A stretch of DNA of 64,000 nucleotides from Candidatus Shapirobacteria bacterium (GTDB lineage: Bacteria; Patescibacteriota; Microgenomatia; UBA12405). The notes beneath the pieces are model-generated. The model was not told the origin of the DNA. It did not search any database and saw only the letters and a list, made by a program, of their open reading frames with translations. The stretch lies in contig DPKG01000014.1 of the NCBI GenBank assembly GCA_003542615.1, positions 8,521 through 72,520 on the forward strand. Direction: 5' to 3'. The translations under genes were made by a program, and so were the position numbers. Shown one piece after another: positions 1-64,000 of the stretch; position 1 is the first letter of the stretch; each line of letters opens with the position of its first letter.

Positions 1-17
1 AAGGTTAATAAATTAAC

Positions 18-1292
18 ATGAATAAAAAGAAAAAAATGATAAATCTAAAAAAATTTGAGAAAGAATTAGTGGAAGCAGCTCGATTTCAGGATAATTATGA
101 TTTTCAAACAATAAACTTAATTGCGCCAGCTAGCCCAACTCCTTTAAAATATTTAAATACGACATTAAGGCATAATGCAATTGCAGAAGGCTTGTTGGGT
201 CATAGACCTTACGCTGGAGCGGAAGGATTTAATCGAATTGAAGAAATAGCCTGCAGGTTGGCTTGTCAACAGTTTGGAGCTGACCATGCTAATGTACAAC
301 CTCACTCGGTAAGCCAGGCAAATCAAGCTGTTTATCAAGCATTACTATTAAATGGTGACAAAGTTTTAGCTATGAAATTTAGCGACGGAGGACACTTGAC
401 TCATGGTCTAAAAATAAATTTTTCTGGAAGATTTTTTAATTTTAACTTTTACGGTACGGGAAAAGATGGAAGACTTGATTACAAAGCAATCGAAAAACAA
501 GCAGTTGAATTTAAACCAAAACTAATTGTATGTGGTGCTTCTTCGTACCCAAGAGAAATTGATTTTAAAAAACTAAAGAAAATTGCAGCAAAAGTAGGGG
601 CTTATTTAATGGCGGATTTGTCACATCCTGCTGGATTAGTGGTTGCCAATAAGTTTCCCCAGCCTTTTCCCTCCTGTGACGTAGTAACTTTGACTTTAGA
701 TAAAACTATGTTGGGACCTCATGGTGGAATTATTTTGTGTAAAAAAGAACTTGAGCAAACAATAGATAAAGCTGTTCATCCAGGAACACAGTCAAGCGTA
801 CCTTTGAGACGAATATTTGAAATGGCTCAATGCTTATTAGACACAGCTAAACCATGGTTTTTAAAATACATAGACCGACTTCTGATAAATATGAAAGTTT
901 TTGAAGAAGTATTTAACAAACTCCCCGGGTTAATGGTGACGGGAGGGAGTGACACTCATTTAATGGTCTTGAATACTTATAATGTTTTGGGACTAACAGG
1001 AAAAGATTCAGAGGAAATACTAGAGAAAATTGGTATATTAACTAATAGACAAGTAGTACCAGGCGACACATTGAAGCCATATGTTGCCAGTGGAATCAGA
1101 TTGGGAGCAACTTGGATTACAGCAAGAGGTTATCGGCCCGAAGAGGTAAATCTTATCGGTAAAATAATTCTAAAGAATTTAACAAACCCGAATGATAAAA
1201 AAATTCAAAAAGAATCGAAAGCAAAATTGGAAAATCTATTATGGGTTAAAAGAAAAAATGATGTTTGGAAAGATGAAACCACCACGATATAG
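18..1292 (+). CDS. glyA: serine hydroxymethyltransferase
   Basis: 424 aa; SHMT-like conservation along the whole length, including the PLP-region 'FSDGGHLTHG', at the expected size. Confidence 0.9.
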   Translation: MNKKKKMINLKKFEKELVEAARFQDNYDFQTINLIAPASPTPLKYLNTTLRHNAIAEGLLGHRPYAGAEGFNRIEEIACRLACQQFGADHANVQPHSVSQANQAVYQALLLNGDKVLAMKFSDGGHLTHGLKINFSGRFFNFNFYGTGKDGRLDYKAIEKQAVEFKPKLIVCGASSYPREIDFKKLKKIAAKVGAYLMADLSHPAGLVVANKFPQPFPSCDVVTLTLDKTMLGPHGGIILCKKELEQTIDKAVHPGTQSSVPLRRIFEMAQCLLDTAKPWFLKYIDRLLINMKVFEEVFNKLPGLMVTGGSDTHLMVLNTYNVLGLTGKDSEEILEKIGILTNRQVVPGDTLKPYVASGIRLGATWITARGYRPEEVNLIGKIILKNLTNPNDKKIQKESKAKLENLLWVKRKNDVWKDETTTI

Positions 1293-1950
1293 ATTTAAGT
1301 TCCCAAATACAGTTTTATTTATTAGCGGAATTCCACTTTCTGGGAAATCGACAGTAACTCCGTTAGTTGCAACAGACATTGAAGGTTGTGCTACTCAATC
1401 AATGGATATTTTCAGACTACTCTCGCAGGAATTTGAAAACAGAAAAAAGTTGTCCGACCGGAACCCATTTGTTAAGTTTGGTTCGTGCGATAGCTATCAA
1501 AATATTGGTAAAGGTGAATATACGCCAAAAAATCTAGTTATAGGATTCAACAAGTATGCCGAGGCAGTAAGTTCTTTATTACCTCTTGTATTACCAAAGT
1601 TAGAAGCGCAAGGAGTACGGGACATAATTTTTGAGGGAGTACAATTAACTCCATTGATCGTTGAACCATATCTAAGAAATAGAAACAAATTAATTATTTT
1701 AACTACAAAAGAAGAAAGATTAAATCTTAACCGAACTAAGATATTCGGAAATGATAAACAATTGTTAGAAAGATATTCTACTGACAAACTGTTTATATTG
1801 CAAAACGAGTTAATAAAACAGTCAAAACAGATTAATAATAGTTCTTTTACATTGGTTGAAAATATTGATGACTATCATATAACAGCAAATATAATTATTG
1901 ATTTTTTGGAGAAGGCAGATGTTATAGAGACGTTGACAGACAATAAATGA
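1258..1950 (+). CDS. P-loop NTPase/kinase-like protein (hypothetical)
   Basis: Walker A-like 'GIPLSGKST'. The track ORF starts at 1192 but overlaps the glyA end; an internal Met at about 1258/1261 is the more likely start. Family not resolved. Confidence 0.4.
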   Translation: MMFGKMKPPRYRFKFPNTVLFISGIPLSGKSTVTPLVATDIEGCATQSMDIFRLLSQEFENRKKLSDRNPFVKFGSCDSYQNIGKGEYTPKNLVIGFNKYAEAVSSLLPLVLPKLEAQGVRDIIFEGVQLTPLIVEPYLRNRNKLIILTTKEERLNLNRTKIFGNDKQLLERYSTDKLFILQNELIKQSKQINNSSFTLVENIDDYHITANIIIDFLEKADVIETLTDNK

Positions 1951-1952
1951 TG

Positions 1953-2631
1953 GAAAAATTAATTAAACAAATTAATGGAGACAGGGCAGAAAAGAGATAT
2001 TTTAATGAGGTATTCTTTAACCAGCTATTTTCTGCAATTTCAGTTCCATTACTTGGAATTAACCCACAATTAAAGCAAATCACTTTATAAAATATACAAA
2101 GAATCTTTCAGTAACTCAGATTTGAAGATTATAGGAGGACATTTAGCATTAATACACAGGAAATGTCAGAAATATTCTAATGTTTGGCCACTAGGAATTT
2201 TAGAGAGATACAATATCATAGAAAAGTATTCAGAATTAATAACTAGTTCTAAAGAGAGAATCGCAAGTCCCAAGATTGGATTGACGCATGGTGATTACAG
2301 ACTTAGAAATATATTGAAAGATGAAGAAAAGATTTATATTTCAGATTGGGAGTTTGGTGGACTCAATTTTATTTATTGATATTTGGCTATATTTTGGGCA
2401 GATTTTCTTCACAATCAATTCCGTAATAATTATGGCCGTCTATATTTAATAAATTTTATTGAAGGTTATATGGGTAAGAATTATTTATCTGACGATAAGC
2501 TAAATTTTTCTCTTACATTGGGGGGAGTCGATGTAGTTTTTGATCATATTAGTCCAAGAGTTGGTGAAAAAAACCTGAGTCAAATATATTGTTTGAAAAT
2601 ATTACAAAGAAAGAGATTGACTTCTTATTAG
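1953..2631 (+). pseudogene. disrupted aminoglycoside/choline-kinase family phosphotransferase (APH fold)
   Basis: Fragments carry the Brenner-like motif 'LTHGDYRLRNIL' and 'SDWEFGG' (compare APH 'HGDLHPGNIL' and 'DWEFAG'). The N-terminal piece 1953-2090 ends in TAA. Pieces 2122-2379 and 2383-2631 share a frame and are separated by a single TGA. Multiple disruptions, so a pseudogene. Confidence 0.5.
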
Positions 2632-2658
2632 ATATAAGCTCAACGAACTTGAAATGAT

Positions 2659-3723
2659 TTATAAATTACCAATGGCTATTGCCAATTGACGAACTTCTTC
2701 ATTATTTAATCGGCTAAACGGTTTACTCAAAATTTCCATTGGTAGACCGATTCTGGCAACTAAAGTACCAATTTCCCCAGTTAATTCGTTGTTCACACTT
2801 CTATGACCTACTGGTAATTTATTTAAATCAATAGCCATTCTTTTTAACTCAACATTTATTTGTCTCCTTTCATATCGGTGCGACAAGTCTTTCCTTAATT
2901 GTTTTCCCATCTCCGAACCCGAAGAAAATCCATTTAACACTTTGGCTAGGGTTAGACTTTCTTTTTGGCTTAAAATTATTCTCTTTCTCAATTGAAATCC
3001 GTACATTTTTCCATCTTCCGGATATTCTTTCGGTGACAATGAAATAACATCAGCGTCTGTTCTTGGTACCGGCCAAAAACTAGTTCGGGGAACATGAACA
3101 GTTCGATTGACATCAAATATTCCACAGATAAATGACAATCTAGTATATCGATCATCGTTTGGATTTCTCATGGTCATAATCGACGCCATATTGTCACCTA
3201 CTAATAATGTTATTCTTTCAATCTTATCGGATACGACAGACAAGGTTGTTAATAATGGTTCAGATATATTAAAAGGGATGTTTCCTATCACCTGATGTCT
3301 TGCTTCTCTGTCAATATTTAACCATTTTTTAAAATCAAAATTAAGGGCGTTCTGATTAACAATCTTAACATTATCAATACCTTTTAATATTTTTTCTTGT
3401 GCTTCAGCAAAATCAGGAAATATTTCCAATCCTATAACACTGCTAGCTCTTTTGGCAATTCCTTTAGTTATATTTCCAGGACCACACCCAATTTCCACCA
3501 CATCCGCACCCTCAATTGTTAAAGAGGCTACTGCTTTCACCATTGCCGGATCAACTAAAAAGTTTTGACCCAACTTTTCCACCGGTTCAAAATTCAACTC
3601 GTCTTTTAGTTGTTTTTCGCTTATAGGACTAAACGAATCTTCCTTTCTCATGACTCCCATTGTATAATAATATAGGTCATTTGTAAATACACAATTATTG
3701 AAAAATAGTTTATAATAAGCCAT
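2659..3723 (-). CDS. rRNA adenine N6,N6-dimethyltransferase family (KsgA/Dim1 or Erm-like)
   Basis: 'QNFLVD' motif, SAM motif I 'VVEIGCGPGNITK', 'NIPFNISEPLL'. About 50 aa longer than typical KsgA at the C-terminus. The annotated start codon overlaps the start of the divergent 3722 gene (CATG), so the true start is probably an internal Met near 3660. Confidence 0.75.
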   Translation of the reverse strand: MAYYKLFFNNCVFTNDLYYYTMGVMRKEDSFSPISEKQLKDELNFEPVEKLGQNFLVDPAMVKAVASLTIEGADVVEIGCGPGNITKGIAKRASSVIGLEIFPDFAEAQEKILKGIDNVKIVNQNALNFDFKKWLNIDREARHQVIGNIPFNISEPLLTTLSVVSDKIERITLLVGDNMASIMTMRNPNDDRYTRLSFICGIFDVNRTVHVPRTSFWPVPRTDADVISLSPKEYPEDGKMYGFQLRKRIILSQKESLTLAKVLNGFSSGSEMGKQLRKDLSHRYERRQINVELKRMAIDLNKLPVGHRSVNNELTGEIGTLVARIGLPMEILSKPFSRLNNEEVRQLAIAIGNL

Positions 3724-4672
3724 GATTCAAAGTGAATTGTCTTCAAAAGTTGAAAATATCGCCCAAAAATTAGAATTACGCCAATTAGTCGTTATTCAAT
3801 TTTTAGTGTTGATTTCTTCGAAACTTAGATACACTAGCAGGGGCTTGACAAGAAAATTAGGACTACCACAGGTACATCTTTATAGACTAATTCATGAATT
3901 TTCGGATATTTTAGAACCCAAAGATGTGAACATTGAAACCAAAAAAGATTTGACTGGAGAAATTGCTAATTATGCAAAAAAAATGTTATTAGGAATCAAA
4001 ATTAACCAAAATGCCATTAAAGAAATGATAAATAAATATCAAAAAAATAGACCAAAACCAGACCGCAATTTAGATCAATTCAACGCCACCATGGCAACAA
4101 CGGTTAAAAGAGTTACTAAGTTAGCCAGTAACGGAGACTTAGTCGGCAAAGAAATTGCTTTTTTAGGAGACGATGATTTGGTTTCAATCGGGGTGGCCCT
4201 AACCCATCAATGTAAAAAAATAACAGTTTTCGAAATTGACGACCGATTAAATAATCTTATAATACAAATATCTCAAGAAAATAACTTAAATATTGAAGTG
4301 GTTAAACAGGATCTTCGTCAGCTTATAGATAAAAGTCACTTTGGTAAATACGATCTCGTTTTTACTGATCCTCCTTATACCAAAGGGGGAATTAATTTAT
4401 TTTTAAATCAAGCGATAAAATTAATCAAGAAAAACTTTTTAGGTCGAATTTATCTTTGCTATGGAAATAGTGATCGAGCCAGAGAAAGAGAAGTAGAAAT
4501 TCAAAAACTGATACTTGATCACAATTTAATTATTAAAACAAAACTTAATCAATTTAACAAATATTATGGGGCGGAAAGTATCGGGTCGCAAAGCTCGTTG
4601 TACATTTTAGATTGGACACCGAGTACCAAAACTGTCGAATTAAATTTTAAAAAAGTTTATACAAATGACTAA
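3722..4672 (+). CDS. DUF43/BpsA-like aminopropyltransferase (putative branched-chain polyamine synthase)
   Basis: 'FLGDDDLVSIGVAL' and 'LVFTDPPYTKGG' motifs, N-terminal winged-helix-like extension. The 3' end overlaps an AdoMet decarboxylase gene. Family assignment is from memory of the BpsA motifs and not verified. Confidence 0.45.
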   Translation: MIQSELSSKVENIAQKLELRQLVVIQFLVLISSKLRYTSRGLTRKLGLPQVHLYRLIHEFSDILEPKDVNIETKKDLTGEIANYAKKMLLGIKINQNAIKEMINKYQKNRPKPDRNLDQFNATMATTVKRVTKLASNGDLVGKEIAFLGDDDLVSIGVALTHQCKKITVFEIDDRLNNLIIQISQENNLNIEVVKQDLRQLIDKSHFGKYDLVFTDPPYTKGGINLFLNQAIKLIKKNFLGRIYLCYGNSDRAREREVEIQKLILDHNLIIKTKLNQFNKYYGAESIGSQSSLYILDWTPSTKTVELNFKKVYTND

Positions 4673-5006
4673 TTTCCCTTTTTTTCAACACTATGTTGCC
4701 AAATTAATTTTCACCAAAGAGGTGGAAATTAATGAAAAATTAACTGATCAAATTGCTAATTCATTGATTAAAAACCTTAGATTAAATGTGGTTAAACAAG
4801 GAAAACATCAGTTTACAAATAATGGTTTAACCAAATTTTGGATTTTATCCCAATCACATTTAGTTATCCACTCTTGGCCAGAAAATAACGCTCTTCACGT
4901 CGACTTAATGACCTGTAGTCCAATAGTCATTACTTCAAAAATTATTAAAGACTGTCTTTCTATATTTCCAATAAATGACATCTCTGTGACAAAGCTGAAA
5001 TATTAA
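4665..5006 (+). CDS. speH: S-adenosylmethionine decarboxylase proenzyme, small SpeH class
   Basis: 113 aa; 'SHLVIHSWPENNALHVDLMTCS' matches the AdoMetDC self-processing/active-site region (ESH...TWPE...D.FTC). Confidence 0.7.
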   Translation: MTNFPFFQHYVAKLIFTKEVEINEKLTDQIANSLIKNLRLNVVKQGKHQFTNNGLTKFWILSQSHLVIHSWPENNALHVDLMTCSPIVITSKIIKDCLSIFPINDISVTKLKY

Positions 5007-5048
5007 TCTTTTTTTATACAGTCTCATCAAATCTCATCAACAAACGGT

Positions 5049-5088
5049 GTTATAAGGATAGAAAGGTTCCAGACCCTAATGCTCCGCC
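5049..5088. repeat. conserved ~40-nt intergenic motif, copy 1 (GTTATAAGGATAGAAAGGTTCCAGACCC...CTCCGCC)
   Basis: About 30/38 identity to the copies at 9054 and 16131. Lies between the speH 3' end and a truncated HD-domain ORF. Confidence 0.6.
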
Positions 5089-5094
5089 AAAGGG

Positions 5095-5340
5095 TCAAAG
5101 TTCTATGCGGCCCACTTGGTGGCCAAGCATTGTCCTAACCTGTTGGTGTTTATTCCCTAATTTCAACATTTTTCGATTTAACGGCCTGTGATAGGTGAAT
5201 TTAGCAATTTTTTGGCAATAACTCATTACCCGTATTCCATGGTTTAATCGAAAGCCGTAGCCACCACCAAATTCCCAAACGTTTTGAAAAAGTTGTTTGT
5301 ATTCTGCTTTTAATTTACTTAATAATTCGGTATTTTCCAT
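5095..5340 (-). pseudogene. truncated HD-domain phosphohydrolase (N-terminal ~80 aa only)
   Basis: 'FRLNHGIRVMSYCQKIAK' resembles the first His region of HD domains. The ORF stops before the HD dyad; downstream sequence runs directly into motif copy 1. Confidence 0.4.
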
Positions 5341-5356
5341 ATGTTAAGATCATATC

Positions 5357-5971
5357 ATGAAAGTCTATTTTGTCCGCCATGGTTCCACCGATTCTTTGGA
5401 AAAGAAAATCAGTCAACCGAATGATGAGCCACTAAATCAAAAAGGTCTTAATCAAGCGAAAGGGCTGGCAGAAAGATTTGCAAAAACACAATTAGACTTG
5501 ATTGTTTCGAGTTCTCATCTTCGGGCAGTTCAAACAGCCAAAGCCATAAATGAGGAAATCCAGATTAGTGAATTATTCGTCGAAGTACGAAAACCTAGTG
5601 AGGTAATCGGTCGATCAAAAGAGGATGGAGAAATAAAAGTAATTCTTCAAAGGATAAGTGAAATGTACACCAAAAATCCTAATTGGCATTATTCGGATGA
5701 AGAGAATTTTGAAGATTTGAAAAAGCGGGGAATGCAGGCTTTGGAGTTTTTGAAATCACAGAACAAAGAAAATATTTTAGTAGTTTCTCATGGTCACTTT
5801 GTGGCCTTATTATTAGGGCTGATGTTATTTGGGAAAGAATTTCCGGTTGAGGCAGCTTTACTATTCAGAAATTTTTTTAGATTTGGCAATACCGGAGTGT
5901 CTATTTGTAAATATGAGGATAATAAATGGAAACTGCAGTGTTGGAATGACACATCACACTTACTGGAGTAA
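5357..5971 (+). CDS. histidine phosphatase superfamily protein (phosphoglycerate-mutase-like)
   Basis: N-terminal 'VYFVRHGST' (RHG catalytic motif); C-terminal 'VVSHGHF' second His motif. Confidence 0.7.
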   Translation: MKVYFVRHGSTDSLEKKISQPNDEPLNQKGLNQAKGLAERFAKTQLDLIVSSSHLRAVQTAKAINEEIQISELFVEVRKPSEVIGRSKEDGEIKVILQRISEMYTKNPNWHYSDEENFEDLKKRGMQALEFLKSQNKENILVVSHGHFVALLLGLMLFGKEFPVEAALLFRNFFRFGNTGVSICKYEDNKWKLQCWNDTSHLLE

Positions 5972-5975
5972 GGAT

Positions 5976-6497
5976 TCAAAAAAAATCTTTGGCATGTTTC
6001 GTTAATTGTTCAAAGTCGTCATAGTCATGAGTATTATTACCGGTATTTTTTATCAGATGATAATCAGCTGGGTTATTTTCTTTAAGGACCTTTACGAGAT
6101 CAGCAAAACTAAATAAAAAATCAAACTCATTTTGAATAAACATGGCGGGAATAGTCAATGACTTTAAATAATCATTGATGGGGAAGTTCATTTCTTTGGC
6201 TAAATTATATGGATGGCCGCAAATTATTATCTTTTTGGGACTAATTATTTTTTCATAAATACTTTTTAGAGCCAGAACTGAACCGATGGACTTGGCAAAG
6301 ACAAAATAATCTCTTTTGTCTTTAAGCAACTCTGTTAATTTTTCCGATTCTTTTTGAAGATTTATCCATTTGTCTCCGGTTTGCCAGTGATCGTAATACA
6401 GAATTTGACCGTCTGAAAATTTATCAAATTCTGCTTTAACTTCTTCAATCCAGATTTTATTATTTAGGCTATTACCGGCGAGATAAATGATGTGCAT
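5976..6497 (-). CDS. alpha/beta-hydrolase-like protein (YqiA/esterase-like), hypothetical
   Basis: 173 aa; 'IIYLAGNS' N-terminus and 'AKSIGS' near-nucleophile-elbow. Weak. Confidence 0.3.
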   Translation of the reverse strand: MHIIYLAGNSLNNKIWIEEVKAEFDKFSDGQILYYDHWQTGDKWINLQKESEKLTELLKDKRDYFVFAKSIGSVLALKSIYEKIISPKKIIICGHPYNLAKEMNFPINDYLKSLTIPAMFIQNEFDFLFSFADLVKVLKENNPADYHLIKNTGNNTHDYDDFEQLTKHAKDFF

Positions 6498-6633
6498 TTA
6501 TAGGGTAATTATATACTAGATTCGGTAAAGTATAGTTTGAGTAACAAACTTGTTTAATTTAGATCATCGTTTTAATACACTCCTTTAAACGGTGTTATAA
6601 AACCATCAAACTTCCACCTACAAGTTCAAGTTT

Positions 6634-6789
6634 TTAGTAGTCGGTACCGGTAAAAGGACATTCCCCATATTGATTGGATGGACCGGTAGAATTTTCACCC
6701 ACTAACTGATCCCCGCCTGCAAGTACGGACTGGGCAGAAAAAATAAAAACAACTGAAAATATGAACAAGGACAATATAATTTTTTTCAT
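6634..6789 (-). CDS. small secreted peptide precursor (51 aa), not in ORF track
   Basis: Manual translation gives MKKIILSLFIFSVVFIFSAQSVLA|GGDQLVGENSTGPSNQYGECPFTGTDY: a signal peptide followed by a 27-aa Gly/Thr-rich peptide. Sits in an otherwise unexplained 430-nt intergenic gap. Confidence 0.3.
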   Translation of the reverse strand: MKKIILSLFIFSVVFIFSAQSVLAGGDQLVGENSTGPSNQYGECPFTGTDY

Positions 6790-6927
6790 AAAATAAAAAT
6801 TAATAAGCTACTATTAATACGAAAAGGTAAAGGTTTTATTACAAATAGAAAATTGACTGGAAAAATTGCTTTAGGAGAAAGTTGATTTATTCGTATGGTA
6901 TTGTAACAATAGTTTACAATACCTAAT

Positions 6928-7557
6928 ATGGCTATAAGAAAAAAACTAATCAAAAGACTTAAAAGAATACAGGAGGAATTGAATATTCCCCATATTCCAA
7001 TTACGAGACTGGAAAATCTCAGTATTGAAACCAGAAAAGCCTTTGATGAATCAATCAAATACTTGATGGTTAAGCGCGGTTTGTTTAAAAAAGTTAAGGT
7101 AAGACGGGATTATTTGAAACTATGGCGTCACAGAGAGAATCAGATAGTTTTGCCGATTAACTGGCGATATATTTTGAGCATACCCTTTATTTATGGGATG
7201 ATTGTGCCGGCAATTGTGTGGAATTTAGGACTGGAAATTTATCATCAAATTTGTTTCCGGCTTTATGGAATTCCACTGGTTGATGCGGAAAAATACTTTA
7301 TTTATGACCGACAATTAATGTCATATTTAAACTGGTGGGAAAAAATAAATTGTTATTATTGTTCGTATGTAAACAACCTGATTAGTTACAGTTCTGAAAT
7401 TGGCGGAAGAACCGAGCGTTATTGGTGTCCGATTAAATATTTCAGACGGGTAAATAATGCCCATTCTCAATATCCGAAATTTATTGACGGGAAAAACAAA
7501 GATGAGATTTATGAAAAGTGGGGTTTGCTTCGTAATTTTTCTGATATTGATAAATAG
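6928..7557 (+). CDS. hypothetical membrane protein
   Basis: 209 aa, two predicted TM segments, Cys cluster 'CYYCSY...C'. No family recognised. Confidence 0.4.
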   Translation: MAIRKKLIKRLKRIQEELNIPHIPITRLENLSIETRKAFDESIKYLMVKRGLFKKVKVRRDYLKLWRHRENQIVLPINWRYILSIPFIYGMIVPAIVWNLGLEIYHQICFRLYGIPLVDAEKYFIYDRQLMSYLNWWEKINCYYCSYVNNLISYSSEIGGRTERYWCPIKYFRRVNNAHSQYPKFIDGKNKDEIYEKWGLLRNFSDIDK

Positions 7558-7591
7558 AGAGACGGTGACAGTGGATTAAAATATTGATAAG

Positions 7592-8155
7592 ATGATAGTA
7601 ATGAATGATGAGGAGAAAAAAGTAAATCCAACAGAAGAAATAACCGATGACGGGATGGAGGAAAAAGTATTAATGGTTTGGGAAGCGGCTGAGAGAGCGT
7701 TTAAGAGAAGGGATAGGGATTTTTGGATAACGGCTATTGCGATATTGGTATTAGTGGGAGTGATATTTTTTATGATTGGAGAATTTTTTCTGGTGATTGC
7801 ACTGGCATCGATTTTATTTTTGGCATATGTACTTTCGACGGTACCTCCGGAGAATGTGGTCTGTAAAATTACAAATAGGGGGATATATTTCGGAGATTCG
7901 CATTATGGTTGGGACTTGTTGGAAAGGTTTTGGTTTAAAAAATCTTTGGATAGTGACGCGGTATTTTTTGAGACTAGGTTGAGATTTCCCAGACAGGTAT
8001 CGATGATAATCGATAAGTCAAGTGAAGAGAAAATTAAAGAAATTGTTATAAAGAGAATTCCGATGATGGAAAGTTCACCTTCAACAGTTGATAAGCTGAC
8101 CAATTGGTTTGCCCAAAGATTGCCTTTGGAGGATAGAAAGGAAAAATCCGAATAA
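7592..8155 (+). CDS. hypothetical membrane protein
   Basis: 187 aa with a central double-TM hairpin. Confidence 0.4.
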   Translation: MIVMNDEEKKVNPTEEITDDGMEEKVLMVWEAAERAFKRRDRDFWITAIAILVLVGVIFFMIGEFFLVIALASILFLAYVLSTVPPENVVCKITNRGIYFGDSHYGWDLLERFWFKKSLDSDAVFFETRLRFPRQVSMIIDKSSEEKIKEIVIKRIPMMESSPSTVDKLTNWFAQRLPLEDRKEKSE

Positions 8156-8197
8156 AGAAGAAATTGAAGGATTTTTGAGGTATAATTCAACATTATT

Positions 8198-8269
8198 GCG
8201 CCCATAGTTTAATGGATAGAATAGCGGTTTGCGGAACCGTTGATCCGGGTTCGATTCCTGGTGGGCGCA
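8198..8269 (+). tRNA. tRNA-Arg (anticodon read as GCG; anticodon assignment uncertain)
   Basis: 72 nt cloverleaf: acceptor GCGCCCA/TGGGCGC, T-arm CCGGGTTCGATTCCTGG. The D-arm is nearly identical to the tRNA-Arg(CCG) at 13100. Anticodon loop TTGCGGA. A TATAAT box lies at about 8181. Confidence 0.65.
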
Positions 8270-8299
8270 CATATTAAAGCCATTGTTTTGGTGAATTTT

Positions 8300-8383
8300 G
8301 GAGGGTTGGCCGAGTGGTTTATGGCGCACGCTTCGAAAGCGTGTGGGCGAAAGCCCGCAGAGGTTCAAATCCTCTACCCTCCG
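8300..8383 (+). tRNA. tRNA-Ser (anticodon CGA)
   Basis: Acceptor GGAGGGT/ACCCTCC, anticodon loop TTCGAAA, long variable arm TGGGCGAAAGCCCGC, T-arm GAGGTTCAAATCCTC. No encoded CCA. Confidence 0.8.
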
Positions 8384-8388
8384 CTAAA

Positions 8389-9060
8389 ATGATAAATCTA
8401 AAAGATAAACTTTCCCACATCATTACTTCAAGGCCAGATGTAATTCAGTTTGCCAAAGACAGGAAGTATGAAGAGGCATGGATTATTAAATTAAGTGACA
8501 AAAAGCCAACTGAAGTAGACATTGAAAGATATTTAAAAAAAGACAAGTTTGAAACGATAATTGTTGAATATATTTGGAATTCCCAAGACGATAATAATCG
8601 GTTTGTTTTGACTTTGTTTCTTGACAAAAAATGTAAACTTCAGGACCCAAAGAAATTTATCGAGATATCGTTAGATCTTTTCTATACTTATTCTAATTTC
8701 GAGGATTTTTTGAACATTATTGATAATCAGATTATTGGATCGGAATATTTACTGTTAAATCAAACTGACTCGATAAATTTAGGTGTTTTTAATTATTGGC
8801 TGTCGGTAGGACCAGTTGATCTATGGAGTAAAAAAGAAATATATGACTTTGAAAAAATTAAATCAAAAATAAAAACACGACCGGAAATTGAAAGAACAGA
8901 TCTAAACTATCAAGGATTGTTGTTTAGGTTTAACGTAAGTGGAATTCTTGATGGTCCTTATTATGGAATTAAAACCCCGTGTTGTAACAAAATTGGAAAT
9001 GATTGGGTGATAGACTTTGATAAAGTTGAATATTGGACTAAATTGATGTTAGGGATATAA
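8389..9060 (+). CDS. hypothetical protein (224 aa) directly abutting tRNA-Ser(CGA)
   Basis: The track ORF 8314-9060 has a false N-terminus that translates the tRNA. The first ATG is 5 nt after the tRNA 3' end. No recognisable domain. Confidence 0.45.
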   Translation: MINLKDKLSHIITSRPDVIQFAKDRKYEEAWIIKLSDKKPTEVDIERYLKKDKFETIIVEYIWNSQDDNNRFVLTLFLDKKCKLQDPKKFIEISLDLFYTYSNFEDFLNIIDNQIIGSEYLLLNQTDSINLGVFNYWLSVGPVDLWSKKEIYDFEKIKSKIKTRPEIERTDLNYQGLLFRFNVSGILDGPYYGIKTPCCNKIGNDWVIDFDKVEYWTKLMLGI

Positions 9061-9092
9061 GGATAGAAAAGTTCCAAACTCATCTACTCCGC
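9054..9092. repeat. conserved ~40-nt motif, copy 2
   Basis: GATATAAGGATAGAAAAGTTCCAAACTCATCTACTCCGC; overlaps the stop codon of the 8389-9060 gene. Confidence 0.6.
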
Positions 9093-9123
9093 AATAATTT
9101 ATAAAATAAATATAAAAGTATAT

Positions 9124-10407
9124 ATGCAGAAGAAAAAGGGTAATTTCATTATTATGGTATTGGTAATTTTAACTTTGAGTTTGTATTTATTGTCGAAAGC
9201 TGATTTGAAAATATTGTGGAGATATCCCTGGTTGAGCGTAAGTCAGATGATGTCTTTGGTGGGAGTGGTGTTGCTGTCTTTTACTTTTGTATTGGGGAGT
9301 AGGTCGAAGTTTTTGGAAAATTGGTTTGGAGGTTTGGATGAGGTAAATAAAAAACACCAGAGACTTGGTAAAATTTCATATTTTTTATTGTTACTTCATC
9401 CATTATTGCTGGCAGTAAACGTATTACCAAATGTTAAGGCGGCAACTAATTTTTTATATTTATCCCAAAATAACGTATATAACTTTGGAGTATTGGCTTT
9501 ATATTTGATGACAGCAGTGTTGTTTTTGACATTGGTGACAAATTTGCCTTATCACATCTGGATAGTGAGTCATGATTTTATGGGTTTGGTGCTACTTTTG
9601 GGAATTTTTCATGTGTTTTTGGTTGAAAGTGATGTGTCTCATTATTTACCTTTAAGGGGGTGGATACTTTTTATGTTGGGAACGGGGTTTTATTTTTATA
9701 TTTATAAAGTATTTTTATATAAATGGTTGGGGCCAAAACATGAATATTTGGTTAAAAGAGTAAAAAAAATCGGGGATATTTTGGAGATATATTTGGAGGC
9801 AAAATCAAAACCGATAGCTTTTTTCCCCGGTCAATTTGTCTATTTGAGTTTTGATGATCCGGAATTAAGAGAGGCGCATCCTTTTACTTTTTCTTCGTCG
9901 CCTGATAATAAAATCGTGCGTTTTTCCGTGAAAATATTGGGTGATTATACTTCGAAATTGAAAAAATTGGTGCCGGGAACAAAAGCAGTAATTTGGGGAG
10001 CGCATGGAAGGATGTATCAGGGGTTTTATGCAAATAAGGAGGTGGTGTGTATTGCCGGAGGAATAGGGATTACACCATTTTTGAGTTTGTTGGAATACGA
10101 AATAAACCATCCAAAAAAGAGAAAGATTGATTTGTTTTATAGTGTAAAATCAAAAAACGAGGCGGTATATGACCGGGAATTAGAGGAATGGGAAAATAGA
10201 TTGGAGAGATTTATTTATCATCCAAATTTTGGTGATTCAAAACCAAGATTAACTATGGCAAAAATTAAAAAGACTATCGGATCGGTAGAAAATAAACGGT
10301 TTTACCTGTGCGGTCCGACATCAATGATGAAGAGTATGATAAAACAATTAAAAAATATTGGGGTAAAGAATAATTCGATAATATTTGAGGATTTCAATTT
10401 TAAATAA
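9124..10407 (+). CDS. NOX/ferric-reductase family flavocytochrome (bacterial NADPH-oxidase homolog)
   Basis: N-terminal polytopic TM domain with conserved His-containing helices, FAD-binding 'HPFTFSSSP', NAD(P)-binding 'CIAGGIGITPFLSLL'. 427 aa, typical size for bacterial NOX. Confidence 0.7.
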   Translation: MQKKKGNFIIMVLVILTLSLYLLSKADLKILWRYPWLSVSQMMSLVGVVLLSFTFVLGSRSKFLENWFGGLDEVNKKHQRLGKISYFLLLLHPLLLAVNVLPNVKAATNFLYLSQNNVYNFGVLALYLMTAVLFLTLVTNLPYHIWIVSHDFMGLVLLLGIFHVFLVESDVSHYLPLRGWILFMLGTGFYFYIYKVFLYKWLGPKHEYLVKRVKKIGDILEIYLEAKSKPIAFFPGQFVYLSFDDPELREAHPFTFSSSPDNKIVRFSVKILGDYTSKLKKLVPGTKAVIWGAHGRMYQGFYANKEVVCIAGGIGITPFLSLLEYEINHPKKRKIDLFYSVKSKNEAVYDRELEEWENRLERFIYHPNFGDSKPRLTMAKIKKTIGSVENKRFYLCGPTSMMKSMIKQLKNIGVKNNSIIFEDFNFK

Positions 10408-10447
10408 TTAGCAGTAGTTGACATAGACTGCTAATAATACTAAAATA

Positions 10448-13048
10448 ATGAGTATGCAGCAACCTCAGTTTACCCAACTGGCCAGTGAAACTATTCAGAG
10501 GGCAATAGATTTGGCCAGCAAAAACAAAAATCCAAGTACGGAGGAAATTCATCTATTGAAGGCTTTGGCGGATATAGACGGAGTTTCCCGGGAAATTATT
10601 AAAAAAATCAGTGATAGCGTAGAAAATGTGGAAAAAGATTTGGAAGCAAGAATAGACCAATTACCGATAGTCGAGGGCAGTAACGAAAGCGTGTCGATAT
10701 CGGTCCAATTGCAGAGGATTATGCAAAAAGTAGTGGAAGAAAGTCAGAAGTTGGGTGATTCGTATATTTCGCAGGAAATGCTGTTGTGGAGTCTGGCAGA
10801 AAACGGAAGTGATGAAATAAAAAATATTTTAAAACAAAATAAATTGGAGAGTTCCATTATTAAAAAAGAAATATTAGAATTAAGAGGAGGTAAAAAAGTG
10901 GATTCGGAAAGTAAAGAAAATACCTATAAATCGCTGGATAAATATACAACCGACCTGACAGCGTTGGCTGAGATGGGTAAATTGGATCCGGTAATTGGCA
11001 GGGAAGAGGAAATCAGAAGGGTAATGCAGGTATTGTCGAGAAGAACGAAAAATAATCCGGTTTTGGTGGGAGATCCGGGGGTAGGAAAAACAGCAATTGC
11101 GGAAGGATTGGCCAACAGAATAATGAGCGGAGATGTACCGGAATCATTAAAGAATAAAAAACTATTATCTTTGGAAATATCGTCACTTTTGGCAGGAGCC
11201 AAATTTAGGGGAGAGTTTGAAGAAAGGTTAAAGACAGTGATTGATGAAGTAGTAAAGGCGGAAGGTAAGGTAATTTTGTTTATTGATGAACTGCATACTA
11301 TTGTGGGAGCCGGCGGAGCGGAAGGATCGGTGGATGCCAGCAATATGCTTAAACCCGGGTTGGCCAGAGGAACACTGAGAGTGATTGGAGCAACAACTAT
11401 GGGTGAATACCGAAAATATGTGGAAAAAGATCCGGCTTTGGAAAGAAGATTTCAACCAATAATGGTAGATGAGCCAAGTGTAGATAGCACAATTTCAATA
11501 TTGAGAGGCTTGAAGGAAAAATATGAGGTACATCATGGGATAAAAATTACTGATACGGCATTGGTGGCAGCGGCAAAATTATCGAATAGATATATAAGAG
11601 ATCGGTATTTACCCGATAAAGCCATCGATTTGGTCGATGAAGCGGCTTCGGGATTACGGATACAGATGGAATCCAGTCCTTCCGAAATTGATATTTTGGA
11701 AAGAAAAACCAGACAATTGGAAATAGAGGAAAAGGCTTTGAAGAAAGAAGGGACTGCGGCAACTAAAGACAGATTGAAGGAAGTTGAGGCAGAACTAGCT
11801 TTTCAAAAGGAAAAATTGAAAGGAGAAAAAAGTAAGTGGCAAAAACAAAAAAAGTTGTTAAATAATGTTCAGGAATTTAGAAGTGAGGTAGACAAACTAA
11901 AACTGGAGTTAGAAAAGGTGGAAAGAGAGGTAAAACTGGATAGGGCGGCGGAAATAAAATACGGAAAGTTACCGGAAGTGATGAAAAAACTGGAAGAGGC
12001 GGAAAAAGTGTGGAATGAAATCCCTGAGGATGAAAAATTGGTCAGACAGGAGGTAGGCGAAAGCGATATCGCGGCGGTGGTGTCAAAATGGACAGGGATA
12101 CCGGTCAATAGATTGCTAAAAGCTGAGACAGCAAAATTAAAAACCTTGGAGGAATTTATCGGCAGAAGAGTTATCGGACAGGATGAAGTAGTTAGGGCAG
12201 TAGCAAACGCGATTAGAAGGTCAAGACTGCATTTGAGTGAAACTGGCAGACCAGTAGCGGTATTTATGTTTTTGGGACCGACAGGTGTGGGTAAAACTGA
12301 AACGGCTAAGGCCTTGGCGGAACAGCTTTTTAGTGATGAAAAGGCGATGATAAGAATTGATATGTCGGAATATACGGAAGCCCATACTGTGGCCAGATTG
12401 ATAGGATCGCCCCCGGGATATGTTGGTTATGATGAAGGAGGGCAATTGACCGAATCGGTAAGAAGAAAACCATATTCGGTGATTCTTTTGGATGAAATTG
12501 AAAAAGCTCATCCGCAAATATTTGGGGTGTTTTTACAGGTATTTGATGAAGGAAGATTGACCGATGGTAAGGGCAGAACGGTGGATTTTACCAATACGGT
12601 AATAATTATGACTTCGAATATCGGCGCAGAAATTATCCAATTATATGCGGGTGATAAGAAAAAAGAATCCAAAAAAATGGAAACGGAAGTATTTGATTTG
12701 GTCAGATCAACCTTTAAGCCGGAGTTTTTGAACAGAATTGATCAAATAATTTTGTTTGAATCATTAAGTAAGGAGCAGTTGGAAAAAATTGTGGATAATC
12801 AGCTTCAAAGAGTGATTGAAAGATTAAAGGAACAAGAAGTTATTTTGACAGTAACGGAAAAAGCGAAGAAGTATTTGGCGGAAAAAGGTTTTGATCCAAT
12901 TTTTGGAGCCAGACCATTGCAAAGATTGATACAGAGTGAAGTATTAGATAAAATCGCGATGTTGTTGTTGGATAAAGAAGAGACTGAGGAGGCAGCAATT
13001 ATTGTGGATTTACGGGGAAATGAGTTGGTGGCGAGTTTGATGAACTAG
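10448..13048 (+). CDS. clpB: ATP-dependent chaperone ClpB
   Basis: 866 aa: Clp N-domain; NBD1 Walker A 'GDPGVGKTAIAEG'; long coiled-coil middle domain; NBD2 'GPTGVGKTETAKALA'; sensor-2 region. Confidence 0.95.
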   Translation: MSMQQPQFTQLASETIQRAIDLASKNKNPSTEEIHLLKALADIDGVSREIIKKISDSVENVEKDLEARIDQLPIVEGSNESVSISVQLQRIMQKVVEESQKLGDSYISQEMLLWSLAENGSDEIKNILKQNKLESSIIKKEILELRGGKKVDSESKENTYKSLDKYTTDLTALAEMGKLDPVIGREEEIRRVMQVLSRRTKNNPVLVGDPGVGKTAIAEGLANRIMSGDVPESLKNKKLLSLEISSLLAGAKFRGEFEERLKTVIDEVVKAEGKVILFIDELHTIVGAGGAEGSVDASNMLKPGLARGTLRVIGATTMGEYRKYVEKDPALERRFQPIMVDEPSVDSTISILRGLKEKYEVHHGIKITDTALVAAAKLSNRYIRDRYLPDKAIDLVDEAASGLRIQMESSPSEIDILERKTRQLEIEEKALKKEGTAATKDRLKEVEAELAFQKEKLKGEKSKWQKQKKLLNNVQEFRSEVDKLKLELEKVEREVKLDRAAEIKYGKLPEVMKKLEEAEKVWNEIPEDEKLVRQEVGESDIAAVVSKWTGIPVNRLLKAETAKLKTLEEFIGRRVIGQDEVVRAVANAIRRSRLHLSETGRPVAVFMFLGPTGVGKTETAKALAEQLFSDEKAMIRIDMSEYTEAHTVARLIGSPPGYVGYDEGGQLTESVRRKPYSVILLDEIEKAHPQIFGVFLQVFDEGRLTDGKGRTVDFTNTVIIMTSNIGAEIIQLYAGDKKKESKKMETEVFDLVRSTFKPEFLNRIDQIILFESLSKEQLEKIVDNQLQRVIERLKEQEVILTVTEKAKKYLAEKGFDPIFGARPLQRLIQSEVLDKIAMLLLDKEETEEAAIIVDLRGNELVASLMN

Positions 13049-13099
13049 GGTTTTGTAGGGAACTTATGTTGATATTTTAAGGTAAAATAGAGCAATCCT

Positions 13100-13171
13100 G
13101 TGCCCGTAGTTAAATGGATAGAATTCTCCCCTCCGAAGGGAGTGATGTGGGTTCAAGTCCCACCGGGCATA
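13100..13171 (+). tRNA. tRNA-Arg (anticodon CCG)
   Basis: Acceptor GTGCCCG/CGGGCAT, anticodon stem CTCCC/GGGAG with loop CTCCGAA, T-arm GTGGGTTCAAGTCCCAC. Confidence 0.8.
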
Positions 13172-13209
13172 CTTTTTTCAGTTTTGTTTTAAAATTTAAA
13201 ATAAAAATT

Positions 13210-14226
13210 ATGGGAAGTAATAAAAGTGCAGCAATAAATACAGGAGAAGATTTTAAAAAAGTAAAGGATTTGAGAGGACGGGAGAAAAATATTATTGACG
13301 ATATTTACAGGGAAACAGGATTTGAGATTGGTGAATTGATATGGAGTTCGGATTATTTTGGATCCGGGGTAGTTGGGGCTGTGACTTATAGGGGAAAATA
13401 TAAGAATAAAAAAGCAGTACTAAAAATCCAAGGAGCAAAGCCGGCAATATCGGAGGTGGAGATGATTGAAAGTTTCGAAAAACAGAATAAAAGCAAATTA
13501 ATTAGGACACCGAAAATATTTTGGCGAAAAAAGTGGAATGACAAAAGTCAATATGAGGCCATAATTATGGAGGAAATATGGGGGAACAAAATTGTAGAGG
13601 AAGGAAAGATAAGCGGAAAAGAAAATATAAAAGAATTTTTTGATATTTATCGTGAGTATAGGGATAAATGTATAAGAAAACCGTGGTTGGGAAAAGAGAA
13701 AAACAAAGAAAAGATTGGAGAGATGATAGAAAAAGCTTGGCAGTTAAGTTTGAAGATAAAACCGGAATCCCCTTTTCGTAGAGGTAGTAATAAAGAATTG
13801 GCATCTACAGCGGCAAGTTTGCTGGAAAAAACTTGGGGAGAGACAGAAAAAGAATTTGTGCACGGTCATTTGTCGGTGAATGATATAAAAAAGCAAGGAA
13901 GTGAGGTAATTATTTTTTCGAATTTGTTTTGGAAGTGGAAATATCCTTTTTATGATGCGGTATTTGGCTATCATTGGCAAATTTATTCTCTACATAAAAT
14001 TGCAGGGATTGGTCCGGAATTAATTGAAGAACAAAGAAATTTGTGGCTGGAAGAAATTTATAAGTTGGGAGATAGAAAATTAATCGGTGCGGCCTTGCTG
14101 GAAAGAGCAATAGCCGGTTTATTGCTGGATAGTTTTGCCTATATTGACAGTAATAATCCGGTGGCAGGATATTTGGTGGAGGCGACTAGAGCTGAAGTTA
14201 AAAGATTGATTAAAGAATTAGAGTAA
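13210..14226 (+). CDS. hypothetical protein, possibly kinase-like fold
   Basis: The track ORF 13114-14226 starts inside the tRNA; internal Met 'MGSNKS' at 13210 is used. 'FVHGHLSVNDI' weakly resembles an APH/protein-kinase catalytic loop. Unverified. Confidence 0.35.
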   Translation: MGSNKSAAINTGEDFKKVKDLRGREKNIIDDIYRETGFEIGELIWSSDYFGSGVVGAVTYRGKYKNKKAVLKIQGAKPAISEVEMIESFEKQNKSKLIRTPKIFWRKKWNDKSQYEAIIMEEIWGNKIVEEGKISGKENIKEFFDIYREYRDKCIRKPWLGKEKNKEKIGEMIEKAWQLSLKIKPESPFRRGSNKELASTAASLLEKTWGETEKEFVHGHLSVNDIKKQGSEVIIFSNLFWKWKYPFYDAVFGYHWQIYSLHKIAGIGPELIEEQRNLWLEEIYKLGDRKLIGAALLERAIAGLLLDSFAYIDSNNPVAGYLVEATRAEVKRLIKELE

Positions 14227-14233
14227 AAAATTG

Positions 14234-14827
14234 TTATTCTGTGGGAGCAAACTGTTTTAGCATTTCCTGATAATTTGGTGTTTCTTGGGAAAGATCAATA
14301 AAATTGATACCGGAAGGCGGCAGGAAATCGGAGTCTGAAACAGTGACCGGAGTACAGTTGTAATTATATTTCTGCTCAAAATCAAGCTTGGGGGTATCGG
14401 TATCGGGTGATGATTGATCATCTTCTACATCCGGACTTTCTTGAGATTGAGTCTTGGCAAGACTCATTTTAAAACCAGTATCGGGAACCTGGTCGTTCCA
14501 GGTATAGACTAATTCGCCGTCACTGACAGAGCGGAATACCATGGATTCTTCCGAGGTTTTAGAGTTTACAGTTTGGGAGAATTTTTGGCCGTCGATTAAC
14601 ATTTCACCTGAAGTACTATTCCCCTGTTCATCGGTATAACTCCAGGTACATTTTTGGGCTGATCCGAGACCCATAAGGTCTTTGAGAGATCGGGCAACTG
14701 ATTCTGATTGGGAGGGAGTTTGGTTTTGACTGGTGGTATCAGAATTATCGGGTTGAGCGGTCGGATTTAGGCTACAGGCAGATAAAAGTAAGGTGGCAGA
14801 AAGAAGGGTGAGGATTTGTTTTTTCAT
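14234..14827 (-). CDS. lipoprotein, hypothetical
   Basis: Signal peptide with lipobox 'LLLSAC', then a Ser/Thr/Gln-rich low-complexity linker. Confidence 0.5.
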   Translation of the reverse strand: MKKQILTLLSATLLLSACSLNPTAQPDNSDTTSQNQTPSQSESVARSLKDLMGLGSAQKCTWSYTDEQGNSTSGEMLIDGQKFSQTVNSKTSEESMVFRSVSDGELVYTWNDQVPDTGFKMSLAKTQSQESPDVEDDQSSPDTDTPKLDFEQKYNYNCTPVTVSDSDFLPPSGINFIDLSQETPNYQEMLKQFAPTE

Positions 14828-14915
14828 TGAGTGAGTAAGATTTATAACTATAATAGTTTAACATTTTTGGAAAACCAATAAAAAGAGAGCGGATTTTAAA
14901 GGTATAATATGTAAG

Positions 14916-15398
14916 ATGACAAGAGGAACAAAAATTAGTGAAGAATTATATTACGACGAGAGATCGGCGGGAGGTTTGGTGTTTCGTAGAGACGAAGGTA
15001 AGATTAAATGGATGGTGATTCAAACTATGAGCCGAAAGAATCCTAAAAAAACTTTTTTTAAATTCCCAAAAGGTCACCTGAAAGAAAGAGAATTTTTAAA
15101 ACAGGCGGCGCTAAGAGAAGTGGAAGAAGAGGCAAAAATAAAGGCAAGAATTATGGCTAAATTGGGATCGTGGAATTATGTGATGTGGGACAAATTGACC
15201 AAGAAAAAAACGATTAAGAAAGTAACGTTTTTTTTGATGGAATATAGGGAGGAAAGTAACTTGAAATATTTTGATCAAGAGAGAGTGGTGGGAAGAGGGT
15301 GGTTTGATTTTGAAGAAGCCTTGGGAAAACTGGCTTATGACTCGGAAAAGATACTTTTGAAAAAGGCTAAAAATAAACTAGAATCGATGGTAAAATAA
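14916..15398 (+). CDS. NUDIX hydrolase
   Basis: Nudix box 'KGHLKEREFLKQAALREVEEEAKI' (GX5EX7REUXEEXGU pattern). Confidence 0.75.
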   Translation: MTRGTKISEELYYDERSAGGLVFRRDEGKIKWMVIQTMSRKNPKKTFFKFPKGHLKEREFLKQAALREVEEEAKIKARIMAKLGSWNYVMWDKLTKKKTIKKVTFFLMEYREESNLKYFDQERVVGRGWFDFEEALGKLAYDSEKILLKKAKNKLESMVK

Positions 15399-15405
15399 GA
15401 CACTT

Positions 15406-15492
15406 AGGAGGGGTCGGATAGTGGTTCATTCCACACGCTTGGAAAGCGTGCGCTGTAAAAAGCTCGCGGGTTCGAATCCCGCCCCCTCCGCC
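15406..15492 (+). tRNA. tRNA-Ser (anticodon GGA), CCA encoded
   Basis: Acceptor GGAGGGG/CCCCTCC, anticodon loop CTTGGAA, long variable arm, T-arm GCGGGTTCGAATCCCGC, 3' GCCA. Confidence 0.8.
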
Positions 15493-16131
15493 ATGCCAAA
15501 TAAAGATGTCTGGGAAATTACAAGTGCAATAATTCTTTCCTTTGGTGGCTCCAGCGTAATCTTGATTGGGTTAAGCACTTGGTTGGGTAAAGTGTGGGCA
15601 AACAGATTACTCGAAAAAGACAGGCTCAAATACAATTCTGAACTTGAAACAACAAAGGCAAAATATGAAAAACAGTTGGAAACATACAAACTCCAGCTTG
15701 AGAAATCCAAATCTTTGTTCTTTAGGTATTCTGAACATCAGTTCACCCTCTATAACGAATTATGGAGGCTTCTTTATAAGTTGAAGTTATTAGTAAATGA
15801 ATTGTGGGACCAGGCAAATTTTAAAAATTTAAGAGCATTTGCTCTTCACTTTGAAAAGACTATCGACTCTGTTGAAAAGCACAGCTTACTAATTGAGGAT
15901 AAACATCACGATAAGTTAAATGCAATTTTTAACACTCTCAACAAATTTAAAGTCAATAAAGAAACTATTGTTAAACTAAAAGATATAAAGGAAGAGGATA
16001 TCAAGCCAGACCACAATTCAGACACTATTCCTCGTTATGTTGCACAAAATAATGAATCAAAAAAACAGTTTGAAGCTCTACTTAAAATACTCGAGAGAGA
16101 TTTTAAGAAGCAAATTCGAGTGACTGGGTAG
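15493..16131 (+). CDS. hypothetical membrane-anchored coiled-coil protein directly abutting tRNA-Ser(GGA)
   Basis: The track ORF 15421-16131 has a false N-terminus covering the tRNA. The ATG overlaps the encoded CCA end of the tRNA (start within ~1 nt of 15492). N-terminal TM helix then a Lys/Glu-rich helical region. Confidence 0.45.
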   Translation: MPNKDVWEITSAIILSFGGSSVILIGLSTWLGKVWANRLLEKDRLKYNSELETTKAKYEKQLETYKLQLEKSKSLFFRYSEHQFTLYNELWRLLYKLKLLVNELWDQANFKNLRAFALHFEKTIDSVEKHSLLIEDKHHDKLNAIFNTLNKFKVNKETIVKLKDIKEEDIKPDHNSDTIPRYVAQNNESKKQFEALLKILERDFKKQIRVTG

Positions 16132-16170
16132 TTATAAGGGTAGAAAGGATCCAGACCCACCTACCCCGCC
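16131..16170. repeat. conserved ~40-nt motif, copy 3
   Basis: GTTATAAGGGTAGAAAGGATCCAGACCCACCTACCCCGCC; contains the inverted repeat GGGTAG...CTACCC; overlaps the stop codon of the preceding gene. Confidence 0.6.
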
Positions 16171-16196
16171 CGTGTAGTAACAATATATAATCAGAT

Positions 16197-16709
16197 ATGG
16201 TGGAAACCCATCCTTTTGGAAATTTTGTCCCAGACAATTGTAAATATTTATTTTTAGGAACTTTTACCGGAAAAATAACTGACCCTTCATATGACTGGTT
16301 TTTTGGAACCAAAAGAAATCAATTTTGGCCAATGTTAGAGAGTGTTTTTGGGGTTGACCTAAAAACAAAAATCAATAAACAAGAACTATTTTCTAAGTTA
16401 CAGATGGCGATAGCTGACATTATTCTCCAATGCGAACGAAGTGAGAACTCAAATGCTGACAATAACTTAATTAATATTGTTTACAACACTAATGCAATTG
16501 GAAAAATAATTGAGAAAAATAAAATTAATGCGATTTTCTTTTCCAGTCGAATGGCAGAGAAATTATTCAAGAGAAATTTCAAAGAATTAACATCAAAATA
16601 TCCCGAAATTAATTTAGTGACATTACCTTCACCCTCTCCTAGATATGCAACAATAACAAAACTAGAGAAAATTATTCGTTACAAAGAATTATTGCCGAAG
16701 TTGAGTTAA
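16197..16709 (+). CDS. Mug/TDG-like DNA glycosylase (UDG superfamily), divergent
   Basis: 'FGTKRNQFWPML' aligns with E. coli Mug 'FAHPANRFWKVI' and 'VTLPSPSP' with Mug 'VLPNPSG'. The catalytic GINPG position reads 'GTFTG'. Confidence 0.5.
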   Translation: MVETHPFGNFVPDNCKYLFLGTFTGKITDPSYDWFFGTKRNQFWPMLESVFGVDLKTKINKQELFSKLQMAIADIILQCERSENSNADNNLINIVYNTNAIGKIIEKNKINAIFFSSRMAEKLFKRNFKELTSKYPEINLVTLPSPSPRYATITKLEKIIRYKELLPKLS

Positions 16710-16818
16710 TAAAATAGGTTTTAACTGCGTATTTCGACAAGCTCAATATAAATTAATGGTTCACCGGTAGTTGATACTTAGTAATTTGTGACTACTTCCA
16801 ATAAAACCTTATATCCGA

Positions 16819-17307
16819 CTAAAAAAGTGAACCGATCAGAAGACCTATCAGGACAGTTATTCCTCCAACAATTAACATTTCAATGGATCCATGGTTTGAT
16901 TTTTTAATAAAAAGCTTATCTTTTAAGTATCCCAGGATGAATAATCCAGCAAAAGAACTAATAACCGATAGTACCGGAGTCCAGGTTGAGAAAGAAAACA
17001 AAAAAGGAATAACAGGGATGATACCGCCAATTATGTATGATAAAAACATTAGGATGCTACCAATAAAAAGGTCGTCTTGATGGTTACTTTTGGGAAGGTC
17101 GTGGACAGATTTTTCGCTTAGGTATTGACCGGCGGCCATAGAAAGAGCTTCGATAATTATGGTTACTGCTGCTGTTAATAAGATGTAATTACGATTGTTT
17201 ACGGCAGCACTAATACCAACTACAATGCCGGTTGTAGATACCAGTGCATCTTGAAATCCAAAAACAATACTTCGGACATAATCTTGATTGATTGATTTGG
17301 TAAACAT
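16819..17307 (-). CDS. VIT1/CCC1 family membrane protein (iron/manganese transporter-like), short form
   Basis: 'GFQDALVSTTGIVVGISAA' matches the VIT family signature; 162 aa membrane core only. Confidence 0.55.
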   Translation of the reverse strand: MFTKSINQDYVRSIVFGFQDALVSTTGIVVGISAAVNNRNYILLTAAVTIIIEALSMAAGQYLSEKSVHDLPKSNHQDDLFIGSILMFLSYIIGGIIPVIPFLFSFSTWTPVLSVISSFAGLFILGYLKDKLFIKKSNHGSIEMLIVGGITVLIGLLIGSLF

Positions 17308-17370
17308 AGTTAATATTAACAGCGAATGTAAAATTTAAAATAATATTTTTTGAAAAAGTTGTTTTACTAA

Positions 17371-18456
17371 TTATTTACGGTATTGGTGTGAGGCGATAAA
17401 GGTGGTTACGGGGACGGCTAAAATTAATCCGATACTACCAATTAAAGTCCGGACAATTTCTTCGGCAATCATTTCATAATTTATAATTTGACCAAAGGGA
17501 TGGGGATTGTTGATAAATATAAGAAGTAAAGGAAGAGAGGCTCCGGCATAAGCCAAAACCAAGGTGTTGACCATGGAAGTAATATGATCTTTACCGATTA
17601 CCATTGAACGGGAGTAGAGATCTTTGGGTTTGGTCAATTTGGCGGTAGTAGCCAGTTCGTCAACTATGGCTGATTGCGAAATGGTTATATCATCGAGTAC
17701 GCCCAGGGCACCGACGACGATACCGGCTAGCAAAATTCCTTTCATGTTTAAAGAATCTTTGGCAAGAGATAACATTCCGGCTTCTTCGGATGATAAACCG
17801 GTTAAATAACTTAGTTTTATGAAAATTGAGCCAAGAATTACGGTAATTATTAAAGTTATGGTTGAGCCGATGATGGCGAGAGTGGTTTTTTTGTTGAAAC
17901 CGTGAGCTAAATAAAATGAGACAGGAATGATAATTAGGGAACCAAAAATGGCAATAAATACAGGATTATCGCCGGCTGAAATTCTGGGTAAGATAAACAA
18001 AAAAACAACAATAAAAGTGAATACCATACCTAAAATTGAAAAAAATCCTTTCCATTTGGCTACGACAATCAATAAAAATATAAAAATTGCTGAAAGCAAA
18101 ATTAAGCTATCTTTGCGAATAAAATCTATAATTACGTATTCACTTTTGCCGTCGGGAGAGGTGGCAAGATTTAGCAAAACACGGTCATTGACCGAATATT
18201 TGACAAGATTGGCGAGGGGTTGGTTGCCATTTTCAATAATTATTTTTTTATTGTCCTGAGTGGATAATTCCAATTCGAGTTTTTGATAAAGTTGATTTCT
18301 GCCCATTACTTCGATTTGATATTCTTCTTCGATTTTGACTACAGTAGCTTCAACGGATTGGGTGTTGTCTTCAATTGCATTGATTTGTCGGGGAAAAATA
18401 GTAAATGGTAAAAATAAGGTTAATAAAAAAAGGAAATTGAATTTATTAATTGGCAT
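17371..18456 (-). CDS. polytopic membrane protein with N-terminal extracellular domain (YibE/F-like?)
   Basis: Signal/anchor, ~110 aa extracellular domain, then about 8 TM helices including 'GVLDDITISQSAIVDEL'. Family uncertain. Confidence 0.35.
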   Translation of the reverse strand: MPINKFNFLFLLTLFLPFTIFPRQINAIEDNTQSVEATVVKIEEEYQIEVMGRNQLYQKLELELSTQDNKKIIIENGNQPLANLVKYSVNDRVLLNLATSPDGKSEYVIIDFIRKDSLILLSAIFIFLLIVVAKWKGFFSILGMVFTFIVVFLFILPRISAGDNPVFIAIFGSLIIIPVSFYLAHGFNKKTTLAIIGSTITLIITVILGSIFIKLSYLTGLSSEEAGMLSLAKDSLNMKGILLAGIVVGALGVLDDITISQSAIVDELATTAKLTKPKDLYSRSMVIGKDHITSMVNTLVLAYAGASLPLLLIFINNPHPFGQIINYEMIAEEIVRTLIGSIGLILAVPVTTFIASHQYRK

Positions 18457-18492
18457 ATATAATTTTACTTTAAATTAAGAAAGGCGGATTTT

Positions 18493-18864
18493 TTAGGCAA
18501 ACAGAGAATTATAAAAATAGTGAATCAGGATGGCAAGTATAAGGGTAAGGTAGGAAGCGGAAGTTTTGCGGGTGTAATATTGGAGATAAAAAAGTGAAAC
18601 ATGAAGTAGGGTAGTGGTGACAAGGCGAAGAGGAAGGTCGGAAAAGTTTCCCAGGGCAAAAAAATTGACAAGATAAAGTACTGTTTCGGACAGGGAAAAG
18701 GTAATTCCCAATAATAAAGGAAATATCCATGAATTTTTGGAGGGGGTAAATTTAACCAGGAAAAATTTGAATAATTCTTCGACGAGATGAGGATAGGGAA
18801 TTAGGGTCTCAATTAACCAAAGAGGAAAAGGGGCAAAGAGGCAGAAAATAATTGGAATAGTCAT
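18493..18864 (-). CDS. small hypothetical membrane protein
   Basis: 123 aa, 4 predicted TM. Confidence 0.35.
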   Translation of the reverse strand: MTIPIIFCLFAPFPLWLIETLIPYPHLVEELFKFFLVKFTPSKNSWIFPLLLGITFSLSETVLYLVNFFALGNFSDLPLRLVTTTLLHVSLFYLQYYTRKTSASYLTLILAILIHYFYNSLFA

Positions 18865-21657
18865 TTAGGGTAAATTCCGTTCAATAAAATCCTGACTGAT
18901 CCAGCCTTCAACATTGATTCTGGTGAGAATCACTTTGACCCAACGTTTGGTCTCAACTAAAATTTCAGCCGTTTGATCTTGAGTTAGTTTGTGGGTGACA
19001 CTGGAATTAAAGGAAGGTTTGGAATAAAGATAGACAGTGTCGTAACTGGGAACACGGATATTAATTTTTGAAAGAGGGGCACTGGAGCTGGAGGGAGCGG
19101 GAGATTGAATTTCCTGGACCAGGAGGCTGAGTATCCAGCCCTGAGTTGAATCATAAGAAGTCTGTAGCCATTTTTCGCCTAAATCGTTGTATTTTTCGGA
19201 ATAAATAGGAATTTCTATGCCGGAGGGAATGGTGGTAATTAAAACGGAATTGCTGTCGGGTTGACTGCGAAGGTTGATTTTATTACCGTTGGTAGGGGCA
19301 ATAATGACTTTTTTAAGAATAGAAAGGGTGGGAGTCGGAGTTTGGGTGGGGGTAATTTGAGGAGTATTGGTGGGTTCTTGCGGGGGTTTTGTGGGAGATG
19401 GTTCGGTTTTCTGTGAAGGGGTGGGGGTAGCATCTGTAGTGGCAGAAAGGACAGAAGGGAGAATGGCAGATTTTTGGGGTCGGCTTTGAAAAATTTGGTA
19501 AGTAACAGAAGAAGATAAACCAAAAGAAAGCCCTACTATGGCGGCAATAGTAATTCCTCGATGAATTTTGGGAGAAGCACGGGGTTTGGTGGGAGGGGGA
19601 ATACCATTGTCTTGGGGTTGGCTTGGGGGAGCTTGAGAAGTGGAATAAACGGGAGGAGTAATGAGAGAAGGTGGGGTGGGTTTGGGGGGGGTGAGAGATC
19701 TAATGTAAATTGCCAGGAAAGCAAAGCCGGCCACAAGTACTATAATAATACCCCAAACCGATATGGCCTGAACTCCCCCGATGAAGCCGGAAAGGGTACC
19801 GATGGATCCGGCGGATGAAACTATGGTTTTTAGGCTCTCGAGATTGCGGTTGACTGAATCAAGTTCAATTTTGGTTTCATAATAGCCTATGATTTTGTCT
19901 TCCGGGAGTTTGGCTTGTTTTTGGAGAATTGTTATTTTGTCAAGGGAGGCAAGGATATTTGAGTGGAGGGTGGTACCTTGGGCAAAATATGAGGTATTTT
20001 TGAGGGGAGCAAAAAGTTCATCAGCCTGTTTTTTGAGGGAGTCAATTTTTTCTTGAGGAATAGTCCAAATATCTTCAACTTGAACTTCAAGAATGATGGT
20101 TCCTCCCGGTTTTAGGGTGATATCTGCAGAGGCATAATAGACAGATTTGGTGGCGTCAAATTTTATTTCTAATTCAGGAGATTTTTTAATAATATTTTCC
20201 TGTTTTACTTCTGAGGGGAAATAATAAAGATAAGGAACTGTTTGAGTGGAAGTTTTAGAAGGATTGGTAATTAAACTTTTGAAGATGATACTGCCTTCTT
20301 CAAGCCAGGAGGTGATGATGGGTTTACTGACAACTGTTTCGAGTAGGGTGCGGTTGGTACTAAGGAGTGCCTTCATAGCCAAAACCTGGTTCATAAGTTC
20401 AGAAAGATCGGTATTTTGGGTAATATTGTTGTTGGTAATGTTTTCGACATTGGAAACAGAGTTAATGGCAGCGATATCGGTAGAGAGATCTTTGACCTTG
20501 TCGTAAATATCGGTAGCAGAAAGACTCCCCCATTTTTCAAGTAAATCATTAAGGTCGAGAGTACTATTGTCGATGGCTTCGATGGCTTCTTTGACCTGTT
20601 GGATACGGCCAAAAATTGAAGCAGTGTTTGAGGTGTCGGAGGTAGAACCGATTGAATTTTCAATGGAGTCTACATAAGCCTTGAGAGTGATGATTTCATC
20701 GTAGGCGGTAGTTGATTTGCCATTGAAATTTAACTCGGAACGGAGGGCGGTAGCAGTGGTGTAAGCGCCATTGGCGGCATTGTAGATGGTAGAGGCAGAA
20801 TTGGTGCCCCATTTATCGATAAGACACTGGACCTGACCAAAAACAGAGTCGTCGGTGCAGGTTTGGGTATTGTTGCCTAATTCTGATTCAAGAGAGTCAA
20901 TATAATTTAAAATATCGGTAACACTATAAGTACTCCATTTGGCTAGAATATTGTCGGTGTTGGTCTGAATGGTGGTGACTGAAGTTTGGAGAGAATCGAC
21001 TTTGGAATCGATGGTGACGAGATCATTTTGAACTGAGGTAAGCTGAAGAGAGATATCGGAAAGACTGGTGCCGACGGAATTGACGGTGTCGGTGGTGGCA
21101 AGGGTGGCACCGTTGTCGAGAGTTGGAGAAGAGAGGGTTTTGGAGGTGTGTCCCCAGATATCACTAACCAAAGTACCAAATCCAGAGAGAGAACGATCAG
21201 AATAAGTCCAGATTTCCTGGACAATATTTCCAAAGGAACTGATAGTGCGGTTATCGTAACTCCAAACTGATTCGGCGGTATCTTGGGTAATAGTAAAGCT
21301 TTTGTCCAGACACATATAGCCATCAATGGTAGTACAACAAATTTGGCTACGGTATAAACCAAGTGGTTGACCGGAGGTGCCGATATCGTAGGAATACCAA
21401 CCGTCAGCGGAGGGGGGAAGTGTAGCGGAATTAATAAATACGGTACCATCCGGATAACGAGCGGTAAGAGTACAGTCAGCATCGGCTACGGGAACATATT
21501 CATCGTTGAAAAGAAATTCACCAACGATACAATCAGCAGTATTGGTACATTGCTGATATTCTCCGGGGGCGGCAGATACGGGAAAGGCCGGGACCAAAAA
21601 AAAGATCCCGGCTAAAAGAATTTTTAGCCATTTGCAATATTTTGTTACCGTCTTCAT
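18865..21657 (-). CDS. large surface protein: signal peptide, Cys-rich N-domain, helical region, TM anchor, Pro/Thr-rich linker, two C-terminal SH3b-like domains
   Basis: 930 aa; N-terminal 'LVPAFPVSAAP' signal; TM 'WGIIIVLVAGFAFLAIYI'; 'PTPTPSQKTEPSPTKPPQEPTNTPQITPTQTPTPT' linker; two ~60-aa SH3b-like repeats ending in W-rich motifs. Confidence 0.6.
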   Translation of the reverse strand: MKTVTKYCKWLKILLAGIFFLVPAFPVSAAPGEYQQCTNTADCIVGEFLFNDEYVPVADADCTLTARYPDGTVFINSATLPPSADGWYSYDIGTSGQPLGLYRSQICCTTIDGYMCLDKSFTITQDTAESVWSYDNRTISSFGNIVQEIWTYSDRSLSGFGTLVSDIWGHTSKTLSSPTLDNGATLATTDTVNSVGTSLSDISLQLTSVQNDLVTIDSKVDSLQTSVTTIQTNTDNILAKWSTYSVTDILNYIDSLESELGNNTQTCTDDSVFGQVQCLIDKWGTNSASTIYNAANGAYTTATALRSELNFNGKSTTAYDEIITLKAYVDSIENSIGSTSDTSNTASIFGRIQQVKEAIEAIDNSTLDLNDLLEKWGSLSATDIYDKVKDLSTDIAAINSVSNVENITNNNITQNTDLSELMNQVLAMKALLSTNRTLLETVVSKPIITSWLEEGSIIFKSLITNPSKTSTQTVPYLYYFPSEVKQENIIKKSPELEIKFDATKSVYYASADITLKPGGTIILEVQVEDIWTIPQEKIDSLKKQADELFAPLKNTSYFAQGTTLHSNILASLDKITILQKQAKLPEDKIIGYYETKIELDSVNRNLESLKTIVSSAGSIGTLSGFIGGVQAISVWGIIIVLVAGFAFLAIYIRSLTPPKPTPPSLITPPVYSTSQAPPSQPQDNGIPPPTKPRASPKIHRGITIAAIVGLSFGLSSSVTYQIFQSRPQKSAILPSVLSATTDATPTPSQKTEPSPTKPPQEPTNTPQITPTQTPTPTLSILKKVIIAPTNGNKINLRSQPDSNSVLITTIPSGIEIPIYSEKYNDLGEKWLQTSYDSTQGWILSLLVQEIQSPAPSSSSAPLSKINIRVPSYDTVYLYSKPSFNSSVTHKLTQDQTAEILVETKRWVKVILTRINVEGWISQDFIERNLP

Positions 21658-21754
21658 TACTTTTTAATAGTGATACTACTAACATGATAGCGTAATTTTA
21701 GAGACAGGTGAAATAGCTAAAAATCGTTGTTAATATATCAAAATATAGAAGACG

Positions 21755-21787
21755 CAAAAAAAGGGAATCGATGATTCCCTTTTTTTA
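21755..21787 (-). terminator. bidirectional intrinsic terminator hairpin
   Basis: AAAAAAAGGGAATCGATGATTCCCTTTTTTT: an 8-bp perfect stem with A/T runs on both sides. Lies between tatA copy A and the 930-aa gene. Confidence 0.5.
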
Positions 21788-21810
21788 AATAAATACCTAT
21801 GAAATAAGGT

Positions 21811-21969
21811 TTATTTTTTATTTTCTTCTTTGCCGGAAAAAGCTTTACGGAATTCTTTAATGGCATCACCAATTCCACGACCTAATTCAGGTAATTTTTT
21901 ACCGCCGAAAAGGAAGAGCAAGACGACGGCAATGATTATGAGCTCAGTTGAGCCAATATTTCTAAACAT
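21811..21969 (-). CDS. tatA: TatA/E family protein, copy A (52 aa), not in ORF track
   Basis: Manual translation MFRNIGSTELIIIAVVLLFLFGGKKLPELGRGIGDAIKEFRKAF...: N-terminal TM helix plus the 'FGxKKLPE' TatA signature and an amphipathic helix. Confidence 0.65.
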   Translation of the reverse strand: MFRNIGSTELIIIAVVLLFLFGGKKLPELGRGIGDAIKEFRKAFSGKEENKK

Positions 21970-22011
21970 TGGTGCCTCCTAGTTAATTAATAAAGAGTTT
22001 GATAGTGTTTG

Positions 22012-22146
22012 TTAGCTTTTTAGAGACTTTTTGATCTCTTTGATGGCTTCAGCAATACCCTTTGAAAGTTCCGGCAACTTACTTCCACCGAAAAGGAAGA
22101 GGAGTATAACTCCAGCTAGTATTAATTCGGGTGTTCCTATATTCAT
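22012..22146 (-). CDS. tatA: TatA/E family protein, copy B (44 aa), not in ORF track
   Basis: MNIGTPELILAGVILLFLFGGSKLPELSKGIAEAIKEIKKSLKS. Confidence 0.6.
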   Translation of the reverse strand: MNIGTPELILAGVILLFLFGGSKLPELSKGIAEAIKEIKKSLKS

Positions 22147-22164
22147 AATTGTTGTTTTGCCTCC

Positions 22165-22896
22165 TTAACTTATCTTAATTGAGTTTTTTAGATTTGCAAT
22201 AGGATAAAGACTTTTTTGAGGATTAAAAAGTAAGGTCCCTTCAAACAATAAAGCCAAGGGAACAAAGATTAGAGACATGGATAAAATATCGGTGGGAGGT
22301 AAAAGAATATCAAAAATTAAAAGACCGGCATATACGTATTTACGTTGAGCAGTGAGAATATTTCTGTCAATAACACCGAGACGAAGTAAAATTGTTAAAA
22401 AGATGGGAAGTTCGAAAACAATTGCCATACAGGTACCCATGACTACAACCTGGGTCAAAAAAGCTTCAATGTCCCAAAAATTACCGATATTAAATTTCTG
22501 ACTGGTATTGACGTAGATGTCGATGACAAACTGGAGGATACGAACACCAAAAATAAAACCGGCAATAAAAAGAATTATACTGATAGGTAGAAGTTTGGTA
22601 ATAAGACGAAATTCATGAGGACGAAGAGCGGGTTTGATAAATCCCAGAAGTTCATAAATTAAAAGCGGTCCGGCAAAAATAATGCCGGAAAGAATACTAA
22701 TGCTAATAGCCAGATTGATGAATTGGTAGGGCGAAACCAGGACGATATTAATATTTTCGAGGTTAAAAATAGAAATAAGACTTGTGATTATCCAACGATT
22801 TTTGACAGCACCAAAAATAACACCAATAACAAAGGCAAGAGCGACCTTAAAAACTTTTGACCGGATCTCGTTTAGATAATGGTCGAATTGGGGCAC
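22165..22896 (-). CDS. tatC: Sec-independent protein translocase TatC
   Basis: 243 aa, 6 TM; N-terminal 'HYLNEIRSKV' (TatC LxEHLxELR region), 'FELPIF', 'LLPPTDILSMS' (TatC LLTPPD motif). GTG start. Confidence 0.7.
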   Translation of the reverse strand: MPQFDHYLNEIRSKVFKVALAFVIGVIFGAVKNRWIITSLISIFNLENINIVLVSPYQFINLAISISILSGIIFAGPLLIYELLGFIKPALRPHEFRLITKLLPISIILFIAGFIFGVRILQFVIDIYVNTSQKFNIGNFWDIEAFLTQVVVMGTCMAIVFELPIFLTILLRLGVIDRNILTAQRKYVYAGLLIFDILLPPTDILSMSLIFVPLALLFEGTLLFNPQKSLYPIANLKNSIKIS

Positions 22897-22898
22897 AT

Positions 22899-23054
22899 TT
22901 ATTTCTTGTTACCCTGATCTTCGAAGCCTTTACGAAATTCTTTGACTGCGTCACCAATTCCACGGCTTAATTCGGGTAATTTTTTACCGCCGAAAAGAAG
23001 GAGCAGGATAAGACCTAATATGATTAATTCTGTGGTTCCGATGTTGCTGAACAT
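22899..23054 (-). CDS. tatA: TatA/E family protein, copy C (51 aa), not in ORF track
   Basis: MFSNIGTTELIILGLILLLLFGGKKLPELSRGIGDAVKEFRKGF... Confidence 0.65.
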   Translation of the reverse strand: MFSNIGTTELIILGLILLLLFGGKKLPELSRGIGDAVKEFRKGFEDQGNKK

Positions 23055-23070
23055 AAATTTGAATTAAATT

Positions 23071-23205
23071 TTAATTTTTGAGAGCTTTTTTAAATTCTTT
23101 TATGGATTGAACAATGCCACGGGTAAGTTCAGGAAGTTTTCGGTCGCCGAAAAGGATGAGTAAGATTATACCTAATAAAATTAATTCGTTGGTACCGATT
23201 CTCAT
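23071..23205 (-). CDS. tatA: TatA/E family protein, copy D (44 aa), not in ORF track
   Basis: MRIGTNELILLGIILLILFGDRKLPELTRGIVQSIKEFKKALKN; ATGA overlap with copy E. Confidence 0.6.
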   Translation of the reverse strand: MRIGTNELILLGIILLILFGDRKLPELTRGIVQSIKEFKKALKN

Positions 23206-23384
23206 GATTCGTCCTCTTTGTTGATGTCTTTTTTAACGTCTTTAAGTTCTTTATTGATGTTTTTGAGTTCTTTTCCGGCTTGACCGGCACCTTTGGCTAA
23301 TTCACTGACTTTTTTACCACCAAAAAGAAGAAGTAAAATAAGGAGAAAAATAAGAATTTCGGTAAGGCCAATATTATTGAACAT
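23202..23384 (-). CDS. tatA: TatA/E family protein, copy E (60 aa)
   Basis: The track ORF 23202-23420 is trimmed to the internal Met 'MFNNIGLTEILIFLLILLLLFGGKKVSELAKGAG', which gives the TatA signature. Confidence 0.6.
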   Translation of the reverse strand: MFNNIGLTEILIFLLILLLLFGGKKVSELAKGAGQAGKELKNINKELKDVKKDINKEDES

Positions 23385-23428
23385 ATAAGGAATCTTAAAT
23401 ATAAAACGACAAAAGTTCAAGTAGCAAA

Positions 23429-23938
23429 TTATTTGAGGGAAGCCAGGGTGGCTTTGGATTTGGTGTCTTTGAGAGTTTTACCGGTGCTTCCAGGAATAGT
23501 ATGTGAACTGACGAGCTCATCCCAGACTGCGTCGGCAATGGCATTGATATCTTCGACAGTGACAGTTGAAGTTGCGGCTACCAAACCAGCAGAATTTGAT
23601 GATCTGACTGAAACTTGGTTGACGTTGGTACGGTCACTGACGTTACTGTTGGCGTTGACAAGATTAACGGCATACTGACCATCTTCAAAGGTAATAGTAT
23701 AGGGTGGTAATATCTCGATAACTCGGGCAAAAGTAAGACTTCCTAGGGTGACTTCAGTGTTGTGGTTGTGGGTCTTTAACAAGTAGATTCCATACACGGC
23801 GGCTTCGTAGGCTTTTAAGGCTAATCTAAACCAATTAAGGTCCAGTTCTCTGATTTCCGTGGGAATACTTTGAATTAAAGTCATGTCTTCCCTAGGGATG
23901 AGAATGACAAAGGTAAGGGGGTCTATAGAAATGGCCAT
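23429..23938 (-). CDS. hypothetical protein (169 aa), last gene of the virion-like operon
   Basis: No signal peptide; Ser/Thr/Val-rich C-terminal half. No family recognised. Confidence 0.4.
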   Translation of the reverse strand: MAISIDPLTFVILIPREDMTLIQSIPTEIRELDLNWFRLALKAYEAAVYGIYLLKTHNHNTEVTLGSLTFARVIEILPPYTITFEDGQYAVNLVNANSNVSDRTNVNQVSVRSSNSAGLVAATSTVTVEDINAIADAVWDELVSSHTIPGSTGKTLKDTKSKATLASLK

Positions 23939-24162
23939 TAGCTACCTCCAGCATAGACTCGAGTTTGGATAGCAACTAACTGTTTATTGATGTTTTCAAA
24001 CTTAGAGTCGTACTGTCTGATAATACCATCCAAATCTTTGACTTGCTTTTGTAATTTCTTGACTAATTCTTCGGTTAATTGGTTGTAGACAATAATTGCC
24101 TTGATATTGTTGATGGTGTTTTTTTCAAAAATCTCTCGTAGTTGTTGTTCGCCGGCATCCAT
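23938..24162 (-). CDS. hypothetical coiled-coil protein (74 aa)
   Basis: Heptad-rich, Lys/Gln/Glu-rich; start/stop overlap with the 23429 gene. Confidence 0.35.
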   Translation of the reverse strand: MDAGEQQLREIFEKNTINNIKAIIVYNQLTEELVKKLQKQVKDLDGIIRQYDSKFENINKQLVAIQTRVYAGGS

Positions 24163-24220
24163 ATTTGTATTCTAATGATACGACAAGTGACTGATATGTT
24201 CAATGATCGGAGAATTATTC

Positions 24221-24514
24221 TTACTTCTTAAAAAAACTTTTCTTGGTTTTTGGGGTTTCAGATTCATCGCTTTCATCAACGGCTGATTCGTTATCTTTGG
24301 TTGGATTTTCCATATATTTTTCAATTTCTTTGCGGATTTGATAAGGATCATATCCCGATGTCAGGTACAAATGATATCTATTTTCAAAAAATATAACAAC
24401 ATTTTTCTGAAGTGATTTTTCTTGAGCTTCCTCTTTGATTTTGAGTGCTTCACTGCGGGATTTGACCTTAGTGAATACTATGTGTTTATTTAAATCTTCA
24501 AATGTTTGTGGCAT
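24221..24514 (-). CDS. hypothetical protein (97 aa), acidic C-tail
   Basis: No family recognised. Confidence 0.35.
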   Translation of the reverse strand: MPQTFEDLNKHIVFTKVKSRSEALKIKEEAQEKSLQKNVVIFFENRYHLYLTSGYDPYQIRKEIEKYMENPTKDNESAVDESDESETPKTKKSFFKK

Positions 24515-24534
24515 AAATACTTTTAATTAATATT

Positions 24535-26304
24535 TTAGGTATCACTTGTACGGATGGCGGTAGCGGTGTTGTTGGAGTTAGTTTGTGACCAGGGAGCGAT
24601 ATATTGTTTGATGGGGGTATTGTTAACTTCACCTCCATCTCTAACTATAATAACTAAGCTTAAAGCAGTAACATCGCTATGAACACTAGTAAAAGAGAGG
24701 GAGCCCGGCGCACCGGCCAGGTCATCTATATAGGAAATATAAACACCATTGCTGATACTGGCATTAACTGTTAAAAAATCTGCTACATTAGGGACGTCAG
24801 CTTCGGAAGCTGCTGGGTCAATAGTAAATGTTTTACTAGTCGTATTAACAGCAGTATATATTAGTCGTCTTTCAAAGCCATCATTGTCGATAACCCTAAT
24901 AGTTCCACTTGCCGGAGTATAGTCGGGGACAGCATTGACTACGACTGAAGTAATATTGTCAGCAGCTAAAGCAGTAGAAAGTGTCATTTGGGTCTTGTTG
25001 ATGGCCGGATCGTTATTGCTATCGACACCAAAACGAGGGGCAACTAATACCCGATCTTCGCCATCTACCAGGCCAGCCAAGGTGTTGGTAACATAGTTTG
25101 GCGGAGATTTTGGAGCATCACCTTCCAAATCGGAAAGAGAATCGCTTGATGATAAATCGGTTGGTTCAATACCTAATCCATAAGCACCGATGATAGCTGA
25201 ACCGGTAGAAGCACCACAGAAAGGTTTAGAAACGGTACGCTCAAGGTAAGACGTTACCGAGGCCACTCCGGTGGCACCAGTGATAGAACCGTTGGGGGCA
25301 GCTCCAGTTAGAAGCTGAATATATAAATGGGTGGCTGATGTAGTGCTATTGGCGGCGAAAAGCTGACCAGTGCCAAGGGTAGCGCCAGCACCCCAAGTTA
25401 ATAACTCAGGTTCGACAAAAGTTCCAGTTGATTGGACGACTGTTATGTCGTGGGTGATGCCACGGAATAATTCACCGCTGATACCATATAAAGTAGTTGC
25501 AGATGAACCATCACGGGAAAGATATTTAGTGTATTCATAGAAATCGTTGATGGTAGTATGGGTACCGGAAATGTTCCAATCGGAATAATAATGTTCATCC
25601 TCAAGATTGTTGTCTATGTCCAATGCAGCGTAACCTTCGGTATTAGTGTAGTCAGTACTCCAACCGGAGACCGTGCCGGAATCCGTTTGGTTGTTAAGGT
25701 CGGTGGAATCAGTCAAAGCCAAAACGTTGTTACCCCGGGCGGTAGCATTGATGGTAAACTCCGAGTAAGTATAGCCGAAACGGCGGCAGGTACCGATAAG
25801 TTTTCTGCCATCAATGGGGTTTCCGCCGGATACGGTTTTGATCATAAAACGGTGAGAGATACCGGAGGTGGCGTCGGCATTTAGACCAGCATTGTTATAA
25901 TTCCAGAAACTTAAGGCACTGCTTATAACAGCGCCATTTTGGATGATTCTGATTTGGACGTCAGCATTACCGAAGTTAACGATACCGTCGTAGATGTCGT
26001 CACCATCATTTTGGATGATAGAACCATCGTATAGATGTTCGGCGGCGGTGGCATCGATATTGTAATTATTTATTAGGGTAATAATGTTATCGGTGGACCT
26101 GGCAGAAGGATTAAGACTGGTAATATCGAGTTCGTCGTCTCCAGCAGCAACAGCATCGTCGGCTAACCCCTGGAGCCAACGGTGAAATTCAATGACAGTA
26201 GCATAAGACGGAGTACCACCGGTGCCGTCGTGATCGCCACCGACATATCTAATATCGTTGGCTACTCCACGGGTAATTGTCCAGTCAGTTGCAACTAGTG
26301 CCAT
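24535..26304 (-). CDS. phage virion-like fibre/receptor-binding-like protein, paralog 1 (589 aa)
   Basis: No signal peptide; Gly/Thr/Ser/Asn-rich; shares 'LTDSTDLNNQTD' and 'INDFYEYTKY' blocks with the 27118 gene. Local GC is clearly above the window average. Confidence 0.5.
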   Translation of the reverse strand: MALVATDWTITRGVANDIRYVGGDHDGTGGTPSYATVIEFHRWLQGLADDAVAAGDDELDITSLNPSARSTDNIITLINNYNIDATAAEHLYDGSIIQNDGDDIYDGIVNFGNADVQIRIIQNGAVISSALSFWNYNNAGLNADATSGISHRFMIKTVSGGNPIDGRKLIGTCRRFGYTYSEFTINATARGNNVLALTDSTDLNNQTDSGTVSGWSTDYTNTEGYAALDIDNNLEDEHYYSDWNISGTHTTINDFYEYTKYLSRDGSSATTLYGISGELFRGITHDITVVQSTGTFVEPELLTWGAGATLGTGQLFAANSTTSATHLYIQLLTGAAPNGSITGATGVASVTSYLERTVSKPFCGASTGSAIIGAYGLGIEPTDLSSSDSLSDLEGDAPKSPPNYVTNTLAGLVDGEDRVLVAPRFGVDSNNDPAINKTQMTLSTALAADNITSVVVNAVPDYTPASGTIRVIDNDGFERRLIYTAVNTTSKTFTIDPAASEADVPNVADFLTVNASISNGVYISYIDDLAGAPGSLSFTSVHSDVTALSLVIIVRDGGEVNNTPIKQYIAPWSQTNSNNTATAIRTSDT

Positions 26305-26403
26305 ATTATTTTAAAAATTATTTTAGAGGTAAATTTATAAATTAGTTAATGAAGTTATATTGTTTATAGCTTTTTAAAATTTGGATGTCAATGACAGGTT
26401 ACC

Positions 26404-26916
26404 CTAAGCCTTTTTGAAGCGGTCGGAAATGTAGAAATTGGTAATATTGTCGCTTTTTCCATCAATAAAATCGTTTAGAGTTTTTTGTCCTAAAGCTATA
26501 ATTTCTTGAAGATTGCTGTTGGTATTGTTGGTAGAAATATAGTTTAAAAATTCACTAAAGGTGACATCGGGAACAGCGGCCATTAAGCTGATAAAACTAT
26601 TAAAAACAGAATCCTTGGAGGCTTCAAATTTGACAAAATCTTGATTGACCAAATCACCGACCTTGGTATCTTTGTCTAAAGTTTTTAAAATATCCATTAA
26701 AACCAAAGATTTAACCAATAAAAAGTTTAGATTCATTAAAATATTACAAGTGGCTAATTGTTTTTTGGTGTAAAGTTTTGGTTTATTGTCAGTATCGGTC
26801 CAATAACTTAGTTTTTGAGGAGAATTGTTACTCCCCTTTTTAAGCATGGTATTGGGAGGTCTTACCCAGTTTCGATTCTTTTGGAGAATTTTTGATTTTT
26901 TGGAAGGATTAATCAT
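26404..26916 (-). CDS. hypothetical protein (170 aa)
   Basis: Basic N-terminus; no family recognised. 4-nt overlap with the upstream gene suggests coupling. Confidence 0.4.
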   Translation of the reverse strand: MINPSKKSKILQKNRNWVRPPNTMLKKGSNNSPQKLSYWTDTDNKPKLYTKKQLATCNILMNLNFLLVKSLVLMDILKTLDKDTKVGDLVNQDFVKFEASKDSVFNSFISLMAAVPDVTFSEFLNYISTNNTNSNLQEIIALGQKTLNDFIDGKSDNITNFYISDRFKKA

Positions 26917-27125
26917 CTTTGGGAGCCTTTGGAATAAATTAAGGCTAACATTTCAAGCATTTGTTTTTGTAATTTGGCAAATTTGTGTTGATAATTATTA
27001 ATTATATCCTGTTTGTTTAGAATATCTTTCTCCAGATGTCGAAGAAGTTTTCGGATTCGTTTGGCTTTTAAAACAGCTTCTTGGAGTTTTTGGGAGGAGG
27101 AATTTTCAAATTCTTCTCTATTCAT
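26913..27125 (-). CDS. hypothetical small helical protein (70 aa)
   Basis: Coiled-coil-like; overlaps both neighbours. Confidence 0.35.
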   Translation of the reverse strand: MNREEFENSSSQKLQEAVLKAKRIRKLLRHLEKDILNKQDIINNYQHKFAKLQKQMLEMLALIYSKGSQR

Positions 27126-29046
27126 CTTTGGCTAATTGAATAATGACTGATAGACCGGTACTGGTATTGACAGTACCACTGATAGCTCCCTGTTGATAGT
27201 AAGGAGTACCGGATGATTTCCGGACCCAACCGGCGACCGGTTGGTTGGCGGTAAGACTTCGGGTATCGCTAATTTCCCCAATGGAGTTAGTGGCACCGTT
27301 GATAATGGCAAAGGTAGCGGTAATACTAGTACCGGTAGCCGGTGATAAATCGAGAGTTTCAGTGGCAGTATAGGTATATTGATTTTCGTTGGTGACAGTA
27401 ACTTCAAAGGCGCCGTTGTAATCGTCGTCATTGGTAACACCTTTAATAATGACGTAATCTCCACTAGTTAGTCCGTGGGCAGTGTGACTGACGGTGGCGG
27501 TGGTACCGGAACCGGTAATAGAGACAGGAGCTTGGTAAAAATAGTTAGCGTTATCGGTAACCCAAACCAGGACGTTGGCAAATTCGATGACCGAAGCAGT
27601 AGCTAAATCCTGAACGGTAATAGTGGTGGCAACGGTACTGGGCGGAGTTTGGATGGTATCAGTAGAATCGGTGAGCTGATAATTGTTGGAGTCGGCACCG
27701 GCCATGTTGTAAACATAAACGCCACGAGCCCCATAAAATTTACCTCCGGCAAAAGTACCGAAAGGAGCGATTTTTACTTCAATTAATGTTTCCGGAGTGC
27801 CGTTAACGAGAGCGGCACCAGTAGAAGAATCGGTGATGGCTTGATTGTCGGTAAAAGTTCCCCTGACGGTATGGAGAGTCAAAATACCAGTGTTGTCACC
27901 ATTGTAATGGTCGGCGGTGATGATAGCAGTACCGGTAGCGGTAGAAACAGCCAGACCTTGGGTGAAAGCAGCGGTGCGGGTGTCATAAGAGAGACGAAGA
28001 GTACCGACTCCGGTATACTGTTCGCCGTTTAAACCATTTAGAGAAGTGGTAGAGGTGCGACGGGTGACGTATTTGGTGTATTCGTAAAAATTTTTGATGG
28101 TATTGCCGCCACAGTTTATAACTACATCGTAAGGTTGCAGGCCATTGCCATTACTTAGATCTTTGGTGTCGGCGCCAAAGGTAAAAGTGATACCAGAAAG
28201 AGCGGCAATGGTACTGATGTCGGTGGTGTTATTTAAGTCGGTACTGGTAGCCAGAGGGATAGGAGAGCGACCACCGGTGGTCATGATAGTTTGATAATGA
28301 TCGTATAATTTACCGTATTCTCGGGCAAAGATAGTGATTACACCGCTATCATTAAGGGTGCCCTGAATGACAATTCTTTGTAAAATGTCAATGTGACCTG
28401 AAGGCCACCAGGCGGTGATTTTGGTACCAGCTTGGATAATATAAATTTCGGTACCTGAGGCAAGAGTACCGATGGTATAGATATTAGCCCAGGTGGTACC
28501 CCCGGTGGCGGCGGCTAATATTTGGGTATCGATGTGAAAATTACAGGTGACATCGCCGGAAGTAGAATCCCAATTGTCGGTAGCGGCATTGCTGGCAGGA
28601 CGAATGACAAGATACTCACCACTGACAAAGAGAAGGGTACCGGAATCACCATCGGCGTGAGTAATAGTGTTGCCAATATCTCCGGAGACGATATTGGTGC
28701 CGGAACGTTTGATGACAACTATACCGGTACGAACAGTGGCAACGCGGGGATAATCTTTGCTAATTAATCCCCCACCATACAAATGTTGAGTAGTAGTTCC
28801 GTCTATATACCAAGGGTCCTGCTGGTCGTCCAAATCGATAAGGCCAATTTGATATTCCGTGGGGGTAATGGCATTAATAGGAATACCGTCATCCATTTGG
28901 GTGGGTTCATCAAACAGGTCTTGAAGAGCAATGTAAAGTTCTCTGACAGAATAAGTACCGGTAGTACCAGACCAGACAATTCTTTTTTGACGGGTTTCTG
29001 ATAGATAGTAAACGGTAAAATCTCCCGATAGAACAGTGCTTGACAT
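27118..29046 (-). CDS. phage virion-like fibre/receptor-binding-like protein, paralog 2 (642 aa)
   Basis: Same motif blocks as the 24535 gene ('LATSTDLNNTTD', 'IKNFYEYTKY') plus similar N-termini. No signal peptide; G/T/S-rich. Confidence 0.5.
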   Translation of the reverse strand: MSSTVLSGDFTVYYLSETRQKRIVWSGTTGTYSVRELYIALQDLFDEPTQMDDGIPINAITPTEYQIGLIDLDDQQDPWYIDGTTTQHLYGGGLISKDYPRVATVRTGIVVIKRSGTNIVSGDIGNTITHADGDSGTLLFVSGEYLVIRPASNAATDNWDSTSGDVTCNFHIDTQILAAATGGTTWANIYTIGTLASGTEIYIIQAGTKITAWWPSGHIDILQRIVIQGTLNDSGVITIFAREYGKLYDHYQTIMTTGGRSPIPLATSTDLNNTTDISTIAALSGITFTFGADTKDLSNGNGLQPYDVVINCGGNTIKNFYEYTKYVTRRTSTTSLNGLNGEQYTGVGTLRLSYDTRTAAFTQGLAVSTATGTAIITADHYNGDNTGILTLHTVRGTFTDNQAITDSSTGAALVNGTPETLIEVKIAPFGTFAGGKFYGARGVYVYNMAGADSNNYQLTDSTDTIQTPPSTVATTITVQDLATASVIEFANVLVWVTDNANYFYQAPVSITGSGTTATVSHTAHGLTSGDYVIIKGVTNDDDYNGAFEVTVTNENQYTYTATETLDLSPATGTSITATFAIINGATNSIGEISDTRSLTANQPVAGWVRKSSGTPYYQQGAISGTVNTSTGLSVIIQLAKDE

Positions 29047-29073
29047 TTTCTTATTTTACAATTTTTGAATTGA

Positions 29074-30678
29074 CTATGTAGAGGCAGTGATATCTTCGAT
29101 TAGAGTAATGGTGGCTGAATAGCCAGTACCAGTAATAGTACCCGATGAGCTGACGGGAATATATTTGGTGTCCCCAGTTGAAGATTTTCTAACACGAACG
29201 TAAATGGCGGCGGGAGTGGTGCCGCCATAACCAAAAGAAACTTCACCATTAATATCCGTATCGGTATTTAATAACACGGAATCATCACTGGAAAGACAGA
29301 CAGCGACTTGGGCTGTTTGTATGGGATCGTTGGTGACATCAACAACGGTGACAGAAACGGGGACAGAAGAAACAACACTGGTGGTGGAACCAGCACTGTT
29401 TTGGACGGATATGGTACCGGTAATACCGGAAGCATTGAGAGTAACCGCTCCGCCGGAATTATTATAAATTACTTCATTTCCGGTAGTACCATCGGTAGTG
29501 GCATAGCCGGTAAAAGTATGACCAGAAAGACTATAAGAATTACCGGCACAAGAGGTATCAAGTTCGATGGCATGACTGGTACCATCGGAGACAAAAGTGC
29601 AGGCGGTAATAACTGAGGGATTAGTAGCTAAAATTGATGAGGCAGCAGTGGTATTGGTAAAAGTACAGTCGGTGAAAGTTCCACCACCCTGGGTAACTAG
29701 AGCACATCTTCTAAAAGTGGCGGAAATGACGGTGCTATTTGATTGAAAGATAAAAGTGTTCATGTCGGTAAAGGAGCTGTTGTTGATATTGACATCGGCA
29801 TTAGCAACAACTTCAAAATCACCTTTAGATAATTGGGTGGACAAAAGGGCGGTAAAGTTGACGTTGTCCCAGGTGACGACCGAACTGGTATTTTTTATTT
29901 CAATCTTATTAAAGGTGGCAAAGGTAGCGGGGGTGTCGTCTATGGTAATGTTGATATTTGAGTCGACAAAGTAACAGGCTGCTGTCTCCCCAAAACTCAT
30001 GAGACCTTTCCAGAGATAACCGGTACCTTCTTTTTGAAATAGACCCCATCTGGCTGTTTGCGCATCGTTGACGGCAGCCATGGCAGCAAAATTGCCGTAA
30101 CCACCGCCGATGTTATCTCCGTTGTCGAAAAGTATCTGGCCACGGCCATAATACATAGCATCAAAACCATGCATGGTTCCCTTGGAAATATTAGAAATAA
30201 CATCAGCGGCGGCACCAAAAAAACGATAGGTACCACCATGGCCGGTACCGACAGTATAATCGGCAGTTTTGGCAGGATTAACAGCATAACATTGCCAGCC
30301 ACCATAGGGATTGCGACCTTTATCACTACCACCAACTCTCCATGCGGAGAAGTTTAAAACATCGGCACCAACGATGGCTCTTAAACCTCCGGAAGCGTAG
30401 TTGCTCATAGCGTTAGCTGGTAAAAGAACGTGCCACATAAAAACGCAGGTGTAGTTAGCAGTAAATGAAGCAGATAAAGAAGAGCCATAATCAAAACAAC
30501 CGGAACAGAGTCCGGTTTTATTATTGGTGTCGGATGAACGACAACCTGAACCTTCAATGTAATAATCACCTTCTCCCAGTGGAGCATCTCCAACAGCCCA
30601 AGCCGTCATTTCCACCCAGGTGCCGCTTTCAGCATTAGTGAGAGGGGTTAGATCAGAATTATATGTGGGTACGGCCAT
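29074..30678 (-). CDS. right-handed beta-helix (pectate-lyase-fold) tailspike-like protein with C-terminal beta-sandwich domain (534 aa)
   Basis: Repeats of the type 'TFRRCALVTQGGGTFTDCTFTNTTAASSILATNPSVITACTFVSDGTSHAIEL'. C-terminal 'VTVVDV...GEVSF' carboxypeptidase-regulatory-like region. No signal peptide. Confidence 0.5.
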   Translation of the reverse strand: MAVPTYNSDLTPLTNAESGTWVEMTAWAVGDAPLGEGDYYIEGSGCRSSDTNNKTGLCSGCFDYGSSLSASFTANYTCVFMWHVLLPANAMSNYASGGLRAIVGADVLNFSAWRVGGSDKGRNPYGGWQCYAVNPAKTADYTVGTGHGGTYRFFGAAADVISNISKGTMHGFDAMYYGRGQILFDNGDNIGGGYGNFAAMAAVNDAQTARWGLFQKEGTGYLWKGLMSFGETAACYFVDSNINITIDDTPATFATFNKIEIKNTSSVVTWDNVNFTALLSTQLSKGDFEVVANADVNINNSSFTDMNTFIFQSNSTVISATFRRCALVTQGGGTFTDCTFTNTTAASSILATNPSVITACTFVSDGTSHAIELDTSCAGNSYSLSGHTFTGYATTDGTTGNEVIYNNSGGAVTLNASGITGTISVQNSAGSTTSVVSSVPVSVTVVDVTNDPIQTAQVAVCLSSDDSVLLNTDTDINGEVSFGYGGTTPAAIYVRVRKSSTGDTKYIPVSSSGTITGTGYSATITLIEDITAST

Positions 30679-31117
30679 ATTTTTCGATTAAAAAGTTATT
30701 AAACTCATTTTTAACATCTTGGGCATTATCTCCTTTTTTGAGATAAATTTTGTTAATTCCATTAGTATTGATAATCACTGAATAACCTTGATTCCCAAAA
30801 TTTTTAATCTGTTGTTTGGCAATTTCGGTCATCTCGAAACGGTGGTCTTGGGTGCCAAAAAAAATATTATCATTAACTTTTTCAAATATCATTTTACAGT
30901 GATCTGGCCTTAATTTGATAGAGACTTTTTCCATTTGATGATAGGCACAACGAAATCCGGCACAGGCTTTTGGGCGATCTTTGTAGATTAGACAGCCTTT
31001 TTTAAGAACACAATGTTTACAAAGTTGATTGGCTGGTTTATTAAGACTGCGTACAGGTAATAGATAGCAACACAGGGTACATTGGCCACAGCGATTTTGG
31101 TTTTCAATATTTGCCAT
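30659..31117 (-). CDS. YkgJ/UPF0153-like Cys-rich (putative Zn/Fe-chelating) protein; first gene of the operon
   Basis: 'CGQCTLCC' (CxxCxxCC) plus further Cys pairs 'CKHC', 'CAGFRC'. Confidence 0.45.
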   Translation of the reverse strand: MANIENQNRCGQCTLCCYLLPVRSLNKPANQLCKHCVLKKGCLIYKDRPKACAGFRCAYHQMEKVSIKLRPDHCKMIFEKVNDNIFFGTQDHRFEMTEIAKQQIKNFGNQGYSVIINTNGINKIYLKKGDNAQDVKNEFNNFLIEKYGRTHI

Positions 31118-31241
31118 AAGCTATTATACATTTGAGCTAAACTTTTTTTAATCTATGCTTAACTTAATTAAAAGTTTTGATCATGATAGTTATAAAAGGG
31201 AGAAATTATTTTTAGTTTCGGTGGAGGAAACAGCAGGTCGT

Positions 31242-31709
31242 TTAATCGACTGATGGTTCATCAGTTTTTGGCTGGGAATTGAGGATGTAATTTTTCTTGT
31301 CGGAAAAAGGGTGAATTATACCCGTTATCAAGTAGTAGATTAGAGGAATAAGGAGAAGGGTACTGGCAAAAGCGATAGAAATAGTCCACTGGACGGTGGT
31401 GATTTTCATGCCGGTGGCTAGTTGTTGGATGGCATAAAGATTGCTGAGGATAAAAATAACAAAGAGGGAAATGGCTTTTTGAAAATTAAAGCCACTAATA
31501 AAGGATAATACGAGCCAAACTAGGAGAAAAAGTCCGATGGTTCTGGAAAAAATACCAAAGGTAGTCAGAGGATATTGAGACATCAGAGGAGAATTCAAAA
31601 ATTGGTAAGGATTTTTGACGGTGAGGGCAATTGGTCCGGATATTGAGTCGATGGCGTGGGCTAAGACGATAAGGGCAAAGGTAAAGATAAAGAGATATTC
31701 TTTTTTCAC
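31242..31709 (-). CDS. hypothetical polytopic membrane protein (155 aa)
   Basis: 4 predicted TM; 4-nt overlap with the upstream gene. Confidence 0.4.
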   Translation of the reverse strand: MKKEYLFIFTFALIVLAHAIDSISGPIALTVKNPYQFLNSPLMSQYPLTTFGIFSRTIGLFLLVWLVLSFISGFNFQKAISLFVIFILSNLYAIQQLATGMKITTVQWTISIAFASTLLLIPLIYYLITGIIHPFSDKKNYILNSQPKTDEPSVD

Positions 31710-32692
31710 CTTTTTTGTAAAAAACGATTATAAATAAATAGACTTAAAGCTATACTAGAGAAATAAGTGAATATAAGTAGGATAACATTTCGCAACACGA
31801 AAGGGGAAATAAATATCAAGGCGTCATCAATCGGAGTTGTAATGGCCAATATCCATTTGGTAGAAGAATTAAGTTTGACAGGTGATGAAGCGATTAAAGT
31901 TCTGGTAAGCTTACCTGTAGAGAAATCGGGGATGACAATATCAAGCTTGGATTCTTGATTAGAGGTCAGTTTTTGACGTATTAGTGGCATAACAATTTTG
32001 TCACCAAGAAAAGGATGTTCGTCGACGATATGAAAAATGTTTTGGTTTACTACTTCTTGTGTAGTACCATTGAAGACATCTCCGTTGGAATTAAATAGAT
32101 AAATACCGGTACGTGGGGAGATTTTTAGAGGTTCAAGATATTTTTCAGTCAAGGAAGGGATAGAAATAGAAACCGTGAGAACCCCAATGAATTTATTGTT
32201 GGAATAAAGGGGAGTGGCGACGGGAATTTTAAAAGTTTGGCCGGCACCAGGTACCCGGGAGACAAATGGCTTGCCAAAAGAAATTGTACCAGGAGGTGAA
32301 CCTGAAGCTGCGATAAAATAATCACGATCTGAGACATTGCCTCCAAGAGAAAGTTTTTCGGCATTACTGGCGGTTAATTTTATTTGACCTTGGATATCGG
32401 TGAGAATGATACCGACAACGGGAGTGTCGGACCAATTATCGACAAAGTCTTGGAGAATTTTAGGAGTGATAATATTATTGCTGGAAAGAATAAGTAAGGA
32501 CCTGGAGGTTAAGTCAATAAAACTACTGATAGAAGATGCTCCAGAACGAACAATAACCTGTTCGCGATGGAGCATTTGCTCAACCAAAGATTTGATACTA
32601 CTGGCTCCGGTAATCTGATATAAGGTAAACGAAAGAGCAAAAAAAATAACAAAAGAAATTGTTGAAATCAGATAAAAAAATTTTTTAGTCAT
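31706..32692 (-). CDS. membrane protein with large extracytoplasmic sensor-like (Cache-like?) domain and no output domain
   Basis: N-terminal TM, ~250 aa periplasmic domain, C-terminal TM, ends immediately. Domain assignment tentative. Confidence 0.35.
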   Translation of the reverse strand: MTKKFFYLISTISFVIFFALSFTLYQITGASSIKSLVEQMLHREQVIVRSGASSISSFIDLTSRSLLILSSNNIITPKILQDFVDNWSDTPVVGIILTDIQGQIKLTASNAEKLSLGGNVSDRDYFIAASGSPPGTISFGKPFVSRVPGAGQTFKIPVATPLYSNNKFIGVLTVSISIPSLTEKYLEPLKISPRTGIYLFNSNGDVFNGTTQEVVNQNIFHIVDEHPFLGDKIVMPLIRQKLTSNQESKLDIVIPDFSTGKLTRTLIASSPVKLNSSTKWILAITTPIDDALIFISPFVLRNVILLIFTYFSSIALSLFIYNRFLQKR

Positions 32693-32744
32693 AATTGCTT
32701 ATGATATAACACGGTATTGCTTTTTGTAATGTCAAAAGATGATA

Positions 32745-33605
32745 TCAAAAAATTGTATCAAACGATTCGTAAGTTTGATTTTCTTTGTCGTTCCAGGCGG
32801 TGGTGAAATCAGACACACCATTACAATAAAGGAAGTCTCCTTCTCCTACCCCACTGGTAGTTTCCCGTTGGATGTACCACTGGCCACTTTGGTCGACAAA
32901 ACCATAATAAGAATAGGTGTCGCTGCTGGTGTCATCCATCTTGCTAATCTTGTAACCATCGGTGGGCTGTTTGGCGGCGGGGTCGATTTTGTTGCCACCG
33001 GTATCTTTAATTGAAATGGTGCCGGGGCCGGGGACAGAACCGAAAAAGGAAGCAGAGGCTTTTTTGGGATTGACCAAAGTGAGGGCGGCAAGACCAAGAC
33101 CGGCAGAACCGGCCATTTTGAGAAATTGGCGGCGGCTTTGGTCGGAGATCTGAACCTGAGTTAAATCTTTTTCGGGTGGCGGAGGGGTGGGTTTGGGGGG
33201 AAGGCGAAAATTAAGATGAGAAATTAAATTTTTGATTTGATTGACCAATTCGAGTCCAAAAAAGAAAACTAAGGGAGTAAAAGTAAGACCAAGAATAAGT
33301 TGAAGAGTAGATTGAGCCACCAAAAGATTCATTAGCCAGATAACGGCGACCAAAAGATAACAAAATAAATTTAATATGGAAAAAATAAATCGGGAGATTT
33401 TGCCGGAAATAAATTTTTTGAAAATCAGATAGATTAATACCAAAGTAAAGGCGATCAGAGCAAGGGGATTATTTTTCCAAACGCCAAAAACAAAACCGAG
33501 AACAAGATTTAAAAAGACAAAAAGGAGAGAGTACCAAAAAAGAATGTGATTAAGAGTTATTTTGATTTTCATGGAAATTCCTTTAGAAATTGGGACTGGA
33601 CCCAA
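32745..33605 (-). CDS. membrane protein with internal twin-arginine signal-like segment
   Basis: ~130-aa N-terminal 4-TM domain, 'PPKPTPPPP' linker, then 'SRRQFLKMAGSAGLGLAALTLVNPKKASA' (consensus Tat motif, h-region, AxA) followed by a ~110-aa Gly/Thr-rich domain. Confidence 0.45.
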   Translation of the reverse strand: MGPVPISKGISMKIKITLNHILFWYSLLFVFLNLVLGFVFGVWKNNPLALIAFTLVLIYLIFKKFISGKISRFIFSILNLFCYLLVAVIWLMNLLVAQSTLQLILGLTFTPLVFFFGLELVNQIKNLISHLNFRLPPKPTPPPPEKDLTQVQISDQSRRQFLKMAGSAGLGLAALTLVNPKKASASFFGSVPGPGTISIKDTGGNKIDPAAKQPTDGYKISKMDDTSSDTYSYYGFVDQSGQWYIQRETTSGVGEGDFLYCNGVSDFTTAWNDKENQTYESFDTIF

Positions 33606-34057
33606 CCAAGTTGGTTGCCGTCCAGATCAAGTTGATACCAACCGTCCTGTTTTAGGCGATAAAAATAAATAGTATCGTAAAAAATATTATTGATGATTTT
33701 ACTTGAAGCCAGAGGTTTTTCGTAGACATCAATTTTTTGCCATTGAGGTGAATTAATTTTAACCATGCCACCAAGAAGAGAGGAACTAAGGGTCGGAGTG
33801 GGAGAACCGTTGGAATTGGCGGAAGTATTTGGGTTATTTAGACTGGAAGCCATGTCTTTTCGAAGGTTAATCAGTTCCCGAAGAATAATTTCAGTTTGGG
33901 AATTAGCATTTAGAGGAGTGGGGGTAATAAGTTCTGACGGAGGAGGTGTTATGTTGGTGGAAGGAGGAAGTGGTTGATTGTGGTCGATGAGAAACTTGTC
34001 GGTAAGAATGGTGGTTAAAACCACAAGGGCGATGGTTTGGAGTTTGGAAAGTTCCAT
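33569..34057 (-). CDS. secreted/anchored protein with Pro/Thr linker and C-terminal SH3b-like domain
   Basis: N-terminal hydrophobic segment, 'PPSTNITPPPSELITPTP', and a C-terminal ~60 aa domain similar to the C-terminal repeats of the 930-aa protein. Confidence 0.4.
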   Translation of the reverse strand: MELSKLQTIALVVLTTILTDKFLIDHNQPLPPSTNITPPPSELITPTPLNANSQTEIILRELINLRKDMASSLNNPNTSANSNGSPTPTLSSSLLGGMVKINSPQWQKIDVYEKPLASSKIINNIFYDTIYFYRLKQDGWYQLDLDGNQLGWVQSQFLKEFP

Positions 34058-34098
34058 AGTTAAATTTTACGGTTTTATATTGGCTTGTCAAAAGTAAG

Positions 34099-35313
34099 TT
34101 GTCGAATATAATTCTAGATGTGGAATTTTGGAAATTTGGAAAGAAAAAAATACAAATAACCGAAGGGGGAGTAATTTTGGAGAAAATAAGAAAATTGGCT
34201 TTTGGGCCGGGATCTGAGCTGAGCGGAACATTTTTCCCAAAAAAGGAAACATGGGAGGCGGTACAGGTGTTAAAAAAAATGGGTAAGTGGAGAGGTGGAA
34301 GTGAAAATGATTGGATAAAACAGCAAAAAATTATAGAGGAGAACCTGTCGACTTTGGCTGAGGCGGGGTTTAAAAGTTTGAGGTTGGTATTGATGCCTGA
34401 TGAACTGATTGGGGAAGGAGGGGTTTATAACTGGAAACCGGTAGAAAAAATTCTGGATTTGATGGTCAAATATAGAATCAGGGCGGATTGGTGTACCGGA
34501 CCGATTGATTATCCCTACAATCCAGGAATAAGATTGCCAAAAGAAGTGAAAAATATATTAAGTCAGGAAATAAAAGAGACAGGAAGAAATCAAATTAAGA
34601 TTTCGATGGGAATAGACCGATGGATGCCGAAATCAAGTGAGGCCATCAGAGAATTCGGATTAAATTTTTTTGAGGCGTTTTTGAAAAGGTACGGAAAGGA
34701 CAAACGGATTGGGAAATTTTACATCGGTAATGAATGGCCGGATCTGCACGGAATTGAGGGGACGAAGGTGATGGCAAATATTTCAAAAGATTTTATGGAG
34801 GAGTTAATTAAAAGAGGACAAAAATTGACGGACAAAAAAATTGCCTTGAATACCAATATTCATCCCAGCAACTTGAGACGTTTAAGAAAAACTTTCAATC
34901 CCCTGTTTGAAATTCTAAGAGATCAGGGAGTATTGGGGATTGATACTTATCCGACAAGAGAAGGGAAAATAAGAGAAATGATTTATAAAAGAAGTGTAAA
35001 GAGAGTAAAAAGAGAGTTTTGGAAACAAGAGATAGAATTAACGGAGTATCAGGCAGAATTGTATGATGATGATATTTCGGGAAAGTCGTGGGCTGAGATA
35101 ATGGAAAAATATAAAAAAAGAGTGGTGGAATTTTATCAGGAGGTGTTTTTTAAAAAGTTGGAGACTTATGCGGTGGCGGGACAAATTAAAAGAGTGGGAA
35201 TGTGGGGAATACCGCTTTTATTGACAGCAAAAAGAATGGGGTATGATTTTCCCTTGGAGATGATGAAAACAATAAGCGAGACAATGGCAAAAAGAGGCGG
35301 AAAGGATAAGTAA
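34099..35313 (+). CDS. hypothetical protein, possibly TIM-barrel glycoside hydrolase (clan GH-A-like)
   Basis: 'YIGNEWPD' resembles the conserved NE(P) acid/base motif of clan GH-A. Otherwise unassigned. Confidence 0.3.
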   Translation: MSNIILDVEFWKFGKKKIQITEGGVILEKIRKLAFGPGSELSGTFFPKKETWEAVQVLKKMGKWRGGSENDWIKQQKIIEENLSTLAEAGFKSLRLVLMPDELIGEGGVYNWKPVEKILDLMVKYRIRADWCTGPIDYPYNPGIRLPKEVKNILSQEIKETGRNQIKISMGIDRWMPKSSEAIREFGLNFFEAFLKRYGKDKRIGKFYIGNEWPDLHGIEGTKVMANISKDFMEELIKRGQKLTDKKIALNTNIHPSNLRRLRKTFNPLFEILRDQGVLGIDTYPTREGKIREMIYKRSVKRVKREFWKQEIELTEYQAELYDDDISGKSWAEIMEKYKKRVVEFYQEVFFKKLETYAVAGQIKRVGMWGIPLLLTAKRMGYDFPLEMMKTISETMAKRGGKDK

Positions 35314-35322
35314 AATTATTTT

Positions 35323-36306
35323 TTATATGTCTATGTGGGAACGGAAAAATTCCAGATCGCGGTTTAAGGCTTGGCTCCAGTGGCGGGAAAGATTGTGGTC
35401 GTCGTTTTGATAAGTATAAAAAATGACGAATTTGTTTTGGTCTTTGAGTTTTTGAACTAAATCCTGACCCCAGGAATAAGGAACGGATTCGTCAGTTGGA
35501 CTATGGTGGATAATCAGGGGAATATTAATCTTATCTAAATGATCAATGGCGGCAAAATCAGAGGCGGGATATTGGCTTAATAGTTGATTTAGAGAGGATT
35601 GAAAATCGGGTTGATCGGTGGGAACGGGTAGGCGGCGATTTCGAAAATAAGTGACATTTTTGGGAAAATCTGTAACGGCAGGTGCCCAAAGAGAAATAGC
35701 CTTAATTTGGGGTGAATTTTGAGTTACTAAAAGACTGACTTCAGCTCCCATGGAGTGGCCATACATAAAAATGTTTCTGATATCGGATTGCGGTAGAGTG
35801 CCGAGGCCGGCGATAAGATTGAGGACATCAATGGCATAGTTTGAACGGGAGAGAAATCTGTCGGCTTCTCCCTGGGAATTGGCATGGCCACGAAAATCAG
35901 GTTTGAGAACTAGAAATCCGGAGGAAGCATAATAGGCGGAGGTGTTGACATAAGATCGACTGGTGGAAAATTGTGATGGGGGAATATAGCCGTGGTTGAC
36001 AATGATAATAGGAAAACCTGAGGGAGGGGGATTGTCGGTAGGAAGATTCATGAGAGCATAAAGCTTTAAATTTTGAGAATAATAGGAAACCAGATAGGAG
36101 GTATATCGTGAATGACGGGAAAGAATTTTTTCGGTAGTGATGATGGTATTTGGGTCAATAAAGGAAGAAAGGTTGGAAACAGCGAGAGGGTGGAGAGCGG
36201 GGGTGGGAGTGGGGAGGGCTAATTGTTGGAGAGAAGGTGAAAATTTTTTAAAAATGAAAAAAAGAATAAGGGCGGTGATTAAAATTAAAGGAAACAGTTT
36301 TTTCAT
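35323..36306 (-). CDS. secreted alpha/beta hydrolase (S9/dienelactone-hydrolase-like esterase or peptidase)
   Basis: Signal peptide; nucleophile elbow 'GHSMGA'; downstream Asp and 'DDHN' His candidates. Confidence 0.55.
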   Translation of the reverse strand: MKKLFPLILITALILFFIFKKFSPSLQQLALPTPTPALHPLAVSNLSSFIDPNTIITTEKILSRHSRYTSYLVSYYSQNLKLYALMNLPTDNPPPSGFPIIIVNHGYIPPSQFSTSRSYVNTSAYYASSGFLVLKPDFRGHANSQGEADRFLSRSNYAIDVLNLIAGLGTLPQSDIRNIFMYGHSMGAEVSLLVTQNSPQIKAISLWAPAVTDFPKNVTYFRNRRLPVPTDQPDFQSSLNQLLSQYPASDFAAIDHLDKINIPLIIHHSPTDESVPYSWGQDLVQKLKDQNKFVIFYTYQNDDHNLSRHWSQALNRDLEFFRSHIDI

Positions 36307-36371
36307 AACGAATATTATATTTTAGTATATTATTGTGTTGTTTTTGGTAATAATGCTAGAATAAGTTAATT

Positions 36372-36833
36372 ATGAAAAAAGAAAAAACTCAAATCCCCTC
36401 TTCCTTGGATGAATTAGAAGGTTTGTTAAATGAATATTTTGGTATAAAGGCACCACAATTGCCGGAAAATGTAAAAGAGATTTTGGTGAAATTCGGACCT
36501 TATATTACTTTGGCTATTTTGTTTTTTAGTCTTCCTTTTATTTTGGGAGTGTTGGGATTGGGAGCGGTGATGTCACCATTTGCAATGATGGGTGGAGCAA
36601 GATTAGGGGCAGGATATATGCTTGGAATTTTGGTAGCGGTGGTGAGTTTGGTGTTGGAAATTGTGGCTTTACCGGGATTATTTAAAAGAGAGATAAAAAG
36701 CTGGAGAATGTTGTTTTGGGTATCGTTGGTGACAGCGGTCGGGGCGATATTCAGATTTGATTTGGGAGCTTTGGTGGTGGGTTCGATAGTGTCTTGGTAC
36801 TTTTTGTTTCAAATCAGATCTTACTATAAATAG
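36372..36833 (+). CDS. hypothetical membrane protein (153 aa)
   Basis: 3-4 TM helices. Confidence 0.4.
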   Translation: MKKEKTQIPSSLDELEGLLNEYFGIKAPQLPENVKEILVKFGPYITLAILFFSLPFILGVLGLGAVMSPFAMMGGARLGAGYMLGILVAVVSLVLEIVALPGLFKREIKSWRMLFWVSLVTAVGAIFRFDLGALVVGSIVSWYFLFQIRSYYK

Positions 36834-36847
36834 AGTTATAATGGTGG

Positions 36848-37651
36848 ATGTCAGAAAAAGTCAGGTATTTTGAGGGATATTTGAGTCCGGTGGAGGAAGA
36901 ATTGGCGTTTGTGGAGAGATGCCGAGTTAATGGGGTCAAGCAAATTATTTTGGACTGGGACGATACAATTGGGAAGACAGTAGGAATTTTTAAAAAGCAG
37001 ATGGATAGATGTTATGATTTTTTGGCTGAAAGAGCGCCAATTTTGAGTAGAGAAGAATGGAGGGAGAGAATAGTATTTCATAATAATAATTCTTTTGAAA
37101 CCCATGGAGTAAATCCAATAAGGTGGTCAGTAGTAATGGATTTAGTGCAGAGAGAAACAGGATTGGATAAAAAAAATACCAGGGGTGCAGTAAAAATTTT
37201 GGGGCATATTTATAAAACCAGACAGGAATTTTTACCGGGAGCAGAGGAGGGGTTGCAGTTTTTGGTGAAAACAGGAATGCCAATCGGTATTGGTACACAC
37301 GCGAATTGGGATTGGACAAGATTTAAATATAATTGTTTAAAGATGCACAGATATGTACCTTGGGATGATGTTTATATATTTGATGAAAATGGGCATAAAA
37401 CTCCGAAAGAATGGGATAAAGGAATTAGGAAATATTTTAAGGTAAGACCAGAAAGATGTATGCTGGTTGGAGACAGTCCAAGGTCAGATATTAATCCGGC
37501 TATCGAAATCGGGGTCAGGGCGGAGAACTGTGTGTGGATTACCGGAAACGGAACGGAATTGTGGTCGATACATCAACAGGCGGTACCAGCGGAAGTGAGA
37601 AGGATGTCAAATATAAACGGACTGCGAAATTTGGGAAGAGAAGTAATTTAG
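36848..37651 (+). CDS. HAD-superfamily hydrolase
   Basis: Motif I 'ILDWDDTIG' (DxDxT) and motif IV 'VGDSPRSDI'. Confidence 0.55.
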   Translation: MSEKVRYFEGYLSPVEEELAFVERCRVNGVKQIILDWDDTIGKTVGIFKKQMDRCYDFLAERAPILSREEWRERIVFHNNNSFETHGVNPIRWSVVMDLVQRETGLDKKNTRGAVKILGHIYKTRQEFLPGAEEGLQFLVKTGMPIGIGTHANWDWTRFKYNCLKMHRYVPWDDVYIFDENGHKTPKEWDKGIRKYFKVRPERCMLVGDSPRSDINPAIEIGVRAENCVWITGNGTELWSIHQQAVPAEVRRMSNINGLRNLGREVI

Positions 37652-37654
37652 CAT

Positions 37655-37691
37655 AAAAATAGCCCCGATATAAAACCGGAGCTATTTTTTT
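37655..37691. terminator. putative bidirectional terminator between convergent genes
   Basis: AAAAATAGC-(17 nt)-GCTATTTTTTT: a 9-bp A/T-rich stem flanked by A and T runs. Confidence 0.35.
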
Positions 37692-37703
37692 AGAAGCTAA
37701 AGT

Positions 37704-38072
37704 TTAGTTGGAAGAACGGTAACCCATTCCCCGACCCTGACCTTTGCCCTGACCCTGACCCATGCCATACTTAGTTTTGAATTCATTAAGTTTGGTATAG
37801 TCCCCTTTTTCGGCGTCCAAATGAGCGGCGGCGAATTCGGAGAAGTTGTCGGCATTAACAAAACGAGTAGCACCACGACCATCCATGAGATCTGCCCATG
37901 ATTGATAGTTTTTATTTTGAAAAGCTTGCAACATTGAATCATGGCGTTCTTCAGTGTAGTTGGGACCCTTGACAGCCGGGTCGCCCTGATAGGCAAGAAC
38001 AGGAGTAAATGATTTAACAGCAACTAAGCCTAGAGTAAGGGCGGCTAACCCTAAAACGATATTGGTTTTCAT
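37704..38072 (-). CDS. small secreted protein (122 aa)
   Basis: Signal peptide 'GLAALTLGLVAVKS'; Gly-rich C-tail 'GQGQGKGQGRGMGY'. Confidence 0.4.
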   Translation of the reverse strand: MKTNIVLGLAALTLGLVAVKSFTPVLAYQGDPAVKGPNYTEERHDSMLQAFQNKNYQSWADLMDGRGATRFVNADNFSEFAAAHLDAEKGDYTKLNEFKTKYGMGQGQGKGQGRGMGYRSSN

Positions 38073-38155
38073 ATTTTTTTTAATTATTAATTTGTAGATA
38101 GTTTCCGGATGAGCTATCTAGTATTAATACAGCGGCAAGATACCATTTCTTTCAT

Positions 38156-38806
38156 TTATCTAAAACCCCAGGGTCGGATTTCATTTACTTTGAAACTATC
38201 GGAGGATAATTGCTGACCAATCAATTTAATTTCAAGACCGACAGTGAGGGAAGCCCAACCACGAATAAGAGGTTGGTCGTGGGTGATAGTCCAGGTTTTG
38301 CCGTTAAAATCGAGGAGAGTAAATTGATTTGCGGTGTCGAGGCTGATAATTTTGCCGGAAAGATAGCCTGATGAGGGATCTGACCAAACCTGCTGTTTGA
38401 GAGGGGCCAGAGAGCGATATATTTTGAAACGATGAGCCAGATAATTATCGGTGAGAGGAGCGGCATTGAGCTGGTGAAAAATCAGACCAATAGTTGCACC
38501 AAAAAATAAAATTGAAATAATTAGAATTTTGGGGTCAAGGCGGTAAGATTTTTTGGTATGACGAAGAAAGTAAGTGGTAACTAATACAAAGAAAAAGGCA
38601 GTAATAGACCAAAAGTAAGGGGTAAATTCGGGATTCTGAATCATATAAACTGAAAGTGAGAGACCGAGGGCGAAAACCAGAAGTGAAAGGAGGGCAAGGG
38701 TCCAAAAAAAGATATTCCGACTCAAAAAGTGCCAACGGGGAGTTGGTTTGAGGTGTTGTTGCTGAATGGTTTTTAGCGCTTTTTGGCTAATACTGGTTTT
38801 GGTCAT
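38156..38806 (-). CDS. putative anti-sigma factor (membrane protein encoded downstream of the ECF sigma)
   Basis: Overlaps the sigma gene 3' end; 2-3 TM then an extracytoplasmic C-domain. Assignment by context only. Confidence 0.35.
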   Translation of the reverse strand: MTKTSISQKALKTIQQQHLKPTPRWHFLSRNIFFWTLALLSLLVFALGLSLSVYMIQNPEFTPYFWSITAFFFVLVTTYFLRHTKKSYRLDPKILIISILFFGATIGLIFHQLNAAPLTDNYLAHRFKIYRSLAPLKQQVWSDPSSGYLSGKIISLDTANQFTLLDFNGKTWTITHDQPLIRGWASLTVGLEIKLIGQQLSSDSFKVNEIRPWGFR

Positions 38807-39365
38807 AGATTGTTTTAAATTGTTTTTTGGCCCGATTAATAAGGGTAGCGACGGTACCCATGGGCTTTTGTAAAATGTGACTAATTTCTTTATAATCTTT
38901 GTCCTGTAAGAATTTTAAGACAAGAACCTGTTGATATTCCGGTTTAAGTTGAGCTAAGATCAACCGGATGTAGTCCTGAAATTGGGAATCCTGAGTTTGT
39001 TTTTCGATGTCGGTGTCACTAACTAACCAATTGGTAATTTCACTATAATCATCATCGATGTTTAAGGTCTGGGTCTTTTTTGATTTTTTGAGGAAGTTGA
39101 CGGATTGATTGTGGACGATACGATATATCCAGGAAGAAAATTTAAAGTCAAAATCAAAATCATTTAGGTTTTGATAAGCCTTGACAAAAGAATTTTGAAT
39201 AATATCGTCGATATCTGATTGAGATAAAAAAGTCAGATGGTGGACATAGGCGGCCAGTTGTTTTTCGTAACGTGACATAAGGCAATAATAATAATTACTG
39301 TCGTCAAGAGAAAGACGGACCAATTGATGATCGTCTAGAGATTGACAAAGTTTTGGATCAAACAT
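38787..39365 (-). CDS. RNA polymerase ECF-type sigma-70 factor
   Basis: Region 2 'IIQNSFVKAYQNLNDF' and region 4 HTH 'YKEISHILQKPMGTVATLINRAKKQF'. Confidence 0.7.
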   Translation of the reverse strand: MFDPKLCQSLDDHQLVRLSLDDSNYYYCLMSRYEKQLAAYVHHLTFLSQSDIDDIIQNSFVKAYQNLNDFDFDFKFSSWIYRIVHNQSVNFLKKSKKTQTLNIDDDYSEITNWLVSDTDIEKQTQDSQFQDYIRLILAQLKPEYQQVLVLKFLQDKDYKEISHILQKPMGTVATLINRAKKQFKTIYDQNQY

Positions 39366-39430
39366 AGAGAGATATCTTTAATTATTACAAAAATTTCGGC
39401 AATTTTCTTTCAGTTTGATAGAATAGCGGC

Positions 39431-39949
39431 ATGAAATTGTTGATTCACGCTTGTTGTGCGGATTGTGTGTTGAAATTTTTGGAATCAAAAAGTGAGAAAA
39501 AATGGGAGGAGATGGCGGTGTATTATTACAATCCAAACATTCAGCCCCGATCGGAATATTTGAGCAGACTAAAGGCAATACAAAAAGTTTTGGAAAATAA
39601 AGAGGTGAAATTGATTATTCCGGATTGGAGTCCAAGAGAATATTTTGAGGTGGTTAAAACAGAAAAAGGGAGATGTGTAAAGTGTTGGAATTTGAGGTTG
39701 GGAAAAACGGCAGAATATGCAAAAAAGAACGGGTTTGAATATTTTTCGTCGACTTTGGTGACTTCACAATATCAAAATAGAAAAATGATAGAGGTGATTG
39801 CCGATAAGTTGGCAGCAGAAAAGGAAGTGAAGTTTTTTGTACCAAAAAAAGTATGTTGTGATCTTAAAACGGCAGGTTTTTATAAACAATTTTATTGCGG
39901 GTGTGTGTATTCGCTGAGGGAGCGGTTTGAGGAAAAATATAAAAAATAA
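39431..39949 (+). CDS. queH: epoxyqueuosine reductase QueH (DUF208)
   Basis: N-terminal 'LLIHACCADC', mid 'CVKCWNLRL', C-terminal 'CGCVYS' Cys ligands; 172 aa. Confidence 0.6.
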   Translation: MKLLIHACCADCVLKFLESKSEKKWEEMAVYYYNPNIQPRSEYLSRLKAIQKVLENKEVKLIIPDWSPREYFEVVKTEKGRCVKCWNLRLGKTAEYAKKNGFEYFSSTLVTSQYQNRKMIEVIADKLAAEKEVKFFVPKKVCCDLKTAGFYKQFYCGCVYSLRERFEEKYKK

Positions 39950-39951
39950 GT

Positions 39952-40893
39952 TCAGTTTGGGGGGTTGGCTACCTGATTGAGACGCTCTTCTATAGCCGGA
40001 TCGAGCTTGGCATAATGCAACTCTTTGGCTTCGTACATATTTTTGTCGGCACGGGTGAAAGTGTCCCAAAGATCTCTGTCTTTGGACGGATCGTAAAGGG
40101 CAAAACCAAGAGAAATACTAACTTCGGGAAGATTGGGGTTTTCCAGATTGTTTTGGTCAATGGCTTCCTGAAGACGTTTTTTGACAATATCCATATTTTC
40201 GGGAAGAATTTCGAGCAGGGCAGTAAATTCATCACCGCCGATACGGGAAGGGATATCCTCTTCTCTTAAGACTTTTTTTAAAATCTCGGCGACTCTTTTG
40301 AGGTGAATATCGCCTTTAGCATGGCCTATTTCATTGCCATTTTCGTCGACCTCGTCATTAATAACTTTTAGTCCGTCAACATCTAAATAGACGGCGGTCA
40401 GAGGAGGGATTGTTTGCTCGGGATGGGATCGGGATAAACGATTGTGCTGAGCCAAACGAAGGGATATTTGTTCCATAAAATAGGCGCGATTGTGAAGTCC
40501 AGTAAGAGGGTCTTTGTTTTGCTGAGTGGTGTCGAATTCCTGACAGGTATAGCCGAGACAATTTCCCTGGGGGTCAAAAACGGCTTTGATATTTCGGGTA
40601 TACCAAATTAAGTTTTCATTATCGTCGGGCTTTTCGGAATGGTCGTGTTGAATAATGGGGTTGTCGGGGGTTAATTGAGTGTAAACATTTTTGAGATCTT
40701 TTGGATCGTATGGACCGTGGATATTGAAGATATTAGGTTTTGTAAAAATTTCTTGAAAACCATCGTTTTTTGATAAAATATTGCCTTTTGGGTCGGCAAA
40801 ACAAGTCGGGTACGGAAGCATGTTGAGGATTTCTTTCGTGAGTAAGGGCGTTTTTTGGATTTCGATTGGAGGGGTTTCAAGAAAAGCATCCAT
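39952..40893 (-). CDS. diguanylate cyclase (GGDEF) with N-terminal PAS-like sensor
   Basis: 'LTGLHNRAYF', 'YLDVDGLKVINDE', 'RIGGDEFTALLE'. Confidence 0.8.
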   Translation of the reverse strand: MDAFLETPPIEIQKTPLLTKEILNMLPYPTCFADPKGNILSKNDGFQEIFTKPNIFNIHGPYDPKDLKNVYTQLTPDNPIIQHDHSEKPDDNENLIWYTRNIKAVFDPQGNCLGYTCQEFDTTQQNKDPLTGLHNRAYFMEQISLRLAQHNRLSRSHPEQTIPPLTAVYLDVDGLKVINDEVDENGNEIGHAKGDIHLKRVAEILKKVLREEDIPSRIGGDEFTALLEILPENMDIVKKRLQEAIDQNNLENPNLPEVSISLGFALYDPSKDRDLWDTFTRADKNMYEAKELHYAKLDPAIEERLNQVANPPN

Positions 40894-40985
40894 AGATAAG
40901 TATGATTATATAGGAAAATTATATCTAGAAAAACATGTAAGAATTTTAAGCTGATTACTACACAAATAGTAGATGGAGGTATATA

Positions 40986-41174
40986 GTGATAGGTCATATG
41001 AATAAAAACCAAATATTTTTGGTGATTGGCGGAGTATTTTTAATATCTTTGATATGGTCAAGAGAAATAGTTTTAAATTACACCGGTGATTTGAGTAAAA
41101 TTTTAGGGTTGGGGGCTTTGGTAATAGGATATTTTTTGAAGCGAGTGACCGATCGGGTTTTTATAAATAAATGA
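40986..41174 (+). CDS. small membrane protein (62 aa)
   Basis: Two TM helices; uncertain. Confidence 0.3.
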   Translation: MIGHMNKNQIFLVIGGVFLISLIWSREIVLNYTGDLSKILGLGALVIGYFLKRVTDRVFINK

Positions 41175-41187
41175 GGTAAAATAAATT

Positions 41188-41427
41188 ATGACAACAAAAA
41201 AAGACACTTTTGAAGTAAAAGGGGAAGATTTAATCGCCAAGGTAAAGGAACTGATAAATGAAGGAAATGTCCGCCAGATTTCGATTATCGATAAAAACGG
41301 AAAAACAATAGTGATATTACCTTTGACTTTGGGAGTGGTGGGGGCAGTGTTGGTGCCGGTATTGGCGGCAGTGGGGGCGATAGCGGCTTTGGTAACGGAA
41401 TGCACCATAAAAGTTGAGAGAAAATAA
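41188..41427 (+). CDS. DUF4342 family protein
   Basis: 'ELINEGNVRQISIIDKNGKTIVILPLTLGVVGAVLVPVLAAVGAIAALVTECTIKVER' matches the conserved DUF4342 core. Confidence 0.55.
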   Translation: MTTKKDTFEVKGEDLIAKVKELINEGNVRQISIIDKNGKTIVILPLTLGVVGAVLVPVLAAVGAIAALVTECTIKVERK

Positions 41428-41447
41428 TAAAAATATGGAAGGATGAA

Positions 41448-41789
41448 ATGATTAATTTAATTGAAAAAGGGAAATATAAATTAATTGAAACGAAAGGGCA
41501 AGTGAAGATTTTGTATCTGGGGAAAAAACAATTTGCCTGGGTGTGGGTGGAGGAGATTGGAGAAATATTGGTGAGTTCGTATACAGAGCATGAAACCGAT
41601 CAATTGTTGGCGGTGGGAAAATATGAAATATATGAGGTAGAAAATGAGCCTAAGCTAGCGGATTTAATGCATTTAGAATTGGAGGTGGGGGAAGGATTAC
41701 GACAGGGATATTTATTGCTGACCGGGTTGCCGGATGAGGAAAAGAAAAGAGCCAGAATAATTCCGACGAAAGAATTGGTGATCAGGTAG
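41448..41789 (+). CDS. hypothetical protein (113 aa)
   Basis: No family recognised. Confidence 0.35.
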   Translation: MINLIEKGKYKLIETKGQVKILYLGKKQFAWVWVEEIGEILVSSYTEHETDQLLAVGKYEIYEVENEPKLADLMHLELEVGEGLRQGYLLLTGLPDEEKKRARIIPTKELVIR

Positions 41790-41791
41790 AA

Positions 41792-42961
41792 TTGGGAGTG
41801 ATGGAATTATCAACAGATCAAAAGAAAGCGCTGGATACTTTGATGGGGTGGAGTAAAAAAATGGGAGAAAATCAGTTTTTGACTTTGGGTGGTTATGCAG
41901 GAACGGGAAAAACAACCTTGATTTCGGTGTACAGAAAAAAAATCAGAGAAGAAAACAAAAAAATAAGAGTGGCTTTTGCCAGTTTTACGGGTAAGGCAAC
42001 GAGAGTGTTGAGAGGGAAATTGGCGGAAATGGAAACGGTATACAAAGAAGACAGTATCGGAACGATACATTCATTGATTTATAGCCCAATAGTCGATACT
42101 AAAAAAAATATTGTGGGGTGGAAAAAAAAAGATGAGATTGAGGCGGATTTGATTGTGATTGATGAAGGATCGATGGTTGACGGAACAATTTGGGGGGATT
42201 TGGTCAGTTATGGGTTGCCGATTGTGGTGGTGGGAGATCATGGTCAATTACCACCGATAAGAGGAGACTTTAATTTGATGGAGAGGCCAATGGTAAAACT
42301 GGAAAAAATCCATCGACAGGCGGAAAAAAATCCGATAATAAAGGTATCGATGTTGGCCAGAGAGGAAGGAAAAATCCCTTTTGAGAAATTTGGAAACGGA
42401 GTGGAAAAAATGAATAAAAGAGAAATGGATTGTCAGGAAAGAGTGGAGGAATTATTGGGAAACTTTACGACAGATTTGTTGGTATTGTGCGGATACAATA
42501 ATACCAGGGTAAAACTGAATAAATTTATTCGGGAAGGGATGCAATTTGAATCGGCCGAACCGACAGTGAATGACAGAGTAATATGTTTGAGAAATAATCA
42601 TAAGGTAGGAATTTATAACGGAATGTTGGGGATAATTGAAGGTTTGAAAAGCAAGGATGATCAATGGTTTAAGGCTGAAATTAAAATGGACGGAGAACAA
42701 GATAGTTACGAAGGGTTGATTTTGAAATCACAATTTAACAGTCAGGAAGCAATGAACTTTAGTAAAAACCGATATTTGACCATAAAAGGAGACTTGTTTG
42801 ATTTTGGTTATGCCCTGACGGTACATAAGGCTCAGGGCAGTCAGGCAAAGAGGGTGGTACTGTTTGAGGAGAGATTTTCACAGATGGATGAGAATATGTG
42901 GAGAAGATGGTTGTATACAGCAGTCACCAGAGCCGAGGAAGAACTATTTATTGTGGGTTGA
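41792..42961 (+). CDS. SF1B DNA helicase, Dda/RecD-like (AAA_30 + UvrD_C_2)
   Basis: Walker A 'GYAGTGKTT', Walker B 'LIVIDEGSMV', motif VI 'ALTVHKAQGSQ'; 389 aa like phage Dda. Confidence 0.7.
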   Translation: MGVMELSTDQKKALDTLMGWSKKMGENQFLTLGGYAGTGKTTLISVYRKKIREENKKIRVAFASFTGKATRVLRGKLAEMETVYKEDSIGTIHSLIYSPIVDTKKNIVGWKKKDEIEADLIVIDEGSMVDGTIWGDLVSYGLPIVVVGDHGQLPPIRGDFNLMERPMVKLEKIHRQAEKNPIIKVSMLAREEGKIPFEKFGNGVEKMNKREMDCQERVEELLGNFTTDLLVLCGYNNTRVKLNKFIREGMQFESAEPTVNDRVICLRNNHKVGIYNGMLGIIEGLKSKDDQWFKAEIKMDGEQDSYEGLILKSQFNSQEAMNFSKNRYLTIKGDLFDFGYALTVHKAQGSQAKRVVLFEERFSQMDENMWRRWLYTAVTRAEEELFIVG

Positions 42962-44089
42962 TGATGGCAGGAAACTCAAAAAGAAAGCTCCCAAGCCAAG
43001 AAAAAATGAGACCATGGCTATAAACCAACCAACAAAGGGAATATTAAATATCAGCCAAAGTACGGGAAGACCAATGAGGAGGTAGTAAGTCGGCTGAAAA
43101 TACTTGTCGGAAAGGTTGAAGCGGTGAACGAGCATCTGACCAAAACTTAGGGAGCTGTAAACGGTGGCGGTGATAATGGCGATAATATAGACAAAAAGAA
43201 TTAAAAAAGCCAGCGGAATACCAATGACAGTAATAAGTAAAATAATAAAGGCAAAGGGGGTAAGAATTAGGACGGCGAAACCTACCAAAAAAGCAACGAG
43301 ACTACGGGTATTGATGATGGATATAATAGATAGTGTCCTTTTTGGATTTAGACTAAGAAGAACCAGACCAATAATCAAAAAGGAAATAATGGAATAAATT
43401 ACATGGACAAAATTGGCAACGGGAGTAATGATTGGTTGTTTTGGAGTGGTCGGGGTGTCAAGACGGTGAGCCGAAATAGTGCCAGCCACAAGTTCTTTGT
43501 TGAGATTGACTTGAATGTCTTGGGGAATATAATAGTCTAAATTTCCAGCAATACTTGATTCAGGCTGGAGATTAATATTTTGGCCATAGAAATAGACATG
43601 GCGGACAACGGCGGTGTTGAGGGTGAAATTTTCACCGGCGACGGTTAGATCGCGGCCAAAGGTACCGGATAAATTTATATCCTGTCCGGCCAGGATGGCA
43701 TCTTGAGAAATATTGGCGGCGGGTTGGACGGTAAGGCTTTGACCAAGGGTGGTTAAATTGGAAACGCTGGCATCGGTAATAATATTTTGACCGGCGGCAA
43801 AGAGATTATTTTGGATAATACCACTAATTTTAATATTCTGACCAACACAAAAAATACTACCGTTGACTTGGGCATTGATGAGAATGTCACGGCCGGCACA
43901 ATATAAATCTCCATTTATAGTGGAGTTTATGGTAATTTGGCTCCCTGCTATCAGGACGGATTCGTCGTAAACTTGGTCCGAGGGGAGGTTAATGTTTTCC
44001 CCGCTTTGAAAGAACATGGCCCGAGCCGGGTTGGCAGAAATTAAAAATAAAATTAAAGTAAAAACTAGATTTTTGATGATATTTTTCAT
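42944..44089 (-). CDS. secreted beta-helical repeat (bactofilin/DUF583-like) domain fused to C-terminal polytopic membrane domain
   Basis: Signal peptide; tandem ~18-aa repeats 'INGDLYCAGRDILINAQVNGSIFCVGQNIKISG...'; about 5 C-terminal TM helices. Confidence 0.4.
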   Translation of the reverse strand: MKNIIKNLVFTLILFLISANPARAMFFQSGENINLPSDQVYDESVLIAGSQITINSTINGDLYCAGRDILINAQVNGSIFCVGQNIKISGIIQNNLFAAGQNIITDASVSNLTTLGQSLTVQPAANISQDAILAGQDINLSGTFGRDLTVAGENFTLNTAVVRHVYFYGQNINLQPESSIAGNLDYYIPQDIQVNLNKELVAGTISAHRLDTPTTPKQPIITPVANFVHVIYSIISFLIIGLVLLSLNPKRTLSIISIINTRSLVAFLVGFAVLILTPFAFIILLITVIGIPLAFLILFVYIIAIITATVYSSLSFGQMLVHRFNLSDKYFQPTYYLLIGLPVLWLIFNIPFVGWFIAMVSFFLGLGAFFLSFLPSSTHNK

Positions 44090-44205
44090 ATTTTAATAAT
44101 AATATGGAAATTTTCGGATTTCAAGATTTTTAATTAATTTAATAAAATACACAAATATTTTGCGACGTTGGATTTTTAAGATAGGGGATGGGGTAAGATT
44201 TTTTT

Positions 44206-44709
44206 TTGAGGTCGTGTAATAATATAAGTATGAAAAATGTAAAGTTGGTAGGATTTTCAATAATTGTTATTTTGTTGGGAACAATAGTCTTGATGATATT
44301 TGACGATGGGGGTACAAAAAATAAATTATTAAATACTTTGGCTGATAATAAGGAAGAAGTTAAGGTCTTAAAAGCTATAAATCCAAATGTGGTGGGAGGA
44401 GAGTTAAGTAATACAGTCGAGGAAGGAGAAGTAGTGCCAACTTCTAAGGTAGCCTTGGATGCAAGAGATGCTGATTTTAGTGAGGAAGGAAATTTGGTGG
44501 GAGATGAGTTGGTGTATGAAAAACCGGGACGGCCGGCAATAAGGGTAAAATTAGTTTTTAATTCGACCAGTTGGTGTGAGAATAAACCGTGTTTAATGGG
44601 GGCTAATCCTTCAATGGTAGGAAAATATGAAGACGGAACCAGGGTAAAAATTAGCGGGGAAAAAGAAGGAGAAGCGGTAAAAGTGTATGTGTTGAATGTT
44701 GTTGACTGA
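44206..44709 (+). CDS. hypothetical membrane-anchored protein (167 aa)
   Basis: N-terminal TM; no family recognised. Confidence 0.35.
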   Translation: MRSCNNISMKNVKLVGFSIIVILLGTIVLMIFDDGGTKNKLLNTLADNKEEVKVLKAINPNVVGGELSNTVEEGEVVPTSKVALDARDADFSEEGNLVGDELVYEKPGRPAIRVKLVFNSTSWCENKPCLMGANPSMVGKYEDGTRVKISGEKEGEAVKVYVLNVVD

Positions 44710-47569
44710 AGTGAAAATAAATAAAATCAGTTTGTGGATATGGAGTTTGGCAGGAGTGGTAGCGATAGGTTTGTTTTTCCGGTTTTTGAATTATAATAAT
44801 CGCTGGATTTTTAATCAGGATCAGGCCAGAGATGCGATTATTGCCTGGTACGGATTGAGCAATGGAGTATGGCCGGAAATCGGGTCCCCTTCTTCGGCGG
44901 GACCATTTAATTTTGGACCTTGGTATTTTTGGATAATAATGATGATGGAGAAAATAAGTTTTGGTTGGTTATTGGGCCCGTGGGTGGGATTTACGATTTT
45001 GTCGGTAAGTACGGTAATCCCCTATTATCTGATAGGGAGAAAGATTGGAGGGTCGGGATTGGGTTTTATTATGGGGATAATCGCGGCAGTAGCAACGGGA
45101 GGAGTAGAAAATGCACCGGATATGTTAAATACAGTGATTGTTGGATGGTCAACAGCCTGGGGAATGTATTTTTTGGTGAAAATGATTGAGGATAGAATAA
45201 TATTTTGGGGAATTTTGGGGGGATTTTTTATAGGATTGTCGATGAATTTTCATTTTCAGGCGTTGGGGTTGGGGGCGCTTTTGGCAATGGCAATTTTGAT
45301 AAATAATTTTAAATTGGCAGATAAATTTAGGGTAGGGATATTGACAGGGACGGGGTGGTTTTTGAGTTTTGTACCTTTGATAATTTTTGACATAAATAAT
45401 AATTGGGTGTGGATAAAAAGTGTGATTGAGTACTATACGGAGGGGGTGAAAAAATTTTATGTACCAGTACGATGGCTGACGGAGCTGAGAGATTTTTGGC
45501 CGCAGTTGTTTGGAAAAGTAATTGCCGGAGAGGCAAATTTGGGGTATTTAATTTTAATTTTGGGATTGATAGCAGTAATTTTATCCAGGAAAAAATTATT
45601 TAAATTACCAAAGTCGTGGTGGGTAATAGTAATTTCTTTGATGATTTCGGTGTTACTGATGAGGTTTTATAAAGGAGTAAGGTCGAGAGAATATTTGATT
45701 GCATTTCATGGGTATATTATTTTTTTGACAGCTTGGGTGGTGGGAGTGATTTGGGAGTGGAAAAAATTGGCGGGAGGAATGGTATTGGGATTAATTTTGG
45801 TTTGGGCAACGATAAATAATTGGCAAGTAATTTGGAGGGAGCCGAGCCAAGCAAATGAAATGATGGAAATTAAGGCGGAATTGGATAAGAGAATTGAAGG
45901 AGGGGTGGAGATATTTCACTATATGAGTTCGGATATGGTGTCGCTACCAATATTTTATTTGTATTACCGGGAAAATAGGATTGGCGAGGGAGAGGCAGTT
46001 AGTTTTTGTGACGGCAATAAATATGATTGCCCAAGCGGAGAGATAATAAATAGAAATAATTACCGGGTGTATAGGGGCAGAGTTAATGAGGGATGGTATC
46101 GGCTGACTGACAAAAATATTTATGAAAGACTGATGGTGAATTATGGAGAAAAGCAAGCAGGTTCTTTTCAAAAACTGGTGACGATAGTTAATCCGGTAAG
46201 GAGCAGAGAATTGTGGAAGGATAAAAGTCTGGAGCCGATAAAAAATCAATACAAAATAATTTCTGAGCTGGACCTGAAAGCAACTTGGTTGATACAAAAT
46301 GATGTGCTTGATGACGAGGAACTGGTGGAAGAAATAAAAAAATTTGATAACAAACAGGAACTGGGGATATTTTTGGAGGTAAGTGAAAAGCTGGCAAAAA
46401 AGGCCAGAGTTTATTATCCGATAAACCGGCCATGGTATAGCCCGGAGGCAGTGTTTTTGTCGGGATATGAAATATCAGAAAGAAAACTGCTAATTGATAC
46501 GATGATGAAAAATTTTAAAAATGAGTTGGGCTATTACCCTAAATCGGTAGGGGCATGGTGGATAGACAGTTGGAGTCTTTTATATTTGGAAAAAAAATAT
46601 GGAATAAAAACGGCGATGATAGTGACCGATCAAAAGACAACAGATAATTACGGGGTGTGGGGGCAATGGTGGGGAGTCCCCTATTATCCGGATAAAGTGA
46701 ATATATTGGCTCCGGGAGACTTGGAAGTTTTGATATTGCAGTGGGCGTTGAGGGATCCGGTGAAGGCATATGAAGGAGAGGGACCGCGGTTTTCTAATTT
46801 TTCGATGCAGGCCAATGATTATATAAGCCAAGGATTGGATATTTTGTATTTTGAAAAACTGGCAAATATTTATTTTGATGAAAGAAACAAAATCGGCCAA
46901 ATTACGGTGGGACTGGAAACAGGAATTGAAAGTGTAGGATTTTTGGATGAATATAAAAGACAGCTGGAGTGGATCAAAAACGAGGGAGTGGTTGATGTAA
47001 GTATGTCGGAAATGGAGGAAAAATACAAAATGGCTTATGGTGGTAAAAATCCGGATGAAGTAAGAATTGATGATTGGTTGATGACTCCTGATTTTAGGGA
47101 AAATAAAAAACTAGGAGAAAAAACTGAATACATAAAAGGGATGGCGTTTGGGGATTATTTTGAAAAAGATTCCAAAACTTTTTTGAACCGAATTTACAAA
47201 AGTGAAAATCTGGTAAAGGGGTGGCGATTCCCCTATTTATGGTTGGGTATGGCAGGGATGATCGGGTTGGTAATTTTGTTAAAAATTAAAATATTTCCGA
47301 TAGCAGCGGGATGGTTGGGATTGAAAATTATGGAACATTTAAGATATTCGGTGGTGGAGGAAGAAAGAATGTTGGGAATTTTGGTGGATAATTTTAGATT
47401 TATTGGAGTTACGGATAAAATAAGATTTTTAAATGAGGATCTGTCGAATTTGGTGGCTCAAACAATGTTAAAAATTGAAATTAAAGAAATTTATTACTTA
47501 GTCTGGATTTTGGGGATAATACTGGTAAAATTGATTAGTGACGAATACCAAAAGAGAAGAAAAAATTAA
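44696..47569 (+). CDS. large polytopic membrane protein, GT-C-fold glycosyltransferase-like (ArnT/PMT-like N-domain) with large C-terminal soluble domain
   Basis: 957 aa; ~12 TM N-terminal half with 'NQDQARDA' loop motif near TM1; hydrophilic C-terminal 450 aa; terminal TM. Family tentative. Confidence 0.4.
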   Translation: MLLTEVKINKISLWIWSLAGVVAIGLFFRFLNYNNRWIFNQDQARDAIIAWYGLSNGVWPEIGSPSSAGPFNFGPWYFWIIMMMEKISFGWLLGPWVGFTILSVSTVIPYYLIGRKIGGSGLGFIMGIIAAVATGGVENAPDMLNTVIVGWSTAWGMYFLVKMIEDRIIFWGILGGFFIGLSMNFHFQALGLGALLAMAILINNFKLADKFRVGILTGTGWFLSFVPLIIFDINNNWVWIKSVIEYYTEGVKKFYVPVRWLTELRDFWPQLFGKVIAGEANLGYLILILGLIAVILSRKKLFKLPKSWWVIVISLMISVLLMRFYKGVRSREYLIAFHGYIIFLTAWVVGVIWEWKKLAGGMVLGLILVWATINNWQVIWREPSQANEMMEIKAELDKRIEGGVEIFHYMSSDMVSLPIFYLYYRENRIGEGEAVSFCDGNKYDCPSGEIINRNNYRVYRGRVNEGWYRLTDKNIYERLMVNYGEKQAGSFQKLVTIVNPVRSRELWKDKSLEPIKNQYKIISELDLKATWLIQNDVLDDEELVEEIKKFDNKQELGIFLEVSEKLAKKARVYYPINRPWYSPEAVFLSGYEISERKLLIDTMMKNFKNELGYYPKSVGAWWIDSWSLLYLEKKYGIKTAMIVTDQKTTDNYGVWGQWWGVPYYPDKVNILAPGDLEVLILQWALRDPVKAYEGEGPRFSNFSMQANDYISQGLDILYFEKLANIYFDERNKIGQITVGLETGIESVGFLDEYKRQLEWIKNEGVVDVSMSEMEEKYKMAYGGKNPDEVRIDDWLMTPDFRENKKLGEKTEYIKGMAFGDYFEKDSKTFLNRIYKSENLVKGWRFPYLWLGMAGMIGLVILLKIKIFPIAAGWLGLKIMEHLRYSVVEEERMLGILVDNFRFIGVTDKIRFLNEDLSNLVAQTMLKIEIKEIYYLVWILGIILVKLISDEYQKRRKN

Positions 47570-48071
47570 AAAGGTAATAAGTAAGCGACAGGAAGGAATA
47601 ATTGTTTTTGAAGATATTCATGATTTGCATAATGTGGCGGCGAGTTGCCGATCGGCGGACGGATTTGGTTTTCAAAAAATTTATTTGATATTTGAAAATG
47701 AGAAAAGTTTTAATCCGAAAAAGACGGGAAAAACGAGTTCCGGTTCGGCTAACAAATGGTTGGACTTTAAAATTTTTAAATCGACAAAAGAATGCCTGGA
47801 GGAATTAAAAAAAGATGGTTTTGAGATTTGGGCGACAGTGTTGGACGAAAAGGCAGTCAAAATTTCAAAGGCGGATTTTACAAAAGAGAAAATTGCGGTA
47901 ATGTTTGGTAATGAACATCGGGGTTTGTCAAAAGAAGCGATAAGGGGGACGGATAAAAAAGTTTATATACCAATGAAGGGAATGGTGCAAAGTTTTAACT
48001 TGTCGGTGTCGGCGGCAATAGTTATGTATGAAATAAACAGGCAAAGAGAAGCGGCAAGAGGAGTAAAATAG
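47538..48071 (+). CDS. SpoU/TrmH-family RNA 2'-O-methyltransferase
   Basis: 'IVFEDIHDLHNVAASCRSADGFG' and 'VMFGNEHRGLS...IPMKGMVQSFNLSVSAAIVMYE' SPOUT motifs. Confidence 0.7.
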   Translation: MTNTKREEKIKKVISKRQEGIIVFEDIHDLHNVAASCRSADGFGFQKIYLIFENEKSFNPKKTGKTSSGSANKWLDFKIFKSTKECLEELKKDGFEIWATVLDEKAVKISKADFTKEKIAVMFGNEHRGLSKEAIRGTDKKVYIPMKGMVQSFNLSVSAAIVMYEINRQREAARGVK

Positions 48072-48076
48072 GATAG

Positions 48077-49870
48077 ATGGCAAAAAAAACAATTAAAGAA
48101 AAATTGAGTTGGAACTTGGATGAGATATTGAAGGCGAAAGATTTTGAGAAATTATATAAAGAGATAGAGAAAGAAATGGGGCAAATTGAGGGGTGGGTAA
48201 AGAAATTAAAGCCAGAAATGAAGGAAGAAACTTTTCGGGGGATTATGGATTTTGAAGAGGAATTGGGTAAAAAGATTACTCGATTAGAATACATGCCATA
48301 CTTATGGGAGCAGGTGGATCAAAAAAATCAGGAGGCAAAAAAATTAAAAGGGAGGGCGGATGATTTGGGGGTGAGACTGGCCCAGAAATCGAGAGTGATA
48401 AGTCATTGGTTGATAGGAAAAGAAATGGAGGGACTAAAAAGACTGGATGATAAAAATGCCAAAAGGTTGTTTGCAACGATTCCGGATTTGGAATACGGAT
48501 TGAATTATGACAGAACGGCGGCCAAATATACCCTAAAAAAAGATGAGGAGGATATTATCAGTCATAAGGACGTCAACGGAGCCAACCAATTGATAAATTT
48601 GAGAGAAATTATTGAAACGGAATTTGAATTTGATTTGAAAATTAAAGGAAAAAAGACAAAAAAAATCAGAACTTTGTCGGAATTGTTGTCGCTGGTACAT
48701 TCGCCAAAAAAGACAGAAAGAAAAGCGGCATACAGAGCGATGTTGTTTAAATATTGGCAAAATATTGATAAGTTTTTTTTGGTATACAGCGCAATAGTTA
48801 AAGACTGGGATTACGAGGCAAAACTGCGGGGATACAAATCCCCTATAACGGTCAGGAATTTTGGGAATCATGTACCGGATGAGGCAGTGGAGACATTATT
48901 GAAAGTTTGTCGAAATAATAGGGAGATTTTTCAGAATTATTTTAAATATAAAGCCAAGAGATTGGGAATGAAAAGATTGGAGAGATGGGATATATATGCC
49001 CCGCTGGAAAAAAAGACAAAAAAAATTAATTTTGAGGAGGCAAAGGAATTGGTGTTGGAGACTTTTGAGAATTTTTTGCCAAAATTTGCTAAGTTAGCGA
49101 AAAGAATTTTTGAAGATCAGCATGTTGATTCGCATCCGAGTTCGGTAAAGCGAAGCGGAGCCTTTTGCGCGACGGTAATGCCGGAAATTAGCCCTTATAT
49201 AATGCTTAATCATGATAATCAAATGAGAGATGTATTTACGATGGCCCATGAATTGGGACACGGGATACATTCTCTTTATGCGGCACATCACAGGATGGGG
49301 AGTCAACACGCCAATTTGCCGCTTTCAGAGACAGCCTCGACATTTGGAGAGATGGTACTGTTTGAAAGAATATTTTCTGCCGAGCAGAATATAGATATAA
49401 AAAGATCGATGCTGTCGGAAAAAATGGCGGATTCTTTTGCGTCCATTCTCCGGCAAAATTATTTTGTAATTTTTGAAAAGAGAGCCCATGAAGCAATCCA
49501 AAAAGGGATTACGGCAGAGGAGTTGTCGGAAATGTGGCTTTCGACTTTGAAGGAACAGTTTGGAAATAGTGTAAAGATAGACAAAATTTTTAAATATGAA
49601 TGGTGTGTAATACCGCATATTGTCAACTCCCCTTTTTATTGTTATGCCTATAATTTTGGAGAATTGTTGTCTTTTGCTTTGTTTGCCAGATATAAAAAAG
49701 AAGGAAAAAGTTTTATTGCTAAAATTGAGAAAATATTGGCGGCGGGAGGAAGCGAGGATCCGGATAAGATTTTGAAAAAGGTGGGAGTGGATATGAGATC
49801 GGAGAAATTTTGGCAAGGAAGTTTTGAAATAATCAAGGAATGGCAAAAAGAGTTGGAGAATTTGGGATAA
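48077..49870 (+). CDS. pepF: oligoendopeptidase F (M3B)
   Basis: 597 aa; zinc motif 'HELGHGIH' plus downstream Glu; typical PepF length. Confidence 0.85.
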   Translation: MAKKTIKEKLSWNLDEILKAKDFEKLYKEIEKEMGQIEGWVKKLKPEMKEETFRGIMDFEEELGKKITRLEYMPYLWEQVDQKNQEAKKLKGRADDLGVRLAQKSRVISHWLIGKEMEGLKRLDDKNAKRLFATIPDLEYGLNYDRTAAKYTLKKDEEDIISHKDVNGANQLINLREIIETEFEFDLKIKGKKTKKIRTLSELLSLVHSPKKTERKAAYRAMLFKYWQNIDKFFLVYSAIVKDWDYEAKLRGYKSPITVRNFGNHVPDEAVETLLKVCRNNREIFQNYFKYKAKRLGMKRLERWDIYAPLEKKTKKINFEEAKELVLETFENFLPKFAKLAKRIFEDQHVDSHPSSVKRSGAFCATVMPEISPYIMLNHDNQMRDVFTMAHELGHGIHSLYAAHHRMGSQHANLPLSETASTFGEMVLFERIFSAEQNIDIKRSMLSEKMADSFASILRQNYFVIFEKRAHEAIQKGITAEELSEMWLSTLKEQFGNSVKIDKIFKYEWCVIPHIVNSPFYCYAYNFGELLSFALFARYKKEGKSFIAKIEKILAAGGSEDPDKILKKVGVDMRSEKFWQGSFEIIKEWQKELENLG

Positions 49871-51687
49871 ATATTTTGGTAAGATATGTTATGAAAAGAA
49901 TATTGGTGATGTTGGTAGCGATGGTATTTTTGGCAACGGCAAAAAATGTAAACGGGCAGAGCAGTACATATGTGATTGAGAGTTTTGAGAGCAGAATTGT
50001 TTTGAACCAGGATACGAGTCTATCGGTTGAAGAAAAAATTGAGGTAAATTTTTTGGTGGAATCACATGGAATTATTCGGGTAATCCCCTATTCTTATGTG
50101 GCAAAAGGGAAGACTTTGAACACGGAAGTGAAAATTTTGGGAGTAAAGGATGAGAATGGTAATCCGATAACTTATACGACGCAAAATTTTAAACAAAGCA
50201 AAAAAATAAAAATCGGTGATGCTGATAAAACAATCAGAGGCGAAAAAAAATATGTAATTAAATATGAGGTAAGAGATGCGGTAATGGATTATGATCAGGG
50301 GCCGGAAATTTATTGGAATGTGGCGGGGGCGGAGTGGGATGCAGCTATAGAAAAGACATCGGCAGAAGTGATTTCAGAGTGGGCGGAGATTGTAAAAATA
50401 GATTGTTTTAGCGGAATTGTAGGGACAAGTGAAAAGGATTGTAATATGAGTCAGGAAAAAACTCAGGCTACGTTTTTGGCAAATAATAGTTTAGGCCAAG
50501 GGAGGGATTTGACGGTAGTAGTGGGATTAGATAAGACAAATAAACTGGTATTTCCAAGCTCGACCGAGCGAATAGTAAAAACTATCTGGGATAATTGGGG
50601 TTATTTATTGGCAATAATGCCACTGCTGTTCATGATTTGGGCGTGGTTACGTTGGGGACGGGATAAAAGATTTAAGAGTGCTAATGTATTTTATAAACCC
50701 GAGGGAAAATCGGAAAGAAAGGTAGGATTGTTTGAAAGACCTCATTTGCCGATGGTGTATGGTCCAATAAATGGTTTAAGTCCGGTGGAGGTGGGAGTGA
50801 TGGTAGATGAAAAACTAGATATTGAGGATGTGGTGGCGGAAATTGTGGAGATGGCAAGGCTTGGATATTTCAAAATTGAGAAAATTGAAAAGAAGGGATT
50901 TTTGGGGATAAAAAGTACGGATTATGAGCTGATCAGGTCAGAGAAAGGGTTGGGGGAATTAAGAGATTATCAAAAATTCTTGGTGGAGAAATTGTTTGGG
51001 GAGAAAAAGGAAGTGAAAATTTCGGAGTTGAAAAATAAATTTTATAAACATTTGGCAGATTTGAGAAGTAAAATTTTGGATTATTTAACGATAACGCAAA
51101 AAGCGCTGACGGGAAATATTGATAAGGTCAGGGGGAAGTGGGTAGGAATTGGATTGATGGCGGGAGGATTGGCAGCGGTGGGGTTGGTGGCTAGCGGGAC
51201 GACAGAGTTTAATCCCGGCCCGTTGATATTGTTGGGAGTATTGAGTGTGCCGGTGTTGATTTTGGCTTATTACATGCCGGCTAAGACGGCCTGGGGATAT
51301 AGTTTACATAGACAGGCGGTAGGGTTGAGATGGTATTTGAAAAAAGGAAAGTGGCGGGAAGAAATTATGGAAAAGAATTTGTTTTTGGAGGAAATGCTGC
51401 CATTGGCAATTTCTTTGGGGGTGGTAGATAAATTGGCTAAAGATATGGCAGATATTGGTGTAGAACCGCCGAAATATTTTGGAAACACTACGGGTAGCGT
51501 ATTTGCCCATGATTTGGGCTTGTTTTCGAGTTCAATGAAATCGGGAATTATTAGCGCGCCTTCGGGACAGTCGAGATCGGGAGGGTGGAGTTATACGGGG
51601 AGATCGAGTTGGTCGGGAGGGTCGGGATTTTCAGGAGGAGGGAGTAGCGGCGGAGGTTTTGGAGGCGGGGGCGGAGGAAGCTGGTAA
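49840..51687 (+). CDS. DUF2207 family membrane protein
   Basis: Signal peptide, ~230 aa extracellular domain, TM helices, C-terminal Gly-rich tail 'GGGSSGGGFGGGGGGSW' characteristic of DUF2207. Confidence 0.6.
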   Translation: MAKRVGEFGINILVRYVMKRILVMLVAMVFLATAKNVNGQSSTYVIESFESRIVLNQDTSLSVEEKIEVNFLVESHGIIRVIPYSYVAKGKTLNTEVKILGVKDENGNPITYTTQNFKQSKKIKIGDADKTIRGEKKYVIKYEVRDAVMDYDQGPEIYWNVAGAEWDAAIEKTSAEVISEWAEIVKIDCFSGIVGTSEKDCNMSQEKTQATFLANNSLGQGRDLTVVVGLDKTNKLVFPSSTERIVKTIWDNWGYLLAIMPLLFMIWAWLRWGRDKRFKSANVFYKPEGKSERKVGLFERPHLPMVYGPINGLSPVEVGVMVDEKLDIEDVVAEIVEMARLGYFKIEKIEKKGFLGIKSTDYELIRSEKGLGELRDYQKFLVEKLFGEKKEVKISELKNKFYKHLADLRSKILDYLTITQKALTGNIDKVRGKWVGIGLMAGGLAAVGLVASGTTEFNPGPLILLGVLSVPVLILAYYMPAKTAWGYSLHRQAVGLRWYLKKGKWREEIMEKNLFLEEMLPLAISLGVVDKLAKDMADIGVEPPKYFGNTTGSVFAHDLGLFSSSMKSGIISAPSGQSRSGGWSYTGRSSWSGGSGFSGGGSSGGGFGGGGGGSW

Positions 51688-51753
51688 AAAACATTTTCTG
51701 TTTTCTTACATAATTGTGACTATTCAGAGGCAAAAAATGATATAATATATGGT

Positions 51754-51960
51754 ATGACTAGTATGAGTCCAGAGTTAAAATTGGCATTACGCTATGACAG
51801 GGAAAACCCAGTTGGAGTGGAAGTGGTACACGATGAGGAAGCTAATAAGTCGATTGGATTTATTGGAGTTAGGTCCGATAAAAAGATAAAAGATCAGTCT
51901 GCAGAACTATTTGTAGTAAGGGCTGGAAAGGTTCAAATTAAAGAGATAAGACTTCCCTAG
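51754..51960 (+). CDS. small hypothetical protein (68 aa)
   Basis: ORF only; low confidence. Confidence 0.25.
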   Translation: MTSMSPELKLALRYDRENPVGVEVVHDEEANKSIGFIGVRSDKKIKDQSAELFVVRAGKVQIKEIRLP

Positions 51961-51963
51961 ATT

Positions 51964-52530
51964 TTATTCCCGGCAACAATCTAGAATTTTACCGATGACA
52001 CCGCTTATTTTGCCCATGAAATCAGATTTTTCGTAGGAGATGGGGGTTTCCAAATCCCTCTCGGCTTCGCCGGAACTCAATCCCTCTAAATCTCCCTTTG
52101 ACAATGGAGACTTGAGCATGCCGAGATTGAGAGCCCAGAAAAGATTGTAAAGATCGTAAGATTTTTTGAAAAAATTGTAAGCCAGTTTGTCGTCGCCTTT
52201 GGTTTGGGCTTTGGTACCGACTTCCATAAGACGCATGGAGGCGGCGAGAAGATGTTTGGAGGTACACCAGACTTCACCTTCGTAATCTTTGATAATCATT
52301 TTTAATAATTCCTTTCTCATTTCCCGGGCTTGGTGGAGGAGACTAAAATATTTAGTCTTTCCGGTTTTGTTGCCGGTAAAAAAGAGGTGTTCTTCGATGG
52401 AAATTAAATTCATGATGGCAATGGAAAGATCTTCGTCACTGGAGAGGTCGAGAAGGTTGCCTTTTTCGGCGGACTTGATTTTGTCCATAAATTTTTGGAG
52501 ATCGATTTCAGGTTTTATTTTTTTGGCCAT
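51964..52530 (-). CDS. hypothetical protein (188 aa)
   Basis: Soluble, helical; no family recognised. Confidence 0.4.
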   Translation of the reverse strand: MAKKIKPEIDLQKFMDKIKSAEKGNLLDLSSDEDLSIAIMNLISIEEHLFFTGNKTGKTKYFSLLHQAREMRKELLKMIIKDYEGEVWCTSKHLLAASMRLMEVGTKAQTKGDDKLAYNFFKKSYDLYNLFWALNLGMLKSPLSKGDLEGLSSGEAERDLETPISYEKSDFMGKISGVIGKILDCCRE

Positions 52531-52532
52531 TT

Positions 52533-53060
52533 TTATAAATTAAAAGAAAATTTAAAAATTAAGGTAATTAATAATACCATACCTACAGGAAAAACTACCT
52601 TGGAATAGGGAAAAAGAGCTTTGTTACCGTTTTTGGTTTTGAAGTAAGAATAAAGATAGTTACCGGCAAACATGGTCAAAAGACCGATGGTTTGGCCTAG
52701 AAATATTTTATCGAAGCCTAATAATTTATTGGTAGAGACACCTAATTGATTGGTAAATTGGAAATAGAGAATGGTGGTGAGGTAAAGAAGAATTGAAAGA
52801 ATCCAGGGATTGGCGAATATTTGTAGAATTTTATTCCGGCGGACACCGGAATTAATTTTTGGGGCAAGGTAAAAGGCAATAGCGGTATTGAGGGCGGAGA
52901 TCCAGATAGAAACTAAAAGATCATCGATACCAAGTCTTTGGGCCAGGAACATTCCCCCACCGACAGTGACGATACAAACGGGACATTGAGCAGCTACGGG
53001 AGCAGTAGAAACAAATAAAAGGAAAGCAGAAATAAGAATAAAAAAGACGACAATAATCAT
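52533..53060 (-). CDS. hypothetical polytopic membrane protein (175 aa)
   Basis: 5 TM; 'CPVC' near the N-terminus. Confidence 0.4.
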   Translation of the reverse strand: MIIVVFFILISAFLLFVSTAPVAAQCPVCIVTVGGGMFLAQRLGIDDLLVSIWISALNTAIAFYLAPKINSGVRRNKILQIFANPWILSILLYLTTILYFQFTNQLGVSTNKLLGFDKIFLGQTIGLLTMFAGNYLYSYFKTKNGNKALFPYSKVVFPVGMVLLITLIFKFSFNL

Positions 53061-53174
53061 AAGATATTTTGAACTATTAGTCTAATACTACGAGTGTAGT
53101 AAGGTAAGGGGGGTGTGTCAAGAGTTAGTTTTGATAGATTGACTAATAATTTTGATTGTGGTCAGATAAGGTAA

Positions 53175-53468
53175 TTGAATTATGTAAAAGGAAGGGTGCT
53201 ATCAAAAGAAGCTGAAGAATACAAAGTAACACTTAGCGACTTAAAAAAAAGACAAATTGAATTAGGATTGGAAAAAAAACCACCAATGGAAGTAATACAA
53301 ATCGGAAACGGAATGGGAAGGGAGGGAAAACCTGAGGGGGCATTTTTGCCGGTATATCGAAAAGAAGAATGTGGAGAAAGTGGGGAAAGGATGGCCAAAA
53401 CATTGTTTAACTTGGATTCGTTGTTGGGATTTGTTCCGGAAAGATTTAGTAAAAGAATGAGAAGATAG
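53175..53468 (+). CDS. hypothetical protein (97 aa)
   Basis: ORF only. Confidence 0.3.
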   Translation: MNYVKGRVLSKEAEEYKVTLSDLKKRQIELGLEKKPPMEVIQIGNGMGREGKPEGAFLPVYRKEECGESGERMAKTLFNLDSLLGFVPERFSKRMRR

Positions 53469-53479
53469 GTGGAATTTGG

Positions 53480-53998
53480 CTATTTTTGGGGAAATTTGAG
53501 GGTGGAAAGAATTTGACGAAATTGCCTGGACCAGACGGGGTCGTAGTTTGGACCGTGGTGGACGATGATATAAATACAATTTTTTAAGTAAGGGATTTGG
53601 ACACCATCGGCGGTCTCCCCTTCCAGGGAATGGTGATAAAGCAGACCTTTTTGACCATCAACGGGGATACTTTCAATTTTGGAAAGAGAAGAGGAAGAGG
53701 TGAGATCGCCACATTGGCCGTTTATCCGGTAAATTGAATAACTTATGCCGCTAAGGACAATACGTTTTGAATTGGTTTCTTTGACTAAGTAATCGGGAGA
53801 TTTGAAGGTGTCGACCTGATCATTTTCGTAGGGATTGAAGGGGAGAAATTCAAAATCCAGAGGGTATTGAAGGGAAAAGTTTAATTCCGGATTGACGTAG
53901 GTTTGCCAATTTAAAGGGGTCGGTTTGGGGGTGGGGTCATTAAAAATAAGGTAGGTAAAGACAATGATTAGGGCAGAGGCGGCAATAATGAATTTCAC
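53480..53998 (-). CDS. secreted hypothetical protein (172 aa)
   Basis: N-terminal signal/anchor. Confidence 0.4.
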   Translation of the reverse strand: MKFIIAASALIIVFTYLIFNDPTPKPTPLNWQTYVNPELNFSLQYPLDFEFLPFNPYENDQVDTFKSPDYLVKETNSKRIVLSGISYSIYRINGQCGDLTSSSSLSKIESIPVDGQKGLLYHHSLEGETADGVQIPYLKNCIYIIVHHGPNYDPVWSRQFRQILSTLKFPQK

Positions 53999-54054
53999 AG
54001 TTAATGATGGCAGAAAGGCAGAAGTTTGGCAATATAAAGGGTGGAGGTGGTGAT

Positions 54055-54753
54055 TTAAAAACCGGGGATTTTGATTTTGATGGTGGGGATTTTGAACATG
54101 ATGAGGGTGGGAGTCGGAGTGGGAGTGGAAGTGGGCATTTTGATGATCAGATTCGGATTAATTTGAAAGACGGAAGGATTGACAAGAGAGGTGGGTTTGG
54201 GGGTGGGAGTCGGAGGGGAGGCGGTGGGATTCTGGGTGGGAGAGGCGGTGTCGTACCAGTCGTGAGGGAGAATGTCGTCTTGAACGGAGTTGGCGGTGAC
54301 CAGGACCGGGATTTTGGCGTGGGAAGGACAGGAATATTGCAGACCGCAGGTGACGAATTCAGTGTAATAGGCTTTTTGATCGTCAAGATAGGAATAAACA
54401 TAGTATTCCCCGGGGTCGAGTTCCATTTGATAGCCGACACCGTTTTTAAATTTTTGGTCTTTAATTTGAGGAGTACAAACGACATTTTGAAGATCGCTAA
54501 TTTTTTGGGCACAGACTCCAAGGCCAGGGGGGATAAATGAAGAAGGGTAAATAAGATAGCCGCTGATGGTACCCTGATCGGAGGCGGAAGTTGGAGATAT
54601 ATTGGAAGGTGTGGGGGTAACTGAGGTAGAGTTGGAGTTGTCTGAAGGAGGTTTTTTGAGTTTGATAGCAATAAGAGTGCCGGCGGAGAGAAAAAGAAAA
54701 GTTATGAGTAGGATCAGGGGAAGGGTGATGCCTTTTTGAAAAAAAGGTTTCAT
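54055..54753 (-). CDS. secreted protein with Pro/Thr-rich segments (232 aa)
   Basis: Signal peptide; 'TPTPSNISPTSAS' and 'PTPTPKPTS...TPTPTPT' tracts. Confidence 0.45.
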   Translation of the reverse strand: MKPFFQKGITLPLILLITFLFLSAGTLIAIKLKKPPSDNSNSTSVTPTPSNISPTSASDQGTISGYLIYPSSFIPPGLGVCAQKISDLQNVVCTPQIKDQKFKNGVGYQMELDPGEYYVYSYLDDQKAYYTEFVTCGLQYSCPSHAKIPVLVTANSVQDDILPHDWYDTASPTQNPTASPPTPTPKPTSLVNPSVFQINPNLIIKMPTSTPTPTPTLIMFKIPTIKIKIPGF

Positions 54754-54794
54754 TACTGTATTAAATCACTTTTTGAAAAGAAATACCAGGAAAA

Positions 54795-55208
54795 TTATTT
54801 TAGAGTTTTAAACTCTTCATAATATTGAGCAACGATTTTTTTCCATTTGATAGTTTCGTTTGGCGGTCCGATGTTGTTTTTTGAATAAACTAAAAGAATT
54901 TTTACTATTTTATTGACAGTATCTACGGCGGCAATAATACGATTACCTGAAGATTTTGGGGAAGTATGAGTACCAGCCACCGCAAAATCTAGTTTAACTA
55001 TGATGTATTGCCCACAAGGACAAATAATGTCTAATTTTGAATCAGTCGGTTTATTGTTTGGGGCATAGTTGTCACATCTTTCAAATATTGACTTGACTGC
55101 AGAAATTGTAATATCCCACTGTTTACCTTTATATTTCTTAATAAAACCTTTTATATAATGCCTCTGTGCAAAATCCTCGATTAAAACGACATATCCATCA
55201 GTAGACAT
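54795..55208 (-). CDS. candidate toxin, RelE/ParE-like C-terminal region (137 aa)
   Basis: 'GNRIIAAVDTVNKIVKILLVYSK' resembles the RelE/ParE C-terminal beta-strands 'RIIYxVDxxxxxVxILRIxHRK'. 11-nt overlap with the upstream antitoxin-like gene. Confidence 0.4.
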   Translation of the reverse strand: MSTDGYVVLIEDFAQRHYIKGFIKKYKGKQWDITISAVKSIFERCDNYAPNNKPTDSKLDIICPCGQYIIVKLDFAVAGTHTSPKSSGNRIIAAVDTVNKIVKILLVYSKNNIGPPNETIKWKKIVAQYYEEFKTLK

Positions 55209-55878
55209 ATTCCGGATCTTGCTGAGTAATCAATTCGTAGGGAATTACCTCACCATCACGGCAAATTTTGTAGGGTAGTTGCTCGTGGGTAAATTTGACA
55301 ATCTCTTCAGTTCTCTTGCCCTGCCATTTTTGGGAAATGTTTTTGATTAATTTTTTTTCTTCAGTTTTTAATAGATTCGGTTTTAACATTTGCCCAGCCC
55401 GGGACAAACTAATCATTTGACTACCGTCTTTTTTAATTTCCAAATTGAGAACTCCTTCATTGATAAGCTCCTCTACCTTGGAAAAATATATGTTTGGGAC
55501 CGGACCTAGTTTTAGCCGGCGATATTTGGCACCGGTCATTGATTCAAGATGTTGGTAATACCAGGCAAAATCGTTTAAATAAATCAATTTAGCTAATTTT
55601 GTTTTGGTAATTTTACCGTCGGTAGCGGCACCATAACGGATAGTTTCCAGCAACACTTCACGGTATTTTTCCTCATCAACAATATCTTCGGATAAAATAT
55701 CTTGAGACTCGCAACCAAGCTTGTCGGCCAGCTTTTTAATCTGGTCAAGAGTAGGCGAACCAATCCCCTTCTCGAGAGCAATAAAAGTAGGTCGGGAAAC
55801 ACCGATTATTTTGGCCATATCTTCTTGAGTCCAATTGTTTTTCCGACGAATGCGGGAAAGAAAATCTTGATTAATCAT
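55198..55878 (-). CDS. XRE-family HTH fused to Panacea (DUF4065/SocA-like) domain; candidate PanA antitoxin
   Basis: N-terminal 'WTQEDMAKIIGVSRPTFIALEKG' HTH; C-terminal 'KTKLAKLIYLNDFAWYYQHLESMTGAKYRRLKLGPVP' matches the DUF4065 core (KLxKLLY...W...G..Y....GPV). Confidence 0.55.
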   Translation of the reverse strand: MINQDFLSRIRRKNNWTQEDMAKIIGVSRPTFIALEKGIGSPTLDQIKKLADKLGCESQDILSEDIVDEEKYREVLLETIRYGAATDGKITKTKLAKLIYLNDFAWYYQHLESMTGAKYRRLKLGPVPNIYFSKVEELINEGVLNLEIKKDGSQMISLSRAGQMLKPNLLKTEEKKLIKNISQKWQGKRTEEIVKFTHEQLPYKICRDGEVIPYELITQQDPEYVY

Positions 55879-55908
55879 ATATATAAATAGTAGACTATTG
55901 TAGCACTG

Positions 55909-56682
55909 GTGTCAATTGTATTGACATGGTGGTGTAAAAAAATTTTATTCATCCTCATATTTATATTGCCAGCCGGGTATGTTTTACATAAAACTAAATA
56001 CTTGATTGTTGATTATTTTAGTCCTATAATACATATGAAATTTAAACTTTATATGCTTAAAGAAGGATATTTTATTCCAAGGCATGATAAATATGGTCAA
56101 ACACTAAGATCTCGAGGTTTCGTCGGGGTAGAATCTTGGATAACTGCTAACTTGCAACGGCTAACGTTGGGTTCTAATGGGCCATTATTGCGGGATGAAC
56201 TGAATCGGTCAAACAGAGAGCTTAGAGACGTCTTGTCTTTTGGTGGAATTGTGACCTATGACGGAGATATCTTGGCTATTGGATTGGAAAATGTGGTTGA
56301 TGAGGAATTTATGTCGATTTTGCGTGAAAAAGGAGTAATAAAATGCACCGTTTTGAAAACCGAAAAATTACTTGGGGCTGACTTTAATGCTAATGTTCCA
56401 ATAAGACGTCAAACAAAAATAAACTTCTACGCTCCTCAATTGGATAGCCGCTTGTCATACTCAACAAGCAAGGGAAATTCATTCTTTTTTTGCCTTGATC
56501 GCGAAAAGTCTCTCCATCATGAATTTATCCCTTTTGAAAAACATATCGGTGGGGCGATATATGGAATTAAACTTCCGAAAGATATCTCAATCTCAACAGG
56601 TACCTTTTTAAGTCAAGTGCTTGCTGAGGCTTGTATGGAAAAAGGTTTTGGGTATGTACCACAGCATTGTGTCAAAAGATGA
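55909..56682 (+). CDS. hypothetical protein, divergent from the HTH gene (start possibly at 56035 'MKFKLYML')
   Basis: No family recognised. The first 40 aa of the track ORF are hydrophobic and may be a 5' extension. Confidence 0.35.
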   Translation: MSIVLTWWCKKILFILIFILPAGYVLHKTKYLIVDYFSPIIHMKFKLYMLKEGYFIPRHDKYGQTLRSRGFVGVESWITANLQRLTLGSNGPLLRDELNRSNRELRDVLSFGGIVTYDGDILAIGLENVVDEEFMSILREKGVIKCTVLKTEKLLGADFNANVPIRRQTKINFYAPQLDSRLSYSTSKGNSFFFCLDREKSLHHEFIPFEKHIGGAIYGIKLPKDISISTGTFLSQVLAEACMEKGFGYVPQHCVKR

Positions 56683-56697
56683 ATTCAAACTAATAAT

Positions 56698-57432
56698 TTA
56701 ATCGAACTTATGGCTGGCATGACGATAATTGCAAAATTCACAGTCGGGATTTGAATTGGGGATGGTTTCACTATTTAAACATTCGTGGGCCTTTAGGATA
56801 GTATCTTCAACCCAGGAATCATCACCAGTGTGCTCGACGATAGTCATTTTGAAATTTAGTTTGCCATCAAAGGCGGGTAGGTTTTTGTCGGCGTTGGCAA
56901 AAACAAAAAATCCCCTATTACTGACCTTAAACCCATTTTGCCTAAATAACCATTGATAAAAGTCCATTTGTCTTTTGTATCCTTGCTTATACTGATCCTC
57001 GAGTGATATTTCTTTTTGGGTACTAGTCGATTTGTAATCGACGATATAAAACTCCCCTGCCGGATTTATCCAAACATCATCGACAGCTCCAAAGACATGA
57101 AATTTAGTAGGTTCGTGGTCAACACTTATACCGGTAAAATTGGCTCTCCAGGTATCCATTCGATCGTCTTGATATGGTATGGCGTCAATACCGTATTGCT
57201 CCATCAACTCATGTGTCTGGCCGTTCTTGCGAAGTAAGTCGAATTCTTTTTTCAATAATTCGTCTACTGCTGAATTGAGGGTGTATCCGGGCATAGAAGG
57301 TCTCCCCACTCCTAGGCGTCGGTCCAAATAAAAACATTTGGGGCATTTGACAAAATCTTCAATTTTGCTGCGGCTGATTTGATAAAATTTCGATTCTTCT
57401 GGTTTGTACACTCCTTTATATGATGGGTGCAT
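56698..57432 (-). CDS. PD-(D/E)xK nuclease, Cas4/RecB-like, with Cys cluster
   Basis: 'VDDVWINPAGEFYIVDYKS' (D...E.K core), 'QMDFYQ' (QxxxY motif). N-terminal 'CPKC' and C-terminal 'C-x12-C-x2-C' as in Fe-S RecB-family nucleases. Confidence 0.55.
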   Translation of the reverse strand: MHPSYKGVYKPEESKFYQISRSKIEDFVKCPKCFYLDRRLGVGRPSMPGYTLNSAVDELLKKEFDLLRKNGQTHELMEQYGIDAIPYQDDRMDTWRANFTGISVDHEPTKFHVFGAVDDVWINPAGEFYIVDYKSTSTQKEISLEDQYKQGYKRQMDFYQWLFRQNGFKVSNRGFFVFANADKNLPAFDGKLNFKMTIVEHTGDDSWVEDTILKAHECLNSETIPNSNPDCEFCNYRHASHKFD

Positions 57433-57435
57433 GGG

Positions 57436-60141
57436 TTATTTTAAAATTTGTTTCTCAAACACTTCTTCAAATTTTTCACGCAATGCGCTGTTTACCTGTC
57501 CTTCGTTAAAGAAAGGCAAACCAATCAAACGAAAATCCTTATTTTCTATCTTCAAATCAACAGTGTGATTTTTTTCAATTTCAATCAATAGTTTCTGCTT
57601 CCATCCTTCTTTCGATTGCTCAAAAGTATTTTGCGCGTCTAAAAATTGATCGCCCTTTGGCTCAACAAAAATTTGGTACATAACTTCTTGCTTTGTCTTC
57701 TTCTCTGTCAAAAACAAAACGAAATCCGGATAAAACGGCTCGCCGTTTTCAAAGCAGTAAATTTTGAAAAATTGCTCGTTGCGAAGCAATGCAATGTTTT
57801 GATATTTTTTCTTTAACTTTATTATTGCCTCATCAATAAATCGCAAAAATGATTCTTCTTCACTCGTTCCCCAGATTTCGTTTTGAGCAAACCAGTCGCG
57901 AGTTCCAAAATCAAAATCCCTCATATTTTGCGCTCGCGGACTTTCGCTATCAAGTTGCAATACCTTGTCATTTTCAAATATTTTTTGGATCAAGTGTGCT
58001 TTGAATTCCTTTGTTCCATAATATTCCTTTTTCTCTTTGCCGGCGATTTCTAGCACTTTATCAATCACAAATTCGGCAATACTCAATTTTTCAATCTGCA
58101 AAAGATTTTCTACTTGCTCACTTGTGCCTTTCACCTTAATTTTTATTCTGCCAAGATATTTTTCGTTGGAAATAAAATCCTTTGCGGATTCTATATTGCC
58201 GAATATCTTTTTTAGCTCATAAAATCGACCGGCAGGTATTTTTGCCAAAGCGGTGCGGACAATATGCGTTCCCAAATCAGCAATTTTATAATCCATAGTT
58301 TCTATTTTTGCCTTTACTCCAGCGCCAGCCCCCGCCACAAACAAATCTTTTTCTATTGCTTCTCGTGTGGGTAGTTGAAAAATGTTTATTTCAGCATTGT
58401 GGTCAAATTCCGCTTTAGCGTCCGAGAGCGCAAAAACATCCTTACCCAAATTCTCCTTGCGAGAATTTAAGAAAATATAACCTTTCTTCCAAAAATCGCT
58501 GTTCTTAAAATTACTTTTGATCTTAATCTCTTTTTGCACTGTGCGTGACGGCATAATACCTTCACGAACCAAAACACTTTCCAATTCTTGGATATAACGG
58601 GGGTTCGTTACGCTGTGATAATAAAGCTGTTCCAAAATCCGTAGTTCGTTTTGTGTGTCGGTATCAAATTTTCGTCTATATGCGTCCGTAAAATCGCCGA
58701 GCGTAAATGGATAATATCTCGCGCCTCGTCCGATAAGCTGTGCCTCTTGTACTGTTGTTTTACCCGGCGTGTTGCTTTTGGCATCACGGCTATTATAGAG
58801 CCGGACAATATCAAAAAGATTCAAAACATCCCAACCCTCATTCAATTTTTCTGTCGCAAAAATAGCGCGAATTTCATTGCTTTGATCTTCCAAAGAATTA
58901 AGTAAAATTTGCTTTTGCTCTAAATCTTTATCTTCATCAACCGTCAAGCATTTTTCCGGCGCAAAATCACTTTTAATTTCTAACACTAAATCCGCCAAGG
59001 ATATTTTTTGCTCATTGAAAAATTGAAATGCTTTTTGCAATGTTGCGTCTTTAATGGCTGTTTGTTGTTTTAGATGTTTTTCGCCGAGTTCAGAAATAAG
59101 TTTATGAAAAGAATTTTTGAAAATGCTCGAAACGACAATTTGCGGATTATGTTCTTTTGATATTCCTTCTTTGGGGATACTTACTCTATTAGCTTTAAAC
59201 ATCACCACCGGCTTCAATGCGATTTTGTACTTTTCTGCCACTTTACGACGATATTGCGAAATAATCACCGCCGAAAGCGCGCGTTCCATAATCGGCGCGT
59301 TAATTTGCAAAGTTCGCACATCTTTTGAAAATCCGTCCAAGCGATATTCTTTCAGATCATAACGATAAATCGCTTTGTCTTTGTATTTTTCCAAAATTTC
59401 AGGATATTCCTGCTCGAGCCGAGCCGTTGCTGTAAATTCCAAAAGTATATTGTCTTTTTGACTGTTTGCGTTCAAAATTTGCACCACTGTATTTTCCCAG
59501 TTTCGGCGGTCTTCTTCTTCGGTTTTACTTATTTTATTATTTGTTTCCGCAGATAGATTGTGCGCTTCATCGGCAATCAAAACAATTTTTTTGTCCGCAA
59601 AATCTTCGTAAGTCAAAACATTTTCGCGAGCGAAATTAAAGCGAGAATGCAAAAGCGCGGTGGTAGAAAAAATAATGTTTATGTCAGCATTATTTACGCC
59701 TTCAAAATTATCTACTTCTTTAATTTTTATTTCCTGTCCGCCAAGCGTGATTTTGTCGGCAAACAAATACTTTTTGGAATTCGGATCAAGAAAATTGGCT
59801 TTGGTCTTTTGGATAATGTTGCCAAGGCGAGTAAAAAAAATGAAATTGCGGTAGCCTTTTTGATAAAAATACAAAAGATTGGCGGCCATGACGAGCGTCT
59901 TGCCCGAGCCGGTCGCCATATTAAACATCAAATGAATCGGCTTTTGTTTTTGGTGATATTCTTCAACATAATAATAAAATCGTCCCAGCGCTTCTTTCTG
60001 ATATTCGCGCGCTGGAAAAGCCGGATTAAGATTTTTCAAAATATCCGTTTTTTCTGTCGCCTTGTTTTTGAAAACATCAGCGCCAGCAAAGTTTTTATAT
60101 GAGTTAAATTCGTCGTAAAGCATTTTATTTAACAAAACCAA
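57436..60141 (-). CDS. res: Type III restriction enzyme Res subunit (SF2 helicase + C-terminal PD-ExK nuclease)
   Basis: 'MATGSGKT' Walker A, 'LIADEAHN' DEAH box, helicase C motifs, C-terminal 'YPDFVLF...IFVEPKG'. Confidence 0.8.
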   Translation of the reverse strand: MVLLNKMLYDEFNSYKNFAGADVFKNKATEKTDILKNLNPAFPAREYQKEALGRFYYYVEEYHQKQKPIHLMFNMATGSGKTLVMAANLLYFYQKGYRNFIFFTRLGNIIQKTKANFLDPNSKKYLFADKITLGGQEIKIKEVDNFEGVNNADINIIFSTTALLHSRFNFARENVLTYEDFADKKIVLIADEAHNLSAETNNKISKTEEEDRRNWENTVVQILNANSQKDNILLEFTATARLEQEYPEILEKYKDKAIYRYDLKEYRLDGFSKDVRTLQINAPIMERALSAVIISQYRRKVAEKYKIALKPVVMFKANRVSIPKEGISKEHNPQIVVSSIFKNSFHKLISELGEKHLKQQTAIKDATLQKAFQFFNEQKISLADLVLEIKSDFAPEKCLTVDEDKDLEQKQILLNSLEDQSNEIRAIFATEKLNEGWDVLNLFDIVRLYNSRDAKSNTPGKTTVQEAQLIGRGARYYPFTLGDFTDAYRRKFDTDTQNELRILEQLYYHSVTNPRYIQELESVLVREGIMPSRTVQKEIKIKSNFKNSDFWKKGYIFLNSRKENLGKDVFALSDAKAEFDHNAEINIFQLPTREAIEKDLFVAGAGAGVKAKIETMDYKIADLGTHIVRTALAKIPAGRFYELKKIFGNIESAKDFISNEKYLGRIKIKVKGTSEQVENLLQIEKLSIAEFVIDKVLEIAGKEKKEYYGTKEFKAHLIQKIFENDKVLQLDSESPRAQNMRDFDFGTRDWFAQNEIWGTSEEESFLRFIDEAIIKLKKKYQNIALLRNEQFFKIYCFENGEPFYPDFVLFLTEKKTKQEVMYQIFVEPKGDQFLDAQNTFEQSKEGWKQKLLIEIEKNHTVDLKIENKDFRLIGLPFFNEGQVNSALREKFEEVFEKQILK

Positions 60142-60853
60142 TAAACCTTAAAAGTTTTTCTCCTTTGTCTGTAATAGAAAAAGCTCCGCCGGTAACCCCA
60201 TTGATCATTCCATTTTGCTGTAAAACGTTGAATACTGTCGCTCTCTGACCTGGATCTATAATAAATGACTGCCACGCAATATTATATGAGTCGTAGGTAA
60301 TAATACTTTTATCTTTTAAATCAAAAAACCATTTTAGAACCCGCTTCGTTGTGTCCACAAAAAATAAAGCGAGGTAACTAAATTCATATATCTCTAAAAG
60401 TGCTTGCTGGGCCATTAGTTGTTCTTCAGTTTGGGCTTTTTCTTGTTTGTTCTTATCCAGTAGTTTTTTGAGCTCATCTACTTTCGCCATTTGCTCTGGA
60501 TTATCAACTGGGAGTTCTTTATTTTTCCCATCAATTTTTACGTTTTCAACTTTGGGCTCTTGCTGTCTTTCATCTGTACCAGGAACTTTTGGTTTATGGT
60601 TTTCCAAAAATATTTCTATTGAGTTATGAAATTTTCTCATAAAAACAAAAAAACCTAAAACTCCTAACGTTGGCCAAGAAAGTAAAATCTGTAGTAAATC
60701 CGTTGTCTGTTTTGCACTGTTTTCATTGTATTTGGGAACGATAAAAATAATTAATGCAACCAATCCAATTACAATAAAAAAAAACAAAACTATGCCTAGC
60801 AAATAAGGCAATTCTTGTTTCCCCCATTCATATATTTTTTTAAAATTACCCAT
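60125..60853 (-). CDS. hypothetical membrane + coiled-coil protein inserted between mod and res
   Basis: 242 aa; two N-terminal TM helices, Lys/Glu/Gln-rich coiled coil, C-terminal globular part. Overlaps the mod stop and the res start. Confidence 0.4.
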   Translation of the reverse strand: MGNFKKIYEWGKQELPYLLGIVLFFFIVIGLVALIIFIVPKYNENSAKQTTDLLQILLSWPTLGVLGFFVFMRKFHNSIEIFLENHKPKVPGTDERQQEPKVENVKIDGKNKELPVDNPEQMAKVDELKKLLDKNKQEKAQTEEQLMAQQALLEIYEFSYLALFFVDTTKRVLKWFFDLKDKSIITYDSYNIAWQSFIIDPGQRATVFNVLQQNGMINGVTGGAFSITDKGEKLLRFIGFVK

Positions 60854-62723
60854 AAAATTCTTTGTTTAATTTAATATCTTCCTTACTTACACCATACTCC
60901 TTATCCTCAATCTCGCTCAAATTGACATAAAGCTGGTTTTTATCCAAACACTCAACTAAAAATCTCTTTTGATCAGCAACACTCAAGTCGGCAAAACCTT
61001 TTGCGTTCGCGTCAACCGATTTGGGATCTACTTTATAGCTCAAAAAGGCTGTTTCTTCCATTTCGTTCCAAAGTTTGGAAAGTTCTTTTCCGGTTTTTGC
61101 TTTTTCAATTTTTTCTATCCATTCCTCGTTCCATTTAGCAAGTTCCATATACACAAAATCACCGCCACCTTGCCAATTTACAGCTTTTGAAATTCCACCC
61201 TGTTCACCAGCGATAACTTTTTTGAGTCGTGCTTCTGGTAAATCGTGAATATAATCCATTTGCTCAACACCAATATATTGTCGCCCCATTTTATGTGCCA
61301 CCGCCAAAGTCGTTCCGCTCCCAGCAAAAAAATCTAAAACGAGATCATCCTTTTTACTTCCAATTTCTAAAATTCTATGTAAAAGTTTTTCCGGTTTTGG
61401 TGTAGAGAAATCAGCATTATCGAATAATTCTTTTATTTCTTTTCTAGCATCTTGATTGTGTCCAACATCTTCATAAGACCAAATTGTTTGCGGGGTTACG
61501 CCATCTCTAACTTCAGATAAAAATCTTTTAAGCGATGGCACGCTTTCTCCGTTGGCTCCAAACCAAATTCGATTATCCTCCACAAGCTCATCAAACTTTT
61601 GCTTAGACATTCTCCAGCATCTACTTTTTGGCGGATTCACAATGCGTCCACTTGGCGTAGTAATTGGATAATCGTAACTTACAGAATAAGTTTTGACAGA
61701 TAAATCACTGGATTTCCAAACCCCTCTTGGATCATTGTCAGTATTTTCATATCTTGCATTCATTTCATCAGTTCTTTGAAGTAAGTTAATCTTCCAATCG
61801 TTTTTATTTTTAGCAAAAACTAAAATATGATCATGCATATCTGAAAAATATCTCGCATCATTCTGTGGGGAGTATTTTTTCTGCCAAATAATATTTGCCA
61901 CAAAATTATCCCTTCCAAAAATACCATCTGAAATAACTTTTAAATAATGGGATTCATCATCGTCAATATTGATCCAAATAGATCCCTCTTCGCTCAATAA
62001 TGTTTTCGCGATATCCAAACGATTTTTTATAAAAGTTAACCAAGAAGAATGATTAAAACTATCGTTATAACCAAAAGAATCTTTTCCAGTATTATACGGT
62101 GGATCAATATAAATTAATTTTACTTTTCCGGCGAATTCTTTTTTGAGCGATGCGAGCGCGAGCAGGTTATTGCCTTTGATAATCAAATTATCTTTAATCG
62201 TGCCTTTTACATCTCTGTTGAAGCCGTCCAGTTTGTGTTCGCCTTTTTTGTCTATCCGCTTAAAATTGGTAAAAACTTTGGCGTCTAGCAAGCGATTGAT
62301 GTCGTCCGGCGCCAATGTTTCGTTATAAAAAATCTCGTTTCTTTTTTGGTCCTCTTTGGTCATTCCACCTTCCAAAATACAATCTTTGTATGGCCATGCC
62401 AAAACCACTTCTTTGTTTTCGCCCACATATTCATCACTAGTAGTTAAACCGATTTTATTTTTGAAAGCTGTATAAGAATCCGGTAAAAATTGTTTATTGG
62501 AAACAAAACGGATAAATTTCTCTTTATCAAAAATCAGCGTCTTTTCTACTTCAAAAAAGAAGTGTTGCTTTGTCGCTTTGTCGGAAAGCAAAAGTATGAT
62601 AAGTTCAGGATCATTTTTTCGAGCTAATTCCTGTGTTTGGTTTTTCAAAAGTACGCCATCTTGCGAAGCAAGGCGCTCATCTTTTTTTAATAAATCTGTC
62701 AGTTGTTCAAAGATATTTTTCAT
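60846..62723 (-). CDS. mod: Type III R-M Mod subunit (N6-adenine DNA methyltransferase, beta class)
   Basis: Motif IV 'LIYIDPPYNTG' precedes motif I 'DFFAGSGTTLAVA' (beta-class order); 625 aa. Confidence 0.85.
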   Translation of the reverse strand: MKNIFEQLTDLLKKDERLASQDGVLLKNQTQELARKNDPELIILLLSDKATKQHFFFEVEKTLIFDKEKFIRFVSNKQFLPDSYTAFKNKIGLTTSDEYVGENKEVVLAWPYKDCILEGGMTKEDQKRNEIFYNETLAPDDINRLLDAKVFTNFKRIDKKGEHKLDGFNRDVKGTIKDNLIIKGNNLLALASLKKEFAGKVKLIYIDPPYNTGKDSFGYNDSFNHSSWLTFIKNRLDIAKTLLSEEGSIWINIDDDESHYLKVISDGIFGRDNFVANIIWQKKYSPQNDARYFSDMHDHILVFAKNKNDWKINLLQRTDEMNARYENTDNDPRGVWKSSDLSVKTYSVSYDYPITTPSGRIVNPPKSRCWRMSKQKFDELVEDNRIWFGANGESVPSLKRFLSEVRDGVTPQTIWSYEDVGHNQDARKEIKELFDNADFSTPKPEKLLHRILEIGSKKDDLVLDFFAGSGTTLAVAHKMGRQYIGVEQMDYIHDLPEARLKKVIAGEQGGISKAVNWQGGGDFVYMELAKWNEEWIEKIEKAKTGKELSKLWNEMEETAFLSYKVDPKSVDANAKGFADLSVADQKRFLVECLDKNQLYVNLSEIEDKEYGVSKEDIKLNKEFYG

Positions 62724-63012
62724 ATGTTTTGATTATACCGCTTGGGGGCTAAAAGCCGGAATTTAAAAACAATTTTTGGTTTGAGAGTATTGAAAGAATT
62801 GATAAGGATATAAATTTAGCGAGGGGGAAAGGTCATAATTAAGCCAAATGGTGGATTTAAAATGGTAAAATAGGGTATGTTTGGTTCTCCAGAATTAAAA
62901 AAAATCCGGATATAGCTTGGGTGAGACGAAACAGTGAAAATTCCAAAGAAGGATTTCATCGGTTTTTTATTTTGAGAGCAGTAAAGGGAGTGAGAATTAT
63001 AGTGACGAAAGA

Positions 63013-63255
63013 TTAGGCTTTGATTAGGGCTAGTTTTTGGAGACGGGAGAGTTTTTTGATTTGAGATTCGGCAATAAGGGCGGAGGAGCGGTCGGGAAAG
63101 GAGGCGGAATAGACTAATTTGACCGGACGGCGGGCGCGGGTGTATTTTGCCCCTATTTTGGGGGAATTATGTTCTTTAAGACGGCGGGGCAGATTGGTGG
63201 TGATGCCGGTATAGAGAGTGTTGTCGGCACAGAGAAGGATGTAGAGGAAGTACAT
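63013..63255 (-). CDS. GIY-YIG nuclease domain protein (UPF0213-like)
   Basis: 'YFLYILLCADNTLYTGITTNLPRRLKEH' carries GIY...YIG plus the conserved Arg/Glu. Confidence 0.7.
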   Translation of the reverse strand: MYFLYILLCADNTLYTGITTNLPRRLKEHNSPKIGAKYTRARRPVKLVYSASFPDRSSALIAESQIKKLSRLQKLALIKA

Positions 63256-63267
63256 GAAGAAAAAAGA

Positions 63268-63987
63268 CTATTGGATACAGGCGCCGTCGGTGGAGCCTTC
63301 GAGAGGATAGCTGACGACTCCGGTAGAGGGATCGAAAAGTGAATAAGGATTCCCGTTGTAGCAATAGGTGTCAAAAGTACAGAAAGGATCGCTAGTGGAG
63401 GGAAAATAAAGAGAGGTGTGAGATAAAATAGTTTCGCCAATGATTGAACCGTTTTCATCAAAAATATATTGATAATTGTCCAAAATAAGCGGTTGGTTTG
63501 TCGGTAAAACGTGGTAAATTAGACTAGGTTGACCGTCTTGGGAGGGTGGAAGAAAATTAGAAATTATCATTGTAGAGGTATCAGGACCGATACGATAATT
63601 GATCGTATCCAGAGTGGGATTTTCGAGTCGAATTAGAACAACATCTGCGTTGGGTTGACATTGGGGAGTGATAGTGAAAAGACTTACAGAGGGAGGTTCG
63701 ACGGAAGGAGAATGGCCAAGACACCAGTCAGTGGAGATATCTTTGAGTAAATTACCTTCGGCGTCGGTGTCACCATTATAATCAAAATCACCATGGTCGA
63801 GGTGAGAAGAAAGACTGTTTGATGAGACGCTGATGGCAACCCAGTGATTTTGGAGACCTTTGGTACGATGACAAACTAAAACCTTATCTGATTGGGATTT
63901 GACGGTGGGGACAAAGAAAATTGATAAAGTCAAAATTAAAAAAAGAGATATAAGAAGATTGAAAAAAAGAGGATATGATTTGTTCAT
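63268..63987 (-). CDS. secreted hypothetical protein (239 aa)
   Basis: Signal peptide; no family recognised. Confidence 0.4.
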   Translation of the reverse strand: MNKSYPLFFNLLISLFLILTLSIFFVPTVKSQSDKVLVCHRTKGLQNHWVAISVSSNSLSSHLDHGDFDYNGDTDAEGNLLKDISTDWCLGHSPSVEPPSVSLFTITPQCQPNADVVLIRLENPTLDTINYRIGPDTSTMIISNFLPPSQDGQPSLIYHVLPTNQPLILDNYQYIFDENGSIIGETILSHTSLYFPSTSDPFCTFDTYCYNGNPYSLFDPSTGVVSYPLEGSTDGACIQ

Positions 63988-64000
63988 GACTATAATGTTA

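What the first reader, a model, noticed from the sequence alone, without database searches (positions are those of the whole stretch)
32745..33605. Consensus twin-arginine signal (SRRQFLK + h-region + AxA) located in the middle of a membrane protein
After an N-terminal 4-TM domain and a Pro-rich linker, the protein carries 'DQSRRQFLKMAGSAGLGLAALTLVNPKKASA', a textbook Tat signal peptide. It is followed by a ~110-aa Gly/Thr-rich domain. Upstream codons (TTA, GTT, ATC) offer no alternative start, so this is not an overlooked separate gene. An internal Tat-type targeting element is atypical and sits about 9 kb from the amplified tat cluster.
Basis: seen in the sequence. Interest (0 to 1): 0.5.

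Follow-up and report, generated by a model that had tools for sequence, protein, structure and literature searches.

The report
Internal Tat signal, polytopic CPR protein
A membrane protein of a tiny uncultured bacterium (Candidatus Shapirobacteria) has a textbook twin-arginine export signal placed after four membrane helices; about two thousand relatives share this design, it best fits the known Sec-plus-Tat co-operative insertion route, and the family is new, shows no cofactor site and is encoded next to the tat genes.

Summary
The gene (window 32745..33572, minus strand, 275 aa from an ATG that overlaps the upstream stop codon) encodes four TM helices, a Pro-rich cytoplasmic linker, S-R-R-Q-F-L-K, a 17-residue weakly hydrophobic stretch, KK-ASA, an invariant FFGSVPGPGT motif and a ~90-aa beta-rich domain. 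It is not a frameshift or a missed gene. The identical protein is on record for 31 contigs. About 1,950 clusters of relatives, all Microgenomates-type CPR bacteria where named, keep the layout: 2 or 4 TM helices, then [RK]R-x-F-L-K, always internal.

The family meets the sequence rules set experimentally for dual Sec-Tat membrane proteins (Keller 2012; Tooke 2017):
- an even number of N-in helices;
- the RR motif on the cytoplasmic side;
- a last segment of low hydrophobicity;
- basic residues after it;
- a loop of at least 20 aa.

A TatC plus five TatA genes lie 9 kb away in one co-directional array. A tat gene lies within the fetched flanks in 24 of 80 species. In two metagenome contigs the family gene sits 129 nt upstream of tatC.

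It differs from the described families in two ways: no cofactor site is detectable, and a signal-peptidase-type AxA site is conserved.

Verdict: a new family of a known kind. Tat dependence and cleavage are untested.

The parts
32745..33572 (-). Whole gene, 275 aa plus stop: four TM helices, linker, internal Tat-type signal, C-terminal domain. Identical to P0262 (hypothetical protein, Candidatus Shapirobacteria).
33228..33551 (-). N-terminal four-helix membrane domain, roughly aa 8-115 (TM1 about 8-30, TM2 35-54, TM3 59-84, TM4 90-115). Predicted N-in. It looks like a tandem duplication of the two-helix hairpin that short family members have.
   Evidence: AlphaFold2 pLDDT about 97; hydropathy; positive-inside counts; consensus
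33144..33227 (-). Cytoplasmic Pro-rich linker, aa 116-143, with no start codon in it. By the hydropathy window the distance from the last TM to the RR motif is 36 aa.
33117..33137 (-). Twin-arginine motif S146-R-R-Q-F-L-K152 (n-region). RR codons lie at 33129-33134.
33066..33116 (-). h-region M153-P169 (MAGSAGLGLAALTLVNP): 17 uncharged residues, much less hydrophobic than TM1-4.
33051..33065 (-). c-region K170-K-A-S-A174: two basic residues (a Sec-avoidance type feature) and an AxA signal-peptidase-type site.
33018..33050 (-). S175-FFGSVPGPGT185, which holds the invariant core (F-F-G-S-x-P-G-P-G) of the family. The model gives it very low confidence (pLDDT below 50 for 178-185).
32748..33017 (-). 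C-terminal passenger domain, aa 186-275. It has a four-stranded beta sheet plus two short helices (aa 208-275, pLDDT above 90). No Cys or His is conserved. It has no Pfam match and no convincing fold match.
33569..34057 (-). Upstream partner gene: membrane-anchored protein with a C-terminal bacterial SH3 domain. Its stop overlaps the start of the target gene (ATGA). Syntenic in relatives.
31242..31709 (-). mem155, a 155-aa multi-pass membrane protein of unknown family. It is the most constant neighbour: found in 63 of 80 species loci, usually directly downstream of the target.
22165..22896 (-). tatC (Pfam TatC, 132 bits). The F94/E103-equivalent segment FIKPALRPHEF aligns with E. coli FIAPALYKHER.
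21811..23420 (-). tat cluster: five TatA_B_E genes (21811-21969, 22012-22146, 22899-23054, 23071-23205, 23202-23420) around tatC.

Best explanation
The protein belongs to a large, previously undescribed, Microgenomates-specific family of polytopic membrane proteins assembled by two translocases in turn.

Proposed steps:
1. (Inferred.) SRP, Sec and YidC insert the two or four N-terminal helices co-translationally with the N-terminus inside. The linker and the RR motif therefore stay in the cytoplasm.
2. (Inferred, by analogy with the experiments of Tooke et al. 2017.) The next hydrophobic stretch is too weakly hydrophobic and is followed by two basic residues, so Sec does not insert it and lets it go.
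3. (Inferred.) The ~100-aa C-terminal part is finished, and its ~70-aa beta domain folds, in the cytoplasm. TatC recognises the tethered S-R-R-x-F-L-K motif, and the TatA/TatC machinery encoded in the same gene array moves the C-terminal domain across the membrane.
4. (Open.) The 17-residue h-region, the fixed 28-29-residue spacing and the conserved AxA look like a cleavable signal peptide. Signal peptidase I may therefore cut after A174 and release an 11-kDa domain that begins SFFGSVPGPGT, leaving a five-helix stub. I rate this at about even odds. Otherwise the stretch stays as a fifth TM anchor.

Shown by sequence: the architecture, its conservation, the predicted topology, the hydrophobicity contrast, the charges, the presence of a Tat system and the genomic linkage. 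The role of the exported domain is unknown. It probably acts at the cell envelope together with the SH3-domain protein and mem155.
For: 1. Motif. An exact S-R-R-x-F-L-K is present, with TIGR01409 above its cut-off. Among 304 unique relatives, RR occurs in 79% and KR in 21%, and x-F-L-K in 82%. The spacing from RR to FFG is 28-29 residues in 97%.
2. Always internal. All of the best 150 of 1,949 representative clusters carry the C-domain at their C-terminus. Where an [RK]R motif was found, and the sequence was not a short fragment, it was preceded by TM helices.
3. Even helix number. Counts converge on 2 (130 sequences) or 4 (127) as the threshold is relaxed, and the RR position is bimodal.
4. 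Topology. K+R counts put the N-terminus and the RR loop inside in 260 of 260 sequences.
5. Hydrophobicity. On a simplified Hessa scale the window TMs score -1.5, 0.4, -2.3 and 1.6, against +5.3 for the h-region. Family medians are -0.15 and +2.17. The h-region is less hydrophobic than the median of its protein's upstream TMs in 92%.
6. Basic residues after the h-region. There are 1-3 in every one of 221 members. The positions at -6 and -5 from FFG are mostly K or R.
7. Loop length. The loop from the last TM to RR is at least 20 aa. Tat needs about 8 (PMC5449189).
8. Machinery. TatC and five TatA genes lie in the same co-directional array, with gaps of -20 to 201 nt over 16.7 kb.
9. Linkage. 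TatC lies within the fetched flanks in 19 of 80 species loci and TatA in 24 of 80. A tat gene lies less than 1 kb away in 7 of these. In L171 and L172 the family gene ends 129 nt before the tatC match; in L171 the ORFs read family gene-tatC-tatA-tatA. For one tatC in a genome of about 1 Mb I would expect roughly 2% by chance (my estimate).
10. Precedent. The mechanism was shown experimentally for the actinobacterial Rieske protein, Sco3746 and a polyferredoxin (PMC3471235; PMC5449189).
Against: - There is no experiment, and no TatP, SignalP or TMHMM run was possible.
- TIGR01409 reaches E <= 0.01 in only 15 of 120 members. Pfam TAT_signal is below its gathering score even for the window protein.
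- One fifth of members have KR instead of RR. KR is tolerated in some natural substrates (own knowledge), but it weakens the signal.
- In 56 of 80 loci no tat gene was seen in the flanks. Whether those genomes have tat at all could not be checked.
- The hydrophobicity figures come from a simplified, position-independent scale, not from the dGpred server.
- Distant subfamilies lose the AxA, for example GQLPFFGK, so cleavage cannot be universal.
Confidence: 0.66

Rival explanations
1. The stretch after the RR motif is an ordinary fifth transmembrane helix or signal-anchor inserted by Sec/YidC. The D-x-D-R-R-x-F-L-K motif is conserved for another reason, such as positive-inside topology or binding of a cytoplasmic or membrane partner like mem155, and only resembles the Tat consensus.
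For: - Most members do not reach E <= 0.01 with the TIGR01409 model.
- KR replaces RR in 21%.
- The passenger is small and has no detectable cofactor site, so it has no obvious need for folded export.
Against: - A Sec-inserted N-in/C-out helix should not keep one to three basic residues directly on its trans side in every member.
- The segment has only about 17 uncharged residues and is markedly less hydrophobic than the upstream helices.
- The conserved residues are exactly those of the Tat consensus: the second R, F, L and K.
- Repeated placement next to, or inside, tat operons is unexplained under this view.
Confidence: 0.2
2. The internal position is an artefact. A frameshift, a missed stop codon or an assembly error has joined a small membrane-protein gene to a separate gene for a secreted protein with a normal N-terminal Tat signal.
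For: - One 736-nt metagenome contig (L088) has an in-frame stop between the membrane part and the RR part.
- One contig at 1.9x coverage (L090) has an unrelated, ABC-ATPase-like N-terminus in front of the RR motif.
Against: - The identical uninterrupted protein is on record for 31 contigs under four NCBI accessions.
- Every complete ORF parsed in 65 species genomes is fused.
- Three of five apparent short forms were mis-called starts or contig-end truncations of fused ORFs.
- There is no start codon between TM4 and the RR motif.
- The N-terminal domain is conserved and modelled at pLDDT about 97.
Confidence: 0.02
3. The protein is a membrane-tethered Tat escort. Its small C-terminal domain binds, in the cytoplasm, one or more of the large signal-less crAss-like phage tail proteins encoded between it and the tat genes. 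It then carries them through the TatA-rich translocase to the cell surface by hitchhiking.
For: - The gene, the phage-tail-like module and the tat genes form one tightly packed co-directional array; the gap from p169 to the first tatA is 44 nt.
- The same order recurs in many Microgenomates lineages.
- By inspection of their N-termini, the module proteins (534, 642, 589 and 169 aa) show no signal peptide.
- No other canonical Tat motif occurs in the window, or among the 43 non-family hits in 1.4 Mb of related loci.
- There are five tatA copies. Hitchhiker export of signal-less partners is known for Tat, for example the hydrogenase large/small subunits and DmsAB (own knowledge).
Against: - It rests on context only. 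No interaction evidence exists and no multimer modelling was available.
- Most family loci (about 59 of 80) show no phage-like module in the flanks, and L171 has only the family gene plus tat genes. The family therefore does not need the module.
- The module proteins may simply be cytoplasmic or remnants of a prophage.
Confidence: 0.1

Closest known systems
Sco3746 (heme/MoCo protein, Streptomyces coelicolor) and polyferredoxin Q1NSB0 (delta proteobacterium MLMS-1): five-TMD dual Sec-Tat proteins (Tooke et al. 2017, PMC5449189)
   Same: - Four Sec-type helices with the N-terminus inside.
- A cytoplasmic loop of at least 8 aa.
[quoted passage not shown]
- An extracytoplasmic C-terminal domain.
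   Different: - Their passengers are large cofactor domains (MoCo; four 4Fe-4S clusters), and their membrane parts carry heme or Fe-S ligands. Here the passenger is about 100 aa with no conserved Cys or His, and the membrane part has no conserved His.
- Here an AxA site is conserved and the h-region is only about 17 residues, like a cleavable signal.
- There is no sequence homology: no Pfam or NCBIfam family match.
Actinobacterial Rieske protein QcrA / Sco2149, three TMDs (Keller et al. 2012, PMC3471235)
   Same: - Two Sec-inserted helices followed by an internal Tat signal, the layout of the short (~210 aa) members of this family.
- A faint NCBIfam hit of the window protein to bc1_QcrA_actin (E 0.029, 13.9 bits against a cut-off of 275). 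It covers the TM and RR region only.
   Different: - There is no Rieske 2Fe-2S domain.
- The linker is not conserved, whereas Rieske has a conserved loop.
- The hit is far below threshold, so this protein is not a member.
YkuE-like polytopic metallophosphoesterases (4 TMDs, N-out; proposed bioinformatically in PMC5449189)
   Same: A family in which a protein otherwise exported with an N-terminal Tat signal is found with extra Sec-type helices in front.
   Different: - YkuE-like proteins are N-out with three helices before the RR motif, and they bind metal.
- Stand-alone YkuE with an N-terminal signal exists. For the present family I found no convincing stand-alone form.
Classical cleavable N-terminal Tat signal peptides (for example SufI, TorA; B. 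subtilis PhoD, whose gene sits next to tatAd-tatCd)
   Same: - The n-, h- and c-region geometry.
- The S-R-R-x-F-L-K motif, basic c-region and AxA.
- As with phoD-tatAd-tatCd (own knowledge), some family genes lie directly in front of tatC.
   Different: The signal is not N-terminal. It is tethered to 2 or 4 membrane helices in every complete member examined.

Membership tests
Dual Sec-Tat-targeted polytopic membrane proteins (Keller 2012; Tooke 2017) | Even number of TMDs with N-in topology before the twin-arginine motif, so that the motif is cytoplasmic | tested here: met
   - TM counts converge on 2 (130) or 4 (127) of 278 sequences as the threshold is relaxed, and the RR position is bimodal.
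- The AlphaFold2 model shows four helices.
- K+R counts favour the inside in 260 of 260 sequences.
- These are crude in-house predictors, not TMHMM or TOPCONS.
Dual Sec-Tat-targeted polytopic membrane proteins (Keller 2012; Tooke 2017) | Consensus twin-arginine motif directly before the final hydrophobic segment, conserved among homologues | tested here: met
   - The window protein has SRRQFLK.
- Among 304 members, RR 79%, KR 21% and xFLK 82%.
- TIGR01409 scores 23 bits against a cut-off of 16.7 for the window protein, but only 15 of 120 members reach E <= 0.01.
Dual Sec-Tat-targeted polytopic membrane proteins (Keller 2012; Tooke 2017) | Final (Tat-dependent) segment of relatively low hydrophobicity (positive predicted dG of insertion) | tested here: met
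   - Simplified Hessa-2005 sum: +5.3 for the window h-region, against -2.3 to +1.6 for TM1-4.
- Family medians are +2.17 against -0.15.
- The position-dependent dGpred calculation was not available.
Dual Sec-Tat-targeted polytopic membrane proteins (Keller 2012; Tooke 2017) | [quoted passage not shown] | tested here: met
   - The window protein has KK at 170-171.
- There are 1-3 K/R in all 221 members scored.
- The position at -6 from FFG is K or R in 256 of 304, and at -5 in 225 of 304.
Dual Sec-Tat-targeted polytopic membrane proteins (Keller 2012; Tooke 2017) | Loop of at least about 8 residues between the preceding TMD and the RR motif | tested here: met
   Minimum 20, median 48, and 36 in the window protein. 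The requirement is quoted from PMC5449189.
Dual Sec-Tat-targeted polytopic membrane proteins (Keller 2012; Tooke 2017) | Globular cofactor-containing extracytoplasmic C-terminal domain (the stated reason for Tat dependence) | tested here: not met
   - There is no conserved Cys or His among the invariant or nearly invariant columns.
- There is no Pfam or NCBIfam domain.
- A cofactor held by Asp, Glu or Tyr cannot be excluded.
Dual Sec-Tat-targeted polytopic membrane proteins (Keller 2012; Tooke 2017) | Export of the C-terminal domain depends on tat genes and on the twin arginines, while the earlier TMDs insert without Tat | not testable with these tools
   This needs reporter fusions in tat+ and tat-deletion strains. 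Only the presence of TatC and five TatA genes and the genomic linkage could be shown.
Classical Tat signal peptide (TIGR01409 / PF10518) | Located at the N-terminus of the precursor | tested here: not met
   The motif starts at residue 146 of 275, after four TM helices, and there is no alternative start codon.
Classical Tat signal peptide (TIGR01409 / PF10518) | Profile score above the curated cut-off | tested here: inconclusive
   TIGR01409 scores 23.0 against 16.7 and passes. PF10518 scores 19.2 against 22.7 and fails.
Classical Tat signal peptide (TIGR01409 / PF10518) | Cleavage by signal peptidase I at AxA after the c-region | not testable with these tools
   The window protein has ASA|S. 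Strict AxA is kept in 75% of 304 members and an SPase-compatible site in 91%. It is lost in distant subfamilies. Protein-level data are needed.

The most novel reading that the evidence does not exclude
The tethered Tat signal is not there for the 100-aa domain itself. The protein is a membrane-anchored escort that supplies, in trans, the only twin-arginine signal of a conserved gene array. Through that array an expanded Tat machinery (five TatA plus TatC) would export folded, signal-less, domesticated crAss-like phage tail-fibre proteins to the surface of these ultrasmall bacteria, possibly as adhesins. Signal-peptidase cleavage at the conserved AxA would then release the complex. This would be a new use of the Tat pathway and of phage tail genes.
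Probability: 0.1. Interest if true: 0.85.

Novelty: new member of a known kind. Interest (0 to 1): 0.55.

Why it matters
Only four families of membrane proteins with an internal Tat signal have been described. Three were tested and one was only predicted. All were found by searching for cofactor domains.

This family would add several things:
- It extends the principle to a passenger with no detectable cofactor site.
- It extends it to the Candidate Phyla Radiation.
- It is very large: about 1,950 clusters at 50% identity.
- In some genomes its gene is part of the tat operon itself, which suggests it is a main client of the Tat system in Microgenomates.
- With its conserved AxA site it offers a natural test of whether a signal peptide tethered to a polytopic anchor can be cleaved after Tat transport.

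For genome annotation, these proteins are now labelled 'hypothetical'. They could instead be named as Sec/Tat dual-targeted membrane proteins.

Tried and rejected
- Frameshift or two-gene artefact: rejected.
- Stand-alone relatives with an N-terminal Tat signal: five candidates from the representative search were checked. Two were mis-called starts and one was a contig-end truncation. One had an in-frame stop in a 736-nt contig, and one was a chimera-like low-coverage contig. None is convincing.
- The afdb50 fold library was not available.
- PHROGs, Pfam and NCBIfam on the protein gave nothing beyond the Tat signal hit.
- Family in viral contigs: absent.
- TatC-anchored scan of metagenome contigs: only three loci, so no statistics, but two had the family gene abutting tatC.
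- The large neighbours p534 and p642 against PDB sequences, and p589 and p169 against GenBank phages: no match.
- Literature on Tat substrates in CPR bacteria: only general statements that tatA and tatC occur in Microgenomatia. No later survey of dual Sec-Tat proteins turned up in the held library.
- Lipobox, prepilin-peptidase and sortase-type motifs around FFGSVPGPG were considered by eye and do not fit.
Full report
**The observation**

The ORF reported at 32745..33605 on the minus strand exists. Its most likely start is the ATG at 33572. That ATG overlaps the TGA of the upstream gene (ATGA) and gives a 275-aa protein. Read directly, the protein has:
- four long hydrophobic helices;
- the linker LPPKPTPPPPEKD;
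- S146-R-R-Q-F-L-K152;
- the uncharged stretch MAGSAGLGLAALTLVNP;
- K-K-A-S-A174;
- SFFGSVPGPGT and about 90 further residues.

NCBIfam TIGR01409 (Tat signal) matches residues 146-169 at 23.0 bits, above its cut-off of 16.7. Pfam TAT_signal gives 19.2 bits, just under its cut-off of 22.7. No ATG, GTG or TTG codon lies between codons 109 and 153, so nothing could start a separate protein in front of the RR motif. In a six-frame scan of the whole window this is the only RR motif followed by a hydrophobic stretch that sits in a long ORF. Only the start coordinate and the 'Gly/Thr-rich' label need adjusting.

**Not an artefact**

The identical 275-aa sequence (P0262) is on record for 31 contigs under four NCBI accessions, named Candidatus Shapirobacteria.

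A word-indexed search found 394 relatives. A profile of the C-terminal domain, searched against 1.84 billion representatives, found 1,949 clusters at E <= 0.001 and 613 at E <= 1e-10. In all 150 listed hits the domain is at the C-terminus. Almost every listed sequence that is not a short fragment has D-x-D-[RK]-R-x-F-L-K, about 17 uncharged residues, K/R-K/R, A-x-A and (A)FFGSVPGPG, preceded by hydrophobic helices.

A scan of one genome per species returned 80 loci. The named ones are Shapiro-, Davies-, Woese-, Roizman-, Levy-, Ames-, Beckwith-, Gottesman-, Collier- and Woykebacteria. Every complete ORF I could parse (65) has TM helices before the motif.

Five apparent stand-alone short forms were checked at the DNA level:
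- two are mis-called starts inside fused ORFs (L006 127..939, 270 aa; L007 5815..6453, 212 aa);
- one is cut by the contig end;
- one 736-nt contig has an in-frame stop;
- one contig at 1.9x coverage has an unrelated N-terminus.

**Anatomy of the family**

Two length classes exist. The RR motif lies at about residue 80-100 in one and 140-160 in the other. As the hydrophobicity threshold is relaxed, helix counts converge on 2 (130 sequences) and 4 (127), with odd counts falling to 7%. The alignment consensus shows the motif pair (L-F-Y-Y ... P-x-x-x-Y-F) once in short forms and twice in long forms, so the four-helix domain looks like a duplicated hairpin.

AlphaFold2, run with 120 sequences, gave a mean pLDDT of 87:
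- a four-helix bundle at about 97;
- one long helix over residues 144-176;
- a low-confidence stretch over 178-205;
- a small domain over 208-275 with four strands and two short helices, above 90.

Columns invariant across 120 sequences include R148, F150, F176-F177-G178-S179, P181-G-P-G184, K189, P198, T204, Y207, G224, W232, W260 and Y268. No Cys or His is conserved.

**Test against the rules for dual Sec-Tat proteins**

Keller et al. 2012 (PMC3471235) and Tooke et al. 2017 (PMC5449189) showed that some polytopic proteins have their first helices inserted by Sec and their last helix, plus a folded domain, handled by Tat. The rules they derived are:
- an even number of N-in helices;
- a consensus RR motif directly before the last segment;
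- low hydrophobicity of that segment;
- basic residues behind it;
- a loop of at least about 8 residues.

Results here:
- K+R counts place the N-terminus and the RR-bearing loop in the cytoplasm in 260 of 260 sequences. Mean K+R per segment for four-helix forms is 2.1, 0.7, 3.6, 0.7 and 3.4.
- On a simplified Hessa-2005 scale the window helices score -1.5, 0.4, -2.3 and 1.6, and the h-region scores +5.3. Family medians are -0.15 against +2.17. The h-region is less hydrophobic than every upstream helix in 74% of members, and less than their median in 92%.
- Every one of 221 members has one to three basic residues in the c-region, and the shortest loop is 20 residues.
- Among 304 unique members, RR occurs in 79% and KR in 21%, and x-F-L-K in 82%. 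The RR-to-FFG distance is 28 or 29 residues in 97%.

All five sequence rules are met. The remaining trait of the described families, a cofactor domain, is not met.

**The translocase and genomic linkage**

The window carries tatC (Pfam 132 bits) and five TatA_B_E genes, each above its gathering score. The TatC segment FIKPALRPHEF aligns with E. coli FIAPALYKHER, which contains F94 and E103 of the RR-binding site. The residue roles are from my own knowledge; the alignment is.

From the SH3 gene at 34057 down to the YibE/F gene at 17371, all genes run on the minus strand with gaps of -20 to 201 nt.

In the 80 species loci (median 17.8 kb fetched):
- TatC lies in the flanks in 19 and TatA in 24;
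- a tat gene lies less than 1 kb from the family gene in seven.

For one tatC in a genome of about 1 Mb I would expect roughly 2% by chance (my estimate).

A reverse search starting from TatC returned only three metagenome loci. In two of them the family gene ends 129 nt before the tatC match. In L171 the ORFs read family gene (2-TM form, 227 aa)-tatC-tatA-tatA. This resembles phoD-tatAd-tatCd of Bacillus subtilis (own knowledge).

**Constant neighbours**

A 155-aa multi-pass membrane protein (window 31242..31709) is found in 63 of 80 loci, usually directly downstream. A membrane-anchored SH3 protein is found in 29 of 80 loci, directly upstream and often overlapping the start. In this window a dCache gene is inserted between the target and mem155.

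**Best explanation and its limits**

The protein most likely works like the dual Sec-Tat proteins. Sec/YidC inserts the first four helices. The weakly hydrophobic, KK-flanked segment is released by Sec. The completed C-terminal domain is then exported by TatAC through the tethered RR signal. I put this at about 0.66.

What is shown is sequence architecture, conservation, predicted topology and gene linkage. Every transport step is inferred by analogy.

Weak points:
- TIGR01409 reaches E <= 0.01 in only 15 of 120 members.
- One fifth of members have KR.
- No cofactor rationale is visible.
- Most loci show no tat gene in the limited flanks.

Whether the signal is cleaved is open. For cleavage: a short h-region, the fixed spacing, and AxA that is strict in 75% and SPase-compatible in 91% of members. 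Against universality: distant subfamilies have non-cleavable sequences such as GQLPFFGK.

The main rival is an ordinary Sec-inserted fifth helix whose motif only resembles Tat (about 0.2). It does not explain the conserved trans-side lysines or the tat linkage.

**The passenger domain**

The family's invariant F-F-G-S-x-P-G-P-G core sits in a stretch the model leaves without regular structure. Many conserved aromatic and acidic residues follow it. With two SH3-domain proteins as neighbours, I suggest (inference only) a role in binding at the cell envelope.

**Comparison and novelty**

[quoted passage not shown] There is no sequence homology to any of them. The faint QcrA hit (E 0.029, 13.9 bits against a cut-off of 275) covers only the TM and RR region.

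I found no description of this family, or of Tat substrates in CPR bacteria, in the held literature.

I rate it a new member of a known kind, with three variant traits: a passenger with no detectable cofactor site, a possible cleavage site, and a gene placed at or in the tat operon. Interest is 0.55.

**Seen on the way**

The 8 kb between mem155 and the tat genes (23429..31117) is a phage-derived module. p169 has 162 relatives in IMG/VR contigs, up to 71% identical over residues 1-122. In the 80 loci kept, p589 is found in 64, p642 in 67 and p534 in 59; p589 reaches 63% identity over 594 aa. tat, SH3, mem155 and the RR family are absent from those loci. One such contig carries crAss-type tail ring and auxiliary capsid Pfam domains and a 1,258-aa tail fibre.

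The module recurs at the same place in several Microgenomates lineages, and p169 abuts the tat genes. This prompts the speculative escort (hitchhiker) reading given as the novel case, at about 0.1.

Noticed in passing
window 23429..31117 (-): Eight co-directional genes (p169, p74, p97, p589, p170, p642, p534, cys152) form a phage-derived module. p169, p589, p642 and p534 have close relatives (up to 71% and 63% identity) in 59-80 of 80 IMG/VR contigs, one of which is crAss-like (CrAss_Ring_2, Ring_3_4 and AuxCP domains, plus a tail fibre). No capsid, portal or terminase gene was recognised in the window module. The module recurs between the RR-protein gene and the tat genes in many Microgenomates genomes, so it looks domesticated rather than a recent prophage.
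   Followed up: partly
window 21811..23420 (-): The tat locus has five TatA_B_E paralogues, of two size classes (about 44 aa and 51-72 aa as listed), arranged three before and two after tatC. The same 3+1+2 order is present in relative L001, which is 62% identical in the target protein.
   Followed up: partly
window 17371..34057 (-): A 16.7-kb array of 21 genes lies on one strand with gaps of -20 to 201 nt and several start/stop overlaps. It runs from the SH3 gene through the RR protein, the phage-like module and the tat genes to a 930-aa SH3 protein, a 123-aa membrane protein and YibE/F. This suggests one or a few long operons.
   Followed up: partly
window 18493..21657 (-): p930 has a Sec-type signal, a large ectodomain, TM segment(s), Pro/Thr-rich linkers and two C-terminal SH3 domains. 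The adjacent 123-aa membrane protein has EE...K and H-x-x-x-N motifs, and its L004 homologue has a faint PrsW-protease hit. The two co-occur with the tat cluster in 12 of 80 loci. The small protein might be a membrane protease acting on Tat clients; this was not tested.
   Followed up: no
window 31706..32692 (-): A 328-aa dCache_1 protein (TM, Cache domain, TM, with no cytoplasmic output domain) is inserted between the RR-protein gene and its usual neighbour mem155. Its stop overlaps the mem155 start. It is absent at this position in L001, L003 and L004.
   Followed up: no
window 1..64000: GC skew of the plus strand is very strong (0.1 to 0.52 in 2-kb windows) from about 6 kb to 56 kb and changes sign at about 56-62 kb. 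Unusual strand composition disparity has been reported for a Microgenomates genome (title of PMC7143001, not read). The turning point could be a replication landmark.
   Followed up: no
L088 (736 nt) and L090 (1944 nt): These are two exceptions to the fused architecture. L088 has an in-frame stop between the hairpin and the KR motif. L090 has an ABC-ATPase-like N-terminus (MAEVKLENVVKKFG...) directly in front of the RR motif, with no TM helix. Both are short, low-coverage contigs, so error or chimera cannot be told from real variants.
   Followed up: partly
loci L013, L015-L018, L020 and others (genome contigs): Many contigs carrying this family, its mem155 partner and the neighbouring cluster genes are titled 'uncultured Gammaproteobacteria' or 'uncultured Pseudomonadales' in TPA assemblies. 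Every otherwise-named member of the family is a Microgenomates-type CPR bacterium, so these taxonomic labels look wrong.
   Followed up: no
window 30659..31117 (-): A 152-aa Cys-rich protein (CGQCTLCC..., several CxxC pairs) overlaps the start of p534 by 20 nt. It matches phrog_9155 (E 7e-7, unknown function) and occurs in 8 of the 80 viral loci, but in none of the 80 Microgenomates loci.
   Followed up: partly
window 33144..33227 (-) and 18865..21657 (-): The cytoplasmic linker of the RR protein (LPPKPTPPPP) and a segment just after a TM helix of p930 (LTPPKPTPPSL) share the string PPKPTPP. This may be chance among Pro-rich linkers or a shared docking motif.
   Followed up: no

Follow-up and report, generated by a model that had tools for sequence, protein, structure and literature searches.

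Restriction-modification (R-M) enzymes of Type III are Mod2Res complexes that methylate one strand of their recognition site (hemi-methylation) and that, in an ATP-dependent reaction, cleave DNA at two inversely oriented unmethylated sites. To our knowledge they are treated as strictly two-gene systems, and the searchable literature yielded no account of Type III operons with a conserved third gene. Among the proteins associated with other R-M types, the C (controller) proteins are small (about 80-100 aa), have an Xre-type HTH and act on C-box operators upstream of their own gene. C genes are found immediately 5' of the restriction endonuclease (REase) gene and are co-transcribed with it, and prrC is a non-R-M gene placed within an R-M operon directly ahead of the R gene, with which it is co-expressed (PMC12707154). 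RptR shows a strong association with Type I systems (PMC12255303). On a larger scale, two reports describe core defence hotspots bounded by conserved genes, the cDHS of Pseudomonas aeruginosa and the defence-island hotspots of E. coli (PMC10250203, PMC10121019).

Here, we analyzed a 64,000-nucleotide stretch of DNA from Candidatus Shapirobacteria (contig DPKG01000014.1; hereafter, the window), in which a Type III locus carries an additional gene, X, between mod and res and is followed by the gene of a RecB/Cas4-like nuclease (Table 1). All four genes are co-oriented, with gaps of at most 3 nt. As read from the sequence, the start of X overlaps the stop of mod by 8 nt (ATGGGTAA), the X stop codon (TAA) lies 1 nt from the res ATG, and the ATG of the nuclease gene is 3 nt past the res stop codon (TAA). 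For res, the alignment of the orthologues starts at the in-frame ATG at 60123 and not at the upstream TTG at 60141. The mod gene precedes res on the same strand, X takes up 729 nt between them, and there is no gap large enough for a promoter. The overlaps between the genes suggest that mod, X and res form one operon.

Table 1. Genes and protein segments discussed in the text, numbered along the window
Feature	Coordinates	Strand	Description
mod	60846..62723	-	625 aa; Type III N6-adenine DNA methyltransferase/specificity subunit
X	60125..60853	-	242 aa; predicted membrane-anchored coiled-coil winged-helix protein between mod and res
X residues 21-39	60737..60793	-	first predicted transmembrane helix; Kyte-Doolittle 19-residue mean 3.57; helix 2-41 in the model
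X residues 53-71	60641..60697	-	second hydrophobic helix with the family-wide S59-W60-P61; Kyte-Doolittle mean 1.88
X residues 119-164	60362..60499	-	long single helix, putative coiled coil; pLDDT 91-98
X residues 165-240	60134..60361	-	predicted winged-helix domain; most conserved part of the family
res	57436..60123 from ATG (895 aa); 60141..57436 from TTG (901 aa)	-	SF2 helicase-like ATPase and C-terminal PD-(D/E)xK endonuclease
RecB/Cas4-like PD-(D/E)xK nuclease	56698..57432	-	244 aa; five conserved Cys; 3' of res
GIY-YIG protein gene, stand-alone	63013..63255	-	80 aa; PF01541 3.6e-19; upstream of the cassette, outside the system
Putative toxin-antitoxin pair	54795..55878	-	226-aa HTH_3 and SocA/Panacea antitoxin and a 137-aa gene; far side of the nuclease

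Mod and Res are each complete and of the canonical Type III kind. Mod matches PF12564 (TypeIII_RM_meth, 2.4e-23) and PF01555 (5.1e-52) in Pfam as well as MTase_III in PADLOC (2.9e-184), and its DPPY motif at residue 207 is ahead of FAGSG at residue 466, the beta-class order. Res matches PF04851 (8.8e-24) and, between residues 45 and 900, positions 39-866 of the 873 positions of the PADLOC REase_III model PDLC03651 (6.9e-110). It carries GSGKT at residue 78, DEAH at 191, PD805 and E827-P-K829, and the precomputed Pfam domains HI_1054_N and HI_1054 are found on orthologous Res proteins. Like the canonical systems EcoP1I, EcoP15I and the Haemophilus HI_1054-56 type, the locus has a Mod with DPPY, FxGxG, a TypeIII_RM_meth N-domain and a variable central region, a Res with SF2 ATPase motifs and a C-terminal PD...ExK, and mod upstream of res, here in what is probably one operon. 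In the comparison with Mod of the orthologous cassette L003, the N-terminal 218 aa are 92% identical and the central region about 39%, and this central region appears to be a typical variable target-recognition domain. The locus differs from these systems in two respects: a search of its mod for a phase-variable repeat found none, and a conserved, translationally coupled 242-aa gene is located between mod and res.

X is a real gene under purifying selection, because it has homologues, because its dN/dS (0.09-0.23) is comparable to that of mod (0.21-0.23) and res (0.07-0.19), and because its start and stop overlap or abut the neighboring genes. Ten close homologues were identified, and those in the same position between mod and res are 46-78% identical. 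The protein has no match at threshold in Pfam, NCBIfam or PADLOC. In its AF2 model (mean pLDDT 89), two hydrophobic helices are followed by a variable charged linker (residues 86-118, pLDDT 64-70), which differs in length or is missing in the L003 and L005 orthologues, and by a long helix. Of 81 family members, 56 score two predicted transmembrane (TM) segments and 23 score one, and S59, W60, P61 and F75 are conserved in 83%, 92%, 95% and 93% of these 81 members, respectively. The distribution of charges agrees with an N-in/C-in topology. The C-terminal domain has the H1-(beta)-H2-H3-beta hairpin topology of a winged helix and is superimposable on known wHTH structures, although no curated wHTH sequence family was reached (HTH_45, 16.5 bits against a cut-off of 25.5 for the window protein; sub-threshold matches at E<0.01 in 10 of the 81 members). 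It differs from TubR/MarR winged-helix proteins, which are 10-17% identical to X in sequence and soluble, whereas in X the winged helix is joined to a membrane anchor and a long helix. The domain is nearly invariant across cassettes with different partners. It is only mildly basic (median pI 8.1), a feature that counts against the DNA-binding role considered below.

These results bear out part of the original prediction. All four of its open reading frames are present on the minus strand and tightly packed, the domain matches and motifs agree with a Type III R-M locus with a 625-aa mod and a 901-aa res, and the PD-ExK domain that it had assigned to the C-terminus of res corresponds to PD805...E827-P-K829. 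The description of X as a membrane/coiled-coil protein agrees with the hydrophobic helices and the long central helix, to which we add the winged helix that had been missed. The homologues and the purifying selection also dispose of the concern that X could be a spurious overlapping frame. An extra gene within a Type III operon is thus genuine and conserved. A modified four-gene system including the nuclease was not supported, as discussed below, which agrees with the second of the prediction's own refuting conditions, namely that the nuclease belongs elsewhere.

The X family is large and undescribed, consisting of proteins of about 200-260 aa for which there is no curated model. We detected 482 representative clusters at E≤1e-3 (206 at ≤1e-10), and no member was found in viral, phage and plasmid collections. 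The order mod-X-res is found in all six Type III loci recovered with an X homologue (the window, L001, L003, L005, the P0009 contig, seen on the res side only, and L019). In L001 a gene for a ClpP-family protease is inserted just before X, and in L019 X is about 30% identical to X of the window and Res matches another PADLOC model (PDLC03647, 5e-286). Other relatives are located directly after a Type I S gene (hsdS, PADLOC 1.1e-64, L022), after a Type II MTase and HNH pair (L015), before an Mrr_cat-like gene (weak match, L021), after a HIRAN gene (L023/24) or before a Bro-N gene (L016/17). The sample comprises about 12 independent loci of the 482 clusters, five of them from one clade; two of the approximately 12 informative contexts are not R-M, which counts against a link to restriction, and one further locus (L018) gives no interpretable neighborhood. 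Several X relatives directly adjoin genes for nucleases of unrelated kinds (Type III Res from two clades, an HNH enzyme and an Mrr-like enzyme), and the HIRAN and Bro-N neighbors are small DNA-binding proteins. The reading frame of X is broken in L015 and L020. In the relative P0010 the membrane anchor is replaced by a TrmB-type wHTH and no TM segment is found; there would be no need for this additional wHTH if DNA were already bound by the C-terminal domain, which also counts against such a role. Finally, Res and X differ in their identity to the window proteins: in L005 Res is 90% identical and X 57%, and in L001 X is 78% identical and Res 65%. This mosaicism argues against a tightly co-adapted X-Res interface and favors a generic DNA- or membrane-centered role.

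The explanation that we consider probable is a canonical, horizontally acquired Type III cassette with X as an add-on that acts at the membrane, the trailing nuclease lying outside the system and marking a hotspot. The cassette, composed of Mod, Res and the embedded X, would have entered this lineage by horizontal transfer. Since Mod and Res should cover all Type III functions, X would be an addition to them and would not supply catalysis that they lack. X, whose gene is coupled to mod in translation and abuts res, would be inserted into the cytoplasmic membrane through the N-terminal two-helix anchor with its conserved SWP motif and would form a dimer, probably by a coiled coil of the long helix. 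Its cytoplasmic winged helices, of the TubR/MarR type, could then bind DNA on the inner side of this membrane, and restriction would thereby be coupled or confined to the site of entry of foreign DNA, or its activity would be otherwise modulated. The ClpP-family gene inserted before X in one orthologous cassette hints at possible control of X by proteolysis. It is the gene context that points to a possible link between X and restriction activity. More tentatively, the X family may represent unrecognized, widespread restriction-associated membrane proteins, a dimeric winged-helix factor that cooperates with restriction nucleases of all types and either captures incoming DNA at the membrane for restriction or, as a PrrC-like guard, triggers a membrane abortive response when restriction is blocked, with the nuclease gene separately marking a phylum-wide hotspot in Patescibacteria.

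Proteins with two TM helices are common effectors in defence systems. By analogy with PrrC, X could be an autonomous second-line defence gene inside R-M loci. It would then be a latent abortive-infection effector acting on the membrane: its winged helix would sense phage DNA, products of restriction or an anti-restriction protein, and its 2-TM module would damage the membrane once restriction fails. X occupies the place that prrC has in the Type IC EcoprrI locus, within the R-M operon before the R gene (PMC12707154), and would be constitutively co-expressed with the R-M genes through the overlapping stops and starts; one X relative even directly follows hsdS, as noted above. A membrane module with its own conserved motif (S59-W60-P61, F75) suggests more than a generic anchor, the occurrence of X outside R-M, beside Bro-N and HIRAN (a PADLOC candidate-defence domain, PDC-M03B), is expected of a self-contained module, and a SLATT_4 effector is found in the cargo of one hotspot (L030). 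However, X has no similarity to PADLOC effectors, SLATT or other 2-TM effector families, about a quarter of the members score only one TM segment and P0010 none, and a hitch-hiker would not need to lie so constantly between mod and res, as X does in all six Type III loci. It is also unfavorable that mobile single-gene defences often occur in viral, phage and plasmid collections and X is absent from these, and we regard this reading as rather unlikely. A PrrC/RloC anticodon nuclease in the strict sense is ruled out: PrrC combines an ABC-ATPase with an anticodon nuclease, and X matches no ATPase or nuclease family and has another fold, made of TM segments, a helix and a winged helix; the analogy is one of gene position only.

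Improbable as it seems to us, X could also be a transcription factor akin to C proteins, which would set the timing of res expression, or limit it, once the cassette has arrived in a new host, and Type III systems reportedly need delayed restriction on establishment (Redaschi and Bickle 1996). X is likewise a protein with a DNA-binding fold that is genetically tied to R-M; its winged helix is MarR/TubR-like, one family member is named "predicted transcriptional regulator" by JGI, and its gene holds the position of C genes, which immediately precede the REase gene and are co-transcribed with it (PMC12707154). In contrast to C proteins and RptR, which are small, soluble and have defined operators in the upstream promoter, X is about 240 aa long, three times the size of a C protein, and has two TM helices and a putative coiled coil; a soluble operator-binding controller needs no anchor. 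Neither X nor res is preceded by an intergenic region or a promoter-like site, and the sequences upstream of mod in the window, L001 and L005 share no conserved operator-like element, while in L003 mod lacks an upstream intergenic region altogether. The near invariance of the winged helix across cassettes is unlike regulators that track their own operators. As a C protein proper, X is ruled out, as it matches neither the PADLOC Control_protein models nor HTH_3 or other Xre-type HTH families, starts inside mod and has no conserved upstream element.

The nuclease encoded 3' of res belongs to the RecB-like branch of the PD-(D/E)xK superfamily. It passes the PF12705 threshold (54.2 bits against a cut-off of 22, 2.6e-14), D119, D132-Y-K134 and Q155xxxY159 are invariant in 17 homologues, and C30, C33, C218, C231 and C234 are conserved. 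The PD-(D/E)xK core, the QxxxY motif and the cysteines at both ends of the domain (an N-terminal CxxC; C218 and a CxxC near the C-terminus) are shared with the Cas4/AddB Fe-S nucleases of the RecB family, and no relative with a solved structure was detectable by sequence. Matches to Cas4 models are weak (PF01930, 16.6 against 22.7 bits; TIGR00372, 32.7 against 65), and the cysteine pattern, CxxC...C...CxxC, differs from the C...CxxCx5C of Cas4. Given the missed thresholds and the lack of cas genes beside it in the window or in about 14 homologous contexts, the assignment to Cas4 itself is rejected; of the original Cas4/RecB-like call, the RecB-like domain and the five-cysteine cluster stand.

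The original prediction had taken this nuclease as a component of a modified system, and a four-component Type III system in which a dedicated Fe-S nuclease assists Mod, X and Res could be read from the co-orientation and from the gaps of 3 nt or less across all four genes. The orthologous cassette L003 also ends with a member of the nuclease family (52% identical), and R-M and defence genes abut the nuclease gene far beyond chance, leaving room for a general tie to DNA-cleaving defences, such as end processing. However, of the five mod-X-res loci in the window's clade for which the downstream side is available, two have the gene, and it is missing from L001, L005 and the P0009 contig. Among 8000 scored candidates, 7978 are members at E≤1e-10 (55-89% identity), a family of at least about 8000, and members are preceded by R-M cargo (Type I, Type IIG-like or other Type III), by Gabija-like, CBASS-like, GmrSD or HerA cargo, or by no defence gene. 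The GC3 of the nuclease gene is 0.41, against 0.27-0.31 for X and mod. Because of this huge conserved family, its varied or absent cargo and its unlike GC3, we take the nuclease to be a lineage-wide conserved gene of Patescibacteria and not a Type III component, and a dedicated four-component system is very improbable. This status as a core gene derives from family size, conservation and recurrent downstream neighbors over about 14 contexts.

The 5' side of the nuclease gene appears to be an insertion hotspot for many defence cassettes. In 12 of 14 independent contexts, differing defence cargo is located directly upstream (R-M of Type I, IIG or III, or else Gabija-like, CBASS-like, GmrSD or HerA genes), always co-oriented with the nuclease gene and ending about 1-25 nt before its start codon; in the remaining two (L013 and L014), there is no defence cargo but CTP synthase and a stretch of about 1 kb in which no ORF is convincing. 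Trypsin_2 or FtsK genes recur downstream. Between the window and its closest relative, L006, the nuclease gene alone is common (89% identical products), and both flanks, including the cassette, are different. The Type III cassette with X would thus be this genome's cargo at the slot. The arrangement resembles the cDHS and the E. coli hotspots in that a conserved marker gene flanks a slot with genome-specific defence systems, and it differs in spanning divergent Patescibacteria lineages (nuclease identity 42-89%) and not one species, and in the constant orientation of the cargo and its closeness to the start codon of the marker gene. No report of a hotspot at this nuclease in Patescibacteria was found in the searchable literature.

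The genes on either side, which had been proposed to place the locus in a defence island, were also recovered, and the proposal is right in spirit, although the island is organized around the nuclease gene and not around the GIY-YIG gene. The latter has a GC of 0.50 and a GC3 of 0.58 in a window of 0.38 GC, and it has no match in PADLOC. Its product is 41% identical to that of a GIY-YIG gene located, in L014, two genes upstream of the nuclease, and its 90%-identity cluster is represented by a protein from a WWE3 bacterium. On the other side, the HTH and Panacea antitoxin gene is confirmed (PF01381, 2.1e-12; PF13274, 1.6e-10) and overlaps the 137-aa gene by 11 nt; the product of the latter matches no family in Pfam, PADLOC or NCBIfam, and the toxin-antitoxin pair remains putative.

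A third gene that is conserved, selected and coupled, and whose family also accompanies other restriction nucleases, points to a so far unstudied level at which restriction is controlled or spatially organized or, alternatively, to a new embedded back-up defence. If the X family is indeed restriction-associated, some Type III (and Type I, II and IV) systems would gain a third functional component, which is invisible to annotation and defence-finding pipelines because there is no curated model. The Patescibacteria are a huge, mostly uncultivated lineage, largely without CRISPR. In many of them the nuclease gene seems to flag the edge of a slot for defence cargo, a simple handle for finding defence systems, and, if this is true, it could serve as bait in the search for new defence systems in CPR genomes.

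The ORF listing of the window has all four ORFs of the original prediction, co-oriented on the minus strand and with exactly the coordinates claimed. Two of them encode what is predicted to be a complete Type III enzyme for restriction and modification (R-M). Pfam assigns Mod an N6_N4 MTase domain besides the N-terminal domain of Type III Mod proteins; Mod also matches the PADLOC model MTase_III (2.9e-184) and carries the motif DPPY (207) followed by FAGSG (466). Res has a ResIII domain (Pfam), is matched along its full length by PADLOC REase_III (PDLC03651, 6.9e-110) and carries GSGKT (78), DEAH (191) and PD805...E827-P-K829. Judged by these defining features, Mod and Res are canonical, and the system would belong to the Type III class and work likewise. 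It differs from Type III R-M in having a conserved embedded gene, here called X (242 aa), whose family has no curated model. Since no catalytic part is missing from Mod or Res, X is an addition and not a replacement. Simple repeats, sought in mod as a sign of phase variation, were not found.

The genes are tightly packed. Read directly from the sequence, the start of X overlaps the stop of mod by 8 nt (ATGGGTAA), an in-frame ATG of res lies 1 nt from the TAA stop of X, and the ATG of the nuclease gene is 3 nt beyond the res stop. A TTG start for res lies 6 codons upstream of its ATG, and the alignment with the orthologue in L003, a related Type III cassette, begins at the ATG. Promoter and terminator scans gave fewer matches than in shuffled sequence and were uninformative. 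An exact-sequence look-up found the locus in two Candidatus Shapirobacteria MAGs (GW2011_GWE2_38_30 and RIFOXYD1_FULL_38_32), in which Mod is annotated and its neighbours are "hypothetical".

Positions of the features discussed, in nucleotides of the window or named locus, or in residues of X
Feature	Location	Position	Strand	Detail
mod, X, res and nuclease genes	window	56698-62723	minus	
mod	window	60846-62723	minus	
res, TTG start	window	60141	minus	901 aa
res, ATG start	window	60123	minus	895 aa
Panacea antitoxin and partner	window	54795-55878	minus	226 aa and 137 aa
Candidate ORF	window	55909-56682	plus	257 aa, GTG start
GIY-YIG gene	window	63013-63255	minus	80 aa
mod	L003	1835-3775		
res	L005	3289-5976		
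ClpP-family gene	L001	2096-2644	plus	182 aa
ClpP-family gene	L002	54-602		
Gene between hsdS and hsdR	L006	5895-6668	plus	257 aa
Broken X-family frame	L015	7998-8604		two ORFs
Broken X-family frame	L020	846-1339		two ORFs
CTP synthase to nuclease	L013	7026-8000		~1 kb
Helices	X model	2-41 and 44-74		break at conserved S59-W60-P61
Transmembrane segments	X	21-39, 53-71		hydropathy scan
Amphipathic helix	X model	76-85		
Charged linker	X model	86-118		lower confidence
Single long helix	X model	119-164		
Compact H-H-H-hairpin-H domain	X model	165-240		pLDDT 95-98

The interposed gene is genuine. Ten close homologues share 46-100% identity with X, and dN/dS against three orthologous cassettes, a rough estimate with dS near saturation, is 0.09-0.23 for X, compared with 0.21-0.23 for mod and 0.07-0.19 for res. 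The GC3 of X (0.27) is low yet in line with that of mod (0.31). Wherever a Type III locus with an X homologue was recovered, the order is mod-X-res: HEPN_AbiU2, mod, X, res and PDDEXK in L003; MazE, mod, X and res in L005; mod, a ClpP-family gene, X, res and an HTH_24 gene in L001; and a cut gene, X and res in the contig of the X-family protein P0009. The order also holds in L019 (N6_N4 MTase, X, Res), where X is only ~30% identical to that of the window and Res comes from another clade (RE_endonuc; PADLOC PDLC03647, 5e-286). Because the order is kept, homologues exist and dN/dS indicates purifying selection, a spurious overlapping frame, the reading that would have undone the prediction of a gene here, is ruled out. 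The ClpP-family gene, found in the arrangement mod-ClpP-X-res in L001 and also in L002, encodes a protease that is clearly ClpP-like (5.9e-26) yet falls under the NCBIfam ClpP cut-offs.

The orthologous cassettes are mosaics. The N-terminal 218 aa of Mod are 92% identical to Mod of L003 and the centre ~39%, a contrast that reads as the usual swap of target-recognition domains. Compared with the window, L005 has identities of 90% for Res, 57% for X and 70% for Mod, and L001 has 78% for X and 65% for Res, indicating that modules have recombined with one another.

The X family is large. When 1.84 billion representatives were searched exhaustively with a profile, 482 clusters matched at E<=1e-3 and 206 at the stricter <=1e-10, almost all of them with members of 190-260 aa matched end to end; a second search, word-indexed and using the family profile, contributed hardly anything more. 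One cluster representative (P0133) is a 121-aa form with the C-terminal part only. Neither the window X nor any of 81 family members matched a Pfam, NCBIfam or PADLOC model at threshold, and sub-threshold winged-helix matches were to HTH_45 (10/81) and a CARF-associated HTH (6/81). The family signature is FxYLxxFxVxxTKxxLxWF...QRxxI...L...GxxFL.

An AlphaFold model built on the 81-sequence alignment (mean pLDDT 89) supersedes an earlier, poor AF2 model from 10 sequences (pLDDT 61; Foldseek wHTH matches only at E>0.1). It shows X with a predicted membrane anchor, followed by a long helix and then a winged helix, the last being the most conserved part of the protein and nearly invariant in close homologues. 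The hydropathy scan found two transmembrane segments in 56/81 family members and one in 23/81. The charge distribution fits an N-in/C-in topology, which would place the C-terminal domain in the cytoplasm. In the relative P0010, a TrmB-type wHTH replaces the membrane anchor.

A sub-group scan of metagenome contigs for X recovered only three loci, and a genome scan one. X also occurs in contexts other than Type III. In L022 it is the gene immediately behind a Type I specificity gene (PADLOC 1.1e-64), in the Zambryskibacteria MAG locus L015 it is preceded by a Type II MTase (1.2e-82) and an HNH protein, and in L021 the gene that comes next has a weak Mrr_cat match. Elsewhere it follows a small HIRAN protein that matches the PADLOC candidate PDC-M03B (L023/L024), precedes a Bro-N protein, with ribonucleotide reductase genes on either side (L016/L017), or has neighbours that could not be identified (L018). 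The sample is small, but 9 of ~12 informative contexts are R-M contexts, and a nuclease gene directly adjoins X in 8/9 of these; the X family tracks restriction and other DNA-acting genes. In phages, plasmids and viral contigs, searched by tblastn against collections of phages and plasmids and by scanning IMG/VR with four patterns, X was not found, and no further copies turned up elsewhere in the recovered loci. The X frame is broken in L015 and in the metagenome contig L020, where the gene may be a pseudogene or the break an error of assembly.

X is a conserved gene that is encoded together with a complete Type III enzyme, to which it is translationally coupled, and what we infer for its function follows from its partners and its predicted fold. 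As the nucleases that partner X have unrelated structures, and as modules are freely exchanged by recombination, a dedicated protein interface between X and Res seems unlikely, and a DNA- and membrane-centred role would fit better. X may act as a dimer tethered to the membrane, a DNA-binding accessory that would couple restriction to the membrane, or confine it there, where foreign DNA enters. EcoKI is reportedly membrane-associated, which is background here and no part of the evidence. The ClpP-family gene before X in L001 hints that X may also be under proteolytic control. Within an overall explanation that we regard as moderately probable, the dimeric, membrane-tethered accessory is the single most likely mechanism, itself a tentative choice.

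Its main rival would make X an embedded guard or abortive-infection effector resembling PrrC. The gene occupies an analogous position (PMC12707154), the membrane module of X has a conserved motif, and X also occurs in non-R-M contexts; we nonetheless consider this reading unlikely. A controller resembling the C proteins is more doubtful still: X lies upstream of the R gene and has a suitable fold, whereas its size and membrane anchor do not suit such a regulator, it lacks an upstream region of its own, the conserved operator is absent (none was found upstream of mod) and X has no match to C-protein models.

The fourth gene is not an accessory of the Type III enzyme. The original prediction called its product Cas4-like and a possible addition to the system; it falls below the cut-offs of both Cas4 models and passes that of PF12705, as a RecB-like PD-(D/E)xK protein with conserved D119, D132-Y-K134, Q155xxxY159 and five Cys (C30xxC33, C218, C231xxC234). 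Solved relatives were not detectable by sequence. The family is huge, 7978/8000 scored candidates matching at E<=1e-10 with 55-89% identity, mostly from Patescibacteria. The gene is absent after res in L001, L005 and the P0009 contig, its GC3 of 0.41 is unlike the values for mod and X, and the cargo upstream of it varies, all of which speaks against a Type III accessory. It may have a general functional tie to DNA-cleaving defences.

Four nuclease contexts were selected solely for contigs long enough. Directly upstream of the gene lie a Type I hsdR and a 104-aa gene in L006, the window's closest relative (nuclease 89% identical and the only part in common), a different Type III res in L008-10, a Type I hsdR in L011/12, and nothing in L013/14, where CTP synthase is followed by ~1 kb of non-coding sequence. 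This stretch of L013, without a convincing ORF or a tRNA, might contain a non-coding RNA or what is left of decayed cargo. Nine further orthologous contexts came from IMG/VR contigs, with the following directly upstream: an Eco57I/TaqI_C MTase and a TrlF-family ATPase (L025/26), another Type III pair (L027), HsdR and a Gabija-like OLD-TOPRIM/UvrD pair (L028), two MTases, NOV_C and DUF3644 (L029), HsdR and a CBASS-like pair of SMODS/AGS_C and SLATT_4 (L030), HerA (L031), an EcoRI methylase and GmrSD-HNH (L032), and an unrelated divergent gene (L033). Together with L003, the cargo comprises Type I, IIG-like, three kinds of Type III, Gabija-like, CBASS-like, GmrSD-HNH, HerA and TrlF systems. It is always co-oriented with the nuclease gene and ends ~1-25 nt before its start, and Trypsin_2 and FtsK recur downstream. 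No tRNA or other integration landmark was seen in five loci. The simplest reading is that the nuclease gene, a conserved one, borders on its 3' side a defence-island hotspot that appears to span Patescibacteria, with Type III plus X as the cargo of the window genome. Between its hsdS and hsdR, the Type I cassette of L006 carries an unannotated gene of 257 aa that is another candidate embedded accessory gene; a relationship to X was ruled out (hhalign probability 0.1%).

Among the flanking genes, the toxin-antitoxin pair of the original prediction is plausible: an HTH_3 and SocA/Panacea antitoxin gene overlaps by 11 nt a gene whose product has no match in Pfam, PADLOC or NCBIfam, and the two probably form a PanA-type pair with an undescribed toxin. 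A candidate ORF between this pair and the nuclease gene, convergent with the latter, also lacks matches in these three collections. The GIY-YIG gene, put forward as defence context, encodes a small stand-alone protein with no PADLOC match and gives no evidence of a defence function. Its GC (0.50; GC3 0.58) is unusually high for the window (0.38), and the protein that represents its cluster at 90% identity comes from a WWE3 bacterium and so from another CPR lineage, which suggests recent horizontal transfer or origin in a mobile element. L014 has a counterpart, 41% identical, at a distance of two genes upstream of its nuclease gene.

In the searchable literature we found no direct description of a third gene within the operons of Type III systems or of membrane or winged-helix R-M accessories, and nothing directly relevant on defence hotspots of Patescibacteria. 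The hotspot is a useful by-product of this analysis; the mod-X-res architecture, and the recurrence of X beside restriction nucleases, should be of interest to specialists in R-M and defence.
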